DNA of 64,000 nucleotides from a virus. Lineage: Duplodnaviria; Caudoviricetes. The notes under the pieces were generated by a model, which did no database searches, had not been told where the DNA came from, and saw only the letters and a list, made by a program, of their open reading frames with translations. The stretch spans positions 1-64,000 of IMG/VR virus record IMGVR_UViG_3300025389_001172. One strand, written 5' to 3'. Position numbers and translations under genes: made by a program. Positions 1-64,000 of this stretch are shown here, one piece after another. Positions within the stretch are counted from its first letter, which is position 1; each line of letters starts with the position of its first letter.

Positions 1-1303
1 GTTTGACATTAAATCCTACGCCTGTGTTTCCTATAGCGGTTAAGTTCTGTCCAGGTGTGTAGTAGTCTCTACCAATACCGTCTACTAACATAACATTAGA
101 TATCTTACCGGTATTGGCCGAACCACTAGTGGTCACTAGAGCTGCCGATGCCACTGAAGTCTTACCGCCAGTGACTACATTACCTGCGGTCATTAATGCC
201 AATCCACCTGTAGGCAGTGTGGCCTTGTTAAGATCTAACAGTCCCTGCCCCATGACAGTAGGATCATATCCTGGGATATTCTTGTTGGCAGTGGTTAATA
301 CCAATGTTGTCAAGGCCGCACCTGTTAATTGTGGCCATTGTTGATGTAGGATAGCGATAGCACCACTGACTGCTGGAGTGGCCATACTGGTACCGCTCAT
401 TGAGTATAATCCAGAATTATTAACAGTAGTTGGCACGGTAGATGTAACTGAATTACCCGGTGCTAGGATATAAAACTGACTTACTGAATATTTGTCTTGA
501 CAACGACCGGCATAGACTACAGCACATAATGATCCTGCTTGATTACTAAATGAACTCATTTTATTGTTTAACTGATCCCAACTACCGACGATGATCATAC
601 GACCACCTAGTATCAAGTTACCTTTTGCGTCTGTGGCAGTGGCTAAACTAGCCTGTGCGCCGGGTACTCGAGCACCTTCGTTACCTGCGGCCATGACCAA
701 TACTGTCTGTCCGGTTAAGGCGCTGGCCCATTGTTGGGCATTAAGTCCGGCAGGTAATTGTCCTGTATTTGACAATGAAGTAGAGTATATACCTGGAGCG
801 ATCAATACAGCATTAAGATTCGTTGGCTGTGCGATACTGGCACTGAGATTGGCCACAGTGGCATTGTTAGCACTTGCCCAGCTCAGGGCTGATAGCATAG
901 TAGGTAAGGTGATAAATCCCGTATCGGTGATCTTACCTATCATAAGGTTAGCATCAAACGCAACGCCTTGTACTCCCATACCATTCCGAGTAGCGGCTGC
1001 GATACCTGCTACGTGAGTACCATGTCCTAGAGAATCTTGGATGCCTGTCCCTGTAAAATCTTTGCTGAGAGAAATCTTACCATTTTGGAAATCTACGTTT
1101 TTTGTATCAATTCCGGAATCTAAAATAGCGATAGTACTGCCCTTGCCTGTTAGTCCTCGAGAATATGCTGAATTAGCATTAATAGAGGAATTAATTTTGC
1201 TTTTATTGTATTCGACATCTGAAGTACTAAAAGGCATAATAGTTTGTGATTGCGCCTGTAACACTAGCAATGCCATACTAGCCGCTAAAATTTTCAACTT
1301 CAT
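1..1303 (-). CDS. Secreted S8 subtilisin-like serine protease (runs off window start; absent from ORF track)
   Basis: Manual translation from ATG at 1303 (AGGAG upstream): signal peptide MKLKILAASMALLVLQAQS; catalytic motifs ILDSGID, HGTHVAG, AAGN, GTSMATP. Confidence 0.9.
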   Translation of the reverse strand, partial: MKLKILAASMALLVLQAQSQTIMPFSTSDVEYNKSKINSSINANSAYSRGLTGKGSTIAILDSGIDTKNVDFQNGKISLSKDFTGTGIQDSLGHGTHVAGIAAATRNGMGVQGVAFDANLMIGKITDTGFITLPTMLSALSWASANNATVANLSASIAQPTNLNAVLIAPGIYSTSLSNTGQLPAGLNAQQWASALTGQTVLVMAAGNEGARVPGAQASLATATDAKGNLILGGRMIIVGSWDQLNNKMSSFSNQAGSLCAVVYAGRCQDKYSVSQFYILAPGNSVTSTVPTTVNNSGLYSMSGTSMATPAVSGAIAILHQQWPQLTGAALTTLVLTTANKNIPGYDPTVMGQGLLDLNKATLPTGGLALMTAGNVVTGGKTSVASAALVTTSGSANTGKISNVMLVDGIGRDYYTPGQNLTAIGNTGVGFNVK

Positions 1304-1311
1304 AAAAACTC

Positions 1312-2415
1312 CTAGTCTGTTAACTTTGATAATAACATTGTACTATGGAAAAACCGTTGTGTCAATGATTCTGCCTGTCTTTGGATAGATCCAATAGTGT
1401 TTTCGTAATTGTCCATATGTCCTACTATAGTTTTGATTAATAAATGTCTATTTTGGACATAATCACCCCATGACTCAGTCCATAGACTAGGATATTTGAA
1501 TTGACCTTCATACATCTCGGTATAGCTCAGACGATCCGGAACCACAGGAATGGCACCTACTAGTGCGCCTTCATAGCATGAAATACCTAGTGTTTCCTGT
1601 AGGTTAGCAGAGAATACTATCTTGGCTTCTCCTAGGAGATTATGGTATTCCATTTTGCTTAACTGTTGATCCTGACATACCACGAATTCGTATTCGGGTA
1701 ACTGCTCTTTTAGGTCACGGAATATCTCAACCTGCTTTTCTGGAGCGATGCGATGTGGAAATAGTATCAAATCACGTTTAGGCATGTTCTTGTATGGAGT
1801 TAAGATCTCGTCCATATATTCCATAGGCCAACCTGTGCGTATGATCTTATTAAACTTACCGCTTAACACTTCTTCCAGTTCTTCTTCGTACCAAGGATTT
1901 TCATATATCGATCCGCTCTGAAGTAATTCACGGAAGAACATCTCGATATGAAAATCTGTGGCAAAATAATTATGGTCGTAGCAGTGATAGAAACTCTTCT
2001 CAGCATGTCGGACCCACGGCGCATTGCCAATCAACCTGCCTAGGAAATCTTGAGGATCATAAGATCCAGCGTGCCACAGACCATGTGTGGTCACTGGTAT
2101 CCCTAAGAGCTCACTCATGTATTTTAGATTGATGACCCCAGGATGCCAAGCATCAGTAAAAAGAAAATGATCACCAGGCTTAACTGATCCGGAGCAAAAT
2201 AAACGACCCATTTGCTCAACTTGCCGAGACTTGTATATATTGGTACCACCAAAATTAAGAAAGGCGCCAGGAGTAGTGGCAGTAGGAATATCCTCAGGCC
2301 CGCATATAACTTGAACATCATGTCCTGCCTTTTTAAGTAGTTTAGGAATATGTGATTTCCACTCGCCGGTATAGCGAGTGGATACAGCTTCGAGATCAAC
2401 GAGAAAAACGGTCAT
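1312..2415 (-). CDS. GT-B fold (GT4-like) glycosyltransferase
   Basis: FPHRIAPEKQ, QETLGISCYEG and PVVPDRLSY nucleotide-sugar-binding motifs; start taken at MTVFL. Confidence 0.75.
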   Translation of the reverse strand: MTVFLVDLEAVSTRYTGEWKSHIPKLLKKAGHDVQVICGPEDIPTATTPGAFLNFGGTNIYKSRQVEQMGRLFCSGSVKPGDHFLFTDAWHPGVINLKYMSELLGIPVTTHGLWHAGSYDPQDFLGRLIGNAPWVRHAEKSFYHCYDHNYFATDFHIEMFFRELLQSGSIYENPWYEEELEEVLSGKFNKIIRTGWPMEYMDEILTPYKNMPKRDLILFPHRIAPEKQVEIFRDLKEQLPEYEFVVCQDQQLSKMEYHNLLGEAKIVFSANLQETLGISCYEGALVGAIPVVPDRLSYTEMYEGQFKYPSLWTESWGDYVQNRHLLIKTIVGHMDNYENTIGSIQRQAESLTQRFFHSTMLLSKLTD

Positions 2416-2668
2416 CTCTCTTACCTTTATAAGGCTCACGTACACGCACTGGCTCTGGAATACCAGCGGCTTCTCGACGTGCTTTGCGCTCTAGGTACTC
2501 TTGAGTACGCTGGAATGCCTTGTAGTCAACACTGCGATATAGATCCGCAGGATTAAATTCAATAAGATTGATCCTACAATGATCAAGCCACTTGTCCAGG
2601 TCATCGAAAATCTTTGAGACTTCAGGTTTCAAACGGAGTGTTTTTTTAATATAGGCAGGAATTGCCAT
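2396..2668 (-). CDS. Hypothetical protein
   Basis: 90-aa ORF with AAGGA RBS, in operon. Confidence 0.6.
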   Translation of the reverse strand: MAIPAYIKKTLRLKPEVSKIFDDLDKWLDHCRINLIEFNPADLYRSVDYKAFQRTQEYLERKARREAAGIPEPVRVREPYKGKRDDRFSR

Positions 2669-2684
2669 TTTTATTTCCTTTTAA

Positions 2685-3071
2685 TTAAGGTTTATATTCG
2701 ACGATACCATCTGATTCGCCGTCCTCTGATACTACTACTTCATAATATCTTTCACCGTACTTTGGTAAAAGATGATTCTCTAAAATATCTGTAGCGATCA
2801 TTTCACATGATTTGTGATTTTGATCTCCAGACTTTATAAAATCCTGCAAGGCCCATTTCACTAGAAAAAATTCTAATTCACGATCTAGATGTTCAACGGA
2901 GATCTTTACTTCTACCTTGAACATATGACGATGTTCGTTTTCTAGGAATTCGATGCGAGGATCGATGGATCCTGCAAGTGGATAAAAATGGAAACCTTCA
3001 AACTCTGTCCTGACCTTGATATAGGTCATTTTGTTCGGACGCCAGTCCTGCCTTAATATATTTGCTGTCAT
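2685..3071 (-). CDS. QueD-like T-fold protein, DpdL-like (candidate CDG decarboxylase)
   Basis: FEGFH...LENEHRHMF (LxxxHRHxF), SCEMIA, VSEDGE; lacks the QueD CxxxHGH motif; near dpdA. Confidence 0.7.
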   Translation of the reverse strand: MTANILRQDWRPNKMTYIKVRTEFEGFHFYPLAGSIDPRIEFLENEHRHMFKVEVKISVEHLDRELEFFLVKWALQDFIKSGDQNHKSCEMIATDILENHLLPKYGERYYEVVVSEDGESDGIVEYKP

Positions 3072-3595
3072 TCTATGATCTCATCGTTAGAGTATTCATC
3101 CCAATTGGTAAAATATTTGCGTTGTGTAATGGCGCCAATCGGTATACACCATACACCCGGATTTGAGGCTTCAAAGCCTACATCATCAATCTTTATTGTA
3201 GCATTATAACCTAACTGTTGTAAATAGGGCAGTTTCACCGAAATCTGTGGTATGAATCTACGATATTCAGTTAATCCACTTTCTAATAGTCCTTCTGCCT
3301 GTGCCACATCTAGATCTAGAGTACACCAAAGATCAGCACCAAGGCATGCCTCGATCATGATCTCCCATGGAGCCCATCCTTGACTGTCATTGACATCTAG
3401 TCGGGGAAAGCTCTGATTGGCACCAAAATAGATGTGGCGGCATTCGTTTTTTTCTGCTAGTTCTAGAACTGTGCCGATACTGTGGACTCCGACTACGAAC
3501 AGGGTCTTCATACCATAGGCAGGAGTGCGTTCTATTTCTGTGCCTATGAAAAACTCTACTGCTTCTGATTCACCTGTGTTATACGTTCTTTTCAT
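3068..3595 (-). CDS. Conserved-looking hypothetical protein in the deazaguanine cluster
   Basis: 175-aa ORF coupled (ATGA overlap) to the DpdL-like gene; HIYFGANQSF and KIDD...SNPGVW. Confidence 0.6.
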   Translation of the reverse strand: MKRTYNTGESEAVEFFIGTEIERTPAYGMKTLFVVGVHSIGTVLELAEKNECRHIYFGANQSFPRLDVNDSQGWAPWEIMIEACLGADLWCTLDLDVAQAEGLLESGLTEYRRFIPQISVKLPYLQQLGYNATIKIDDVGFEASNPGVWCIPIGAITQRKYFTNWDEYSNDEIIE

Positions 3596-4009
3596 ATTTC
3601 TTAATCTCTTGTTCTAACTTCCAATTTTTCTCAAGTAAATCATTATTCTTTTTTCTTAATTCACTTACATCATCTAATAGACTGGTATTTAGGTTTTTAT
3701 TATATTCTAGATCTTTTTTCAATTTGTCGTCAGTGGATGGCTGATGTTTTTTATTATTATTATCGGCCGCCTGCTTTCCTGCATAAAATGACAAGATCGA
3801 CATTAGTAAAAATAAGATATAGTCCATTAGTCTTTCTTTGAAACAAGCTGTTCAAGCAATAGTATAATATAACAGAATGTGATCAGATGAGCAAGATTAT
3901 ATGCGCCCACCATACTGAACAGTACATAGGCCGCAACAAATATGATAAATCGGAATTCTTTTAATTTATCTGATTCCACCTTGATCTCATCTAAGATTTT
4001 CTTTATCAT
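3579..4009 (-). CDS. Two small membrane proteins (3579-3827, 3827-4009)
   Basis: Hydrophobic segments; overlapping start/stop codons. Confidence 0.55.
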
Positions 4010-4326
4010 GATTCTTCACCAAATTCTTCATCGAATTCTTCATGGCCGAACCAATCTTGTAATTGTTCTTTGAAAGATTCATCTTCCTTTAACCAATGTT
4101 TGATCGCCTCTTGATCCTCTTCTTCGAGACTATAATAGGCATCTCGGAAATATTCAGCCTGTTCATCGCTGGCTTCCTCACGCATATTTTCGGCCATTTC
4201 GTATGATTCATCATCATCGTTTTCGGCCATTTCGTCTGCGGCAACCCAACTGTCCCAAGCATCGCTGTGTGCTTCGTCATTTAATGATTCAATAATATCA
4301 AATACTTCATCTAGAGTTTTCATCAT
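4006..4326 (-). CDS. Highly acidic small protein (possible DNA mimic)
   Basis: About 40 D/E versus about 6 K/R in 106 aa. Confidence 0.55.
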   Translation of the reverse strand: MMKTLDEVFDIIESLNDEAHSDAWDSWVAADEMAENDDDESYEMAENMREEASDEQAEYFRDAYYSLEEEDQEAIKHWLKEDESFKEQLQDWFGHEEFDEEFGEES

Positions 4327-4826
4327 TCCTCCACAAACTCAACGACATTACCATCTGCATCGGCAGCAATAATACGCACACGCTCCCCTGACTCGTCTAA
4401 GATTTCAATTGGTCCCCAGATCCACCATTCAGTTTCATCGTTATACCAAGAATCTTCTTCGCGATCTTCTAGATCGTAGACGCTGTTTTCATCGATGAAC
4501 TCTTGTAGCTCTTCTTCAGCTTCTTCGTCCAGTCCTTCGATATCAACGTCATACCAGCATCCGCCATCGTCCATGCTGACCAATTCTACATTTTCAATAT
4601 TTTTATATGAGCAATCGAGCATATTGATGCTGTCTCGCTTGCCGTCACCACCGGGCACTTCTACGAAATCAAACTCCGGTGGATTGTCATCTGAGGTTTC
4701 TACGGTCCACTCGCCCCAACGGAAACCGTTGGTAACAGTAAGTCGTCCTTCGCCTTCGTTTTGACGCCAGTGTTCAACTTCTTGACAGCTTTTCTTGTAG
4801 TAGGTTTTAACGGTCCATGTAGCCAT
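4323..4826 (-). CDS. Acidic, Trp-rich hypothetical protein
   Basis: 167-aa ORF, coupled to neighbours. Confidence 0.6.
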   Translation of the reverse strand: MATWTVKTYYKKSCQEVEHWRQNEGEGRLTVTNGFRWGEWTVETSDDNPPEFDFVEVPGGDGKRDSINMLDCSYKNIENVELVSMDDGGCWYDVDIEGLDEEAEEELQEFIDENSVYDLEDREEDSWYNDETEWWIWGPIEILDESGERVRIIAADADGNVVEFVEE

Positions 4827-4828
4827 GA

Positions 4829-5228
4829 TTAGTTATCTACATCCATAGTGTTCCACTCTTTGATCACAGCGATCATTTCTTCTTCAGTGCTACACATGAT
4901 CTTGGCAGTCTTCCAATCGCTGTCGTCATCACGACCTCCTACTTCGACCATCCAGCCATTGTCATAGCGATTGAGTGTGATTGATTCATTTACTTTTGCT
5001 AATTTTTTTAATTTTGATGCCATTTTAATTCTCCTTTGTTTTCTTCTTACGTGCGGCTTTGGGTTTGACTTCTGTTAAACTATCTAATGCGGCCTGTACA
5101 TCACGGGACAATGCTTCATCATCCCACTCTAATGTGGTCTTACCATCCTCGTGAGTATACACAGTAAGGTGAGATCCTTTGGTCACCTTGGGCCATGCTA
5201 CTGATTCTTCTTTTTTCTTTCTAGGCAT
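4829..5228 (-). CDS. Two small hypothetical proteins (4829-5023, 5025-5228)
   Basis: Tightly packed ORFs with RBS. Confidence 0.55.
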
Positions 5229-6774
5229 TTATCAATCCCTCCTCTAGAGCTCTTAAATCGTCATCATCAGGATTTGCTAAATCGATCTCATCCTGTTTGG
5301 TCACCACTGTTTCAAATAGGCTATTGAATGTATTCTGTGCAGGACCACCCTGTAGTCGAGCACCTTCTAGGCTACGCAGGAATGGACCAGCTTCTTCTAT
5401 CAGAGCAAAGGCCGACGCCTTATCTGCAGTTTCAAATAGTTCTGCTACGAACTTGTTGAAGTAGAGTATGTTGCGTGGAACCCAGTCTGAGTATTCATCG
5501 CTCATATCTTGGGACTTGACCTTCTTCCAACTACGCCAATTGATTTTAGCCTCTGTCTTGGCACACTCGATATCCATCAACTGCTGGGCACGCTGTACCG
5601 CAACGATATGACAGTAGACATTATGTCCCATCATCAGTGCATAGGCGAAACTATCCCAAGCAGTCTTACCTTCTTTGCCAATCTTGTTCAACATACCCGG
5701 AGCATAGTGGCAGATATCGCCTACTGTGAGTCTGCGACCAATTTCACTTTCGAATGGGAATGGGATGTCTGATTCGGCGAGTGCCTTGTTGTCGAATGCC
5801 TTGTCCATAATAACGCTCCAACGTTTCGGAGTGTGGACTGCGTTGGTATAGACGAGACCGTGTGCTGTTGCGATAAACGGAGAAGCGCAGTCGAAGCTGA
5901 TGGTAAGTTCTTCATTGATGTGTTTCCTTATCTGTCTCTGTATCAGGGTCAAGTAGCATGACCAATCCAACTGTGCTGTACCCAAGAAGTGTATCCAGTT
6001 CTTACCTGTAAGCATACCTTCATCACGCATAGTCATCAGACGCTTGAGAGTGATGTCCATCTTACACATATTGGCACCACCGAATGCCCAACCTTCTGCC
6101 TCACGACCAGCATACTTGCCTTTAGGATCTGAGAACTCTTTTACACCGTTATACCATTTTTCAGCTGTGTCCCAATCACTTCCCTGTAGCACGTTCAACC
6201 ATTTGGTAGCACCTAGTCGATTCATCAAGAAATAGTCATTGTTGAAACGAGTCTTTTCCAAGCAGTCTTCAAATGTTTTCAATCCTGTCTTTGGTGAGTG
6301 GATGTGATCGCAGGCCCAGGTAGGAACGTCTAGCATCATGCTCCAATCAGCAGTGGCTTCTAACCACTCCAAGATGCTCTGTCGAGTCTTGTTGGCAGCC
6401 GGCCCATCGAAGTTCAACCAATCAAACTTCAGTACGCCTTTACCGATCTGGTATCCACCGGAATCACCTAGGATCATAGTAGCACCGCGATCGCGTTGTT
6501 GTATCATAGACTCCTGTGTCTGTGCCTTGACGATATCTAACTGTGCGTGACCTGCTGAATACAGGGCATACTTGTAGGTAAAATATCCATCTTCTGGATT
6601 GAGAAAGTTCATACCTTCGATACCTCGATCAAATCCTGCGGGGATACGATCTTTGGGCACGAACTCTTCTAGTCTCTGTTTGGCTACATAGGTGCTATAG
6701 AACGAGCTGATAGCTGGCAAATACACAGCAAAATCGCTTTGGAGTGGGGTTAGGTTAACTGGTGGTCTTTTCAT
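5221..6774 (-). CDS. dpdA: TGT-fold base-exchange transglycosylase, DpdA-like (7-deazaguanine insertion into DNA)
   Basis: TGT motifs in order: DSGGYQ, MLDVP, VLQG, GWAFGG, HFLG, SFDCAS; adjacent to clamp and polymerase; folE and queD in same window. Confidence 0.8.
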   Translation of the reverse strand: MKRPPVNLTPLQSDFAVYLPAISSFYSTYVAKQRLEEFVPKDRIPAGFDRGIEGMNFLNPEDGYFTYKYALYSAGHAQLDIVKAQTQESMIQQRDRGATMILGDSGGYQIGKGVLKFDWLNFDGPAANKTRQSILEWLEATADWSMMLDVPTWACDHIHSPKTGLKTFEDCLEKTRFNNDYFLMNRLGATKWLNVLQGSDWDTAEKWYNGVKEFSDPKGKYAGREAEGWAFGGANMCKMDITLKRLMTMRDEGMLTGKNWIHFLGTAQLDWSCYLTLIQRQIRKHINEELTISFDCASPFIATAHGLVYTNAVHTPKRWSVIMDKAFDNKALAESDIPFPFESEIGRRLTVGDICHYAPGMLNKIGKEGKTAWDSFAYALMMGHNVYCHIVAVQRAQQLMDIECAKTEAKINWRSWKKVKSQDMSDEYSDWVPRNILYFNKFVAELFETADKASAFALIEEAGPFLRSLEGARLQGGPAQNTFNSLFETVVTKQDEIDLANPDDDDLRALEEGLINA

Positions 6775-7129
6775 CTTTACTCAATATTGTGGTTATTTTT
6801 AACTGCTCTTGTGCCTTGACGACAGCTTCATATGCTATTTTAACAGCTGGGTTGGTTTCGATCAACCGTTCAATCTTCCGTTCTTCTTCACGTTTGGCCT
6901 TGGCCCAATCTAAAAGATCGACCGCTTCTTGATCTAATCCTACTGTAGCATAAGCACTAGATAACTGTATCCAACCATTTCCGTCGTATATTTCTATATT
7001 CTGGTTGCCGGTATTGAATCTCATGTTACCAATCCCCTGTGCTCCGGAGTAGTTGTTGATATAGTTGGTACCGGCGTTACCGCCACTTACATGGAAGTAA
7101 CGACCGGTTGAACTTATGCTCTTGATCAT
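6755..7129 (-). CDS. Hypothetical protein
   Basis: 124-aa ORF with GNMRFNT..IEIYDGNGW motif. Confidence 0.6.
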   Translation of the reverse strand: MIKSISSTGRYFHVSGGNAGTNYINNYSGAQGIGNMRFNTGNQNIEIYDGNGWIQLSSAYATVGLDQEAVDLLDWAKAKREEERKIERLIETNPAVKIAYEAVVKAQEQLKITTILSKDEKTTS

Positions 7130-7863
7130 TAGGCCTGTGCTGGAATGATATATTCGTAACTGGCAATACCGCTGTCTAACACGATGTGCATACAGCCATC
7201 ATTTGAGAATCCAATCTTGGCATTGTTGGCATCGGCGATCCTTAAGATAGCCAATACTGGAGCCACTGGCCATGACCACCCTTTGGTAATCTTACCTGTG
7301 ACGCCTGTGGCAAATATGAACTCGCCACCGTGGCTGGCCGCATCACCGAACGTAAACTTCAGTGCGTCGCCGTCTGTCTTGGCCAAGAATGTTGTGTGTT
7401 CTGTATTGGCCCCTGCTTGGAATTGGAAACGCTGTACAGCCGCAACACTTGGTTCTACTTCAACGTGCCATGTCACTCCGCGGAATTTCACTGTCTTGAG
7501 TTTCTCTTCGATGATGGCCTGATTCATGAAACGATAATCGTTCTTGAAGTCGCCATCTTTGTTTTCGAAATGCAGGCCCACTGGCAGAGTTTCGCCGTTG
7601 CGATCTGCTGTAATCAATTCGATAGTAGCATCCTCTTGGTATTCTTTGCCATCTAGTAGATAGCGAAGCTTTTCTAACTGTGGCATACCAAACGTACCAA
7701 TCATGTCTGGATTTGGATCCTTGGTTTCTGCGAACATGATCACGGTGCGATCGTCTGCCATTGAATCGATGGATGTTTTATTTTCTGTGCCTGTGACCTT
7801 GACAATGTTTAGGAATCCCAACTTCTGTGTGTGGTCTACGATATCTTTAAGCGTGTCTTTCAT
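7129..7863 (-). CDS. DNA sliding clamp (T4 gp45-like)
   Basis: 244 aa, clamp-like pattern ending YEYIIPA; directly downstream of DNA polymerase. Confidence 0.75.
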   Translation of the reverse strand: MKDTLKDIVDHTQKLGFLNIVKVTGTENKTSIDSMADDRTVIMFAETKDPNPDMIGTFGMPQLEKLRYLLDGKEYQEDATIELITADRNGETLPVGLHFENKDGDFKNDYRFMNQAIIEEKLKTVKFRGVTWHVEVEPSVAAVQRFQFQAGANTEHTTFLAKTDGDALKFTFGDAASHGGEFIFATGVTGKITKGWSWPVAPVLAILRIADANNAKIGFSNDGCMHIVLDSGIASYEYIIPAQA

Positions 7864-7920
7864 TTATAATTCTCCTTGTGTATATTTTATTTAGGTTTTT
7901 GGTTGTTGTCAATGCAAATT

Positions 7921-10590
7921 TCATTCAAATGTAAAAAGATTGCCAAAGGTATTGGTCTGGGTGGTTGATTTCAAATCCCACTCCAGTACCCCGATGAGGT
8001 TGTCTAGTTTATTATTGATAATGGTTGTTTCCATCTCTGCATGGTCAAATGGTAGTTCTTGGAACCATTTTGGCAGTCGCAGTTCATCTACTGGATAGGC
8101 GATACTGGTATAGCCCAGAGGATTGGCCTTGACCTTGCAGACGATGACCTTCATACCGTCTACTATCTGTTGGCTGTATTTGTCACTATTCATGCGTTTA
8201 AGAGTATTCCAGTTGATTGAGGCTCTGACGTGTCCGGGCATATTGGCCTTACCAAACTTCTTTTCTTTGGCTTCATACTCTGTGATGTTGTTGGCACGCT
8301 TTGGCGATCCTTTTTCCCAACCAGGTCGTGCCTTGAACTCTGTACGGAACTCCGAAATCATATCTAAGATCTCTGTTTCTTCAGCACCATTTAGCACTCG
8401 GGTCAAGACTTCCTCTAGGAACTTCTGCATGAATTCCGGAGTGTCGGATCTTTTCAAATCTAATCCCATGGCCTTGATCTTACCAGGTTTACCATCTACG
8501 TCTGCCCGTTTACCTTCTTTGTCATAGTATAGAACAGCATAACGCTTCTTAGTAATGAATAGACCTTTGATGGCTACGATCTCACGACCCGCTTTGATAA
8601 CCTCACCGCGACTCTTTGGACAGTGGAACGCATCTAGCATGAACTGTGGAAATGTTTCATTGACTGCTTCTGCCACGGTATCATAGAGTTTGACCACAGA
8701 ATCTTTGTCCCAGGGTATTTCGCCCTTTTCTATCTCCTTGCGTAATACTGAATAGGCTGAGAAATAGGCCGAGTCAGTATCGCCGTAGATGATGGCTTTG
8801 CCCACATGGTCATAGTCTCCGGTTATAACTTCGTTGATTTTTCCTGCCATATGTTTGGCGATCTGGCGTCCTGTAAGAGTAGTGGATTGACCAATACGAT
8901 TATCAAAAAACCTGCAACCAGCATTAAGAATAGCACCATATAGGCTATTGAGGTTAATCTTTTTAACCAGCTGTCTTTTATCCCAATATTCTTCTTCAAT
9001 TTTATTCTCCGCTTTTATCGCATCTCTCAGTTTGGCCTGCATTTCTTTACGTTCGGCATACCAACGTTTTAGCAGTCCTGGAATGATACCTTCGAACTCA
9101 TGCGTAAATATCGTACCGTTAGCACTCAGCATCCAGGGACGATTGCTTTCATAGATCATTTCATAGATCTGTGCGCCAGTCATAATATCAGTATCACCGT
9201 TTTCCCAATCTACGATGATATCACTGGCCTTATCTTGATTCATCACGAGATCATACTCGTTAGCACCGAACTTGCCTTCCCATGCACCAGCAAAACTAGA
9301 TCCCTTGGCAATTTTAGTTTCGATTTCATCGTTGGTGTAGTCCTGACGCAACTGCCCCACGATGGTTTCGGGTCCCATGTTCAATGCACGGATTACTGAA
9401 GGATATAGTGAATTGATGTCCATAGATCCGATATAGTCATGTATGCCCTTTTTAGGAAACGCAACATAGGCACCTGCGGCCTGTGTATTTGCCGTGTCGT
9501 CTCTGCGAGGACGGCTGGGCACGATCATACCTCTATGATGAGCTTCATTTACGATAGCCTGTTCAGTCACTGCCACTGCTCCCATAGTAGTTGCTAGTAG
9601 CACGGTATTTTCATGTGCGACGGTATTGGCTAGATCTAGGAATTTCAGTTTCTTATCCAGTTTGTCTAACAAGGCACAGTCTTGTCTGTTATATTCGATA
9701 AACTTGCGGAAGTCATTGTTGTAGAGTTGATCTAGGGTACCTTCATAGACTGTTTTATTTTCACCTATCTCCATTTCTCCAATAGCGTCCAGTCTGTAGG
9801 TATGTCGTTCTTCATATGTATATTTGCGGTACAGCTCGAGACTGTCCAGATGAACACGACCGACCAAATCATAAGTGATAGCAGTTTTTCCATATTTTTC
9901 ATATTCTCTTTTCTTTGGCATCTGATCCCATAGACAGAAACGGCGAGTGTCTTCTTTTGACAGAGCCTTGGTCACGCGATTAACAGTGTAGGGTATATCA
10001 AATCCTTCTGAGTTCCAGCCGCTTAGGATATCAGCATCTTCTATGAGATTGAGGAATGAATCCAGCATGTCTGCTTCACGCTCAAACAAGATAGTGTTGG
10101 GGAAATCTTTGACTTGTTCCTCTGCCTGCGCCATGGTCAGAGTCTTTGGAGGTACTGCTAGGCAGACCAGCGTGTCCATCCACTGTAGATGTACAGCGAT
10201 GGCAGTGATAGGCATGAACGCATCTTCTGGACTAGCATAGCCACGTTCGGGGTCGAAGTCGACCTCGATATCGAAAAAGGCCACATTGAGCTTTGGAGTT
10301 TCTTTTCCTAGATAGTTATCTTCTAGGCAACGGAATATGGGATTGATATCGCTTTCATAGAGTCTATGGCTGGAGTGTATCTTCTGTTCTTTGATGAATT
10401 CTTTCCAGGTCTTGGCAGTGACCTTGCTAAGTGCTTCACCGTGGATTGATTTGAATTTACCCCTTTGATCTGGATAATAGAATAGATAACGGGCGGAATA
10501 GTCGCGATATACACGACCTAGTTTTGGGTCTCGTTCGACAACGGATACGATATCCTTCTCACGATCCCAGCGGGCATCAACATAACTCAT
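7921..10590 (-). CDS. Family B DNA polymerase (T4 gp43-like)
   Basis: Exo motifs FDIEV, WNSEGFD, YNRQD; pol motifs DINSLYPS, KINLNSLYG, YGDTDS, KKRY; C-terminal NTFGNLF. Confidence 0.97.
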   Translation of the reverse strand: MSYVDARWDREKDIVSVVERDPKLGRVYRDYSARYLFYYPDQRGKFKSIHGEALSKVTAKTWKEFIKEQKIHSSHRLYESDINPIFRCLEDNYLGKETPKLNVAFFDIEVDFDPERGYASPEDAFMPITAIAVHLQWMDTLVCLAVPPKTLTMAQAEEQVKDFPNTILFEREADMLDSFLNLIEDADILSGWNSEGFDIPYTVNRVTKALSKEDTRRFCLWDQMPKKREYEKYGKTAITYDLVGRVHLDSLELYRKYTYEERHTYRLDAIGEMEIGENKTVYEGTLDQLYNNDFRKFIEYNRQDCALLDKLDKKLKFLDLANTVAHENTVLLATTMGAVAVTEQAIVNEAHHRGMIVPSRPRRDDTANTQAAGAYVAFPKKGIHDYIGSMDINSLYPSVIRALNMGPETIVGQLRQDYTNDEIETKIAKGSSFAGAWEGKFGANEYDLVMNQDKASDIIVDWENGDTDIMTGAQIYEMIYESNRPWMLSANGTIFTHEFEGIIPGLLKRWYAERKEMQAKLRDAIKAENKIEEEYWDKRQLVKKINLNSLYGAILNAGCRFFDNRIGQSTTLTGRQIAKHMAGKINEVITGDYDHVGKAIIYGDTDSAYFSAYSVLRKEIEKGEIPWDKDSVVKLYDTVAEAVNETFPQFMLDAFHCPKSRGEVIKAGREIVAIKGLFITKKRYAVLYYDKEGKRADVDGKPGKIKAMGLDLKRSDTPEFMQKFLEEVLTRVLNGAEETEILDMISEFRTEFKARPGWEKGSPKRANNITEYEAKEKKFGKANMPGHVRASINWNTLKRMNSDKYSQQIVDGMKVIVCKVKANPLGYTSIAYPVDELRLPKWFQELPFDHAEMETTIINNKLDNLIGVLEWDLKSTTQTNTFGNLFTFE

Positions 10591-10601
10591 ATTTTCTCCT
10601 T

Positions 10602-10656
10602 ATACCGTTTATGGCCGGCATACCTTCACTGTGCGATTTATGGCTCGCAGGACCTT
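10602..10656 (-). promoter_or_regulatory. Tandem hairpins with identical GCCAUAAA loops before the polymerase RBS (candidate translational operator)
   Basis: UGCGA-GCCAUAAA-UCGCA and AUGCCG-GCCAUAAA-CGGUAU, each preceded by AAGGU, directly 5' of AAGGAG. Confidence 0.65.
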
Positions 10657-10664
10657 TCTCATTT

Positions 10665-10964
10665 TTATTTAGTCAGCATTCTTATAAGACCGACAGAATC
10701 GATACTAACAAGAAGGCAGTAATTAGCCAACATACCGAAGCTGCCGCGAGTCCAACTTGCCCAAGCGTACATAACACACCCTGAAATCCAAATAGGGTAC
10801 ATGATGAGAAGAGGGGGGTTAGGTACAGTAATGGCCATAGTAAGGCTACAACAAACGCTAATAGCCCAAGCCAGAACTTCAATATAGAACCTAAGTGGCC
10901 ACTCTCTACGATCTCTTTCAGCCCAGCGATAAATGTCTGTAATGGCATTGGCAATATACTCCAT
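10665..10964 (-). CDS. Small membrane protein
   Basis: Three hydrophobic segments. Confidence 0.6.
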   Translation of the reverse strand: MEYIANAITDIYRWAERDRREWPLRFYIEVLAWAISVCCSLTMAITVPNPPLLIMYPIWISGCVMYAWASWTRGSFGMLANYCLLVSIDSVGLIRMLTK

Positions 10965-11254
10965 TAGTCTTGATCGCGATTAGGATTGTTGTCATCGCGA
11001 TTAGCATGACCACTGATATCAACGATGGTTTCGAGATCATCGAATTCACGGAATACCTGATCCCAAGTGTCTTTCTGTGCGATCTTGATGGCTTTCTTGA
11101 TAGTGCTGGGTTTGACTTCTAATTCTTCTGCCACAGCCTTGATAGTGTCATTGAGACCTTCTGATAGGTCTTGGATTTCCTGCATGACAGTCACGCCTTC
11201 TGCGATGATCTGTTTGATCTTTGCCCGTTCTGGGTCACCGAATACTTTGCTCAT
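10964..11254 (-). CDS. T4 DsbA/GapR-like dsDNA-binding protein
   Basis: IKAVAEELEVKPSTIKKAIKIA helical pattern; own TTGACT-17-TATACT promoter. Confidence 0.6.
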   Translation of the reverse strand: MSKVFGDPERAKIKQIIAEGVTVMQEIQDLSEGLNDTIKAVAEELEVKPSTIKKAIKIAQKDTWDQVFREFDDLETIVDISGHANRDDNNPNRDQD

Positions 11255-11307
11255 AATGTTCTCCTATAAGCTAGTATATAGATTTATTTCTAGTAAGTCA
11301 ACTGTTT

Positions 11308-12063
11308 TTATTCACAATTCCACTTGCGCAGTGCCAGTGCCTTGCGAGTGGGTTTACCATTTGGTTTTTTCATTGGACCTTTTACACCACTCATGCGTGC
11401 GCAGAATGATTTACGGCGTTTGGCAGCTTTTGATCCAGGTTTGAGTTTTGATGGTTTGGTAGTCACAGCCATCTGTAGTTTTGATCCAGGATGCTCGCGA
11501 CGATAACTGGCAATACCTTTCTTGTTTAGTCCACCGTTTTTGTTTTTACCAGCCTTGCGATGCCACGCGGCTGATTCACTTAGGAATGTTGATGCGAATT
11601 TTTCACAGAGACCTTGTATATCATCGTTGTCTGTTTCTTCTAGAGTGTAGTCATTGTGTTCGTTATCCTGGCTTGGATCGATATACCCACAATATACTTT
11701 CCGTACATTACTGTTATTGATTAGATCAGTACAGCTTTCACCGTAGCGTTCATCCATATCTTCATTGCAGGGACTACAGGTAGTCAGTATGATACTGCCT
11801 TCTGGAATATCTCCATATTTAGATTCATAATTTTCTATAGCAACACGTTCGGCATGTTTGCGTGTACCGTCTTCGGTTAGTTCATTAAGTGATATTACCT
11901 TGTTATGATCATTATCCATAACGCAGGCCGCTACCATTCCGTAATGATCTGGATCTTCTTGTTGCCCCTTTATCACTGCTTCACAGAGTTCCAGCAAGAT
12001 TTTATCAAGATGATCTCGATCGTGTATTTTATAATCGCTTTTTATAAATTCAAGAATTTTCAT
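11308..12063 (-). CDS. Zinc-dependent (RibD/CMP-dCMP-type) deaminase fused to a basic C-terminal module
   Basis: HAE, TCSPC...C; C-terminal KRRKSFCARM..ALRKWNC domain; N-terminus MKILEFIK. Confidence 0.75.
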   Translation of the reverse strand: MKILEFIKSDYKIHDRDHLDKILLELCEAVIKGQQEDPDHYGMVAACVMDNDHNKVISLNELTEDGTRKHAERVAIENYESKYGDIPEGSIILTTCSPCNEDMDERYGESCTDLINNSNVRKVYCGYIDPSQDNEHNDYTLEETDNDDIQGLCEKFASTFLSESAAWHRKAGKNKNGGLNKKGIASYRREHPGSKLQMAVTTKPSKLKPGSKAAKRRKSFCARMSGVKGPMKKPNGKPTRKALALRKWNCE

Positions 12064-15000
12064 TTTTTACGTTTTTTAGGAAGTACACGTTTAGGTAATT
12101 TACTAATATCTTTTCCTGTGTCAGCGCGATTGAACTCTTTGGCCACATTAGTCTTGATACCAACTTTCTTTGCGAAAGCAGGATTATGAGCGGCTGCTGC
12201 CATCATCTGTGCCTGTGCTTGACTAACTGAACGCTCGTCAACTTCGCGATCTAGCTTTTCCTGAAGACGATTGAGATAGTTTTCAGTTGATTCTCGCTTG
12301 GCGGCACTGTAGGGCATGGCCATGTTTTTTACATTGTTGATAGATACAGCACCTACAGATCCTGCTGGAGCTGGTATAGTTGTTTCTGGTGTGCGATCTG
12401 GAAATAGTTTCTCGGCTCTCTGTATGATCTCAGGTCGCAGGGCCAATCCATTGGTATCTATAGGACCTGCTGGTCTGTTTAACTGTAGCATGCCTTTCTT
12501 GGTATTAAAATCACCTACCTGTGCTCCGGCGGCATTTTTACCTAGCGTATAATCTTTTATCTTTTCTGGGTCTGTATAAGGTGGACGTGTCATGCCCATG
12601 CCATTGGCTGCGATATAGGCGCCCCACCACCATGCCCAACTTTTACCTGTATCGGATTTGGCTGGAGCCGGGCGACCGAGGTTTATGGCCTTGCCAGTTC
12701 CTGGTTCTGCCTGCTGTCCTACTGATTGATAGATGCTGTCTAGATCGCGGCGTGTTGCTTCTCTCTGTATACTTTCGGCAGCACCACCTACTAGATCACC
12801 TGCACGGGCTGGAGAGTTCTTTTTAGGACCCTTGTTGCGCCATTGGCCTGCTGGACCTAGTTTATTCTTCTTGCTACCTGCGAACACGCTGGCCGGCAAC
12901 ATGGCTTCCATAGCACGATCATCGTGACCATTGCCTATCAACTTGCTTGATACATCTATAGCTGGTCTCGCTGCCTGACCCCAACCGCCTGTGGCTGTGG
13001 AGTGATCTTCATCATAGATATGACCCTGCGCATGTTGGCTCTGTAGATAGTTTGATACTGTGACCATGTTCTGTTTGCTCATGGATATCTTTTCTTCTAC
13101 CCATTCTGGTAAGTTTTCACCTGACTTTAATGTGTCTGCTAGTTCTTTACAGGCACGTATGATTGTCAGTAGATTGTTTTCTACCATATCTACTTCGTCT
13201 GAGTATTCATTATACTCGTCACCTTCCGCCACACCTTGCTCCTCAATGGTGGTGTTGTGTAGAATAAACACTGCATTAGGATCCATGCCTTGTGTATAAT
13301 ACTTAAAAATAGCCGGGGCATCCCGGTATTTCATGCGTTGATAGTCCCCGCCTAATCTACGTGCCATAGCAGAATAAATTCCTTGATGTTGTGAATCAGC
13401 TAAAAATATCAAATACTCTGGATCAATTTGTGCCACCTGTTTTTTCACTGCTTCTACCACAGTGGTCAAAATTTTTGTAGCATCTCCCTGACCTGTTAAT
13501 TGCACCTGTCCATTGACATTAAAGTCAATGCTCATAATTTTTATTTGAAGCCTAGGATCATATCTCATTAAACAAGTTATTTTTCTACCGTCTTGAGTAG
13601 TGGCACTTACTTCTGTGTCTCGAAAATCTATCTTTTTTGTTTCAATAGGATAAGAACTGTTGGGATTGAACAATTCATTTAACTTACCTTCCGCTACACC
13701 TTTATCTACTTTCGTCCAACTTATTTTTTTACCGTCGGGCAAGGTAGCAAAACACGGACCGTCGATCATTTTAGCCTGCATGATTTTAGCAGTAGGAAAC
13801 TTGCTCTTGACTAAAGCCATCCATTCTTGCTGAGTGCGGCCTTTGGCATCAACAGCTCTGGCCTGCACAGGTCCAGCTTCTTCTGACACACCTGGCTGGT
13901 CCAGATCCTGTCCAGTGACCTTTTTCATATCCTGGTGGGCTTTAATGAAACGATCTGCTGGAATAGCATTGGGACTTCCAAAACTATGATAAACGTTTAC
14001 ATCTTTTGGTAGTCCCGGCATATGGTCGGGCTCTTTTCCTTGTTCGCCTCCTTCTAAGTAGTAGTCAATGATCTTTCTTAGTTGTTTTTGTAGCGGCTTG
14101 TTCATCCAGAAATATGTGTCTATAGCATCAAATATCAGTAACCATTGATCTGGAACATCGCCGCTGAACCAATGCATGGTTTTACCTGACTGTAGGTCTC
14201 TAACATCCATGCTGTCAATTTGGAAACGCTGGTGTTGCTGTTCTATAAAATCAATTGGGCGTATGATAAAATTCAACTGCTGGTTGTTGGGACCTTGTAG
14301 TACTACTTCAAAATCTGTTTCGCTTACGGTGTCAACGTCGGTCACATGCCATGGATTGTTACGAAGATCATCCAACTGATCTTCCGCCACACCTTGCTTA
14401 AAACTGTTAGCACTGATAATTTTTACATTAGCAGGAACACCTAGTGCTAATGCGGCATAGAGCCGTGTTCTACCACCAATTACATAAACACCTGTAGGTA
14501 ATTTCAATAGCACTGGTGGGTCGTAGTTTCCAGATTTGACATATTGGATGTAGCCAGTTATATCACGCTGGCGTCCCTCACCTGCATCACGGGCCTGCAT
14601 CAGTTTTATATATTGTTGTTCTGCATCTGGTCTGCCACTAATCTGTTGGATTGCTTTCAATGTTTGAGCATCGTTGCCTTTGTTGGCAAGATTTTTTAAT
14701 TTAGGAATGCTTGCGGCAGGTATTTGTGTAGATGACGCTCTATCAATAATAGGTGTTATTTTTTCCACACTTTGTTCATCATTACCGTATCCCATTTGTT
14801 TGACAAATTGTTGTATTTCTGGCACAGGTTGTCCTACCAATTCCCACGCTTCATCTGACGATGCTTCATTTAAGAAGCCTTCCGCCACACCTTCTTTAGG
14901 CACACAATTATTGACACGAACTCTGCCTTTTATTTTAGTAGCAGGTTTACCTATCTTTTTGTTGTGCCAGCATCGAGCATCTAGACGTTGTTTAACTTCC

Positions 15001-16748
15001 ATCATGTTATCGCCGTGTGTTTCACACATACCGCAATCTGGACAGGTCATCTCCATTGAGAAATCTTCATTGTGTTTGCGCTTGCCGGCACAGTGAGCCT
15101 TTTGACTGAATCCTTTTGGATGTGAGCAGTTGATACTGCGTTTGTATTTTTCACTCCATGCTTCTGTTGTATCTTGGTTTTTAGGCTTCATGCGATCCCC
15201 TATACCTTTCAATGCCTGCTGACGGCGTTGGAATTCTAGATCTCGTCCTGCTTCGTCTTTATGCTTTTCCACACGCTTGGCTAGTTTTTCACCAGCGGTC
15301 TTTTTCTCGTATGCTTCTACAGTATCTAATTCTTCTGCCAGTCTGTTTGATAAATCAAATAAGTACGAGTCACGGAATAATTCTTGTTGTTCTGGTTCGC
15401 TAGGAGACAATAGATCTCTCTGTGGTTGATTCTGTTGTTTGGCCAGCTGTTGAGCTTCCCATTTTGGGTAATTGTTTACGAATTCCTGTACTTCTGGATG
15501 TTTTAACCATTGTACAGTGAGCTCTCTATCGGCCAGTATTTTTTTGAAGTTGTCCATGGACTCTTCGACATCACCGCCCATCTGTTGTATGGTTCCGATG
15601 GTTGTCATGATGGCAAATACCTGTGCCCGTGTAAATCTCAATGATTTATTTTGTCCATACTGTATGTCCACTGATGGCAATCTTGCTTTCCAGGCACGGG
15701 CCAATCGAGTGAGATTATAGGCACCTTGATTTGGATCACCTTCTGTTTTCCAGGACGGTTGCGATGCTTGTTCAAGCAGTCTGGCAGCACTATCAGCTGG
15801 ATCAGTAAATTCCTGATCGTTGGCTGTGGAGGCAACTGTTGGGGCGGTGGCTTTGGTAGTTTTCTTTTCAGAATTATCTTTTCCAACATACATAGTACTT
15901 GGTAAATCTTTTAACCTTAGCTGTTGAGCCATGTGGCTTAGGCCGACTCCTCGATCGATTTTTGGTTCTGGTTGAACAATTTTTGGTTCTGGTTGAACAG
16001 TTGGAGTTGCTTGAGGAGTTTCACCGGGTTCGACTGTTTGTACATTCCGGATGTTTTTAGGCATCTCTACTGATTTATCGTTCTTTGTTCTAGGCTCACT
16101 GGTTTTTTCTGGTTCTTTTTGAGATTTTGTTTTATCGGATTTTTTAACTGCAGGTGCTGTCTGGCGTTCTGCTCCTGGATATTCTTTCTCAACCTGCCTG
16201 CGCTCTTCATCGGCTTGGTCTTGGGTGATTTCTCCACTCTTTAGTCTCGCATCGATATCTCGGAAACGTTTTTCTTTTTCTGATAAGTCTTTTCCTAATC
16301 CTATAGCTGTTCTCGACAGCTGTCTAATTTCTTGACCTTGTTGTTGATTAGTGGCATTCTGTTTTCCTAATTCTATATAAATCGCCTGTTCTGGAGGTAT
16401 GCCTGGATACATCTGTGCTAATCTATTGATCTCTTTAGAGACCTTTTCATTACCAGGAGTCATGGCTAGTTCAGCTAAGGCTCTTTTATATTTCTCTTTG
16501 CGTGGAATAGTTTTAGTTTTATCTTTATGCTTACCGCCACCTGTCTGTGTGCGTAGAGGACCTTGGCGTGGTTTCTGTTTCAGCTTGTCGTCTTCTGAGG
16601 TCACTAAGGTAGCACGTCGTTGCATACCGCCCATGGGTTTGGCTATACTACCACCCAGCCCTCCTGTACTAGTACCGCCTGTTGTACCACTTTCTAGCAC
16701 ATAGCGTGTTTCTTGTTGTCCGGAGATTTTCTTAAATTCATTAGTCAT
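12060..16748 (-). CDS. 1562-aa modular polyprotein with repeated GVAE(G) linkers (putative head-internal protein)
   Basis: Five GVAE/GVSE linkers; ParB/Srx-like module (PPVLL..VIGGRTRL), CPDCGMC ribbon, other small modules. Confidence 0.7.
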   Translation of the reverse strand: MTNEFKKISGQQETRYVLESGTTGGTSTGGLGGSIAKPMGGMQRRATLVTSEDDKLKQKPRQGPLRTQTGGGKHKDKTKTIPRKEKYKRALAELAMTPGNEKVSKEINRLAQMYPGIPPEQAIYIELGKQNATNQQQGQEIRQLSRTAIGLGKDLSEKEKRFRDIDARLKSGEITQDQADEERRQVEKEYPGAERQTAPAVKKSDKTKSQKEPEKTSEPRTKNDKSVEMPKNIRNVQTVEPGETPQATPTVQPEPKIVQPEPKIDRGVGLSHMAQQLRLKDLPSTMYVGKDNSEKKTTKATAPTVASTANDQEFTDPADSAARLLEQASQPSWKTEGDPNQGAYNLTRLARAWKARLPSVDIQYGQNKSLRFTRAQVFAIMTTIGTIQQMGGDVEESMDNFKKILADRELTVQWLKHPEVQEFVNNYPKWEAQQLAKQQNQPQRDLLSPSEPEQQELFRDSYLFDLSNRLAEELDTVEAYEKKTAGEKLAKRVEKHKDEAGRDLEFQRRQQALKGIGDRMKPKNQDTTEAWSEKYKRSINCSHPKGFSQKAHCAGKRKHNEDFSMEMTCPDCGMCETHGDNMMEVKQRLDARCWHNKKIGKPATKIKGRVRVNNCVPKEGVAEGFLNEASSDEAWELVGQPVPEIQQFVKQMGYGNDEQSVEKITPIIDRASSTQIPAASIPKLKNLANKGNDAQTLKAIQQISGRPDAEQQYIKLMQARDAGEGRQRDITGYIQYVKSGNYDPPVLLKLPTGVYVIGGRTRLYAALALGVPANVKIISANSFKQGVAEDQLDDLRNNPWHVTDVDTVSETDFEVVLQGPNNQQLNFIIRPIDFIEQQHQRFQIDSMDVRDLQSGKTMHWFSGDVPDQWLLIFDAIDTYFWMNKPLQKQLRKIIDYYLEGGEQGKEPDHMPGLPKDVNVYHSFGSPNAIPADRFIKAHQDMKKVTGQDLDQPGVSEEAGPVQARAVDAKGRTQQEWMALVKSKFPTAKIMQAKMIDGPCFATLPDGKKISWTKVDKGVAEGKLNELFNPNSSYPIETKKIDFRDTEVSATTQDGRKITCLMRYDPRLQIKIMSIDFNVNGQVQLTGQGDATKILTTVVEAVKKQVAQIDPEYLIFLADSQHQGIYSAMARRLGGDYQRMKYRDAPAIFKYYTQGMDPNAVFILHNTTIEEQGVAEGDEYNEYSDEVDMVENNLLTIIRACKELADTLKSGENLPEWVEEKISMSKQNMVTVSNYLQSQHAQGHIYDEDHSTATGGWGQAARPAIDVSSKLIGNGHDDRAMEAMLPASVFAGSKKNKLGPAGQWRNKGPKKNSPARAGDLVGGAAESIQREATRRDLDSIYQSVGQQAEPGTGKAINLGRPAPAKSDTGKSWAWWWGAYIAANGMGMTRPPYTDPEKIKDYTLGKNAAGAQVGDFNTKKGMLQLNRPAGPIDTNGLALRPEIIQRAEKLFPDRTPETTIPAPAGSVGAVSINNVKNMAMPYSAAKRESTENYLNRLQEKLDREVDERSVSQAQAQMMAAAAHNPAFAKKVGIKTNVAKEFNRADTGKDISKLPKRVLPKKRKK

Positions 16749-17124
16749 TGTTCTTGTTCATCCAATCTGCTACAGGACTACGAGTATTGGTATTATCCAA
16801 CTCTGTACTGCGATTATCTGTCACTCTTTTTACAGGACCAGCGCCAACCATTTTGGCCGCGGCATTGATGATCTCTAGTTCGACATCTGTATAAGTTGAC
16901 AGTAGGGGGTCGCCTGCAAAGGCACCTGCAGCCTTAGTAGGATAGTCTGGAGCACCTGCCATGGCTAGACCGAATCTATACTGTAGATAAGGACTACCGT
17001 TGGATTTGTTCATGCTGATATCCGGAAGCGATACAGCTCCTTTTATGGCAGTCACGTGATCTGCTGCCATGTGCTTTGGATTAGCCGGGGTGTCGCCTTC
17101 TACGATAAATTCTCTTGCTCTCAT
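16741..17124 (-). CDS. Putative head-internal protein, paralog A
   Basis: Starts MRAREFIVE; YRFGLAMAG...SPVADW shared with neighbour. Confidence 0.65.
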   Translation of the reverse strand: MRAREFIVEGDTPANPKHMAADHVTAIKGAVSLPDISMNKSNGSPYLQYRFGLAMAGAPDYPTKAAGAFAGDPLLSTYTDVELEIINAAAKMVGAGPVKRVTDNRSTELDNTNTRSPVADWMNKNND

Positions 17125-17130
17125 AATGTA

Positions 17131-17496
17131 CTATTTACCTGTATTCCAATTGGCCACAGGACTGACTGTATGTGTGTCCTCTGGTTCTACGCTGGGTGTT
17201 CTCGGGCGTACCTGATGATATTCTGTAGGTATAGATTTTGTCACCTGCTTGATCATGTCGTGTTCTTTGTCTGTATAGGGATGGAATGTCCAATATGGGC
17301 CCATCCAGCTTTCGTGATCTATGTCGATCTTGTCATCACTGCCGTCGGCCATGCCCACAGCCATACCTGTTCTATATTGATGATAGGTTGGGTAGTATCC
17401 ACCTGGATCTCTCTGTTTGCTGAATCCCTGATGCACAGCATCGTGATGTGGATGAGTGACTCCGGTACGCTCAACAATGAACTCACGAGCCCGCAT
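17131..17496 (-). CDS. Putative head-internal protein, paralog B
   Basis: Start taken at MRAREFIVE (17496); YRTGMAVG...SPVANW. Confidence 0.65.
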   Translation of the reverse strand: MRAREFIVERTGVTHPHHDAVHQGFSKQRDPGGYYPTYHQYRTGMAVGMADGSDDKIDIDHESWMGPYWTFHPYTDKEHDMIKQVTKSIPTEYHQVRPRTPSVEPEDTHTVSPVANWNTGK

Positions 17497-17497
17497 G

Positions 17498-17944
17498 TTA
17501 TTGTCCTTTGAGACTGGCCCTGAGGAACCAAGCGTGCTTCTTATGTGCATCTTGCCGCTCGGCGAGGAAGTTTGATAGTCCGTGTTCACCGGCAGCTTCT
17601 GCGGCATCGTAGTTTTTCTTTAAGACGATCTGTATGCGATCGCTGTCTTGTAGCAGTTCCTGTATCATTTCATCTTTTGTAGGCACGCGATCTTCATCTT
17701 CGATCTTTGTGAGCATGCTGAGCGTATGATAGCTGGTAGGCATATAACCACCTAGTTTTCGGACATTCTCAGCATAGGCATCTATAGCACCGTAGACTTC
17801 GTTATAGATCTCTTCGAATAGTTTGTGATATTCGTAGAAGTCTGATCCTTCTACGTTCCAGTGGAAACTGTGAGTCTTTTGATAAAAACTGAATGTGGTT
17901 GCGAAACCAATACGTGTGAGTTGAACTAGTTTATCCATGGTCAT
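17498..17944 (-). CDS. dps: Dps ferritin-like DNA-protection protein
   Basis: HSFHWNVEG..F...H.LFEEIY, DAYAENVR, HKKHAWFL. Confidence 0.93.
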   Translation of the reverse strand: MTMDKLVQLTRIGFATTFSFYQKTHSFHWNVEGSDFYEYHKLFEEIYNEVYGAIDAYAENVRKLGGYMPTSYHTLSMLTKIEDEDRVPTKDEMIQELLQDSDRIQIVLKKNYDAAEAAGEHGLSNFLAERQDAHKKHAWFLRASLKGQ

Positions 17945-17956
17945 GTATTTAGCAGT

Positions 17957-18160
17957 TTAGATAGGCTTCTCTGATGTCATCCAGGGGCGGCTAAACCATA
18001 ATTTGAACCAAGCTGGAGTTCCGGGTTGTATGTTGTGTTGCTTCATCAGTTGTGCCTTTTCGTTGCCCGTTATGCTGATGTTACTGCCTGGGTCATAGGG
18101 CTGATAACCTTTGAACTCGTTTATACCAGCTAACTTGCGTATCTGATCAAGCTCGTCCAT
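17957..18160 (-). CDS. Hypothetical protein
   Basis: 67 aa; IRKLAGINE and PGTPAWFKLWF. Confidence 0.6.
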   Translation of the reverse strand: MDELDQIRKLAGINEFKGYQPYDPGSNISITGNEKAQLMKQHNIQPGTPAWFKLWFSRPWMTSEKPI

Positions 18161-21100
18161 GTTTTGACTCTATGATTGAGATTAGGCCAGCCATGATGCT
18201 TTCTAGTTCTTCGCCGATAGGCACGCAATGATTTTCATCTAGATCGGTATCATACGGGCTCTTTACTGGAAGGTTTCTAGGAATAGTAACTCCTCCGATC
18301 CGTTGTACTGGTTTTTGGTATAGTCGAGGATTGGCTTTTTTCTTTAATATTTCAGCGGCCATCTTTTCTAACTGTGGTCTATTGTTAGCATATTGGGGGA
18401 ATTTCCTAGCCAGCCCTTGTATTAGGGCATCTGGAATAACCAGTGCTTCCGCCACACCTTGCTTACTTTCATTCATACCCTTGAATTTTTCTATAGCCTG
18501 TTGAAGTGCTATAATCCTTTTTTCCATAGGTAAACGATTGATCATATTCCTAACTTCGCCTTGATATTTGGCAGGTATATGATCTTTAATTCCTTGATTG
18601 ATCAACACCGCCGCCTGTGCATTTTGTTGACCCTGTGTTGTATCCTTAGGTTTCTTTTCTTGAGGAACATCATCGTAGTCATCATCGTCTTCAAGACCGC
18701 TGAGATATGCCTGGTAATCGCTACGGCGCTGTGCCCAATGTTTTCCGAAACGCATCAGTTCCTGGCTGCCCAGTTTTGATCCTATCTGTTCCAGGATACC
18801 CGGGAGACCTTTTGCTACTCTACCGAATGACTTGGAATCTTCCGACTTGAGGAAATCCAGCAGGAGTGGAGAGTATTTAGGTGCCTGTTTGACCAGGGCA
18901 TAGAGTTCGTTCTGTAGTTTGTTGAAATAGAATGACTGGAACCAGCGTGATCCGATACCAGCAGCGACCATGCTGAATCCTTTCAGCTCGCCGTGATTAT
19001 CCACATATTTCTTAGCGGCCGACTTCATCTGTTCATATATCTGTGCGATAGCCTCACCATGCACCACGATGCTGTCTATAGTGCCTTTTAGACTGTTGGC
19101 TTCATTTAAGAAGCCTTCCGCCACACCTTGCTTCTTCATATACTTTTTCTGTAATTCTAAATCTGCAGGAGTTGCTTGTCTGATTAAATTCAAATATTTG
19201 TCTACTGGAACTGCTTTTATTTCTACAGGTTTGATTCTCTTGACACCGGGTATGGTGTGAAACTCTCGCGAATTACCACCTTGAACAAATTGAGGTTTAC
19301 CATCGGGCCCATTGAATGGCACCTTGTGTAGATATACATTTTCACCTTTTCTAATATTTCCTTTGAACAACACCATTTGTGGGTCGTTTGGAAACATACC
19401 TGTATCACTGCCAGGAGTAGTAAGTCCCATTGCTATAGCAACCTTAGGATCACTGGTAGCGTAGATAGCATTTTGATTACTACCTGTGGCGCCACCGGTG
19501 TCTACAGATTGGCGTGGTTCTAACATAGGAATCTTTTGTCTTGATCCGTGCCATAGATATTTTTGTTCCGTGCCTTCCGCCACCCCACCGGTCTGGCCTG
19601 TATTGTGATAGGTCTGTGGATATGCTGAGCCACTCATACCACGCTTCCATGCAACATCAGTGCCCTGTAGATCACGATTCTCTCCAGTCTTTTTAGCACG
19701 AGCTGGTTTGGTCATACCTGCCTGTATGTCCCGCATTAGTTGTTCAGCTGTGGCATCATCAGCAGAACCTGGAAGATTGCTCTTGAATGATTCGTAATCT
19801 CCATCTAGGGCCATTTGACGCACATTAGTACCGCTAACCCCGGCTACATCATCAGCATCGGGATCGCGTTCTCCGGCGCTGACGAAATCGATGCTGTTGT
19901 ACTCGTATTCTTTATGATTATAGGCTTCTAGGGTATCTCGTAGATTTGCTCGATCACTGCCTGCTACCAGTATGAGATCATTAAATTTACCATTGAGAGC
20001 CTTGGCAGCTTCTATGGGAGTGCGTGTAGTAGGTCCCGCCGCTACGAAATTCGTACCTGGAAAAAACCTGTTTAGGTACTGCATCTTCTGTTCTATGCTG
20101 AGAGGATTCTTTTTGTGATCCTGTGTTTTGCTCACATAGATCACATAGGGGCAATGATTCGCTTCTGCTGTCTGTTTGACGGTGGTAATCAATAGCTCAT
20201 GACCAATCGTTGGTGGTTGGAAACGCACAAAGGCAAATACCACTCTGCGTTGATCATCTGCTTCTACCAGAGCACGGAATAGGCTGCGAGTTTCACCTAA
20301 TGTCTGATTTATTTTGGCCAGTGCGGCTTCTTTGCCTGCACCTTTGGCTGTTCCTACTTCACCGCTTTTAACTGTGATCATGCTGGCGAACACTCCCTTG
20401 ATGCGAGGAGCACTGCGAGGGTTTTTAATAGTCTGTTTGACCTGTGCTAGTAAACCGTCGAATGGTTGATCGAGGTCATATTGCCATAGTATCTTAGTTA
20501 GGTCATCGAAGTTTTGACTCTGCCACACGACTTCGCTTTTTATAGTCTTGTAAGTTCCTTGTTTCAACAATTCTGGATCATAGGTTGACAATCTCAGTTC
20601 TATCCTTACTGAGCTCAGATTAAATTCATACTCTTGGTCGGGTCCTATATTGATATTGACCTCGATGCCCAGTCTTTCAAATAAGTCTGCGGGATCAGTT
20701 TCTATCGTGGCTACCTTGACCATGCCTAGTATCAATCCTTGTTTTTCTGCTGGCCAATCTAGGAAACTCTGCTTGAAACCTGCTTCTACGGGATCTAATG
20801 CTATGATGTTGTCTATCTGTGCAGAGTAGCCTAGTTCATCATCGTGATAGCGAACGCTGACTAGCTCACCTGCATTGTAGGTACGCTTACCTGCGTGTTT
20901 TTCTGATGAGAACGGAACTATCTTAGTTTCTGGTTCCTTCATGAAGAAGGCCTGTAGCTGTTTCTTGACCTGTGCTTTATCTAGGTTACTCTTGATATGC
21001 ACTATGAGATCTATGTCTCCAAAGTCCTGTTTATCAGGATTGCTGTTATAGCTACCACTGGGCTGTAGGCTGACGAAACCTGGGAACAGGCTAATCAGTC

Positions 21101-21173
21101 TTTTGTAATCCTGTATGAAGTGATCGAAGTCTTGTCGACTCTTTACACGATCGGCTCCGGCCACGCCACTCAT
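18147..21173 (-). CDS. 1008-aa polyprotein: Pol-beta-type nucleotidyltransferase, HIGH-family cytidylyl/adenylyltransferase-like domain, ADP-ribosyltransferase-like module, unknown modules
   Basis: GSY...FGDIDL; RFQPPTIGHE, VAGSDR, SAGERDPD; LWHGS...IYATSD...REF; three GVAE linkers. Confidence 0.7.
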   Translation of the reverse strand: MSGVAGADRVKSRQDFDHFIQDYKRLISLFPGFVSLQPSGSYNSNPDKQDFGDIDLIVHIKSNLDKAQVKKQLQAFFMKEPETKIVPFSSEKHAGKRTYNAGELVSVRYHDDELGYSAQIDNIIALDPVEAGFKQSFLDWPAEKQGLILGMVKVATIETDPADLFERLGIEVNINIGPDQEYEFNLSSVRIELRLSTYDPELLKQGTYKTIKSEVVWQSQNFDDLTKILWQYDLDQPFDGLLAQVKQTIKNPRSAPRIKGVFASMITVKSGEVGTAKGAGKEAALAKINQTLGETRSLFRALVEADDQRRVVFAFVRFQPPTIGHELLITTVKQTAEANHCPYVIYVSKTQDHKKNPLSIEQKMQYLNRFFPGTNFVAAGPTTRTPIEAAKALNGKFNDLILVAGSDRANLRDTLEAYNHKEYEYNSIDFVSAGERDPDADDVAGVSGTNVRQMALDGDYESFKSNLPGSADDATAEQLMRDIQAGMTKPARAKKTGENRDLQGTDVAWKRGMSGSAYPQTYHNTGQTGGVAEGTEQKYLWHGSRQKIPMLEPRQSVDTGGATGSNQNAIYATSDPKVAIAMGLTTPGSDTGMFPNDPQMVLFKGNIRKGENVYLHKVPFNGPDGKPQFVQGGNSREFHTIPGVKRIKPVEIKAVPVDKYLNLIRQATPADLELQKKYMKKQGVAEGFLNEANSLKGTIDSIVVHGEAIAQIYEQMKSAAKKYVDNHGELKGFSMVAAGIGSRWFQSFYFNKLQNELYALVKQAPKYSPLLLDFLKSEDSKSFGRVAKGLPGILEQIGSKLGSQELMRFGKHWAQRRSDYQAYLSGLEDDDDYDDVPQEKKPKDTTQGQQNAQAAVLINQGIKDHIPAKYQGEVRNMINRLPMEKRIIALQQAIEKFKGMNESKQGVAEALVIPDALIQGLARKFPQYANNRPQLEKMAAEILKKKANPRLYQKPVQRIGGVTIPRNLPVKSPYDTDLDENHCVPIGEELESIMAGLISIIESKHGRA

Positions 21174-22138
21174 TACTGTCTCACCTTCAGTGCTGATGTA
21201 TCTGGAAGGAACTTGCCTGTGAGTCCCAGCATATCTTTACGCTGGCGCCATTCGTCTTGCAGATTGTCTGGGATGTCAGCGCGAGTTGAATCCAGTATTT
21301 TGAAATAGATATTCAGTAGATTGCTGTAGTCTTCTGGACGCATTTTGCTCTTGAATAGATCATGTAGTCTATAGTAATCCTCAGCATCGGCCTGTGTAAT
21401 CTTAAATCCTAATCGTTTACCTAGTATGGCTAGTGCTTGATCTGGATCGTGAGCTAGCACCTCGCCTGTTTCTTTGTCTTTGACACCATGGACATGATTG
21501 AAACTCAATCCAGCAACCTGGAAGGCACTTAACATCAACTGTGTGCGATGCAGTCCTTTGACATTAGATCCTTTTGGATAAGCAGAGGAGTAATAGCTGA
21601 ATTTCAACCATTTGAGATTTCCGATCATCCAATCTATCTGTACACCTTCGCCTACGTGCTTACCTTCCTCGTTGATCTGAGGATACAGTCCGAACAGATT
21701 CCCTGCTTCGACTTTCTTTGGATCGCAGTGTAGCGTTGGTGCATTGGTGTTTATGTAGTCTACCAGGCATTGATTGAATGCCTTCATGCGCAACATTTCT
21801 GGTGTGGCTGTTTTGGCACGCTTTGATAATGCTTCGAATCTTGCAGTGACATCACTTGGGCTAATCCCCCATTCGGCGATACTAGCATCACTCATATCTT
21901 TGTCTAGTATATCATCAACGCTGACACCTAGATCAATATCACCACTGACTTCTTTCTTACGCACACTTCCTAATGGTTGGAAGTGTTCTTCATCGAATAT
22001 TCCGGCTTTCTTTGGAAATAGGCTTTTTAATTCTGAAAAATATGCGTTGAGAGTAGGAGTGATATATTCCATCTTGATGCCTGTGGTCTTGCCAGCAAAG
22101 ACATTGCCACCTTCCATTAGCAGTTCTATGATACGCAT
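21173..22138 (-). CDS. Pol-beta-superfamily nucleotidyltransferase (putative head-internal)
   Basis: LGS....SGDIDL and VQIDWM; N-terminus MRIIELLME-GGNVF. Confidence 0.7.
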   Translation of the reverse strand: MRIIELLMEGGNVFAGKTTGIKMEYITPTLNAYFSELKSLFPKKAGIFDEEHFQPLGSVRKKEVSGDIDLGVSVDDILDKDMSDASIAEWGISPSDVTARFEALSKRAKTATPEMLRMKAFNQCLVDYINTNAPTLHCDPKKVEAGNLFGLYPQINEEGKHVGEGVQIDWMIGNLKWLKFSYYSSAYPKGSNVKGLHRTQLMLSAFQVAGLSFNHVHGVKDKETGEVLAHDPDQALAILGKRLGFKITQADAEDYYRLHDLFKSKMRPEDYSNLLNIYFKILDSTRADIPDNLQDEWRQRKDMLGLTGKFLPDTSALKVRQ

Positions 22139-22139
22139 A

Positions 22140-22517
22140 TCAGTCTTTTATTTTATATTTGTCTTTGAGGATGTCTTGGCAGTAGTGATCGTATAAGCGT
22201 TCGCACATGTCTTCACGCATCTCTTTGGGGAATAGTTTGCCTAGTTTATCTTGCATTTTATTTTTATGATAAAATTCTTTACATCCACGTTCTACCATAG
22301 GCATGAACATCTTGACCAATCTTTGTTTATCATCGCGCCCTTCATCGTGGGCACGCTTGATCTTTGGAGCTATATCATGGAAATGATCTTTGTGGAGTCG
22401 ATCGTGATCGATGATGAACCAAAATGCGTCATCGGCGATCTTGCCATGCTTGTCTGCATCTTTATCTTCTTTTTTGCCAAGATCAATAGCCTTGCCAAAG
22501 AACTCATTTAATAACAT
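22140..22517 (-). CDS. Hypothetical protein
   Basis: 125 aa, starts MLLNEFF; TAAATA motif upstream. Confidence 0.6.
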   Translation of the reverse strand: MLLNEFFGKAIDLGKKEDKDADKHGKIADDAFWFIIDHDRLHKDHFHDIAPKIKRAHDEGRDDKQRLVKMFMPMVERGCKEFYHKNKMQDKLGKLFPKEMREDMCERLYDHYCQDILKDKYKIKD

Positions 22518-22567
22518 ACCAACTCCCGATTTATTGTGTATTTATTACAATTTGAGACTTTGGAAAA

Positions 22568-22960
22568 TTAGTGATTGTACAGTATTGATGCTGTACCTGC
22601 AGATATCTGCACAACACCTCGCACCCACACAAAATTGCCAGTGAAATTGTAGTAGTCTACCTGGGTAAACTGTAGATTACTCATAGACGTATATGAACTA
22701 GTGACTCCTTCTACGAAGAACCAATCACCTTCTACAGGAGCTGTAGCCAGGCTAGCCTGCATGGTCACAGTTCCTATGAAATTAATATCCATGGTGTACA
22801 TAACTGTGTGTAGGCCGTCGCTTGATCCGTAGTATCCGTCACCTTTAACTGATTCACTATAGTACGTCTGTACAGTGCCGGTATTGTTGGGATAAACCAC
22901 AGCTACACTACTGGTGCTATTGTAGATTGGAAATTGTAATCCTTGACTGAGTGCTGGCAT
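22568..22960 (-). CDS. Hypothetical (beta-rich, possibly structural) protein
   Basis: 130 aa; NFTGNFVWVR; TAAATA motif upstream. Confidence 0.6.
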   Translation of the reverse strand: MPALSQGLQFPIYNSTSSVAVVYPNNTGTVQTYYSESVKGDGYYGSSDGLHTVMYTMDINFIGTVTMQASLATAPVEGDWFFVEGVTSSYTSMSNLQFTQVDYYNFTGNFVWVRGVVQISAGTASILYNH

Positions 22961-22995
22961 AATTGTCCTAGTATTGACTAGTATTTATGCCATGA

Positions 22996-25275
22996 TCACT
23001 CGGATTCGTCTTCGGATTCAATGTTATTCTCAGCTTTTTCTACTGGTAGGATATCGATCTTGTTCAATACCAAAGCTCCATCTACTAGATCTACATTCAC
23101 CACACCACCATTCTTTAATCGGCCAAATAAGATCTCTTTACTCAAGGGTTTCTTGATCATATCATCGATTGTGCGCTGTAGAGGACGAGCACCCATCTTG
23201 CTGTCAAATCCTTTTTCGATTAGATATTCTACAGCTTCTACACTAGGTTTAACGTGTACGTTCTTGTCCTTAACCAAGGCATTGAGCTCGTCGACGAACT
23301 TCTTAACAATCTTGATCATGGTCTTCTGATCCAGCTTGCCAAAGCGTATGGTAGCATCTAGTCTGTTGCGGAACTCTGGTGAGAAGAAACGTTTAATAGC
23401 ATCGCTTGGATCACCGTCTCTCTCTAGGCTACCGAATCCTACTGAATTCTTTTCAGCATCTGCGGCTCCGAGGTTTGAGGTCATTATGACAATGGCGTTG
23501 CGAGCATCTGCTTTCTTACCATTACTTCCTGTGACCACACCATTGTCCATGAGCTGTAATAATATGGTCAACACACTAGGGTGTGCTTTTTCTACTTCGT
23601 CTAGTAATAGTACACAATTTGGCGTTTCTTGTAAACTGGTGATCAACTGTCCTGCGTTGTCATCGAACCCTACATAGCCGGGAGGGCTACCTAGGAAACG
23701 TGCCACCGAGTGCTGTTCTTGGAACTCACTCATATCAAACCGGACTAACTTAATACCCATATTCAGGGCCAGCTGTTTAGCCGCTTCGGTCTTACCTACA
23801 CCTGTGGGTCCTACGAATAAGAAACTACCGATTGGTTTGTTGTGACTCTTGAGTCCTGCCTGTGCCATGAAGATCTTATCTAACAGTGCTTCTATGGCTT
23901 TTTCTTGACCATAGACCTTGTCACGCATATTCTTTTCTAGACTATCTAGGTTGGCATTTTCCTTGCTGTTGAGTTGTTCTATAGGTAAGTTGGCGATCTT
24001 ACTGACCTCATATAGGATCTCATCGTGATCGACGATTCCGCCAGTTTCGTTACGCACCTTGAACCGGGCACCGGCACAGTCTATGAGATCGATGGCCTTG
24101 TCTGGCAATTTACGATCTGTCATGTATTTCACAGAGTATTTGACCGAATCGATGATGGCCTGATTGGTGATCTTGACACCATGATGACGTTCGTAATATT
24201 TTTTAAGACCTTTCATGATCTTGATAGCCACTGCTTCGGTAGGTTCGTCGACAGTGACACGTTGGAAACGGCGCATCAGGGCGCGATCCTTTTCGAAATG
24301 CTTGCGATATTCTTCCCAGGTCGTCGAAGCTATGACCTTGATTATACCTTTACCTAGTGTGTTCTTGAGCATATTAGCCATGTCGTTGCTACTACCACTG
24401 GTAGCACCAGCACCGTTCATCATATGTGCTTCGTCGATGAAAAGAATACACTTGCCTTTCTTTTCTAGGCCATTGAGCACATTCTTAAGGCGTTCTTCGA
24501 AATCTCCACGATACTTGCTACCTGCTAGTAATGCTGAAATGTCTAGACTATATACTTCATGTTCTTTTATAAAATCTGGCACCTTGTCTTCGATGATGTT
24601 GCGAGCCAGTCCTTCTGCGATGGCTGTCTTACCTACTCCTGGATCACCAATCATGATGACATTGGATTTTACTCGGCGTGCCAATACTAGTTGTATCTCT
24701 TCTAATTCTTTTTCTCGGCCTATTACTGGATCTATCTTTTTACTCTTGGCCTTGGCAGTGAGATTGGTACAGAACTGTACCAACATCTTTTCCAATTGAT
24801 TGTTAGAAATCTTAGCGATAGATCCACCTACAGTTTCTTCAGCGGGAACTTCTTTGCGTATAAATTCGATAAACTTGTCTTTGTCTATATTGGCCTTACG
24901 TATGAAATAGCCTGCATGACTTTTCTTTTCATTGAACATGCTGATAAAACAGTCTACCGGTTCTATGATCTGACGACCGCTGAATAATACGTGTGTAAAT
25001 GCTCTGTTTAGTACACGATCTACAGTGTTGGTCTTTTTTGGTTTGACAGAGTTGTCATTGATTAAATCGTTGAGTTCTGTAGTGACATAGGTTTCCACAT
25101 CACCTTTTAATGCGTTTATGTCAGCACCAAAATCATTTAATATCTGTACAAATACTTCATTGTTTAACATACTGAGCAGGAAATGTTCTAAGGTAATATA
25201 CTCGTGTTTCAATTCACTAGCAACCTGTACGGCGTGTTCAAATATATTCTCTAAATCCTTGTTTGGTTCCAACAT
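22996..25275 (-). CDS. clpA: ATP-dependent Clp protease ATPase subunit ClpA
   Basis: N-domain HEYITLEH, two AAA+ modules (GDPGVGKT, GPTGVGKT), VGF ClpP-docking loop, GARPL. Confidence 0.95.
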   Translation of the reverse strand: MLEPNKDLENIFEHAVQVASELKHEYITLEHFLLSMLNNEVFVQILNDFGADINALKGDVETYVTTELNDLINDNSVKPKKTNTVDRVLNRAFTHVLFSGRQIIEPVDCFISMFNEKKSHAGYFIRKANIDKDKFIEFIRKEVPAEETVGGSIAKISNNQLEKMLVQFCTNLTAKAKSKKIDPVIGREKELEEIQLVLARRVKSNVIMIGDPGVGKTAIAEGLARNIIEDKVPDFIKEHEVYSLDISALLAGSKYRGDFEERLKNVLNGLEKKGKCILFIDEAHMMNGAGATSGSSNDMANMLKNTLGKGIIKVIASTTWEEYRKHFEKDRALMRRFQRVTVDEPTEAVAIKIMKGLKKYYERHHGVKITNQAIIDSVKYSVKYMTDRKLPDKAIDLIDCAGARFKVRNETGGIVDHDEILYEVSKIANLPIEQLNSKENANLDSLEKNMRDKVYGQEKAIEALLDKIFMAQAGLKSHNKPIGSFLFVGPTGVGKTEAAKQLALNMGIKLVRFDMSEFQEQHSVARFLGSPPGYVGFDDNAGQLITSLQETPNCVLLLDEVEKAHPSVLTILLQLMDNGVVTGSNGKKADARNAIVIMTSNLGAADAEKNSVGFGSLERDGDPSDAIKRFFSPEFRNRLDATIRFGKLDQKTMIKIVKKFVDELNALVKDKNVHVKPSVEAVEYLIEKGFDSKMGARPLQRTIDDMIKKPLSKEILFGRLKNGGVVNVDLVDGALVLNKIDILPVEKAENNIESEDESE

Positions 25276-25322
25276 TATCTAAATTTCCTTTTCTTTTGAT
25301 TTTTCAACTGCTACAGCCTAAA

Positions 25323-26153
25323 TTACTTAAATTGTTTTAATAGAGATTTTTGCTTGTCTGACAGATTTTTTGGAATGACAATCCTAACATTCAGCATCAT
25401 ATGTCCTCTGAATCTATTGTCTCCCATCTTAGGCATCCCTTGGCCAGATACACACAGAGTCTGTCCTGGTTGTATACCTGGTGCCACATTGATTTCTAGA
25501 GTCTTACCATCGATGGTTTTAATTTCAATTGTCTGTCCCAACATGGCATCTACACAATCGATTTCTAGATCTTGATGTAGATCATCTCCATGTCTTTGGA
25601 ATTTATTATGAGGCTCTATGCTTACAGTGAGGTGTAGGTCACCTCGTGGCACGTTTGGAATACTGTCATCACCTAAACCAGATAATCTCAGTGTAGTACC
25701 TTCTTGGATACCTGCAGGTATTTTGACATTGATAGTCTGGTCACGACCAGTAGGTAATTGTAAACTGGCCACTAGATCTTTTCCGTGGAAGGTTTCTTCT
25801 AGAGTTATCGTGGTCTGTATGTTTAGCGTGCGATTCCTCACAGGACCTGCTCTATGTCCAAAGAAGTGTTCGAAAGGATGTCCTCCAGTAAACTGTGCGA
25901 ATATATCTTCGAACCCCCCAGAATGGAAATGGAATCCTCCGGGTTGCTGATGGAACTGTGGTTGTGGTTGATCATATTGAGCTCGCTTGTTAGGATCGCT
26001 TAGTGTTTCATAAGCAGCCTGTATATTCTGGAAAGCGGCTGTGTCTCCTCCACGATCTGGATGATGTTTTGCGGCCATCTTACGATATGCCGATTTGATT
26101 TGTTCTGGACTGGCGTCACGTCCGACGCCTAATGTTGTATAATGATCTGACAT
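25323..26153 (-). CDS. DnaJ/CbpA-type co-chaperone without zinc finger
   Basis: J-domain HPD, G/F region, C-terminal VKIPAG..GDL. Confidence 0.92.
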
Positions 26154-26215
26154 AGTAGTAAATGAAAAAAGGTATAGTTTATTGTACTATACCTTTTATT
26201 TAATGTCAATGCCGC

Positions 26216-26425
26216 TTATTTCTTAGTTGGAACTGGATCCGAACCTTCTAACTTCTTATGTACCTTGATTGTCTTACAGTCCTGTGCTGTTTTACCAGTC
26301 TTTTTATCTAGGACTGGTTTACCGGCTTTATCTAACTTGTCATGGCAGACTTGTTTTAATTCTGCTTCAGCGTAGGCTGTACCAACAAATGCTAGGGCAA
26401 ATACTGCGATTAATAATTTTTTCAT
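26216..26425 (-). CDS. Small secreted protein
   Basis: Signal peptide ending AYA; two Cys. Confidence 0.6.
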   Translation of the reverse strand: MKKLLIAVFALAFVGTAYAEAELKQVCHDKLDKAGKPVLDKKTGKTAQDCKTIKVHKKLEGSDPVPTKK

Positions 26426-26439
26426 TTCAGTTTCCTTTA

Positions 26440-27039
26440 TTAAATGATTGGATCTGGAGCTAGAACCGGAGCTGGTTTGCCGCCAAACCCTGAGGCTACC
26501 TGTCCAGTGACTGGTGCTGGTAGAGGAGCTCCAAACGCTGGAGTCGGTGCCGCGGTTCCAAATGCCGGTGTTGGTGTTCCGAATGCAGGAGTTGGTGTTC
26601 CGAATGCAGGAGTTGGTGTTCCAAAACTTGGTGTCTGACCAAATGCGGGTTGTTGAGATCCAAAACCGCCTGTGTTCATATTACCAAAACCACCTGTGTT
26701 CATATTACCCATACCTGCTGGTACTCCACTCATATTGGTATTCTGAGTAGTGATGGTACTTGTGGCTGTTGGATTTGCCGCAGTGCCTGCTAGCTTCTCT
26801 TGTGTACGACCAAACGCACTAATACCTAATACAGCACCCATGGCTATATGGAATAGGCCTGCACCTTGAAGCGTTAACGGATTCCATTGCGTGATAGGCA
26901 CATGCATCATCGCCTGTAGCAATGACCACAGTACTGGAAACACCGCCATGTCTAGTAAACAGATCAGCATGTACATCCACCCCATCGCTGGACGCCATAG
27001 TGTCTGCATCCAATTTGAATCGTCTTTCTTTTCCGCCAT
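26440..27039 (-). CDS. Holin (GTA 3TM-like) with FG-repeat C-terminal tail
   Basis: WRPAMGW...MGAVLGISAFGRTQEK; lysis-cassette position. Confidence 0.7.
   Translation of the reverse strand: MAEKKDDSNWMQTLWRPAMGWMYMLICLLDMAVFPVLWSLLQAMMHVPITQWNPLTLQGAGLFHIAMGAVLGISAFGRTQEKLAGTAANPTATSTITTQNTNMSGVPAGMGNMNTGGFGNMNTGGFGSQQPAFGQTPSFGTPTPAFGTPTPAFGTPTPAFGTAAPTPAFGAPLPAPVTGQVASGFGGKPAPVLAPDPII
26530..26712 (-). repeat. 21-nt tandem coding repeats (PAFGTPT; GNMNTGGF)
   Basis: GAATGCAGGAGTTGGTGTTCC tandem copies and duplicated CCTGTGTTCATATTACC on plus strand. Confidence 0.85.
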
Positions 27040-27065
27040 TTCTTGCTCCTTTTATTCTTTTCTCG

Positions 27066-27638
27066 TTAGAACCACATCCAGAGCCCTTGGCTCATCAATA
27101 ATAATCCTATTGCCGCTACGCCAAAACTGCTCCAGAACAGCATCATGTTTACAGCTAGGATACTGGCTGATAATAATACGATAGACATCTGATAGGCTGT
27201 GCTGGCATAGCTGATCCATGGACTGCGTTTTTTAGCATAATCACGTTCTGCTTCTAATTTTTTAGCTCTTTCATACAGGGCCTTTTTACCGTCCTCGCCG
27301 TCATCATAACTGGCAGCTTTTTCTGCCCACTGTTTGGCTTTGATCTTATCTGTGGTCTGTTCTGCCGCTAGTTGATATTGCGTTTGCTTAATACTTTTAG
27401 CCTGATAAAAATTCCATAAATCGTTGGCCTTGATGGTATTGTTCATAACGGTTGAACTTAATCCACCACCGATAAATGTATTGACCGCTAGTAACAGTGC
27501 GAACACATTGATTACCATACCTGCTTTGTCTTTGATCCGTGCTTCGCGTTCTGAACGAGAGCCAACTGGGGGTTTGGGTGCATCTGGATCTTTTGGTTGT
27601 TTGTTGATTAAGTTTAGTACCGAATCTATTAAACTCAT
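27066..27638 (-). CDS. Membrane protein (DUF4337-like)
   Basis: ANDLWNFYQAKSIKQ motif, three TM segments. Confidence 0.65.
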   Translation of the reverse strand: MSLIDSVLNLINKQPKDPDAPKPPVGSRSEREARIKDKAGMVINVFALLLAVNTFIGGGLSSTVMNNTIKANDLWNFYQAKSIKQTQYQLAAEQTTDKIKAKQWAEKAASYDDGEDGKKALYERAKKLEAERDYAKKRSPWISYASTAYQMSIVLLSASILAVNMMLFWSSFGVAAIGLLLMSQGLWMWF

Positions 27639-27639
27639 A

Positions 27640-28260
27640 TTACGCTCCTAGTATCTGTAATGCCTTTTGATATCTCGCGGTGCGGTCTTCGATGCCCAGT
27701 GTGCCACCGTTGATGATCTTTGTCATCTGCTCAATGTTGCCAGCATCAGCCCATTTGTTGAGGTTGTTGGCTTCCCAAAACCAGCAGGCTGACTGAACGC
27801 AGCCTTCGAATGTGGCTAGATAGTCTGGAAGATTATTGATATCCTCCTGTATGCTGTCCGCAAAGGCCTGATAGTTGCTACGACCTGTGAGTTGTATCAA
27901 CCCTCTTCCGCAGAAACGATAACCGTCCCCTGACTCTTCTGGTCCATTGCCCATACGATTAGCATAGGCGCGATTAGCGATTTTTTCTGGTTGATGAGCA
28001 TAATCGTTGGCATTGCCTGTGTTGAAATAGCGAGGCCATACACGGCATAGACTCGCAGCCTGATAGTTTAGGTTTTCTTTGATAGCTGTGAATCCACCGC
28101 TTTCATGTCCGCACTGTGCTAGAAAAGCCGCTAGTCTCGGAGGAGTGTTGATGTCATAATCTGGGCACGCCTGCGCCAGTGCGTTATACCAGTGATCTAC
28201 ATAGGGATTACCTGGAATAATCTGCGCCAGTTGATCCTGTGTTAAAATAAAATCTGCCAT
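27640..28260 (-). CDS. Glycoside hydrolase family 19 endolysin
   Basis: FLAQCGHESG, ENLNY, GRGLIQLTGRSNY, TKIINGG. Confidence 0.93.
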   Translation of the reverse strand: MADFILTQDQLAQIIPGNPYVDHWYNALAQACPDYDINTPPRLAAFLAQCGHESGGFTAIKENLNYQAASLCRVWPRYFNTGNANDYAHQPEKIANRAYANRMGNGPEESGDGYRFCGRGLIQLTGRSNYQAFADSIQEDINNLPDYLATFEGCVQSACWFWEANNLNKWADAGNIEQMTKIINGGTLGIEDRTARYQKALQILGA

Positions 28261-28273
28261 ATCTGTTCCTATA

Positions 28274-28537
28274 TTATCCTACTATGCTTGCTATGTTAAT
28301 CAATCCGTTTATGGCCACATTCATATATTCCATGGCCTGTTGATTATCTACGCTTTTATTTATGATATTAGTTTGTTGCAGATCCGTTAATAGCTGTACA
28401 TATTCTTCTCGACTTAACTGTCCAGATTTAACCATTTCTGTATATTGATTTGCTGTCTGTGCGGCAGCCTGTACATTGGAATCTGGTGATCCATTGAAAC
28501 ATTCTAGTAACTGTTGTTGTAATTGTTCTACACTCAT
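28274..28537 (-). CDS. Hypothetical protein in lysis cassette
   Basis: 87-aa ORF coupled to upstream lipoprotein. Confidence 0.55.
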   Translation of the reverse strand: MSVEQLQQQLLECFNGSPDSNVQAAAQTANQYTEMVKSGQLSREEYVQLLTDLQQTNIINKSVDNQQAMEYMNVAINGLINIASIVG

Positions 28538-28935
28538 CTTGGTCTTCCTCCTATGACTTTTTGTAGTTTATCTGCTGATGTTTCTATGCTGTCAAACTTA
28601 ATCTTGCAGAATGCAGGACTAACTTTGTCGTTTTTATACTGACCTGCTAATCCTTGCGCAATAACATCTAGTGCCTTGCTGGCCGCTATGAGATTTTCGT
28701 TTCGAGGAATATGCTCGCTGTACAGGACAAATAACTGTGTATCGTAGGCTATCTTACCTGCGTTAAATTTGCTGATTACTGCATCATCGCACTGTGCCTT
28801 GAATTGGCGTGCTTCAGATCGGATGTCGGTTATTAGTTGGTATTCATTGGGATCATACTTGGTCATGAGATAAGCATCTATCAATGTACAACCTTGTAAC
28901 GCGATCAATGATATGGCTATTAATAGTTTTTTCAT
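28534..28935 (-). CDS. Lipoprotein
   Basis: Lipobox LQGC after hydrophobic signal. Confidence 0.7.
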   Translation of the reverse strand: MKKLLIAISLIALQGCTLIDAYLMTKYDPNEYQLITDIRSEARQFKAQCDDAVISKFNAGKIAYDTQLFVLYSEHIPRNENLIAASKALDVIAQGLAGQYKNDKVSPAFCKIKFDSIETSADKLQKVIGGRPR

Positions 28936-29213
28936 TTAGTCACCTTGTCAAATATTGTCTTTTGTGTATTATACCACTCTATCCAGTCATCTACGGTTGA
29001 TTTACATTGATAATAGGTCATGTAGTTATCTGTTACCACTGTCAATACATCGCTGAGTTTAGTTGTCGTAGGATTGACCTGCTCGAGGTCAGGACAGGAT
29101 TTCATTAGGTCTTGGGGAACTGCGGGAAATTTCATTGCCACAGGAACAGCAGTTTTACTGGCGCATCCGGTTAGAGCCAACAGTAAAATCAAAGACGCCA
29201 ATAGATATTTCAT
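28932..29213 (-). CDS. o-spanin (Rz1-like lipoprotein)
   Basis: Lipobox LTGC, Pro-rich P.VPQDLM..CP, NY..Y..C. Confidence 0.75.
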   Translation of the reverse strand: MKYLLASLILLLALTGCASKTAVPVAMKFPAVPQDLMKSCPDLEQVNPTTTKLSDVLTVVTDNYMTYYQCKSTVDDWIEWYNTQKTIFDKVTK

Positions 29214-29695
29214 TTAGCATCTCCCTTGCGATAAGGGTTCTTTGCGGCATCGTTGTGTATTTTAGGAACCACTGGATCTAATTTACATTCTTTATCTATC
29301 TGCACGATTTCTTTTTTAATACGTTCTTTGTAGAGTATTTTTCTTTCGGTCAACAGAGCTTCTTTTTTATTGTGTTCGATTTCCAATTTAGCGTTAGCAT
29401 CTGTGCTGGCCTGTTCAGCTTCTGCTACCTTAGCCTCGGCTTCTTTTATTTTTGCCTGCCACTCTATTTCATTGCCATAACTACTTAACAGATAGATACT
29501 GGTGGCCATTAGTACAACACCTAATAATTCGCTTAATCTTGGATACTGTCCCAGGAATGGGATCAGTTTGAATGGAAAATGCTTGAATAGTTTACTGCCG
29601 AGGTATAATACCGCGCCTGAGATTAAGAAAGTATAATAGATCTTAATTAATACTGTATCTGGTATTAAGCCGATAACCCAGTGTATCTGCCACAT
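29210..29695 (-). CDS. i-spanin (Rz-like)
   Basis: N-terminal TM segments, coiled coil, C-terminal Cys; precedes o-spanin. Confidence 0.7.
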   Translation of the reverse strand: MWQIHWVIGLIPDTVLIKIYYTFLISGAVLYLGSKLFKHFPFKLIPFLGQYPRLSELLGVVLMATSIYLLSSYGNEIEWQAKIKEAEAKVAEAEQASTDANAKLEIEHNKKEALLTERKILYKERIKKEIVQIDKECKLDPVVPKIHNDAAKNPYRKGDAK

Positions 29696-29696
29696 G

Positions 29697-30446
29697 CTAC
29701 CACCTACCTTTTTCTATAACTACTGCTCTAGCTCCGTTTCTGATTAAGAACTTGTCTCCGATTTTATTTATATCGTAGTTTCCAAGGTATTTGTTAAGGA
29801 ATGTAATCTCACTGTGACTGCCTTCGTCTAGGGCTAGTGCTCCTGGAACAGTGTCTTTGACTGCTTCATAATCGCCTATGCTGATGAATTTGGCAGTGAC
29901 ATCTCCTGCGTATGGTTTGCTGAATGTCAGTGTGTTATCTTCTGCGAGGTCGATGTCTACTACACCTTGATCGAAGAATTCCTGTATGTCAGTTTCTTTG
30001 AATTCCATCACGCGAGATTCGTACTCTTCTGGAGTCATCGGTACTGCTTCGTTGATGGCTTCTACAGTAAATGGTACAATGTTTGAAGTTTTTTGGTAAC
30101 GGAACTTCCAGTCATACATGTCGCATAATTGGCTGATACCTTCGAACATGTGTTTAAGCTGTCCAGCTAGTTTGGGTGTGCGCTCTAGTTCTACGAATAC
30201 AGAATACTTGCCATTGCGTTCTTCGCCGGCACTCATATCAGCATCTAATACAAATGGATAACCCTTCTCGATAAACTCTACTAGGTCCATGGCTGGATGT
30301 TTTTCACGCACGGTGAATCCAATGACTACTATGTCTTGGTCTTCTCCCATCTTGCTACGATATTGGTCTACAGTAAATGTCTCACTGACAAACTCTTTTA
30401 GATCACCTGAACGCAGTCCTTCGTTAAGTTGCTGGTGTTTGTTCAT
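29697..30446 (-). CDS. Conserved phage hypothetical protein
   Basis: Start taken at MNKHQQLNE with GGAGG RBS. Confidence 0.6.
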   Translation of the reverse strand: MNKHQQLNEGLRSGDLKEFVSETFTVDQYRSKMGEDQDIVVIGFTVREKHPAMDLVEFIEKGYPFVLDADMSAGEERNGKYSVFVELERTPKLAGQLKHMFEGISQLCDMYDWKFRYQKTSNIVPFTVEAINEAVPMTPEEYESRVMEFKETDIQEFFDQGVVDIDLAEDNTLTFSKPYAGDVTAKFISIGDYEAVKDTVPGALALDEGSHSEITFLNKYLGNYDINKIGDKFLIRNGARAVVIEKGRW

Positions 30447-30951
30447 TTGGAACCTCCTGCGCCGCTTCACTGGCTTCCATAGCGCCTTGATTATCATAAC
30501 GCATATATTCTGCCATACGATTGTTTTCTTTGTTGTCTTTGCCTACTCCGACGTCCTGCATGAGTTTCTTAGGCATATCTATAGTGACCATCCAAACTGG
30601 ATGTGCATCTATCTTACCTTTCTTTGTACCTGGGCGATAGTCTCCAGGTGACTTGATCTTGCGAGGAATCAATACGTGTTCTTTTTTATAAAATACTCTG
30701 CATCCATAGTCGTCTAATCTTTTAGCACCTTCTGGATCGGGCATTTCTTTCTTATCCCACATGAAAGTACAGCGTACCGAATATCGATTGATATGTGGTC
30801 CTGATACTAATTCGCCTTCTAGCCAATTCTTGAACACATAGATATCTAACTCATCTAGTACTCTTTCGAAGTCTTTGAGAACGCCAAAAGCTGAATTGTT
30901 TTCGCTTATGGTCTGTAGATTTTTGATTACGTCTAATATGTCGTGTGCCAT
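30424..30951 (-). CDS. Conserved phage hypothetical protein
   Basis: 175 aa; TATAAATA late promoter just upstream. Confidence 0.6.
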   Translation of the reverse strand: MAHDILDVIKNLQTISENNSAFGVLKDFERVLDELDIYVFKNWLEGELVSGPHINRYSVRCTFMWDKKEMPDPEGAKRLDDYGCRVFYKKEHVLIPRKIKSPGDYRPGTKKGKIDAHPVWMVTIDMPKKLMQDVGVGKDNKENNRMAEYMRYDNQGAMEASEAAQEVPNEQTPAT

Positions 30952-31100
30952 CGTGGATCCTCTATCACTTATTTATACTGTATTATCAGTATGATGGGAT
31001 TAAAAACTACCTACATTACGTTTTTGGGCTGTTTCAGCACCCTTTTTTCTTTTGGTCTTAAATATCTATGCAGGTCGTTCTTCATCATCAGGAGGTTAAA

Positions 31101-31853
31101 TTGCCGAAAGCTAGAAGACGCGATTATGCGCAGGACAGAGATCCACGTTTTGCCCATGATCAACAACGCAGTAATTTAATAGAAATCAAGCCGTATCTCA
31201 AGAAAAAACAGCAGGTAAGTATCATTCCACGCAACATAGCGCAGGAACGATACGTAGAACTGTTGAAAAATCCCAGAAAGTACATAGTTTTCGCCATCGG
31301 GCCTGCGGGCACGGGCAAGACCATGTTGGGAGTACAGATGGCCATCAAACAACTAAAAGAGGGGGTGATTGCTAAGATCATAATAACTCGGCCCGCTGTA
31401 TCAGTAGACGAAGAGCATGGGTTCCTTCCAGGTACTCTAAATCAAAAAATGGAACCATGGACGAGACCTATCATGGATGTTTTTGAAGAGTATTACCATC
31501 CGCGGGAACTTGCGGAGATGTTAGATGACGGTGTTATTGAGATAAGTCCATTAGCGATGATGCGTGGACGAACTTTCAAGAATGCTTTTATCATAGCAGA
31601 CGAGTGTCAAAATACAACCGCTAGTCAAATGAAGATGCTATTGACTCGTATCGGAGAAAATAGCCGTATGGTTGTAACAGGAGATTTGAATCAGGCTGAC
31701 CGGCCCCGTGAAAATGGGTTACTGGAATTCTGCGAATTATACGGAGAAGGAGGTGATTATCGTATGCTCGCCATGGCAAGGTTTGAATCCAGTGATGTAG
31801 AAAGACATCCGGTAGTCAAAGAAATACTATCACTATACAAGGAGACGGAATAG
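31101..31853 (+). CDS. phoH: PhoH-family ATPase
   Basis: GPAGTGKT, RPAV, GFLPG, RGRTF, DECQN, GDLNQAD; TTG start after GGAGG. Confidence 0.95.
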   Translation: MPKARRRDYAQDRDPRFAHDQQRSNLIEIKPYLKKKQQVSIIPRNIAQERYVELLKNPRKYIVFAIGPAGTGKTMLGVQMAIKQLKEGVIAKIIITRPAVSVDEEHGFLPGTLNQKMEPWTRPIMDVFEEYYHPRELAEMLDDGVIEISPLAMMRGRTFKNAFIIADECQNTTASQMKMLLTRIGENSRMVVTGDLNQADRPRENGLLEFCELYGEGGDYRMLAMARFESSDVERHPVVKEILSLYKETE

Positions 31854-31884
31854 AATAAACCCCTAGACCATATACGACGGACCG

Positions 31885-31926
31885 ATCGCACAGTACATGA
31901 CCTGCAAATCAACTGTGCGATTTTTC
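31885..31926 (+). terminator. Intrinsic terminator after phoH
   Basis: ATCGCACAGT/ACTGTGCGAT stem followed by T-run between convergent genes. Confidence 0.6.
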
Positions 31927-32846
31927 TATTGTAAGCGGGCTAATTTTATCATCACAGCCGCCAGATTAAGCTCGCTGTCAGCACACATGGTATGATCCAC
32001 TAGTCCCTGTTTAATAACTAACACAGCTGAATCTTTCTGTTCTTCGCTATCGCCAAACAGATCTATATTGGTATACATCCAAGTATAGAGTTCTTCGATT
32101 TCCTCTGGACGGATACGACCACAGATCAGTCGACGAGCCGCTTGTATGTTACCCTGCTTGAATAATTCTATCATTTCAATCTTGTAATCCCCACCACCTG
32201 TTTCGTCCACAGTAGGACTGACCAATCGACCGTCTGTGGTATTCTGTTGTACCTGATTGATACACTTTCTCAAATCGGGATATGTTAATTTCACATAGGT
32301 GTCTAAGGTATCTAGATCAAACTCTACATTCTCTGTGACTAGGATAGTGGCCACACGAGCAGTAAACTCTGTCTGATCAGTTTTCTCGACATGGAATCCT
32401 TGGCAACGACTGTGCAGTGCTGGAATGATACGATTGGGATAGTTGCAGGTCAGGATGAATCTGCTGGTTGAGCTATAGGTCTCCATGACTCCACGCAAGA
32501 TAGCCTGGGCACCGGGAGTCAGGTAATCAGCCTCATCTAACAAGACGATCTTGTAGGGACTGAAAGGAATCATCTGCACGAAGTTGACGATCTTGTCACG
32601 AACAGTTTCTACATTGTTTTCACGTGACGCATTGATCTCTAAGACATCATAATCTTCTATGCCCAGTTCATTGATCAGGACCTTGGCCAGTGTGGTCTTG
32701 CCGATACCTGCCGCACCACTGAACAACAGGTGTGGTATGGCCTTTTCTTTGACCCAAGATTCTACCTGTCGTTTCTGTCCTGCATCCTTGAACACATAGT
32801 CGGCGATGGTCTTTGGCCTATATAATTCTGTCCACAATTCTTTCAT
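31926..32846 (-). CDS. Clamp loader ATPase subunit (T4 gp44/RFC-small-like)
   Basis: WTELYRP, GAAGIGKTT, LDEADYL, SRC motif. Confidence 0.93.
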   Translation of the reverse strand: MKELWTELYRPKTIADYVFKDAGQKRQVESWVKEKAIPHLLFSGAAGIGKTTLAKVLINELGIEDYDVLEINASRENNVETVRDKIVNFVQMIPFSPYKIVLLDEADYLTPGAQAILRGVMETYSSTSRFILTCNYPNRIIPALHSRCQGFHVEKTDQTEFTARVATILVTENVEFDLDTLDTYVKLTYPDLRKCINQVQQNTTDGRLVSPTVDETGGGDYKIEMIELFKQGNIQAARRLICGRIRPEEIEELYTWMYTNIDLFGDSEEQKDSAVLVIKQGLVDHTMCADSELNLAAVMIKLARLQ

Positions 32847-33493
32847 ACTAGATCCTTAAACATTGTTTTACGTCCTTCTTCTCCTAAATGGAGATCGAAT
32901 ACTTCTCTCACACGCTGTAGCATGGCACAGGCCATCATCAGTTGATCCTCTCGGCCATCACACATCATCAACTGCTGTTCTACAGGCATCATCAATTCAC
33001 TCATACGGCTTTCTATCGGGCTCATCAAAACCCTCTAAACCAGTTTATTAAATTATATATTCTAGCCTTGTAGTTGTCATTTAATATTTCTTTTAACATG
33101 CTCGGTCGGTGTGGGCAACGACCCTGATACCAGGTACAGGTTTGTATAAGTTCTTCGGTCAAGGGCAATCCGCAATTTTTACATTTATCAGCCACGTAAC
33201 GTCTCCATAGTAATAATCTTGCCTATTTCTTCACCGAGATCCTTGTCGTCGGTTATGATGTGTAATCGATAGTTGTTGTCATCGCTCTTGCGATCGTAGC
33301 AACGAGTTTCTACGATGGTTCCGCCTGCGGCTCTATATATGCTTAAATTCATAGGTGATGTGTTCAAACCGCTGGTGTCAATATGTAGAGCTTCGTGGTC
33401 AGCTACACTGCCGTCATCCATCAACCAATCTCTAAATCTTTCTTTGAGACTGGGTCGTTTCAATCTAATAGTACTGGTTCCTCGTCTGCCCAT
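32843..33493 (-). CDS. Small hypothetical proteins (32843-33028, 33188-33493)
   Basis: Packed ORFs in operon. Confidence 0.5.
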
Positions 33494-33975
33494 TATTTTT
33501 CGCCTTTCAATATCTTGTTCTGTTCTGCGATAACCACACGTTTTCTCAGACTGCTGGAGCTGAACGAATGATCTCTACCATTGAATACCAAATCGATATT
33601 ACGATTATAACACTCTTCCATACCGGTAAAATCTTTATCTCGATACTCTACACCTAATATTCTAACATCAATAGGCAGGATAAGCAAGAGATCTATGACA
33701 TCTTGTTCAGTTTGATAAACCACCACTTCATCCACATAACGGCAGGCGGCTAACTGTATCTGTCGTTCCACGATGCTCTGTACGGGTTTATTTTTGGTAT
33801 CTGGACGATCTATGGTTGGATCTGTTTGCAAGGCGGCGATCAGATAATCACAGTGGTTTTTAGCTTCGGCTAACATGGCGATATGACCAGCATGTGGACC
33901 AAGATCAAAGGTACTGAAAGTAATTCCGATCCTTTTGCCGTCTTGTTTGAGTTTTTTCACGTGATTGAATATCAT
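33493..33975 (-). CDS. Cytidylyltransferase (TagD-like, HxGH family)
   Basis: TFDLGPHAGH, ACRYVDEV, SSSSLR. Confidence 0.85.
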   Translation of the reverse strand: MIFNHVKKLKQDGKRIGITFSTFDLGPHAGHIAMLAEAKNHCDYLIAALQTDPTIDRPDTKNKPVQSIVERQIQLAACRYVDEVVVYQTEQDVIDLLLILPIDVRILGVEYRDKDFTGMEECYNRNIDLVFNGRDHSFSSSSLRKRVVIAEQNKILKGEK

Positions 33976-34256
33976 GGATTATAGTCTTCTCTCAATATGT
34001 CTAGTATCTTTTTCTGTTCTTGTTCTTTTAACCAATCCGACTCCGGTCCGAAGGTGGGACACCGTTGGATAGCATCTTCTACTATCCATTTAATCTTGTA
34101 TAGGTCCTGTTTAGCCATCCACTGTGTAAACCCATCATTTTGAGGGGCAGTAGACTCCATCCTGGCTATATTGATCTGTCGGGCTACGTTGGCAACGTCC
34201 CAGTTCTTTTTGAATCCCATACTACAACTATAGCATGGGCATCGCATATATGTCAA
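33972..34256 (-). CDS. Hypothetical protein
   Basis: 94-aa ORF. Confidence 0.5.
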   Translation of the reverse strand: MTYMRCPCYSCSMGFKKNWDVANVARQINIARMESTAPQNDGFTQWMAKQDLYKIKWIVEDAIQRCPTFGPESDWLKEQEQKKILDILREDYNP

Positions 34257-34598
34257 CTAATTTGATGCTCGATATATGTCTTCAGTCGGTCGATCATCGG
34301 TGCTCATCATGATGGCATCTCCGTCTACCATACGAACTTCTAATACCGATCCATCGTCTTGCTCTACTTCTATAGTACGAGTCCAACGACCATGTTCGAC
34401 TAGGATCCACTCTCCGATAGTCACATCTTCTTGTTCAGGACCAACAGCCCATACCCTACCCCAGCGTGGGGAGATACCTTCTGCCTTGCCATTGGCACTG
34501 GGTATATATAATCCGCCGGCTGTTTTTTGGGCACCAAACTCCATGTCTGACACAAACACCTTATCTTTTAATGGTAAAATCGTTCCTGTGATTTTCAT
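34257..34598 (-). CDS. groES: Co-chaperonin GroES
   Basis: PLKDKV, KTAGGLYIP, GRVWAVGP. Confidence 0.85.
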   Translation of the reverse strand: MKITGTILPLKDKVFVSDMEFGAQKTAGGLYIPSANGKAEGISPRWGRVWAVGPEQEDVTIGEWILVEHGRWTRTIEVEQDDGSVLEVRMVDGDAIMMSTDDRPTEDIYRASN

Positions 34599-34895
34599 TT
34601 ATTCTCCTGCTTTGGATTTTTTAACAGGCACAAATTCTTCACCTTCTTCTAGAGCAGGCTCTGGTGCAGGCTGTACAGCTACAGGTTTAGCCTGGCGAGC
34701 CGCTGGCTGTGCCGCTGGATTATCTTCGTAGTAGGCCGCTACTATGTCTTCACGTTTACGTATGATCTTTCCCCCAGGTCCTAACTCATCTCCCCTCGCA
34801 TTTACCCGCATATTTCCAATAGCTGGCATTAGTTCGTTCTGACTGATCAATTTGTCCATGTCGATAGTCTTACCTTGCATTGTTCTTCTTGACAT
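34599..34895 (-). CDS. Hypothetical protein
   Basis: GNMRVNARGDELGPGG; AAGGAG RBS. Confidence 0.6.
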   Translation of the reverse strand: MSRRTMQGKTIDMDKLISQNELMPAIGNMRVNARGDELGPGGKIIRKREDIVAAYYEDNPAAQPAARQAKPVAVQPAPEPALEEGEEFVPVKKSKAGE

Positions 34896-34905
34896 TGTGT
34901 TCTCC

Positions 34906-35424
34906 TTATTTTAAGAATTCTCTTATATCTAATTCATACTTGATAGAATCAACCTTATGGACTCCTATCAAATATAATACATAACTGGCCACACTGCTTC
35001 CCCTACCTACACCCCATACGATATCGTTTTTACGCATGGTATCTACTAAGTATTTAATGTACTTGAGTAGGTCAATCATGTTATGTTGGGCAAAGAGTTT
35101 TAATTCCTCAGTGACGCGATCTTTTTGTTCCGGAGTCCGACATTCGTAGTATAACCAATCTACGATATCATGCAGTCTATATTCTTCGGGCATGTACCAT
35201 TGACTCTGATTCTGTTGATCAAATTCCTCAACAGTCATATCTGGTATTACCAATTCTTCTAGTGCTGGAAATCTATCACCTAACAGTGCTCGGGCCTGAT
35301 TGAATACGGAACGATCGGGTTCGGAGATGTATACACCTGTTAGAGATTTGATTTTACCAGAGTATAGGCTATCTACAGCTTCATCAGCAGTTATCTCAAC
35401 CTGTCCATATTCATTGATCTTCAT
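34906..35424 (-). CDS. Stand-alone fragment homologous to DNA polymerase III alpha (DnaE)
   Basis: RV.EEL...GVGRGSSVASYVLYLIGVHKVDSIKYEL; ends before PDIDxD. Confidence 0.8.
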   Translation of the reverse strand: MKINEYGQVEITADEAVDSLYSGKIKSLTGVYISEPDRSVFNQARALLGDRFPALEELVIPDMTVEEFDQQNQSQWYMPEEYRLHDIVDWLYYECRTPEQKDRVTEELKLFAQHNMIDLLKYIKYLVDTMRKNDIVWGVGRGSSVASYVLYLIGVHKVDSIKYELDIREFLK

Positions 35425-35430
35425 CTAGTC

Positions 35431-35459
35431 ATTATAACACCATTGACGATCAGTGTCAA
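35431..35459 (-). promoter_or_regulatory. Consensus sigma70 promoter (probably leaderless transcript)
   Basis: TTGACA-17 bp-TATAAT; ATG 6 nt after the -10 box. Confidence 0.85.
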
Positions 35460-35725
35460 TCTACATTGATGAGACTGTCCAGATCACCGTTTTGTTTTTT
35501 CATGGTGTCAGCCATGGCCCTTGCCTGTCGGCGATGTTGTTCTGCCTTGTAGGCATCTAGGATCAGTGATATCTGTTGGCAGGCCATTCCCTGTCCCATA
35601 CGAGCGGCTATGCCATATTTCTTGCCCAGATCTAGTATCTTGGCATCGAGGTCTTGGTCTTTTAGCAAGCTGGGATCATCTAATAGTGGATGGAACATGT
35701 TTATACTTATCAGGCTGTTAGCCAC
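35456..35725 (-). CDS. Hypothetical protein
   Basis: ORF with MFHPLL probable start. Confidence 0.5.
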   Translation of the reverse strand: MANSLISINMFHPLLDDPSLLKDQDLDAKILDLGKKYGIAARMGQGMACQQISLILDAYKAEQHRRQARAMADTMKKQNGDLDSLINVD

Positions 35726-37512
35726 TTGTAGATAAAATATAGTGATCGATACTGTGGCAAGTTGCTATAGGCACTGGTTGTTCCTGTACTATCTACAGTG
35801 ATACGAGTCTCTAGTTCTATTCCTGTTCCTTGGCTAGGAGTATGTCCTTGTTTATCGCTGAAGGTATATTCTGGACTGGTCAGCCATTGTGCCGCGATGG
35901 CTGTGGCTTCTGAAGTAAATCCCCAATATATCTTTTCTTGTGGAGAAGGATCATAAGGTCCTTCTACATTATTGGTAGGATCTGGAAATGGACTTGTGGT
36001 ATTAGGCCCTACAGCAAGGTGGTGATGTCCTGGATCATGTACTGCAAATGTTGTAGCAGTCCCTAAGTGTGTATGAGATTGAAGTACACCCTGCGTGCTA
36101 CCACCTTGGGTGATCTGATGATTCCTATAGTCAGTTACAGTTGGAACACCATTTAATTCGCTATCGGCACCTACTACAAACTGATTACGTAGATCTGGTA
36201 CAGTGGTACCATTGGGAGCGATACTGCCATCACATAACCACCAACCATACGGAATCTTTGTTCTACTCTTTGACCACATGATGATACTTCCAGCGGGCAA
36301 CCATTGATGAGCTATTCCTACAGTAACTATATCGTTTGAGCTGGTATTGGTTATAGTAGTTGATACCTTAAATTCTACGGTATTGAGGTCAGTTCCATTT
36401 GGATCGGCATAGGTAACCTGTAGAGTATTTTGATCTGCATATACAGTGCCTTTGAGATTATATGCAGATCCTGTAGATACAGATCCATAATAATCGATTG
36501 ACGCAATGTCAGACATAGTCATCACTGTAGGTTGAGGAAATTGATTACCGATAAATGTTACAGTATCACCAACATTGGTATAACCGATATCAAAAGGACC
36601 AGTTAAATTTACTAATGTTCCCACGGTATTGGCCACTGTGTAATAAGATGTTGTCCCTGCAAATCTTACCCTGTCTCCAGGATATACTCCTGTCGTATCT
36701 GTGACTCCTATGCTATAAGCAGTACCTCCGGCGATTCCTACTAGGGTTCCAGTGACCACCGCCTGTGTTATCCTTGGAACTAATCCGATATTGCCAGTGG
36801 CTGTGCTGGTTTGGTTTATTCCGGAAACTACTACATTTTTTAGGTTATTGACAGTATAGGTTAATATCCCTAGAGTCAGCGTGTTGAATGAGGCTGTGTC
36901 TCCGAGTAATGTATCACTGCTCACAGTTGCGTTTAATTTGGGATAGATGATATCTTGGCTGATCTTTTTTACATAGATATAAGGAATATCTCCGGTATAA
37001 TCATTCCATAATTTGAAAAAATAGGGAGTCGAAGAACCTAGATTGAATGGTTGATCTTCTGGACCTAAGCTAATCACAGTAGCTTCATCGCTGATAAATG
37101 TTACAGTGGTATCTGCTGTAGTAGTGGATATACTAACCGTTAATACACCTGTACCTGTATTACTGGGCATATTTTGTATACTGAGTGAATGGTTTCCACT
37201 GTTTAACAGAGTTATCGGCCAATAGTTAGCCCGACTATAATCGATAATACTGGTGCCATATCCTGGTAAGGCCGCAGAAATATTACCATGTTCTAAATTT
37301 ACATTTATAAAATTGTAACCATTGATGTCATTGTCTATAAAATGTTTTACAGTCAGAGTAGACAATTCATCTATGCTGGTATTGATTGTTTTTAATGCAG
37401 ATTGTATATCACGGAAATTATTTCGAAATCCCTGGCTATCGTTGCGCTGTCCGGCAACAGGAAAATTTTCATTGATAGCAAGTATATAGATGCTGGCTGT
37501 TGATGTATTCAC
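35710..37512 (-). CDS. Tail/baseplate protein with tail-collar domain, paralog 2
   Basis: FPVAGQRNDSQGFRNNF; PAGSIIMW..IPYGWWLCDG..PDLRNQFVVGA; NLPQY. Confidence 0.8.
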   Translation of the reverse strand: MNTSTASIYILAINENFPVAGQRNDSQGFRNNFRDIQSALKTINTSIDELSTLTVKHFIDNDINGYNFINVNLEHGNISAALPGYGTSIIDYSRANYWPITLLNSGNHSLSIQNMPSNTGTGVLTVSISTTTADTTVTFISDEATVISLGPEDQPFNLGSSTPYFFKLWNDYTGDIPYIYVKKISQDIIYPKLNATVSSDTLLGDTASFNTLTLGILTYTVNNLKNVVVSGINQTSTATGNIGLVPRITQAVVTGTLVGIAGGTAYSIGVTDTTGVYPGDRVRFAGTTSYYTVANTVGTLVNLTGPFDIGYTNVGDTVTFIGNQFPQPTVMTMSDIASIDYYGSVSTGSAYNLKGTVYADQNTLQVTYADPNGTDLNTVEFKVSTTITNTSSNDIVTVGIAHQWLPAGSIIMWSKSRTKIPYGWWLCDGSIAPNGTTVPDLRNQFVVGADSELNGVPTVTDYRNHQITQGGSTQGVLQSHTHLGTATTFAVHDPGHHHLAVGPNTTSPFPDPTNNVEGPYDPSPQEKIYWGFTSEATAIAAQWLTSPEYTFSDKQGHTPSQGTGIELETRITVDSTGTTSAYSNLPQYRSLYFIYKWLTA

Positions 37513-37527
37513 AGTGGCTCCGGACGA

Positions 37528-39336
37528 TTACCCTATCCACTTATAGATATAATATAAGGCCATATAAGGAGGAAGATTAGCGTAAGCTCCACTGTCAGTA
37601 CCGGTGCTTTCTATAGTGATATTGGTTTGCAAGACTACACCGCCCCCCACTGGAGTAGATCCCTGTTGATCTTGGAATGTATATTCTTTACTGGTATACC
37701 ATTGTACAGCATTGGCGGCGGTATATTCGTCAAATCCCCACCATGTCTGACCTACAGGAGCATTACCGTAAGGACCGTTAGGATTAGGAGTAGCTCCTGA
37801 CTTTTGGTTGGCACCTACGCTGGCGTGTTGATGACCGGGATCACTTACAGCAAAGGTTGTACCTGTGCCAATATGGTTGTGTGATACAATAACACTAGTT
37901 GATGTTCCGCCGCTGATAGTTTGAACTCCTGTAACTTCTGTAGCAGGCACTATTTGATTTCCCTGTATAGTATCACTAGCCGCACCTATGACAAATTGAT
38001 TTCGTAGATCTGGAGTTTGAACTCCATTTGGTGCTGTGGTACCATCACAGATAACCCAACCATATGGCAGTGCGAATTCGCTACCATACCACATGATCAC
38101 TGATCCGGAAGGTAATAGATTGTGCATAAATCCTACAGTGGCCACATCATTAGTGGCAGTGTTGCTGGTCGCTGTAGATACTGTGATGCTGAAGGTATTA
38201 GGAGTGACTCCGTCTGGATCAGCATAGGTGACCTGTAGGCTGGTACTATTGGCATAGACAGTGCCTTTGAGATTACGTGCCGCACCTGGAGTCACAGTAC
38301 CGAATTTATCCAATGCCGGGATAGTACTGAACTGCATGGTTGTGGCCTGTGTGGCAGTAAACTGCGGATTGATGAATGTTATGCTCTGGCCTATCTGTGT
38401 ATAATGCACATTGTACTGATTGGTTGTGTATACAGTGTTTCCGCCTACGCTGGCCACGGTATATGGTGTGTTAGTACCTGCGAAATATACCTTGGCTCCT
38501 GCACGTATACCCACTGGATTGAATATGCTGACCTGGTTGGTCAAACCACCTGGAGGACTGCTAGGGACATTAGTTATTTCTGTAGTGACTATGTTAGGTA
38601 ATAGAGCTATATTACCGTAGTATGATCCATCTGATACAACAGTAGCTCCGTAGGAACCTGCGAATGTGCCTGTGGTAAATGTATTACCACCTATAGTCAG
38701 TGAACGATTGAATACAGCACTGCCGCCTGTATAGGTAGTAGCATTGACTATGCCATTGAGATATGCCGCGTCGGCTATGCCTTCTGATAATTTTTTAACA
38801 TAGATTTTAGAATCAACTGAGGTTGAATCATTCCATATCTCAAATAAACATGGAGTACTGGTAGATATGCCAAATGGTTGAGGACCAGGACCTACACTGA
38901 TCACTGTGCCTACAGTAGCGGTAAATTGTACGTTGGTATATTGGCTGTCGGCCATGACACTGACTATCATGTTTCCTGATCTCTGCGCCTGTGGCATGTT
39001 AGTTATAGTGAGTATATTGTTGCCATTGTTAGGCAATATCACAGGCCAGAAAGTAGCAGTGGTATAGTCTAGGTTGACAGTGCCATCTGTGACACCGGCT
39101 ATGGGTGTACTGGCATTGACCAGATTGACATTCTTGATGGCGTAGCCACCGAAGTCGTTGTCTTGATTGGTCAACAGAGCTGTGATTTGTAAATTTACCA
39201 GATCTATATTAGTCGCACTGATTGCGGCTTTTATATTGCTAAAATTATTCCTAAAGCCTTGGCTGTCATTATTCTGTCCAGCGACGGGATAATTTGCATT
39301 GATAGATTGTATGTAGTAACTTGCTGTGGTGCTCAA
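37528..39336 (-). CDS. Tail/baseplate protein with tail-collar domain, paralog 1
   Basis: YPVAGQNNDSQGFRNNF; PSGSVIMW..LPYGWVICDG..PDLRNQF; NLPPYMALYYI. Confidence 0.8.
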   Translation of the reverse strand: MSTTASYYIQSINANYPVAGQNNDSQGFRNNFSNIKAAISATNIDLVNLQITALLTNQDNDFGGYAIKNVNLVNASTPIAGVTDGTVNLDYTTATFWPVILPNNGNNILTITNMPQAQRSGNMIVSVMADSQYTNVQFTATVGTVISVGPGPQPFGISTSTPCLFEIWNDSTSVDSKIYVKKLSEGIADAAYLNGIVNATTYTGGSAVFNRSLTIGGNTFTTGTFAGSYGATVVSDGSYYGNIALLPNIVTTEITNVPSSPPGGLTNQVSIFNPVGIRAGAKVYFAGTNTPYTVASVGGNTVYTTNQYNVHYTQIGQSITFINPQFTATQATTMQFSTIPALDKFGTVTPGAARNLKGTVYANSTSLQVTYADPDGVTPNTFSITVSTATSNTATNDVATVGFMHNLLPSGSVIMWYGSEFALPYGWVICDGTTAPNGVQTPDLRNQFVIGAASDTIQGNQIVPATEVTGVQTISGGTSTSVIVSHNHIGTGTTFAVSDPGHQHASVGANQKSGATPNPNGPYGNAPVGQTWWGFDEYTAANAVQWYTSKEYTFQDQQGSTPVGGGVVLQTNITIESTGTDSGAYANLPPYMALYYIYKWIG

Positions 39337-39352
39337 CTTATAAACTCCGTGT

Positions 39353-41113
39353 TCAAGGTAGTTTCTTCTTTATATCGTCTAGTTCAGATTTAAGTTCTCG
39401 GATAGCGGCAAAGGCTAATGCACAGAGTTTTTCGTAATCGACTGCTAATTGTCCATTAGATCTCGTTCTTACTGCTAGAGGGAATACTGATTGAACATCC
39501 TGAGCTATCACTCCAAAATCATGTTTACGTACATAATAAGGATCGGTCCCGCCTTGTGCGTTGAGATAATCGTCAGTCCAATCAAAGGTCTTACCACCGA
39601 TAAATGCTACAGCATCTAGAGCATTCTGGATATCTGCGATATTTTCTTTGAGGTTGCGATCTGAACTATAGTAGCTATAGATATCACCCCAGGCATAGAT
39701 ATTACCATAGCCTGCACCTGAGTTTACGTTGTCTACATTTAGGTTTCCATCGATGGTGATGTTGCCCGTGCCAGCAGTACTGTTTATATAACCTACTGCA
39801 CCTACACCTGCTATGGTTCCATTGTTATTGTATAAAAGTGTTGTGTTTGGTGCAAGAGTGAGAGATATACTTCCCACGTATCCTGCGATACCCTTGCTGC
39901 CTGTAAACCCTACATCACCTCGGCTACCTGTATAACCATCACGTCCAATGACTCCGTCGGTACCTGGATCTCCCTTACTACCCGTATATCCTATGAGGCC
40001 ATCTGCCCCTCCACTACCTGTATAACCAATATCACCTTTTGATCCTGTGTAACCGGTATCCCCACCTGGCCCTAACGAGCCTGTGTATCCAACTCCTCGT
40101 GATCCTGTATAGCCTACAGCGGCGAAGTCTCCTGGGATACCCTGGGCGCCTCGGCTGCCTGTGAATCCTATGGCTGAAAAAGCGCCCGGTGATCCTGTAT
40201 AACCTGTGGCCGAGTATCCGCCATCTTTACCCTGACTGCCCGTATAACCTTGATAAACTGAGGCACCTGAACTACCTGTAAATCCTATAGACCCTGTGTA
40301 TCCGGATCCTGAGTAACCTCGGCTACCTGTATATCCTGTTCCCCCAGATCCTGTATATCCGGATCCTGTGTAACCTCTGCTGCCAGTGAACCCATCAAAT
40401 CCGCGGCTACCATTGTATCCACTGCTACCCACATAACCTCGACCAGCATATGAACCGGAGAATCCTATGGGGCCTTGACTACCTGTGTAGCCATCGCGTC
40501 CTACATAACCCGACGAACCTGTGAAACCTACAGCGGCATACGCTCCTGAACTACCCACGTAGCCTAGCTCGCCTTTGCTACCCGTGTAGCCTAAACTGCC
40601 GATAAATCCATGGGAACCAGTGAATCCAGCTCCTTGGCTACCTGTGAAACCTATGCTACCTGCGTATCCAGGTATGGTACTGGCACTACCTGTATAACCT
40701 GCTCCCTGACTACCTGTGAAACCTACACTGCCTATGTATCCCGGTATGGTGCTAGCACTGCCTGTGTATCCTGCGCCTCGACTACCTACATAGCCTAGAT
40801 CACCTTGGCTGCCTGTATAACCTTGACTGCCTATAAATCCTATGCTACCCGTAAATCCGATACTGCCCGTGAATCCAATACTTCCCGTGAATCCGATACT
40901 GCCGGTGTAGCCTAGACTACCTGTAAATCCGATACTGCCTGTAAACCCGATACTGCCTGTGAATCCCTGTATACCTTGGCTACCACTATAGCCCCTAACC
41001 TGTAATAATGATTGGGCCTGTGATACTGTAATGGTTTGTTCGACTCCCTGGTCTACTACTACTACCAGAGTTTGTCCAGAAGTGGGGTTGATTAGTGGTG
41101 GAAAAATTGGCAT
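39353..41113 (-). CDS. Collagen-like (G[YF]TGS repeat) fibre with C-terminal S74 intramolecular chaperone
   Basis: Dozens of GYTGS/GFTGS units; SDRNLKENI..GVIAQDV..VDYEKL. Confidence 0.85.
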   Translation of the reverse strand: MPIFPPLINPTSGQTLVVVVDQGVEQTITVSQAQSLLQVRGYSGSQGIQGFTGSIGFTGSIGFTGSLGYTGSIGFTGSIGFTGSIGFTGSIGFIGSQGYTGSQGDLGYVGSRGAGYTGSASTIPGYIGSVGFTGSQGAGYTGSASTIPGYAGSIGFTGSQGAGFTGSHGFIGSLGYTGSKGELGYVGSSGAYAAVGFTGSSGYVGRDGYTGSQGPIGFSGSYAGRGYVGSSGYNGSRGFDGFTGSRGYTGSGYTGSGGTGYTGSRGYSGSGYTGSIGFTGSSGASVYQGYTGSQGKDGGYSATGYTGSPGAFSAIGFTGSRGAQGIPGDFAAVGYTGSRGVGYTGSLGPGGDTGYTGSKGDIGYTGSGGADGLIGYTGSKGDPGTDGVIGRDGYTGSRGDVGFTGSKGIAGYVGSISLTLAPNTTLLYNNNGTIAGVGAVGYINSTAGTGNITIDGNLNVDNVNSGAGYGNIYAWGDIYSYYSSDRNLKENIADIQNALDAVAFIGGKTFDWTDDYLNAQGGTDPYYVRKHDFGVIAQDVQSVFPLAVRTRSNGQLAVDYEKLCALAFAAIRELKSELDDIKKKLP

Positions 41114-41169
41114 CTTCTAGGCTCTTAATAAGTTTATAACATATTTAGCCGGAATGATAGATATCCAGT

Positions 41170-41391
41170 TTAGTGTATAGTGCGTCCTTCTGTGGCATCT
41201 ATACCGGATATACCGAATATTTTTAGGATTAACTGTATTTCTTCTGGAGGATCACCCAGGAGATCTTCTGGGTACATGATGCTTTTGAGCTCGCCATCTG
41301 CTGAGATTATGAATCCATAATCAGTAGGATCAAACTCGTCATCTTCTTCTAGTTCTAGTTCTACTGCTGGTACTGTTGTATTATTAGGCAT
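41170..41391 (-). CDS. Small acidic hypothetical protein
   Basis: 73 aa, GGAG RBS. Confidence 0.55.
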   Translation of the reverse strand: MPNNTTVPAVELELEEDDEFDPTDYGFIISADGELKSIMYPEDLLGDPPEEIQLILKIFGISGIDATEGRTIH

Positions 41392-41469
41392 TATTAACTC
41401 CGAAATAGTTTTACTGCTGTGTTACCGCTGATTTATGTAAAATGCCCTCCTGCTCTGTAATTCTATTTA

Positions 41470-42009
41470 TTAGAGTCTCTGATTGATCACGTCCCAATCG
41501 ATGATTTTCCATTGATTATTTAGATATGCTTCCTTGTCCCACTTGTAGTCTAGGGACCAACTATGTTCCCACCAGTCTATCAGTAGTATGATGTCGTTCT
41601 TGATCTCGTGGTTTTTGATGGTTTTGATCTCACCGTTCTTGGCCAGATAAGCCCATCCTGATCCCTGTATTTTCATAGCAGTCTCTTTGAACCGGTCCTT
41701 GAACTGGTCAAAAGATTTCCAGTGCTCTTCGATGAACTCCTTAGATTTCCCCACAGGTTGATTTGAACCTTTGGGTGGTCTGAATTGTGTGAAATAGATA
41801 TCGTGTAAGAAAGCACCTGCTTCATTGAAATCTGGATCACCTTCACGCTTGTTGTAACGATCTACATAGGCCTTGTAGAGATGACCATAGTGATAATCTA
41901 TAGCGGCCTTGCTAAGGCTACGGCCCAATGCATCACGGGCATAAGGTAATGGAGTTTGGACTAGGTCTTTGGCCTTACCTTCGTTTAGGTATCTGATAAA
42001 ATTATACAT
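41470..42009 (-). CDS. Fe/Mn superoxide dismutase
   Basis: LPYARDAL, HYGHL, HDIYF, GSGWAYL, DWWEH. Confidence 0.85.
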   Translation of the reverse strand: MYNFIRYLNEGKAKDLVQTPLPYARDALGRSLSKAAIDYHYGHLYKAYVDRYNKREGDPDFNEAGAFLHDIYFTQFRPPKGSNQPVGKSKEFIEEHWKSFDQFKDRFKETAMKIQGSGWAYLAKNGEIKTIKNHEIKNDIILLIDWWEHSWSLDYKWDKEAYLNNQWKIIDWDVINQRL

Positions 42010-42020
42010 ATAAATATTCC

Positions 42021-42120
42021 GTCAAGTGGTTAACGGGGCATCCGAGGACCCCTAGCTATGAACTTTCCCTGTTTTTGCGTAGCACAGCCAATGTGGCTCA
42101 AAGGTAAATCGGCGCTTGAC
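42021..42120 (+). ncRNA. Candidate multi-stem ncRNA behind a TATAAATA promoter
   Basis: Closing stem GTCAAGTG/CGCTTGAC with three internal hairpins; TATAAATA at 42009-42016. Confidence 0.45.
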
Positions 42121-42194
42121 ACTGAATTCAGTTTAATCATACTGTTATTTATTCATGGTTAAATAAACGTACATAAAATGAAAGGAATCCTATC

Positions 42195-42494
42195 ATGGAA
42201 ATCATTATCGCTATTGCTATAGTAATTGGTGCTGTTGCTGTGTATTTCAACCGTAAGCCAAAGACTGTAGAAGTTACAACAGAAGTACCTTACAAGGTAG
42301 AAACACCTACAGTTGAAGAAGCTCCTGTTGTTACTACAGAGACTGTCGAAGCTGTTATCGCTGGAGTACCAGCTGCCAAGAAGCCACGTAAACCACGTGC
42401 TCCAAAAGCAGAAGCTACTGCTAAGAAACCAGCCGCAAAAAAAGCCCCAGCAAAAGCCAGGGCTACTAAAACAGTAAAATCAAAGAAAGCCTAA
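42195..42494 (+). CDS. Membrane-anchored protein with Lys/Ala/Pro-rich tail
   Basis: N-terminal TM segment; KKPAAKKAPAK tail; AAGGA RBS. Confidence 0.7.
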   Translation: MEIIIAIAIVIGAVAVYFNRKPKTVEVTTEVPYKVETPTVEEAPVVTTETVEAVIAGVPAAKKPRKPRAPKAEATAKKPAAKKAPAKARATKTVKSKKA

Positions 42495-43508
42495 TTTCTG
42501 CGCTTGCCTAGCTAGTTCAAAACTGGCTAGGTTTTTTCCCTTACTCTCACACATTATATCGAATTGATCTAGAAACCCTAGGGCCCACGTGTTCACCGCT
42601 GTGTTCCACATAAAGTCAGAGTGGGCACGAAGTTTTTGCTTTTTATATCCCTGTTCGAGTAAGAGATTATAATCAGGGGAAATGTCTTGTGGATGATCGA
42701 CGAGATAGTCTTCCCTTGATTGGCTAAAATGACATACAGGGCGAATTCCACGCCAGCTATCTAGCAGTCTGGGGATGCGTGGGTCAGTGGGCTGGATGTA
42801 TTCGCCTTCGCGAATAAAGTAATGATGGACATCTAAAACCGTTGGTATGATGTCACTGAGACTGAGGCAGTCGTCAAGACCCCAAGAGTTTTCTTCGTTT
42901 TCAATTGTAATACAGTTGCGGGCTTCGGGTGAGAGGCGACTGTAGGCACTTCTGATACCCGCTGGACCGGCTCTACCCGCGATGTGGACATTAATTTTAA
43001 GGTCCTGGAATTTCTTACCATAGCCCATGAATCGTGCCATATCAGCATGATATTCAAACTCCTCTAATGATCTGTCGACGATGTCTGGGTTATCACTAGC
43101 CAGTACAGTAAACTGACCAGGATGAAAACTAAGACGTACATTGTGTTCACGAGCAATTTCGCCCACCCGGGCAAATCCTTGACCGAGGTATTGATCCACA
43201 TCAGGCCGAAGCCAAAAATAACTCCAAGACCGCTCAGTATAGACAGGAAGGATATCACTCCCAAGGCGGACCATGCGAAGGTGTTCATCTAGTGTACTGA
43301 CCCTTTCAACCAGCTTACGTACCGATTCTATGTTCTGTACCATTAGGTCCCAGAGCCGTTGTTCAGCTACGTCTTTGCTCTGTCTATTTAGCCAGGCCAC
43401 TGTAGTGGCGCCGGTGTTGTATTGTTTGGCATCATCAGTGGATTTGATGCCATCGACCTGGTGAGGATGGTCAATCCACTTACAGGCCCAGCCTATACGT
43501 TTGATCAT
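42480..43508 (-). CDS. uvsE: UV damage endonuclease (UvsE/UVDE)
   Basis: RIGWAC, VRLGSD, SFHPGQF, TIENEE, LDVHH, HFSQSR, RAHSD. Confidence 0.92.
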   Translation of the reverse strand: MIKRIGWACKWIDHPHQVDGIKSTDDAKQYNTGATTVAWLNRQSKDVAEQRLWDLMVQNIESVRKLVERVSTLDEHLRMVRLGSDILPVYTERSWSYFWLRPDVDQYLGQGFARVGEIAREHNVRLSFHPGQFTVLASDNPDIVDRSLEEFEYHADMARFMGYGKKFQDLKINVHIAGRAGPAGIRSAYSRLSPEARNCITIENEENSWGLDDCLSLSDIIPTVLDVHHYFIREGEYIQPTDPRIPRLLDSWRGIRPVCHFSQSREDYLVDHPQDISPDYNLLLEQGYKKQKLRAHSDFMWNTAVNTWALGFLDQFDIMCESKGKNLASFELARQAQKLGFL

Positions 43509-43707
43509 TATGACCTTTTATTAAATGATAGGTTGAGAAAAATTAATACTAAATCTATTGCTAGACCTCCCCAGTTTCCTATGGAAAAATCATGTAGTGC
43601 AGACAGACTTAACCAACCGATCAAGAACCAAGTGATCTCAGTATGATAGGTACGATACCACGTTCTAAACTTATCCATATAGACCTTTCTGTTGTAATAC
43701 TACTATT

Positions 43708-44646
43708 TTACACGATATTTCGGAAATAGTCAATGGTTTTTACCAACCCTTCTTCTAAAGGAATAGTCGGAGTCCAGCCCAATTTGCTGTTAGCTTTGGT
43801 GATGTCTGGACGTCTTTGTTTCGGATCATCTAACGGTAAGGGTTGCTGTACGATCTGGCTGGTACTGCCTGTGAGTTCTATGACCTTTTGGGCTAATTCC
43901 ATCATGGTAAACTCGCCAGGATTGCCCAGATTGATAGGACCAGGCACGCTGACATCAGGATCTAATGCCATATAACGCATCATACCATCTATGAGATCGT
44001 CGACGTAACAGAATGAGCGAGTCTGCTGTCCACTGCCATACATGGTGATATTCTCGCCACGCAGGGCCTGTACGATGAAGTTACTGACCACACGTCCATC
44101 ATTCTTGTTCATTCTAGGACCATAGGTGTTGAATATGCGAACGATACGCACATCTACATCGTGTACACGCCAGTAGTCCATGAACAGAGTTTCAGCGGCA
44201 CGCTTGCCCTCATCATAGCATGAACGGATGCCTATGGGATTAACATTGCCCCAGTATTCTTCTGGCTGTGGATGCACAGTAGGATCACCATAGCATTCAC
44301 TGGTACTTGCCTGCAGGATTCGAGCACCTGTTCGTTTGGCCAAGCCTAGTAGGTTATATGATCCCAACACTGAGGTCTTCATGGTCTGTATCGGATCCCA
44401 TTGATAAAAGAACGGGCTAGCTGGGCAAGCCAAGTTGTAGATCTCGTCTACTTCTACATATAATGGAAAGCAGACATCCTGTCGCATAACTTCGAAGTTC
44501 TTGTGATCTAATAGATGAGCTATATTGGCCTTGCTACCTGTGAAATAGTTATCCACGCAGAGCACGTGATGACCTTGTTCTACCAATCGATCACATAGGT
44601 GACTGCCTAAAAAACCAGCACCACCTGTTACTAATATTTTTTTCAT
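43708..44646 (-). CDS. UDP-glucuronate decarboxylase (UDP-xylose synthase)
   Basis: [52 protein letters not shown]. Confidence 0.9.
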
Positions 44647-44788
44647 TGTTTATCCTTTTTGTGCTCAATACCATACTGTTGGAACAGCCAATCTATAAAA
44701 TTCGATACCTGTATCTGACTGCCAAACTTTCGTTCATAGACTTCAAAAGCCCGTTCTACTCGATCTAACCATTCTTTGTCACCCATAT

Positions 44789-45238
44789 CTATCCCTCGTA
44801 AATCGCTGAATTGGCACCATGCTCGGCGCACTCTACTCTAACACACCAGCAACGTCCGTTGCTGGTGTGTTAGAGTAGAGTGCGCGCATAATTGAACGCA
44901 TGGTAGGCAAACTTCTCAGCACCTACACCAGCAAATATTCTAATCTCTGCTAGATCTAATGCTTCCAATTCCTGGAATTTAGATAGGTAAGGGTCATGTT
45001 GATCCAAACACAGTTTGTGATCAAACCTATCTTCCAACCAGGCTTTGAGCTTTTTAAGTCCGCCAAAGTCTACTGCCCAATTCTTGTCATCCAGTGAGTC
45101 ACATCCAAATGTGAATGTAAATGCTAGACTGTAACCATGTAGCAGGTGACAGTGACTGTGATCCGCATTGGGCTGTCGGAATACCGCTGACAGGCCAATA
45201 TTGTGCCCGTAATGCTTTGTTGAATAATATTTTGCCAT
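44789..45238 (-). CDS. queD: QueD (6-carboxytetrahydropterin synthase) with an in-frame TAA at 44870-44872
   Basis: CHLLHGY, DFGGLK, FDHK, AEKFA; frame continues past the stop as HTSNGRCWCVRVECAEHGANSAIYEG. Confidence 0.85.
44826..44885. repeat. Perfect 29-bp inverted repeat with 2-nt loop inside queD
   Basis: GCGCACTCTACTCTAACACACCAGCAACG-TC-CGTTGCTGGTGTGTTAGAGTAGAGTGCGC. Confidence 0.97.
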
Positions 45239-45254
45239 TACATTCTCCTATAAG

Positions 45255-45303
45255 ATTAGCAATGGCGGCAGAGTTTATGAATCGGGATGACGCCTAGACC
45301 GAT
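45255..45303 (-). promoter_or_regulatory. Candidate preQ1-I-like pseudoknot in queD 5' UTR
   Basis: AUCGG-UCUAGGCGUCAUC-CCGAU-UCAUAAACUCUGCCGCC. Confidence 0.4.
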
Positions 45304-45309
45304 ATATAG

Positions 45310-45338
45310 ATTATACACGCAGATATAATCTCTGTCAA
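45310..45338 (-). promoter_or_regulatory. Consensus sigma70 promoter for the queD operon
   Basis: TTGACA-17 bp-TATAAT. Confidence 0.85.
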
Positions 45339-45596
45339 TATTTATTGGTAGTTTATTTCAGTTCTTTGATTTCAGATTTGATCTGTGTGATATCTGTCTT
45401 GATATCTTGGATCATTTGTATCTGTATATTCTTCATACTAGATAAGTGATTGTATGTCAGCGCAAATAATATCCAGCCTGCGGATCCACCGACAATCAGT
45501 AGTAGAATTAAAAAAATGTAGTCTTGTTGTGCCATAATGTATTCTCCCATAATCACTTTTATTTAATCAGTCTTATGGGAGACTTTTGTCGGTAGT

Positions 45597-46190
45597 TTAT
45601 CTGCTCTCGACGATCTTATCGCATAGCCCATAGGCCAATGCCTGTTCAGCCGTCATGAATGTGTCTCGATCCATATCTCGTTCGAAATCTTCGTAGGTCT
45701 TGCCTGCGGTATTGTGTTTGACATAGAGACGGGTCAACATATCTTTCATGTGCATGATTTCTTTATAACTGATCTCTATGTCCGATGCCATACCACTGGC
45801 ACCACCTGAGGGCTGATGTATCATATGACGAGCGTAGGGCAACATGAAACGCTTGCCTGGATGTCCAGCCTGTGCTAGGAATGAGCCCATACTACAGGCC
45901 TGTCCTATGACATAGGTGCAGACATTGGGTTTGATAAATTGCATTACGTCATATATTCCCATACCAGCTGTGATAACACCACCTGGGCTATTGATATAAA
46001 AGTGTATGTCTTTGTCACTGTCTGCTGATTCTAAGTGTAGCATCTGTGCTATGACCAAGCTGGCCGATCCATCATGGACGGCACCGTTGAGGAAGACTAT
46101 GCGATCGTTTAATAATCGACTGAAGATGTCAAAGGCACGCTCACCCTGGCCTGTCTTCTCCACTACCATTGGTACTAAATCTGAATACAT
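45597..46190 (-). CDS. clpP: ClpP protease
   Basis: DIFSRLL, YINSPGG, ACSMGS, MIHQP, DRD. Confidence 0.96.
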
Positions 46191-49100
46191 TATTTTTCCT
46201 TATTTTTCATTCTACAATCTTCGATCACACGAGCCGGGAAGTCTGGATGCCATCCTCCGATCAGCATGCGGCAATCATAACGTACTTCTACGGTATGTGA
46301 CTCTGTATAATTTATGGCAAAGATCAATCCGCAACAGATCAAGGCCACACCCGAACTCAACATCAATATCAATTTCATCGTTCTAGCTTTCTCAGTCGTA
46401 GGCTGATATCTCTGTCTTCTGTGGTTAAACGATTTTCCATCTCAGTGATCTTCCTATTCAATCTGCGTATGAGAACATGGGCATATACTATGCCCACGAC
46501 TACTAGGGTAAATGTCAGACCCCATCCGGCGATGATGCCCACGACCCAATCCCAGAGTCCGTTTACTTCGCTTATGGTCTGTTCCAGTGTTTCTACTATC
46601 ATTCTTCCCCCCATCCTGGTGTGTTATAGTGTCGTACATAGGTATGTCTCTCGAGAAACTGTTCTTGTAGAGTCACAAATATTTTCTCTCCATCAGCATA
46701 CTTGTATTCTATCATGCTACCGTAGATCTTCTGTGTGAATACTTCTCGACCCTCGGCGTCAAGATATATCTGATAGGCCAGTAGTTTTGTCATGTTCTTC
46801 CTCTGCGTATTCACCGTAGCCCATGTATTGTGAGACCATGTCGCACATACATGAGAAACAGGTTGGACAGAATGCCATGGGCAGGATTCCGAAGTCTCCT
46901 TCTACTCCACCTTCATCATCTGAGTATTCACAGCCACAGGCATTGCACTTGTGTGTATCCTCTTTCTTTTCTTGATCGTATCGCTTGACCATAGCATAGA
47001 GTGGATCCAGCCGATCCTGGAATATCTGTGGAGCAAGGTCGCTGACTCTCTCCATATCGTAGGCAGAGGGATAGTGTCTCAAGGCACTCTGGGCACGCTG
47101 TCTGATTGCCGTAGGCACTCTTGGAGTTCGCTGTGGCACTACTAGATCAACTAGCAAATTGTGGGCCTGCATTACGGCACGGTATCTTTCATCTGGTAAG
47201 GTCATCGGCTTCTTTCTTTATCTCTGCTTTAATAAGTGTTACCATATCTCTTACCTTGGATAAGAGTTTTTGTCCTTCGATAGCATGATGCCAGGCCTGG
47301 TTCTCTAGTTCTCCTAGTATCTTTTCAAGTTCTTTTAAGGTCATAGTATGTCATTCTTTAGGCTATCGGTTAGGAATTCTGCACGTTTCTTGTTTCGGGC
47401 TTCCTGGCAGGGCTCACAGGTAGTATGTACCCAACTACTGTTCCAATCTGTTTTAGCAACGGAGCCACAGGATTCGCAGGTGACCTCTGACATGGATTCT
47501 GCCATGGATACCAATCCACGGACGTAGTCGTCGCCACCTCTATAATAAAATCTCAGAGTACCAAACTTTTCTTTGATCTGTTCTACCACTACCTGTGCCA
47601 CTAGTTCACTATCTCGATTCTTCCAATCGATATGGCGTTGGATGAGGCCGCATAGATGATCCAGTATATTGAACCAACCATCTCCGCAGGCGAGGCCCCA
47701 GCACATTGCAGTCTCGGTCATTGGTAGGTCGCGTTCTATGAACAGTTTTGGATACTTATTACATAGATAATCGTCTAGTTCTTGTTTCATATTGTTACTA
47801 TCTCCATAGTTCCTATACCGCTTTCTTCCAATTGTTTTCGGTAGGTTTCATAAACTCCGCTGGTATAGGCACTCATACCTTCGGCACCCTTGATGCATTT
47901 ATATACAGACCCCGACGATCCAACTATATCATAGTAGTCACCTTGGTCGATGACCTTTTCTATACCCGAGTTCATCCTCCAGGAATCTGATCCGGCAAAC
48001 CCGCCATACCACGAACCTAACACTTTACGAATCCGGCCGTGTTCGGGGCTGTTGATTTCTACGATGATCCAACGGTCTGGTGTATATTCGCTCATACCTG
48101 TTCTCTCTTTATATGTATGATACAGCTTGGTGTTGCTACAGGTTGGACCCAGTTTCGTATGGCTCCTGCATTTATCCTACTGGCGTCTCCTTGTGTGGGC
48201 CCAACCAATGCACCTCGTTCTACATTGTTATAATAGATACTATTATGTCCAGGATACCAAAACTGATAAGGGTTAATCTTCATAATATATATTATAACAG
48301 ATTTTCTATGATTTGTCAAACCAATGATCGAAATGCTTTCCTAGTAATTCAGCCGCATCATCATAGCCATTAGCACGTAGCTCACGCTGGCACTCTTCTA
48401 CCACACCAAATCCATAACGCACACTCTGTTGATGCCACAAGGGGCTTTGGTGTATGCCAAAATGTGTATCTTCAGCTATTTGATTTATCTTCTTGTTGCT
48501 CTTCATTCCAATAGTCTCCAAGTTTAGTCGCTAATTCATCATAGCCCTGTTCGTCGATGAACACACAGCTTTCCAATATGATCAGATTGGCCAAGTCTAT
48601 GAGTTCTTCTCCTGTCCAAGCGGCACAGTTATAGGGCCAGTCACCTTTGTATATTTCCTTGGCCTGCTTGTTACAGCGTTCGGCCAGTTCCTTGATTCTT
48701 TTATTCATACTGGTCCTTTTGATTCAAATCCACACTTGTATCCTGCTTGATGTTCCCAAGTCAGCAGTCCTGCTCTTGGTGAGTCGGGATTAGCACACAC
48801 TCCCCAATCTGCGTCTAGCTCTCGCCAATGACGACACCCACTGGAACAATCTGGATAGTCTTTGTCGGAATCAGCCCAACGCTCTACTAGGCCTCCATAA
48901 TCTGAGTAATCACTGGGCAGACGTTTCAGCACAGTCCACAATGGGTCGTTCATTCTTCAACTCCAAAATGTAGTTTAATCTTCTTGCTATTCTTTTCAAA
49001 TTCTTTTAAGGCCAAATCGCTCGTGTAACATTCTTCCGTCCACAATGACTCGGCACATTCTTTCACAATCAACTCAGCAAACTTTTCGAACCATTGATTT

Positions 49101-49729
49101 TGGTAATCAAGTTTTTCACCATTATTGAGTTCACCATAATGTCTGGCCTCCCAATCAATTTTAGGTTGTGATTGTTTGACAAGTTGTTTAATTCGTTCGT
49201 TCATTTGTTGACCTTATAAAATTTATCCAGAGTACCTTCATGCACCCTGTGATTCTTGTTAGATGATCCTTCATTTACTTTAACAGAATTCCAATGTCCG
49301 TTTCCATTGTGTCGAGATGTAAGTCTGATTTTAACTGAACTTGTAACAGATTCGAGTATCATACCAGCTCGATATTTCACGATTCGACTCCTCTTGTGTA
49401 TTTCATCTGCATAATAAAATACATTATATCTTGTTTTGTTTCATAATTCAATGGCCGACCTTCAAGAATAACCGCATCAATCAAATTATACAAATCTTCA
49501 ATGTCATTAAGTATGTGCATTATTCAACTCCAAAATGTCGTTGTATTCTGCGTACCAGAGTCTGTACCAACTCAGGCGGATGAGCGTGTGGTGGATTCGT
49601 ACGGACTCCGGTTAAGACCTGTTCCACACATTCGGCCACAATCAACTCGGCCAACTTCTGCCCACGTCCTGCCATTTCGGGTGCCGCATAACCGGCTTCC
49701 AACATCAGTTCTCTCAATCTCGCGTTCAT
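46190..49729 (-). CDS. Array of small hypothetical genes including a paralog family (MN.RI.EL...AELIV.EC...HFGVE)
   Basis: Coupled ORFs (46759-47205, 47341-47790, 47787-48095, 48306-48521, 48472-48708, 48705-48953, 48950-49204, 49520-49729 and others). Confidence 0.55.
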
Positions 49730-50916
49730 TTATACACCTTTAGGATAACCACATCGTCTGACATACGTCCGTTGAGATTCGTCTCTGTGGTCTTCACTGT
49801 CTTCTGGAACCAGGTTTCGAAACGCTTCTGCGTGTTCTGATCTTTGAATTCTCGGATCTGTAGTTCAGGTTTGCGCAGAGTCTTCTGTACGCTCTTGTCT
49901 GTGAAGTTGCTGAGCGAGCTGTTCTTAACCACTAACCCTGCACTATTCAATGCTATATAGTAGCCTATCTTGCGTGTGCGTGTATTGTAGACTACACAGC
50001 CTTGTGCACCTACTATGGTGGCCGGCGGTACTGATGTGACGCCCAACTTGTCATCACCTACTTTGAACTTCAGCTTCTTTACTATTTCTTCTGCGGGTTT
50101 GGCCTTCTTGGCACGAGGCTTTTTAAGCACCTTGGCTTCTGCGGCGATCTGATCACAGGCCGCCATGACCAAACTGTAGAACTCTATCAGCTTTTTAACG
50201 TTCTTGCGATTGTTATGTGAGTAGGCTTCACGCAGTTGTTCATCGGCTTCACCACTGGCCAGTTCCAATAACTCATCGTAGCCTGTCTTGAAATAGGCTT
50301 TGATAAAACGAGAATGAGCGGCTTTGGCACCTTTACCACGCAGGAGATTGGTCATCTTGAACTCTTTTGGATCAAAGGCTTCTGGATCAGCTATCCAACT
50401 GTCTATGGCATAGTCGATCTCTTCGCTCATATCACCTGCGGCTTCACGGAGTCTATCCTGTATAGTCACCACCGGAGCCTGGGCTACTGCTTTTTTATCT
50501 TCTACTACGACCTCAACGTCCCACTTACCAGCTTCAATCGTTTTGGCGATCTCACCACGCAACCATTCTGCTGTGTCTTTACCACCGTTGAAATCTGCTC
50601 TCACAGTGGGCATACCCTTGATCAGGCAGGCGGCGATAGCACCCATAGTGCCCGAACAACGATAATCTTTGGTACGTTTGAATGCGTCAATTTCGTCTTT
50701 AGAGTAGTCATTACGGCCCATCCAATCTATGACCTTGGGCTTGAGATCCTTGCTGGATTTCTCCAAACGATACCAAGTCATAGCAGAGTGGAACTTCTTA
50801 AGGTATTCACCTTCTGTGAGTTTTTCAACATCGTCCCACTTTGGGCTCAGGTCTTTACCACGATTTTCTCGTAGGGTCTGTACTGCGTCTTTGGGTTTAA
50901 CTGCTCTTGTTGCCAT
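49726..50916 (-). CDS. Conserved phage hypothetical protein (396 aa)
   Basis: Long ORF, GGAG RBS, TTGACT-17-TATAAT promoter upstream. Confidence 0.7.
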   Translation of the reverse strand: MATRAVKPKDAVQTLRENRGKDLSPKWDDVEKLTEGEYLKKFHSAMTWYRLEKSSKDLKPKVIDWMGRNDYSKDEIDAFKRTKDYRCSGTMGAIAACLIKGMPTVRADFNGGKDTAEWLRGEIAKTIEAGKWDVEVVVEDKKAVAQAPVVTIQDRLREAAGDMSEEIDYAIDSWIADPEAFDPKEFKMTNLLRGKGAKAAHSRFIKAYFKTGYDELLELASGEADEQLREAYSHNNRKNVKKLIEFYSLVMAACDQIAAEAKVLKKPRAKKAKPAEEIVKKLKFKVGDDKLGVTSVPPATIVGAQGCVVYNTRTRKIGYYIALNSAGLVVKNSSLSNFTDKSVQKTLRKPELQIREFKDQNTQKRFETWFQKTVKTTETNLNGRMSDDVVILKVYK

Positions 50917-50984
50917 ATCGTCTGCTCCTAAAATTAAACTATACTTATATTATACGGTATATTTGGTAAAAAGTCAAGCAGAAT

Positions 50985-52757
50985 TTAGTCTTCCCAAGGT
51001 ATAGGAACCCATCCTAACTGTTTGAAATCATTGGCGATTTCTTCAGTTACTACACCCTCAGCCACATAACCCACACCTCGATCAGCGGATAATCCGTAGC
51101 CTTTATCAGTATCTCCTATTCCCGAACAGTACCAACTCAAATAGTCGCCCTCTCCTGTAATATCTGACACGATACGTCCGGCCGCTCGCCAACTACAGCT
51201 CCAGAGATCGTCTTTCAGTATGGACATAGTGTCTTGGGCAGAATCGCCTGAGATCTTGCACCAACGCATATTACACAGGGCCGCATAGATATTTTGGGCA
51301 TAGTATCTGAGTTCTCGTGCCCTTGATACTATATATTCGGAATTTTCCAGATCTTCTGCTAGGTCCATAAGGCATCTCGTATCTTGATCAGTCGGATCAT
51401 CATGGCCTCGTCTTCAGCTTCGTATTCAGCTTCCATTTTGGTGAGCTGTTTATGGGCACGATCGTATTCTTTCTTCAGCTCTTTTGGTGTGGCAAAAGAA
51501 AGACGCCCACCGTTGATCTCACGAGCACGCTCACAAATAGCAGTCCAACCGCTCGCCTCATAGGGATCTGGCCTGCAGACTCGAGTACACTTCCACCAGG
51601 TATAGAGATCAAGTATCTCCTGTGCTCTTATAGCCTGTGGTGTAGGTTTACCGTAGAGTTTATGATCTTCCCCTACTCCGTCACCTTCTCCGTGAGTCAG
51701 CTTAATTTGCCAATCGAGATTATCCAATCCAGCCTGTGCAGATCTCCATGTACGCCAGCGGAACCAACCACGGGCCCAAAAAGGAGCCTGATACTTTTTG
51801 CCTGCTTCTTTGTCCCAAGCTATGTGCCACCAGGCTAATTCTACCTCAACAAAATCAACAAGCTCGTTAAAAAGACAAGGTAAAAAACGATTGCCCACAT
51901 CACACCAAGTACCAGGCTTGATATCACGATTATGGGCAGTAAGACTATGAGTTCTAGTAACCCAACGATTATTGATATAATACTTGAGATCATAGATCCT
52001 CCTTGGTATATACATTATGATATCTTGTAGACGGTCAAGTCCGGTCTCAGCTATCCAATAGCGTACAGGTGAGGCTTTACGGGCTTCATCTTCCCAAGAT
52101 CCCCAAGCGTCTAATTCCATTGCATATGGCTTCGCGGTACCGCGGATCCAATCTGCTAGCCTACTATTTGACCAATATTCTCTCATTTTGCTTTCCTAAA
52201 TTCTTCTACATCTTCTACAGCGTCTTGTAGTATTGTAGCATAATTCATGGCCTGTTGTCTATCCATAATGATGTTCGATTCATATTTTATGTAACCCTTG
52301 GTCAACAGACGCCAAATATGGTGCCAACGGGTCCGGCTCCACCAATTAGTTTTACTTGTGGTATAGACAGTTACAGTAACGCCTGATTCATCTGCTTCGA
52401 CGAATATGTCATGGTTGTGATCATCCTGACCACACTCGCAGACTACCTTATACTGTTTGGCATCACCCCAATCATTTTTGATTAAGACGCCACGGGCTGG
52501 TTTTTCTGCTTTCATAATCATCCTCTTAATCCTGTACTGGTACGTGTTATCGCAGGTCCAGCTGATTCGAAATCCATACCAGCTGAGCGACCTTCGTAGT
52601 ATCTACCATTCCATTTCATAGATATCTTCACAGCCTTATTTACTATGACATTGAGTTTGACCTTGTCCTCAAAGGATTCTACCACTGCGGTAGTTTCTTT
52701 TGAGCTCTTGGCCATTTTGATCGTGCAGGTTTCTGCGTGGCGTACTATTTCACTCAT
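50985..52757 (-). CDS. Hypothetical proteins (50985-51368, 51359-52186, 52183-52521, 52518-52757)
   Basis: Translationally coupled ORFs. Confidence 0.6.
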
Positions 52758-53410
52758 TATTTTTTCTCAAAGTAAACATTTAATTCATTACCCATATGAT
52801 CATTTGATTCGATCTCGGTTATGGTAAATCCTTTTGATTCTAGGTATTCGCAGACATCATCTACGAAGTTTGTGCTTTCTTTATATAACTTGATTTCTTG
52901 ATCTCTTGCACACTCGATTTTACCAGTACGGATTAGATTGATATAGTCTCCCATCCCTTTGAGTACCTTGAGATCACTGCCCTGTGTATCACAATGGAAA
53001 AAATCTATATGATCTAGATCTGGTATGTTGTCTTTTATCCATGTGTCTAATCTGGATACCTTGACTGTGATTGAGCCCACGGCTGACAATTCATCTACCC
53101 TAGGAACTCCTTCAGCACTTAACCAATATTTTTCGATGGCTTCTTTATCGAATTGATTTAACGAGTTACAGCCCATTCCTGGATTATTCTGTATGAAGAA
53201 TTCAGCCTCGCCGTCGAATTCCTCGATAGCAGATTCTACCACAGTATATCTATCGCTGAAACTTCTGCTGGCATTTTTTAGGTGATTGGCTATATGGGGA
53301 GTGGGTTCAAAGGCCCAAACTACCACATTAGAGTCTTTCGCGCAGTTAGGAAGGCTGTCATCTCCCCAATTGGCTCCTACGTCAAACAACACGTAATTTG
53401 TTTCAAACAT
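52757..53410 (-). CDS. FkbM-family SAM methyltransferase
   Basis: FDVGANWG, AFEP, RLD, HCDTQGSDLKVLKG. Confidence 0.85.
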   Translation of the reverse strand: MFETNYVLFDVGANWGDDSLPNCAKDSNVVVWAFEPTPHIANHLKNASRSFSDRYTVVESAIEEFDGEAEFFIQNNPGMGCNSLNQFDKEAIEKYWLSAEGVPRVDELSAVGSITVKVSRLDTWIKDNIPDLDHIDFFHCDTQGSDLKVLKGMGDYINLIRTGKIECARDQEIKLYKESTNFVDDVCEYLESKGFTITEIESNDHMGNELNVYFEKK

Positions 53411-54501
53411 CGGTCTTTCCCCATCTTAAATAAAATTCAGTTAGTTTCTTCTCTTCTAGTTCAGCCAGGATATAATAGGTCCAACCCCAGAGCATGGGAT
53501 TCTGTATCCTTTCCCATCTCGGTTTGATCACAGCGTTATCCATGATCCACTTGCCTGCATCTGTTTGTTGCCAGTTCCAGATAGGTTCTGCCACCATAAG
53601 ATCTGGATCCTCGACATCGCCCATATTGATCTTGTGTACGATGACTTCTCTTATTTTACGCACAGTGGTATCATCACCAGGATCTAATTCGTACCTTACT
53701 CTGCCCATTTCAGTGCGAACAAGGTAGCCTGATGTGGATCTTCGAACTTGAATTTGAATGTACCCCACTGATGGCCGATCATTTCAATCTCCCATCCATC
53801 CTCAGAAAACTCGTCTATGCACCACTGGGTAGCGTGTAATGCTCTAGTGTTGGTGACGATGAACTCGGTCACACCTTTTTCCTACGATTGAAGTTTCTAC
53901 GATTACCTGTTCTAGGTTTATTCTCTTTGACCATTAATGGTGCGTGTTCTACGGCCTTTTGGCTACGTTCCAGTGCGGCATGGATTTCATCTGGGCTAGG
54001 TTCTTCTACGTCCGGAGTTTCATATTCTGGATCATATTCATATCCAGCCTGCGCCATCTTTTTGTTGGCGGCATCCATTTCTGATACAGCGATCATTTCA
54101 CGTAGAGAACCTACAGGTCCCTTACTGTCTTGACTGATGGTATCCCAGCTACGTACTTCTAATAGAGCTTCGATACTACTAGGTACTGATACTACATACT
54201 GTACTTCTGTATATCCATCAGGAGTAAACTCATAAACGATTTTACCCTGGGTGAGTTTGTGGTTATTACGGCTAACACCGTAAATCCACACAGTATCACC
54301 TACTGCATAAGTCTTTTTGATTGTCATATTTTACGCCGCTAATACCGGCTCTTTTGTTTTATTCTCGAGTAGATCTTTGACAAATCGGATAGCTTTACGA
54401 TCAGTGTCATAGACATACTCTTGATCATCGTCACCATTGTCCGTTCTCAGCGTTACGATAACACCATTACATACTTTACGGATTTCTATGGATTCAAACA
54501 T
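53403..54501 (-). CDS. Hypothetical proteins (53403-53708, 53869-54327, 54331-54501)
   Basis: Packed ORFs. Confidence 0.55.
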
Positions 54502-54511
54502 GGTTTCACCT

Positions 54512-55261
54512 TTATTGTGGTACTGACAGATTATAATTAAAATGGAAAATACCGATGTGAGCAGTTTCACGACTTAACTGCTGATCACACCATATCTGAT
54601 ATCCTGCCTTTTGAGCCTGCTGACAGAAATAGATATCCTCACCGATTTCCAAATTCAGTGCGGGGATAAACTCTTGTAGATAATGCGGCTGTGGAATCTT
54701 TTCATAGACTTCACGCTTGGCCATAACCAACCCATGCGGAAGAACATCGATCAATTCCATATCTGGTGAATTGTCTGTGGTCTGGAATTCTGTAAACTGA
54801 CCAGCCCCACCACTCATACCTGTGAAGTTTGGATTTGGAAAACGACGGCGGCGATAGTTGGCACCGACGATTTCTTTGTTACGAGCCAACAATCTCATCG
54901 GAGCATCGATTGGAAACTTCATATCCGAATCTACCCAAAAGATATGACTGAAGTCACTCTTGAGGAAAATGTCTACTAGGTTACGTCGAGCGATTGTGAT
55001 AACTGATCCAATATTAAAAGCACAGTTGATCTTGATGCCATTAGCTACCATATTAGCTGCCGCCATAGCCAAGTGTTGTGCAAACTCCGCATTAACCATT
55101 TCCATAGCAGGCACAGCTATCATCACTGATGGTTTATTTCCACCAGCTACCTGACCTGGTTGGAATGTCTGTCCAGGTTGGAAAGTCTGTCCGGCGGCCT
55201 GCGCTGTAGGACGCTGTGGTACTGGTGGCCGGCTTGGAATGTTTAGTTTGTTCTTTTTCAT
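54512..55261 (-). CDS. GT-A (GT2-like) glycosyltransferase
   Basis: IARRNLV, FWVDSD (DxD), GEDIYFC, HIG. Confidence 0.75.
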   Translation of the reverse strand: MKKNKLNIPSRPPVPQRPTAQAAGQTFQPGQTFQPGQVAGGNKPSVMIAVPAMEMVNAEFAQHLAMAAANMVANGIKINCAFNIGSVITIARRNLVDIFLKSDFSHIFWVDSDMKFPIDAPMRLLARNKEIVGANYRRRRFPNPNFTGMSGGAGQFTEFQTTDNSPDMELIDVLPHGLVMAKREVYEKIPQPHYLQEFIPALNLEIGEDIYFCQQAQKAGYQIWCDQQLSRETAHIGIFHFNYNLSVPQ

Positions 55262-55358
55262 TGTTTACCTTTTATAGTTTATATTATAGCAGAGAATTCC
55301 GCTGTGAGCAATGTTATTATTATTTAAGTTTGCCAAAATATGTATCTGCATCTTTTGG

Positions 55359-56117
55359 TTATCTCGGAGCAAATTCCTGTTGCAGTTTGATATTGTCAAA
55401 GAACTCTTTCTTGGTAGCAGGATCGGTCAAGAACGCACCTTTGAGCACCGTGGTCTGCGTCAATGAACTGTGTGCCATGATTCCTCTATTTTCACAACAT
55501 CCGTGAGTGGCTTGGATGTAGACTCCGACGTTTTCTGAATCTGTTGCTTTTGCAATCTCTCTAGCAATATCGTTGCATAACTCTTCCTGTAAAGTTCCGC
55601 GGCGAGCGCACCACTGAGCAATCCTAGTATATTTGCTAAGTCCAATGAGTTTATTTGCGGCGATGATGCCAATATATGCAACGCCAGCCACAGGTTGGTG
55701 ATGATGACTACACATACTACGCAATTCACTACGTACAACCAACATACCTTCATATCTATCCTCCGAATCATTGGGAAACGCTGTTGCGTCAGGAGCAGGA
55801 TCATATCTACCTGCCATGATTTCGTTGTAATACATTTTAGCTAATCGTCGAGCTGTGCCCTTTGAATTTGGATCGTTCTCTCTATCAATAAGTAGTGCAT
55901 CTAGCACACCTTCAAATGCCACAGTGGCCTGATCAATTAGTTGAGACTTAACTGCATCGTTGTTGACGTACTCGCTGATGTTGTCTCCTGCCCAAAATCT
56001 CTTACCATCTCTCTTCATAGAGTTCCTTAAGACCAGTGCTAGGTTAGGAGCATTTGGATTCTCCCACTCTACTGTTTCGCCTTCTTTGAAATCTTTGTAT
56101 GCTTTATCGTATCCCAT
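55359..56117 (-). CDS. folE: GTP cyclohydrolase I
   Basis: SMCSHH, GLSKYTR, LQEEL, HGCCENRG. Confidence 0.96.
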   Translation of the reverse strand: MGYDKAYKDFKEGETVEWENPNAPNLALVLRNSMKRDGKRFWAGDNISEYVNNDAVKSQLIDQATVAFEGVLDALLIDRENDPNSKGTARRLAKMYYNEIMAGRYDPAPDATAFPNDSEDRYEGMLVVRSELRSMCSHHHQPVAGVAYIGIIAANKLIGLSKYTRIAQWCARRGTLQEELCNDIAREIAKATDSENVGVYIQATHGCCENRGIMAHSSLTQTTVLKGAFLTDPATKKEFFDNIKLQQEFAPR

Positions 56118-56418
56118 TTATTCTCCTGATTGTTTATTTTACGAGATTATTTAGGCGCCTGTCAAGCCCATGAATAATTTTTCACGTTCTGTGATATGGG
56201 CGATTGGTCGGATCCAACCACGCTCCAGTGCCTGCGCTATGATGATGGCATAAGAATTTGGACACTCGCCGTCGATTTCTATACTGGCACGATTGGCGAT
56301 AGTGATGCCATCAACGATTTGATATCCAGGTTCTCCTGGTTTGAGTGAGTGTATCTTGCTTGAAGTGATTGTGAATTCTGTCATAGTGCTACAAGTATAG
56401 CACCTGACTTAGATTATG

Positions 56419-57156
56419 TCAACGCTGAATCCAATCTTTTGGTTGGAAAGGTTTAGAAACTTGACTACGGCTGAGATAATATATCGAACGCTTTTTGATC
56501 TTCTTGACCACTCGATGGTTTTGATCATAGTTAAACGTCTTGAGATAACTGCACCAAGTATCATAGCTACGCCTACGCTTGCCCTTCTGCTCTTGGTTGA
56601 GATAGTTCACGATTTGGGTCATATCGTCTCCGAACCTGTCTTTGAGTTCGCAGGCCATGTTGAAGGCATAGGCATCGATTTCATCCGAATCACCAAAATA
56701 TTCCTGCTGTTCTCTCAGCTTGGTGCTCTGTGCTGTAGAGCTGTATCCAGGTAATTCTTTGAATTTACGCTTGCGGGCCTGGCGCATATGGATGATTTCG
56801 TGTAGGATCACGTCAGCGATACGCCAGCATAATCGGTTAAATCTACGGGTAGTGAGGCATAGACTGGTGTCAGTTGGGCAATAGGCAAAACTGACTTCTA
56901 TACTCTTGAGTCTATCTATGTCATGTTGGGTATGGTAAACACCGCCTACGAAGGCATACGTGGGGGAAACCTGTGGTTCTCGACTCTTAGTGACTCTAAC
57001 AGGCATAGATCTTTTGAGATGATTGCCCATGATAGTATGGAAACGATCTATAGTGAGTTCTTGATTAGCAATACGATCTTTGACTTCGCTGACCATCTGG
57101 GCTATAGATTCTCTATCCCATTGTGTCCAATCGTAGCGAGCAGGTCTGCTAAACAT
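56419..57156 (-). CDS. Zincin-motif protein
   Basis: LHEIIH (HExxH) plus downstream EIDAYA. Confidence 0.6.
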   Translation of the reverse strand: MFSRPARYDWTQWDRESIAQMVSEVKDRIANQELTIDRFHTIMGNHLKRSMPVRVTKSREPQVSPTYAFVGGVYHTQHDIDRLKSIEVSFAYCPTDTSLCLTTRRFNRLCWRIADVILHEIIHMRQARKRKFKELPGYSSTAQSTKLREQQEYFGDSDEIDAYAFNMACELKDRFGDDMTQIVNYLNQEQKGKRRRSYDTWCSYLKTFNYDQNHRVVKKIKKRSIYYLSRSQVSKPFQPKDWIQR

Positions 57157-57245
57157 GATCTTCTCCTATATAACTTATTTATTTACTATGTATTGCTAGT
57201 ATGTTACAGTTTTTGGAGTATTTCAAACTTTATCTACCCACAGAA

Positions 57246-57358
57246 TGATGCGGTTGGCAGGGTTTGAACCTGCAAGAGTAACGTGTCTAAGACTTTACCC
57301 CATCCCGCAACGGCTCGAAACCGTATTTTGGAGGTCTTCCAATTCCACTCACAACCGC
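57246..57358 (-). ncRNA. tRNA-like RNA with enlarged anticodon and variable region
   Basis: Acceptor GCGGUUG/CAACCGC, Leu-type D arm, T arm GCAGG-UUCAAAC-CCUGC; own TTGACA-17-TATACT promoter. Confidence 0.6.
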
Positions 57359-57394
57359 ACTATTAGTATATAGCACAGTTGTGAAGGTGTCAAA

Positions 57395-57628
57395 CTATTT
57401 GATTTTATTGATGATGTCGGTGTCGAATTCACCGTTTTGAAGCTCGAGTAGAGCTGTGATTATGGGACGTTGATGTTCCGGCTGTTGGCTAGTACGATGT
57501 GTATGACGGATTTCACGGGCTCTGGCCGCGGCCATGATGCACATATCATATCTGCTGTTACCTGCTCCAGCGACACATTTCTGCATGTCTATGCTGGCAA
57601 CTTTGTTTTCGAACTCTATCCTAGACAT
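57395..57628 (-). CDS. rpoZ: RNA polymerase omega subunit homologue
   Basis: SRYDMCIMAAARAREI...PIITALLEL matches RY.L...AA.RAR.L...KP...AL.EI. Confidence 0.7.
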   Translation of the reverse strand: MSRIEFENKVASIDMQKCVAGAGNSRYDMCIMAAARAREIRHTHRTSQQPEHQRPIITALLELQNGEFDTDIINKIK

Positions 57629-57809
57629 TTTTAGCCATCCTTACGTTTAATTGAACCCGTTTTACTGCCTGATGAGCCTGTTCTTTGAGAGCTCGCATGT
57701 CATGGGCGATCTTGTCACGCTTTTCGCTCTTGCTCAACTGCCCTGCTAATGTCTTGCTCAATTGGGTACTGTCCTGCTTTTTAGGTTTCTTATCTGCCAT
57801 GGTGTATCC

Positions 57810-58043
57810 TTATTGTGGTTGTGCTTCTAGAGTAGATACGATTTCTTCTACGATTGCTTCTATGGGTTTAACATAGCCCGGGCGGCTCTTGAGTTCTCTC
57901 AGACGATTGAGGATCTTTGATTTTTCTTTTGGTCTAGCAGTTTTCTCTAGCATAGATTCCAACTGCTGGATGTTGAGGGGACCTAGGCGTGTTTTGCCAG
58001 TCTTGGTCTTCATTGGGTCTGACTTTCTATTTTTCTGTGACAT
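57810..58043 (-). CDS. Hypothetical basic protein
   Basis: 77 aa, AAGGAG RBS. Confidence 0.55.
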   Translation of the reverse strand: MSQKNRKSDPMKTKTGKTRLGPLNIQQLESMLEKTARPKEKSKILNRLRELKSRPGYVKPIEAIVEEIVSTLEAQPQ

Positions 58044-58081
58044 ACTACTCCTTTGTTAAACTTTTGATTCTAAATTCTGTT

Positions 58082-58168
58082 TGGTGGGGAAGGTCGGACT
58101 CGAACCGACACGCCACTAAGGACCCTTGCTTCTAAGGCAAAGAAGACTACCAATTCCATCACTCCCCC
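58082..58168 (-). tRNA. tRNA-Leu(TAG)
   Basis: Cloverleaf with long variable arm, CT-TAG-AA loop, encoded CCA. Confidence 0.9.
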
Positions 58169-58860
58169 AATAAATCTAAAAACCCTTGTCCAGAAAAATG
58201 TCGTTTCTTAAACTCTTCTACTGGAACTCTAATAACTTTATATCCTTTACTACTAAACCATAAATCTCTAACAGCATCTTGTTCTACGGTTTTTCTATGT
58301 TGTGTGCCATCTAATTCTATAATCAACTTCTTTTCTTCGAAGATAAAATCTGGAAAGTAATTCTTTCTTAAATCTTCGTTCCAAAAATGAACTTCTGTAT
58401 CCCATCCTGTAATACCATTATACCTGAGGTAGTCCTCAAATGTCAACTCCATCCAACTTCTTTTATGTCTGCCTAGATTCTTTCTGTTTAGAGGATTTTT
58501 TAACCACTCTGTGCGTGCCTTAGATATTCTAGCTTTTGTTTCTTCTGTATGAGGTCTGCTTACTCCTGGTCTTCCTTTGAGCTTGTCTGCAACTATCGCA
58601 ATACTAGGATGAGTATCTTTAGATAGCCCTTTAGCCCAATTCATTCTGTCTTTGGATTCTTGAGAAAGATTGTTATAGGTAGCTACATAATCTCTTCCGG
58701 AATTTTTCAGACCTTGGCTATTTTTCCTTTTATTCTCTGGACAACTATTACTGCTTCTACAGCACATCAATCTCTTAGATCCATTGATATATTGAGCGAT
58801 ATTACCACAACCATAGGAGCATAGTTCTGTAGTTGTTATAGGGTCGGCTATTCTTTTCAC
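58159..58860 (-). mobile_element. Free-standing homing-type endonuclease (Zn ribbon, NUMOD3, DUF559/Vsr-like domain)
   Basis: CSYGCG, HTEETKARIS, YFPDF..IIELDG.QH...DAVRD..GYKVIRV; AT-rich; overlaps tRNA-Leu 5' end. Confidence 0.8.
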
Positions 58861-58897
58861 ATAGTTATTTATACAAAAAGACTAGCTTGTCTACCAA

Positions 58898-59515
58898 TTA
58901 CTTGAACTTTGGACCCAAACACCAGATCACTATGCTACGGCGACAACCTTTCTTGACAGGTTTCACAGCATGGATCACATAGCTGGGGAACGCCAAGACA
59001 CGACCACGCTTCTGTAGTGCAATCTCGGGATTTTTACCGCCCGTGTCGAACTCGAACTCGCCGCCTGTGTATTCTGATGGATCACTCAATATGAGACTGA
59101 GGCTTAACTTGCGAGGGGTCTTCATATCTGGGGGAACGCGGTCGCCCATGATCATGTCCATATGTCGATCATATTTAGATCCCTTGTCTCTATACTCTGT
59201 GTATTGGAAGAACTCAAATCCTAAGAGATCCATGCAGTAGAAATTCTTGTTGATATGATCTGTGAGATTAAGCATCTTGTCGAAGAACCATTGATTTTCT
59301 GGAGTTATGTGATGCATACAGACTTCGCTCTTGCGGACGGTTTCATCTGTAGATCCTTTGACATCTGAAACGATAGTTCCAGTAGTTAGTTCACCTGTGG
59401 TAGCACAGTAGGTCTCTATGGCCTTGATTTCATCTTCTGAGAACCAACCATCCCAATAGACATAGGGATAGGTGATGTTGTAGTTTGAATTTGGTCTATA
59501 ACTTAAAAATGTCAT
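58898..59515 (-). CDS. 2OG-Fe(II) oxygenase
   Basis: HMD, RKLS, YTGGEF, FPSYVIHAV, RRSIVIW. Confidence 0.9.
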   Translation of the reverse strand: MTFLSYRPNSNYNITYPYVYWDGWFSEDEIKAIETYCATTGELTTGTIVSDVKGSTDETVRKSEVCMHHITPENQWFFDKMLNLTDHINKNFYCMDLLGFEFFQYTEYRDKGSKYDRHMDMIMGDRVPPDMKTPRKLSLSLILSDPSEYTGGEFEFDTGGKNPEIALQKRGRVLAFPSYVIHAVKPVKKGCRRSIVIWCLGPKFK

Positions 59516-59523
59516 GAGTGTCC

Positions 59524-60096
59524 TTAAAATGGATTTTTAACCAAGCCTAACATTGGACGCTTGTCCAAGGCCCATTCGGCATACTTGCCATCTAGATCTA
59601 CATAGTGCAGGAACACCTGTATGACCTGCGTATCTACGTCTAATGGATCACGCCAGTGTTCGATATCACAACCTTGATATACCACTAGGTCGCCTGGCTT
59701 CAACGTGACCTTTTTGCCTGCCATGTAGATGGGCCAGGGTTTTGGATCATTGTCCAGACACAGGGTCACTGAGTATTGACAGCTGGGTCGATCTGTATGT
59801 CGATCCAGAGTAGCACCACGCCAATAGATGCGGCTATAGCTGTAGGTTGGGCTCAATCTCTTACCAGTCACACCCTCTATGATAGGCTGTACAGACAGCA
59901 GTAGAGCTTCGCAGACTGAATGTCCATAGTTTACAAAACTGTGGGCACACTGTTCGTCTCCGAATGCAGTGGTGTTGTCTGAGGGAATGTTGTTGATGTA
60001 GTACTGGAGATCTTTGGTGATTACCAGTGCATCCTTGGCCAGCTTGCATACTTCTGGTGATACTGCGTTTTTTACCACCTTATATAATGTTTTCAT
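59524..60096 (-). CDS. 2OG-Fe(II) oxygenase-like protein
   Basis: PTYSYSRIY, HTDR, GD..VYQG...HWR, QVFLHYV. Confidence 0.8.
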   Translation of the reverse strand: MKTLYKVVKNAVSPEVCKLAKDALVITKDLQYYINNIPSDNTTAFGDEQCAHSFVNYGHSVCEALLLSVQPIIEGVTGKRLSPTYSYSRIYWRGATLDRHTDRPSCQYSVTLCLDNDPKPWPIYMAGKKVTLKPGDLVVYQGCDIEHWRDPLDVDTQVIQVFLHYVDLDGKYAEWALDKRPMLGLVKNPF

Positions 60097-60165
60097 CGGT
60101 ATCCTCTATGCTTTGATTATACTTATCGTGAGGGAAAAGGTCAAGCCCCTTTTCTGAGACCTGAC

Positions 60166-60771
60166 CTAATCTATGACAGGGCCGTTGCCATTACGGAAGC
60201 CCACTGTGCCTCCCTCTGCTTCAATCCGTTTGATAACGTCTTCAAAGAGTATTGGAGCAAAGTCTGTGGCTTCTACGCAAACGCAGTGGTAGCGAGGATC
60301 AATCTCATCGCTGTATAAGACTTCTCCAGTTCGGGCATCAACACCTCTCGCCTTCATAACTCTGTTAGCGTGTAAGTGTCCGTGTATATTACAACCAAAC
60401 CTGCCAAGGCTTGCTTCGTGAACAGGAATATGACTTAAAATAAGTCCATTCATCACATGGTAGGCCCGTAATTCTCTAAAGTACTGCCTATACTCATCAT
60501 CACGGAAGATATCGTGATTACCGCGAATAAGCACTTTGTCACCGTTGAGCCGAGCAAGGGTGCTCATAGCCCGACGGTTAATGACAACGTCACCAAGGTG
60601 GTAAACTTTGTCGTTAGGGCGAACACGTTCATTCCAGGCCTGGACCATGGCTTCATCCATCTCCTCAGGATTGTCCCATGGCCGTAATTTTGTTACGCCG
60701 TCGTTACGCATGAAGCGGCATACACCTGCGTGACCGAAGTGTGTGTCGCTGACTAAAAATACTGAGGGCAT
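60166..60771 (-). CDS. Calcineurin-like metallophosphoesterase
   Basis: SDTHFGH, HLGD, GNHD, HGHLH. Confidence 0.9.
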   Translation of the reverse strand: MPSVFLVSDTHFGHAGVCRFMRNDGVTKLRPWDNPEEMDEAMVQAWNERVRPNDKVYHLGDVVINRRAMSTLARLNGDKVLIRGNHDIFRDDEYRQYFRELRAYHVMNGLILSHIPVHEASLGRFGCNIHGHLHANRVMKARGVDARTGEVLYSDEIDPRYHCVCVEATDFAPILFEDVIKRIEAEGGTVGFRNGNGPVID

Positions 60772-60784
60772 ATACTACTCCTTT

Positions 60785-61093
60785 CTAGGCTACTAGCCAT
60801 TTGATCTGATCTTTGAGTATGATTGTTTCATTACCATCATACTCGTCTATCTTAAATTCTGTTCCTTCTGGAATCCACTTGATCACTAGATCTCCGAGTC
60901 CACTTAGATATAGGTCTGGGTATTTCAGATCCACATAGGTTTCCAGTTTGTCCAATTCCTGTGTCTCTACATAATGCACTATAGTTGGATCGAATAGGAT
61001 TTCTGGATTCTGTAGATTCCACGTGTACCATCCTGCTCCAAATTGAGGAGAGAATACCACAGCTACCTTTCCATCTCTGACTACCTTTTCCAT
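60785..61093 (-). CDS. Hypothetical protein
   Basis: SPQFGAGWYTWN...EYDGNE; TTGACA-17-TATAAT promoter upstream. Confidence 0.65.
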   Translation of the reverse strand: MEKVVRDGKVAVVFSPQFGAGWYTWNLQNPEILFDPTIVHYVETQELDKLETYVDLKYPDLYLSGLGDLVIKWIPEGTEFKIDEYDGNETIILKDQIKWLVA

Positions 61094-61318
61094 AGATCTC
61101 TCCTCTCATTAAACACTTATTATACAGCAATTTTACCAGAGTGTCAACCAAAAAAAATCCCCCCAAAGTGTGCGGTCTATGACTAAGCATGGAGGGACCG
61201 TGTTGTTGGTCTAGAGTTTTGTGTGTCAGGTACCCTAGTGACCCCGTGAGCCCAGCCCATCCTGTTTTCGGGTCAGCGGAGGCGGAATTTGGTTACAGGT
61301 CCGCATGATATTTATTCT

Positions 61319-61410
61319 TGGCCGAGGGTCAGGGAGTCGAACCCTCGGATCAGGTTTCCCCGATCCGCAGTTTAGCAAACTGCTGATTTAAGCCACTCAT
61401 CCACGTCTCT
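61319..61410 (-). tRNA. tRNA-Ser(GCT), chimeric, with unpaired acceptor stem
   Basis: Good D, anticodon and variable arms; 5' AGAGACG does not pair with 3' ACCCUCG. Confidence 0.7.
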
Positions 61411-61411
61411 T

Positions 61412-61485
61412 TGGAGCGGGATGCGAGAATCGAACTCGCGACTAGAGCTTGGAAGGCTGTCGTTTTACCATTAAACTAATCCCGC
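61412..61485 (-). tRNA. tRNA-Gly(TCC)
   Basis: Cloverleaf, CT-TCC-AA, ends UCCA. Confidence 0.9.
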
Positions 61486-61563
61486 ATGTCGTATCACACT
61501 ACCAGAAACGGCTAGGCCTACTCGGTTCGGTGATATGTCTATAATTTACTTATTCACATCCTA

Positions 61564-61637
61564 TGGCGTCCCCCCAGGGATTCGAACCCCGACCGACGGT
61601 TTTGGAGACCGCAATACTACCCTTATACTAGAGAGAC
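61564..61637 (-). tRNA. tRNA-Trp(CCA)
   Basis: Cloverleaf, CT-CCA-AA, CCA end. Confidence 0.9.
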
Positions 61638-61643
61638 GATACC

Positions 61644-61718
61644 TGGCGGTCCCGAGGGGTAACGATCCCCTTCTTCGACAGTGACAGTGTCGTGTGCGTC
61701 CATGAACACTTCGAGACC
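61644..61718 (-). tRNA. tRNA-Asp(GTC)
   Basis: Cloverleaf, CT-GTC-AC; atypical T loop AUCGUUA. Confidence 0.85.
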
Positions 61719-61724
61719 TAATAC

Positions 61725-61800
61725 TGGTTGCGGGTCTTGGATTTGAACCAAGGATGGCAAAGGCTTATGAGACCTCGCTGGTGACCTGACCCTACCCGCA
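61725..61800 (-). tRNA. tRNA-Met(CAT) (Met/fMet/Ile2 not resolved)
   Basis: CT-CAT-AA loop, UGCGGGU/ACCCGCA acceptor, CCA end; weak D arm. Confidence 0.8.
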
Positions 61801-61811
61801 TAGATTGTGTT

Positions 61812-61895
61812 TGGTGGAGCATCCTGGGATCGAACCAGGCGTGCCAGAGGCGGCGGATTTACAGTCCGCTGAATCACCATTGATTCTTCTGCTCC
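61812..61895 (-). tRNA. tRNA-Tyr(GTA)
   Basis: Cloverleaf with long variable arm, CT-GTA-AA, CCA end. Confidence 0.92.
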
Positions 61896-62251
61896 ATTAA
61901 AGAATAGCTGTACCAGCTCTAGGAGCTGAGCGAATTTTGGAGTCTTCCGCGACGAAGTCCTAAGCCATTGCCCTAGTTTTCTCAGGACTGATCGATGGCC
62001 CGACCAGCCCGCCTAGTGTTGACGTCTCAACACGCTACCTCGACAGCTATTTTTTAATGATACCATATTGAAACACACTATTGAGATTTCACTTTTCAAG
62101 TCAGGGTCCGGATGACCAAGCGCCGCTACTCGCAGGTTTTGAATAATGTGTTTCAATATGGTAACTATATTGTAATTGACTAGAGCTGGATTCGAACCAA
62201 CATCTCTCTCGAAGGCTTACCATTAGCCTCATCCAATCAATTACAATATAG
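61896..62251 (-). ncRNA. Three abutting long-stem-bounded structured RNAs at the head of the tRNA operon
   Basis: Terminal inverted repeats 61895-61911/62043-62059, 62061-62077/62147-62163, 62165-62179/62237-62251. Confidence 0.6.
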
Positions 62252-62406
62252 AGCCTTTTACAAGGCTTATATTTTGCTACTTGCGTTGTTAAAGAACTGT
62301 AATTTCTTACTATACATGTATTATACGCAAATTGGCATTTGTAGTCAACCAAAATACTGTTGCACATTTACAACATCTAATCTCTGTTTATGCAATAAAT
62401 ACTTGC

Positions 62407-63054
62407 GTGAAAATACTTGAAATATTAAAAGAATACGACGACAACGACAGCTGGGCAGAACACAAGTCAAGAGTTTGGCTAATGGAGTTTTTAGAGTCTC
62501 GCGGTTACAAATTCATGGGCGAAGGCCAGGATGCCATGGTGTTTCGCAACGGCAGAGGCACTGTGTTAAAAGTGTACGGATTTAATCAAGATCCTGGGCG
62601 GGGCGACAAACCAAGAGATCAATTCAAATTCTATCGCATAGCAAAAAAGATAAACTCACCATTTGTTCCTCGATTTGGAGAACCCAAAACTATCCCGGTC
62701 AAGGGGATAACTTACACCATCATACCCACAGAAGAATTAAGTGCTATGCCACAGGATCCAGAAATGGAATACACTCTAGTAACTTGGTTACGTCATTGTG
62801 AACCCTACGATCTTCCGGTATATGCCGGTTTAACCCATGCATTAAATAACTGGACAAGTCCTGCGGCGCAAAAAACAATTAACCGAGGCATAGACTATTT
62901 AAACAAAGTGGGAACCAACACCTTTGACGGCTTTGAAAAAGTTCTTGTAAAAATTTGTCGATTGGGAAACTGCAACGATGCGATAGAAAACTCAGACAGC
63001 AATATAATGTGGCGCGGTAATACTCCTGTGATCAATGATCCCTACGCTGATTAA
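62407..63054 (+). CDS. Protein-kinase-fold enzyme
   Basis: GEGQDAMVF, VLKV, EEL, D......NIM, INDP; GTG start just after TAAATA; N-terminus MKILEILKE. Confidence 0.65.
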   Translation: MKILEILKEYDDNDSWAEHKSRVWLMEFLESRGYKFMGEGQDAMVFRNGRGTVLKVYGFNQDPGRGDKPRDQFKFYRIAKKINSPFVPRFGEPKTIPVKGITYTIIPTEELSAMPQDPEMEYTLVTWLRHCEPYDLPVYAGLTHALNNWTSPAAQKTINRGIDYLNKVGTNTFDGFEKVLVKICRLGNCNDAIENSDSNIMWRGNTPVINDPYAD

Positions 63055-63077
63055 AACCATCTGTTGACTTCAATTAG

Positions 63078-63151
63078 TGGTGCCCCAGGTGGGACTCGAA
63101 CCCCAACGGACGGAATCAAAATCCGTAATGCTACCATTACATCATACCCCA
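63078..63151 (-). tRNA. tRNA-Gln(TTG), chimeric, with unpaired acceptor stem
   Basis: TT-TTG-AT loop; 5' UGGGGUA cannot pair with 3' CUGGGGC. Confidence 0.7.
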
Positions 63152-63157
63152 ATTACG

Positions 63158-63216
63158 TGGCGCTCCCGACCGGATTCGAACCGGTGTACTGTCCTAGGCC
63201 TCTAGACGACGGGAGC
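63158..63216 (-). ncRNA. Anticodon-less tRNA (Glu/Asp-type body)
   Basis: GCUCCCG/CGGGAGC acceptor, D arm GUCUAGAGGCCUAGGAC, perfect T arm, GCCA end; only AGUAC between D and T arms. Confidence 0.75.
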
Positions 63217-63500
63217 CAAATCGTTTATTTTATTGTTAAAGAGCAGTACAACCTATAAAACTATTGTACAGTCATTCTGGTAAAATGTCAACCTATACTG
63301 AGTACATTTCTATGATATTTGCCAGGTGTAGATATTCCTCTAACGAAACTGGCTGTAGACCTCGGGCTGATCTACGCTTATTGAACTCCCTAAGGATGTT
63401 TCTATATTTCACATAACCCTCGATGTGTAGTTGTGATATACTAATAACGCAGGTGGTTCGGAGAAAGTTTACAGGGCCTGGTGTTGTATTTTCGCCACAG

Positions 63501-64000
63501 TTAGATCCAACGTCCCCAATCTGGATGGAAGTGCGAATCATCCTCACTGCGTTCCACACCATCGCCTATGGTACGGAGACTGCGACCTATACCTGTCATA
63601 GGGAATTGGACTCCTAGATCCCTCAAGGTCACTGCTACCATGGTCTCTGTGGCCATGGGCAATCCTGGATTCTGGGAGTAGACACGATCGAAGTGATTGA
63701 CTATGTCTCCATATTTCTGGATGGCCGCTGGTAGGCCTATGCCAAAGGTATCGTCTATGAGATTGCCTCTGCGATCATCAGGGGTCAATATGACGTTGGG
63801 ATTCTGCTTGAGGAACTCCAAAGCCTGGGCCAGATCGACTGTGGTGCGTAGACCTATATCAGCTCGACTACGGATCAGCAGATCGTATTGGATATTTGAT
63901 CGCTGTCTTAACAGATCACATTGGTGTACCATCCAATACTGTTGGAACAGCATCTCGGGCTCACACTGTACCCGTTCTGTGTAGTGTCTAGGCACGCCGG
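63501..64000 (-). CDS. Partial hypothetical protein, possibly glycosyltransferase-like
   Basis: YDLLIRSRADI and DDTFGIG motifs; open at window end. Confidence 0.5.
   Translation of the reverse strand, partial: GVPRHYTERVQCEPEMLFQQYWMVHQCDLLRQRSNIQYDLLIRSRADIGLRTTVDLAQALEFLKQNPNVILTPDDRRGNLIDDTFGIGLPAAIQKYGDIVNHFDRVYSQNPGLPMATETMVAVTLRDLGVQFPMTGIGRSLRTIGDGVERSEDDSHFHPDWGRWI

Follow-up and report, generated by a model that had tools for sequence, protein, structure and literature searches.

Does the glycosyltransferase encoded among the deazaguanine genes of this phage act on the modified base, and would its sugar end up in the DNA? The window, the 64,000-nt stretch analysed here, comes from an uncultured freshwater giant phage, and its module genes all lie on the minus strand. 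The genes listed in an initial annotation of this DNA were confirmed in position and strand; the DpdA-like protein, o175, the DpdL homologue and the glycosyltransferase (GT) had been called by motif because none of them singly reaches any Pfam model, and these calls were right (Table 1). We give about an even chance to the reading that positions 1312-6774 form the core of a phage module which swaps guanine in DNA for a 7-deazaguanine, with the sugar transferase as an integral part and its chemistry as a candidate.

Table 1. Features of the window that bear on the proposed module.
Feature	Position	Strand	Basis
Subtilase (S8), cut by contig end	2..1303	-	Pfam Peptidase_S8
GT4-like (GT-B type) glycosyltransferase (GT), 367 aa	1312..2415	-	family profile, conserved residues
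o90, conserved 90-aa protein between dpdL and GT	2396..2668	-	synteny
DpdL homologue, 128 aa, QueD-like T-fold, proposed CDG decarboxylase	2685..3071	-	motif, profile
o175, 175-aa alpha/beta protein, function not assigned	3068..3595	-	conserved in related loci
Six small ORFs (67, 64, 167, 106, 60, 82 aa) between dpdA and o175	3579..5228	-	ORF list
DpdA-like transglycosylase, 517 aa	5221..6774	-	predicted TGT fold, catalytic Asp
UDP-glucuronate decarboxylase (UDP-xylose synthase, UXS)	43708..44646	-	E 3e-123 to human UXS1
QueD-like 6-carboxytetrahydropterin synthase, 122 aa	44870..45238	-	Pfam PTPS 2.8e-11; phrog_2389 9e-31
FkbM-type methyltransferase	52757..53410	-	Pfam 1.1e-11
o249, possible GT-A-type glycosyltransferase	54512..55261	-	phrog_12406 1.8e-6; phrog_1574
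FolE, GTP cyclohydrolase I	55359..56117	-	Pfam 1.1e-38

The largest protein of the run had been read as a DpdA with a TGT fold. Indeed, its AlphaFold model (pLDDT 85.6) finds only tRNA-guanine transglycosylases as best PDB matches (E 1e-8, prob 1.0), it contains GDSGGYQ, and its three catalytic aspartates (D104, D149 and D295) are invariant across 28 homologues, so that the call is borne out by predicted fold and intact catalytic residues. Neither a Pfam TGT match nor the CxCxxC zinc motif was found in this protein. It is 42% identical to EST35_0316 of PA5oct and matches the ACP17/BUDD-type DpdA at 96% in profile-profile comparison; the match to DpdA3 of phiST is weak (50%). Judged by sequence, it is a member of a large, divergent subfamily common to PA5oct, Phosso and Vibrio phage 2.275.O. 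Given the fold, the enzyme might instead act on tRNA, with the GT adding a sugar to the base once inserted, much as queuosine is mannosylated or galactosylated in animal tRNA-Asp and tRNA-Tyr; the enzyme that mannosylates queuosine in animals belongs to the GT4 family, and the window encodes tRNA-Asp(GUC) and tRNA-Tyr(GUA), both with the G34 target. We regard this as very improbable: the protein lacks the zinc motif of canonical TGT enzymes, its homologues in bacteria have nucleases as neighbours in islands that resemble defence loci, and no QueC or queuosine-finishing gene was found, so that no cyclopentenediol acceptor can form. Moreover, in PA5oct it is the DNA itself that withstands restriction enzymes whose sites contain G, and nucleases sensing modified G target it (PMC12191111).

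FolE catalyses the first step of the deazaguanine pathway, and its gene lies just past the GT in most relatives; the QueD-like protein carries a motif that reads CxxxHGY. QueE, which the initial annotation had not seen in the window, is indeed missing, because the contig ends inside the S8 gene: in the closest relative, L007, the GT and S8 genes are followed by a phosphoribosyltransferase at 13145 and QueE at 14676. The reported absence of QueC held over the whole 141-kb contig, where the proposed search for queE and queC recovered neither QueC nor any radical-SAM gene. With QueE presumed to be encoded immediately beyond the point where the contig stops, FolE, QueD and QueE would convert GTP to 7-carboxy-7-deazaguanine (CDG) by established chemistry. 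The DpdL homologue would then convert CDG, probably to 7-deazaguanine as proposed in the literature, and the large DpdA-type transglycosylase may exchange guanine in DNA for the deazapurine, as suggested by fold, catalytic residues and context.

The T-fold protein singled out earlier for its LxxxHRHxF motif (here LENEHRHMF) proved to be a homologue of DpdL, a family defined in PMC10516641. It matches phrog_17812, aligns with the founding DpdL, phiST CGPG_00067, at 98.8% in an hhalign profile comparison, and is 39% identical to ACP17 DpdL. One of the closest characterised counterparts is found in Cellulophaga phage phiST, whose DpdL/DpdA3 system produces 2'-deoxy-7-deazaguanosine (dDG; Cui, Hutinet et al. 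2023, PMC10516641). Both have FolE, QueD, QueE, a DpdL with this motif and a DpdA-type transglycosylase, and both lack QueC. However, phiST has a small 259-aa DpdA3, MazG, an unrelated 159-aa gene and no glycosyltransferase, whereas our module has a 517-aa DpdA and additionally the GT4, o175, o90 and, in relatives, the phosphoribosyltransferase. Cui et al. found that ACP17 DpdL and DpdA gave no dDG in E. coli and suggested that further enzymes are required (PMC10516641); it is between these two ACP17 genes that the GT lies.

Two of the additional proteins, o175 and o90, would be conserved helpers with no assigned role. The former, noted at the outset as an unknown, is real and conserved: it occurs in 71 of 80 related loci, and the co-occurrence check extends it beyond this clade to ACP17, where the homologue adjoins dpdA, and to PA5oct, where it lies elsewhere in the genome. 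At its stop, o175 runs 4 nt into the beginning of dpdL. Comparison of its model (pLDDT 84.7) gave no clear structural relative (best match Z 7.5, QueE Z 5.8-6.4, GH5 barrels Z about 5.5), and leads from the Atlas to a TIM-barrel hydrolase were weak. o90 shares 20 nt with the start of the GT gene, keeps its position in 69/80 loci and had no family match in Pfam and PHROG searches. The six small ORFs, tightly packed and two of them very acidic, are variable cargo; homologues of the 167-, 67- and 64-aa ORFs are found in 14, 12 and 8 of the 80 loci, respectively, at varying positions.

The GT-B assignment of the glycosyltransferase was upheld and narrowed to a GT4-like enzyme. Its donor-binding R/K pair (R222, K227) and EX7E motif (E274, E282) are conserved, and its family profile matches the solved GT4 enzymes PglH, GlgM, PglA and PimA. 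Pfam Glycos_transf_1 is matched by 8 of 12 relatives, the window GT alone scoring 14 bits, below the Pfam glycosyltransferase cut-off. The open frame extends to a GTG at 2445 (1312-2445), and homologues begin at the MTVFL position, which places the true start probably at 2415. The family comprises 1201 clusters at 50% identity; a GT-DpdA fusion was looked for and none was found.

The gene order DpdA, o175, DpdL, o90, GT recurs in 80 related viral contigs (DpdL in 75, o175 in 71, DpdA in 66, FolE in 68 and QueE in 55 of those with enough flank). Six lineages of cultured phages, namely PA5oct, ACP17, Phosso, BCSR5, BUDD and BUCT-ZZ01, likewise have the GT beside DpdA or DpdL, and the GT abuts this DpdA type in 32/36 loci of bacterial and archaeal assemblies, the remaining four being short or cut contigs. 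One part of the initial interpretation is thereby supported: the GT is co-distributed with dpdA, the check proposed for it, and also with dpdL. Because the genes from DpdA to GT overlap or are separated by gaps of at most 16 nt, and their order recurs across distant lineages, their grouping is not a matter of chance. We consider it improbable that the GT has nothing to do with DNA and acts on protein, virion or host envelope, having been placed here by early-gene packing. Jumbo phages do carry many sugar genes, and lipid-linked sugars are the substrates of the closest relatives with solved structures. In the PhiXhv-15 group, peripheral members of the family have GlmS and a deacetylase as neighbours, and the deazaguanine genes detected in that genome are some 90 kb or more away. 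However, the same adjacency recurs between phage lineages that are unrelated and on chromosomes of bacteria that share no other phage genes, which is hard to explain other than by a shared function.

In seven DpdL lineages, among them phiST with its proven dDG, no GT of this kind occurs within 8 kb, so the GT is not required for making dDG; DpdL, in turn, is absent from many bacterial GT-DpdA pairs, so that a base other than 7-deazaguanine could be the acceptor. The bacterial copies adjoin genes for a CoiA-like nuclease, a HEPN protein and ABC-3C, an arrangement that resembles a self-marking defence island. The bacterial Dpd system comprises DpdA, DpdB and DpdC with restriction genes, and leads to preQ0 and ADG in DNA. 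Our module is like it in having a TGT-fold enzyme, there inserting a 7-deazaguanine into DNA, but it has no DpdB or DpdC, a glycosyltransferase as partner and a distinct, larger DpdA subfamily.

In the preferred reading, the GT4-type enzyme would move a sugar from a nucleotide sugar to the deazapurine, as free base or in DNA, and conserved gene linkage is what points to the outcome, a genome with a glycosylated 7-deazaguanine. It is unlikely, in our view, that the GT belongs to the pathway and leaves no sugar in the DNA, either making a transient glycosylated or activated intermediate or serving as obligatory partner of the large DpdA, much as DpdB partners bacterial DpdA, with plain dDG or dCDG as the final base. 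Such a role fits the observations that the GT tracks large DpdA types (416-600 aa) and is absent from DpdL lineages with a small DpdA3 (259-290 aa), that the GT gene overlaps that of DpdA at many loci in bacteria, and that a phosphoribosyltransferase travelling with the cluster hints at nucleotide-level intermediates. 7-Deazaguanine, moreover, has no hydroxyl group for sugar attachment, so the acceptor atom is not obvious. Nevertheless, the donor-binding and catalytic residues of the GT are invariant, the sugar-tailoring genes and sugar deacetylase within some clusters would make little sense for a transient sugar, and in Vibrio phage 2.275.O, which has a large DpdA, the place of the GT is taken by an amidoligase-like gene, which makes this position look like a tailoring slot.

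Which sugar might be transferred? The initial annotation saw a sugar enzyme beside each deazaguanine gene, took these as one pathway and suggested possible xylosylation. We give little credence to a shared pathway of UXS, the GT-A-like protein and FkbM that yields xylosylated, perhaps methylated deazaguanine in DNA. The UXS is genuine and directly downstream of queD (223 nt), with which its co-transcription is putative, but among 80 close queD loci just 3 have a UXS orthologue after queD; uvdE directly follows queD in about 30 of the 80. UXS thus appears as sporadic cargo between queD and uvdE, and its link to the module is doubtful. FolE and the nearby FkbM were likewise real, but the 'GT2' between them, o249, is weakly supported (the PHROG match in Table 1, a PDB match to the GT-A protein A197 at E 0.98, and no Pfam match). 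o249 adjoins folE in 67/80 loci, but the same block exists also without folE, and as part of a separate conserved block its connection to the module is doubtful. FkbM occurs in none of the 80 related loci carrying the neighbouring block, and is probably an insertion special to this genome and unrelated to the module. The near-complete relative G001 has the GT and no UXS orthologue, FkbM or GT-A homologue, and the contig analysed here yielded no UDP-glucose dehydrogenase. These distributions leave xylose unsupported, and all three genes probably lie outside the module core.

A softer version of the sugar claim survives: other relatives embed different sugar-nucleotide genes in the cluster. Within 6 kb of queD, 36 of 80 loci carry such genes of other kinds, counting second GTs and one unassigned ORF. 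L119 has a sugar C-methyltransferase, cupin, ketoreductase, UDP-sugar dehydrogenase and SDR between queD and queE; at that place BCSR5 has a PIG-L-type deacetylase and PA5oct an SDR fragment, and the cluster of BUCT-ZZ01 holds a second GT. The sugar would probably be host-supplied in most relatives and, in some, tailored by phage sugar-nucleotide enzymes.

Phage T4 alpha- and beta-glucosyltransferases act on a hydroxyl of a pyrimidine, in 5-hydroxymethylcytosine DNA. T4 offers an analogy in that a phage GT-B type enzyme uses a nucleotide sugar, here with the proposed role of decorating an already non-canonical DNA base against host nucleases; no sequence match of the T4 glucosyltransferases to the window GT was seen. 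In huimycin biosynthesis, HuiG attaches its sugar to the exocyclic 2-amino group. This GT, which has a GT4-type N-terminal domain (Pfam PF13439), glycosylates a free, preQ0-derived 7-deazapurine with UDP-GlcNAc (preprint 10.64898/2026.04.15.718813), so 7-deazapurine bases can be sugar acceptors. The huimycin and dapiramicin systems differ in being an actinomycete secondary-metabolite pathway, with no DpdA and no DNA.

In conclusion, no description of a sugar-bearing purine in the DNA of such a module was found in the literature searched. If our reading is true, transfer of a sugar to a purine that has no hydroxyl would be chemically new, unlike the T4 reactions. The glycosyltransferase travels with deazaguanine genes in many phages and bacteria, which predicts a sugar-bearing purine in DNA.

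The window forms the first 64 kb of a viral contig of 141,321 bp (39% complete by CheckV), and no deposited phage matched it at the DNA level. Nearly all of its genes lie on the minus strand, including a run of 12 genes, from 6774 down past 1312 to the contig end, whose neighbours overlap or are at most 16 nt apart. The run encodes a large DpdA-like protein, a QueD paralogue (DpdL), a glycosyltransferase-like protein (GT) and two conserved proteins of 175 and 90 aa (o175 and o90). On their own, DpdA, o175, DpdL and GT did not reach any Pfam or NCBIfam model, and each was therefore tested separately. Two very acidic, D/E-rich proteins of 106 and 167 aa are also encoded here; they are like DNA-mimic anti-restriction proteins in composition only, and 14 of 80 related loci have a homologue of the 167-aa ORF, in positions that vary.

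Coordinates of the features discussed (L numbers denote fetched relative loci)
Feature	Source	Position	Strand	Remark
DpdA-like, 517 aa	window	5221-6774	minus	first in transcription order
Six small ORFs	window		minus	after DpdA gene, before o175 gene
Acidic proteins, 106 and 167 aa	window	4006-4826		between dpdA and o175
o175, 175 aa	window	3068-3595	minus	after six small ORFs
DpdL, 128 aa	window	2685-3071	minus	after o175 gene
o90, 90 aa	window	2396-2668	minus	after DpdL gene
GT, 367 aa	window	1312-2415	minus	homologues begin at MTVFL; open frame reaches 2445
Subtilase	window		minus	last gene of run; cut by contig end
UvdE-type UV endonuclease and ClpP protease	window	42480-43508 and 45597-46190		flank queD-UXS pair
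QueD-like protein	window	44870-45238
tRNA-Leu(UAG)	window	58082-58168		separate from array
tRNA array: Ser(GCU), Gly(UCC), Trp(CCA), Asp(GUC), Met(CAU), Tyr(GUA)	window	61323-61895
dpdA locus with amidoligase-like gene	Vibrio phage 2.275.O (L003)	8908-11838
DpdA-DpdL pair between two GT4-like genes	Synechococcus phage BUCT-ZZ01 (L113)	5370-9527
Deoxysugar-tailoring cassette	IMGVR_UViG_3300032225_001145 (L119)	6769-12061		between queD and PRTase-QueE pair
GT-(DpdL)-DpdA island	Magnetospirillum aberrantis (L297)	2244-12823
GT-(DpdL)-DpdA island	Shimia ponticola (L299)	3743-13471
Peripheral GT-family member	Xanthomonas phage PhiXhv-15 (L319)	5669-8903

The 517-aa protein had been assigned a tRNA-guanine transglycosylase (TGT) fold in the initial annotation, and structure prediction bears this out. 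An AlphaFold model built with 28 homologues as input (pLDDT 85.6, pTM 0.85) gave 200 PDB matches at E <= 0.001, of which the best 50 were all tRNA-guanine transglycosylases (top match E 1.2e-8, probability 1.0, TM 0.53 by target); the sequence itself did not match Pfam TGT (PF01702). D104 (GDSGGYQ), D149 (LDVP) and D295 (FDC) were invariant in 28/28 homologues, and we take them to be the counterparts of the catalytic D102, D156 and D280 of Zymomonas mobilis TGT. Among cultured phages, relatives were detectable in the PA5oct group (42% identity over the full length), Sinorhizobium phage Phosso and Vibrio phage 2.275.O. In profile comparisons the 416-446-aa DpdA proteins of ACP17, BUDD, BUCT-ZZ01 and relatives were matched at 96% (E 4.6e-9), whereas the match to the 259-aa DpdA3 of phage phiST was weak (50%). 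Model and profiles together identify the protein as a predicted TGT-fold enzyme of a divergent, large DpdA type.

The window encodes tRNA-Asp(GUC) and tRNA-Tyr(GUA), the G34 tRNAs that queuosine enzymes target, as would suit a system acting on tRNA. We nevertheless consider such a substrate highly unlikely: the phage context, the resistance of PA5oct DNA at G sites and the absence from the DpdA sequence of CxCxxC, the zinc motif of TGTs, all point indirectly to DNA.

The 128-aa protein, initially described as a T-fold protein with LxxxHRHxF, carries LENEHRHMF in place of the CxxxHGH of QueD. This fits LxxxHRHxF, the signature given for DpdL, a QueD paralogue proposed to decarboxylate 7-carboxy-7-deazaguanine (CDG) (PMC10516641). 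Its family profile matched the founding DpdL, phiST CGPG_00067, at 98.8% (hhalign), and the protein is 39% identical to the DpdL of ACP17 and 69% to that of BUCT-ZZ01; there was no direct match to Pfam PTPS. Motif and profile thus both mark it as a predicted DpdL, a family for which CDG decarboxylation is only proposed. The separate QueD-like protein of the window reads CHLLHGY where QueD has CxxxHGH, one motif histidine being replaced by tyrosine.

FolE and QueD are both encoded inside the window, and relatives carry QueE at the syntenic place. As first noted for the window, QueC and QueE are missing, and searches of the whole 141-kb contig found neither (for QueE, a radical-SAM model and tblastn with three phage QueE sequences). 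However, the contig stops 1.3 kb beyond the GT gene, part-way through the gene for the subtilase. L007 is the closest relative (its GT is 89% identical), and there an XGPRT-like phosphoribosyltransferase (PRTase) and QueE come after this subtilase; a 353-kb relative (98% complete) holds DpdA, o175, DpdL, o90, GT, FolE, PRTase and QueE inside 12 kb, with QueD elsewhere, outside this cluster. Since the contig breaks off just before the point at which relatives carry QueE, the missing gene is best read as an assembly artefact.

The 367-aa protein, first read as a GT-B glycosyltransferase, has features of the GT4 type and is a predicted enzyme of that kind. Its matches comprise more than 8000 clusters at 90% identity, some of them JGI-named glycosyltransferase; clustering at 50% leaves a family of 1201 members (E <= 0.001), which is very abundant in freshwater metagenomes. 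R222, K227 and E282 do not vary among 12 divergent members, and E274 hardly does; these residues correspond to the nucleotide-sugar-binding R/K pair and the EX7E motif found in retaining GT4 enzymes. The family profile matched solved GT4 enzymes, namely PglH (1.4e-5), GlgM (1.7e-4), PglA (2e-4) and also PimA, while T4 alpha- and beta-glucosyltransferase were not among its PDB profile matches. Pfam Glycos_transf_1 was matched by 8 of 12 aligned relatives (best 6.8e-12); the window GT alone scored 14 bits (E 0.037) against a cut-off of 26.4. GT388 of BUCT-ZZ01 exceeds this cut-off and was matched by the window GT family profile at 97.9%. No GT-DpdA fusion was seen among longer proteins, which is weak evidence.

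Co-distribution of the GT with dpdA had been set beforehand as a check, and the association was found in 80 viral contigs, six cultured phages and most prokaryote loci. The 80 contigs were fetched through the GT, and many of the loci counted here and below are related to one another, so the counts are not independent events. The order DpdA, o175, DpdL, o90, GT, FolE, QueE is nearly universal among them (DpdL in 75, o175 in 71, o90 in 69, FolE in 68, DpdA in 66 and QueE in 55), and genes are missing largely where the flank is cut short. Cultured phages show the same company in other arrangements: DpdA-GT-DpdL, then a short-chain dehydrogenase (SDR) fragment, PRTase and QueE in PA5oct; FolE, an o175-like gene, DpdA, GT, DpdL and QueE in ACP17; DpdL-GT close to FolE and QueE in Phosso; GT-DpdA together with DpdL and QueE in BCSR5 and BUDD; and a DpdA-DpdL pair between two GT4-like genes in BUCT-ZZ01. 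In the last of these an XGPRT-like PRTase lies between QueE and QueD, and a PRTase precedes QueE in PA5oct and in the relatives of the window phage; its recurrence beside QueE hints at a nucleotide-level step.

Prokaryotes were surveyed with one genome per species; distant GT relatives otherwise come from phage records. A GT relative was found at 36 loci, and a large DpdA directly adjoins it in 32, the other four being short or cut contigs. Isolate chromosomes with the pair include Pelagibacterium, Methylobacterium, Magnetospirillum, Shimia and Sulfitobacter, and the surroundings (a CoiA-like nuclease, a HEPN protein, ABC-3C genes and a YhhQ-like transporter) look like a defence island. The islands of M. 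aberrantis and S. ponticola, where the HEPN protein is of the LA2681 type, add MASE1 histidine kinases to this set and may be self-marking systems of the restriction type.

DpdL is present at only 20 of the 36 prokaryote loci, and the GT-DpdA pair is therefore the tighter unit. Conversely, seven DpdL lineages have no GT within about 8 kb, and their DpdA3-like genes are small or none was identified: phiST, in which 2'-deoxy-7-deazaguanosine (dDG) was measured, MA9V-3, Bakedbeans, D479, Ahp1, RHph_I1_18 and Roos. The GT is therefore an add-on to the dDG pathway and not a requirement, and it goes with the large DpdA types. The independent evidence for this linkage amounts to about seven phage lineages and several bacterial genera, beside which an unrelated target for the GT seems quite unlikely. 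A sugar that is only transient, or a GT that accompanies the large DpdA without decorating the base, is somewhat more probable but in our judgement still rather unlikely.

Two further phages deserve mention. In Vibrio phage 2.275.O a large DpdA of this type precedes an amidoligase-like gene, which stands where the GT would be; QueF, a YhhQ-like transporter, QueC, an amidotransferase and FolE come next. The gene beside its dpdA was considered as a GT and rejected on its weak amidoligase-like match; the slot after dpdA may house interchangeable tailoring enzymes. In Xanthomonas phage PhiXhv-15 a peripheral GT-family member is accompanied by GlmS and a PIG-L-type deacetylase; the FolE gene of this phage and a weak DpdA-like ORF both lie far away.

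The o175 protein accompanies dpdA as the initial annotation proposed to check, with homologues in 71 of 80 related loci (41-89% identity); ACP17 has one next to dpdA, and PA5oct has one at another place in its genome. Its model (pLDDT 84.7) gave a best Foldseek E of 0.019 and a best VIA Z of 7.5, for STAS domains, which align with its first 120 residues; three QueE structures (Z 5.8-6.4) and GH5 barrels (Z about 5.5) align over most of its length, and Z values below 8 are common between unrelated folds. The idea of a cut-down QueE is unsupported, with no profile link to the phages' own QueE (hhalign 0.5%), and the Atlas offered only sub-0.9 leads, to TIM-barrel hydrolases. We read the model as a partial beta/alpha barrel with no clear structural relative. 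Several identifications were rejected: o175 as DpdM, as it has no Pfam match of any kind and no cysteine-rich metal motif; phiST CGPG_00066 as its equivalent (hhalign 0.3%); and a 174-aa protein of BUCT-ZZ01, which is an exonuclease.

The sugar genes elsewhere in the window had been taken as signs of the same pathway, and here the outcome was mixed. The UDP-glucuronate decarboxylase (UXS) is genuine (E 3.2e-123 to human UXS1 over residues 2-310, the next SDR families being at about E 1e-40) and does adjoin queD, but only 3 of 80 close queD loci have an orthologue after queD. More commonly, at about 30 loci, relatives have uvdE directly after queD, and UXS is therefore an insertion. In the window the queD-UXS pair is flanked by a UvdE-type UV endonuclease and a ClpP protease. 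The GT-A-like gene o249 does abut folE, in 67 of 80 loci, but its block also exists without folE, it is absent from the near-complete relative, and its assignment as a glycosyltransferase is weak. FkbM, placed near folE, did not occur at any of 80 loci that share its neighbourhood. Nor was UXS co-distributed with the dpdA module: the 80 GT-centred loci held no UXS, FkbM, o249 or any other tested sugar-nucleotide gene. A full pathway of UXS, GT-A and FkbM is accordingly improbable, and for xylose in the window genome the case is one of adjacency alone.

Other sugar genes do occur near queD. Within 6 kb, 36 of 80 queD loci have a sugar-nucleotide gene, a second GT or one unassigned query ORF. 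In L119, a viral relative, a cassette of sugar C-methyltransferase, cupin, ketoreductase, UDP-sugar dehydrogenase and SDR lies between queD and the PRTase-QueE pair, and the BCSR5 cluster includes a PIG-L-type deacetylase. We read this as a donor sugar that is usually host-made, with some strains adding their own tailoring cassette.

It is established that FolE, QueD and QueE make CDG and that DpdA enzymes replace guanine in DNA with a 7-deazaguanine. In the pathway we propose, the CDG so made would be decarboxylated by DpdL, as others have suggested, DpdA would insert the deazapurine in place of guanine in DNA, and the GT would glycosylate it, either as the free base or at the DNA level. A free-base precedent is HuiG, which glycosylates a preQ0-derived base with UDP-GlcNAc (preprint 10.64898/2026.04.15.718813). 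For action at the DNA level the T4 glucosyltransferases offer a parallel. In either case the sugar acceptor would have to be an amine, a carboxylate or a ring carbon; in HuiG the sugar is reportedly attached to the 2-amino group. PA5oct DNA is resistant at G sites, the base itself not having been identified in that study (PMC12191111), which gives indirect experimental support to a modified G. When DpdL and DpdA of ACP17 were expressed in E. coli no dDG was obtained, and the authors suspected missing enzymes (PMC10516641); the GT and an o175-like gene flank these two genes in ACP17.

To conclude, we tentatively suggest, with somewhat less than even confidence, that a glycosylated 7-deazaguanine is present in the DNA of some bacteria and of phages of many lineages, among them the cultured PA5oct, ACP17, BUDD, BCSR5, Phosso and BUCT-ZZ01, and that it is made by a dedicated pair, a GT4 enzyme and a large DpdA. 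Exchange of sugar-nucleotide cassettes would make the sugar differ from strain to strain, much as the sugars on hydroxymethylcytosine vary in T-even phages. The literature searched describes neither a GT in DpdA/DpdL DNA-modification clusters nor a glycosylated deazaguanine in DNA. To our knowledge, all known DNA glycosylations are on pyrimidines (glucosyl- and arabinosyl-hydroxymethylcytosine, base J). If correct, DNA would gain its first known sugar-bearing purine, and a sugar on a deazapurine would constitute a new class of DNA base with new enzymology. It would also explain the failure of DpdL and DpdA alone in E. coli, identify the G modification of PA5oct, a therapeutic-candidate phage, and explain what modification-sensing END nucleases recognise in it. 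Several cultured phages carry the GT module. DNA modified in this way would be refractory to many restriction enzymes and could interfere with sequencing chemistry.
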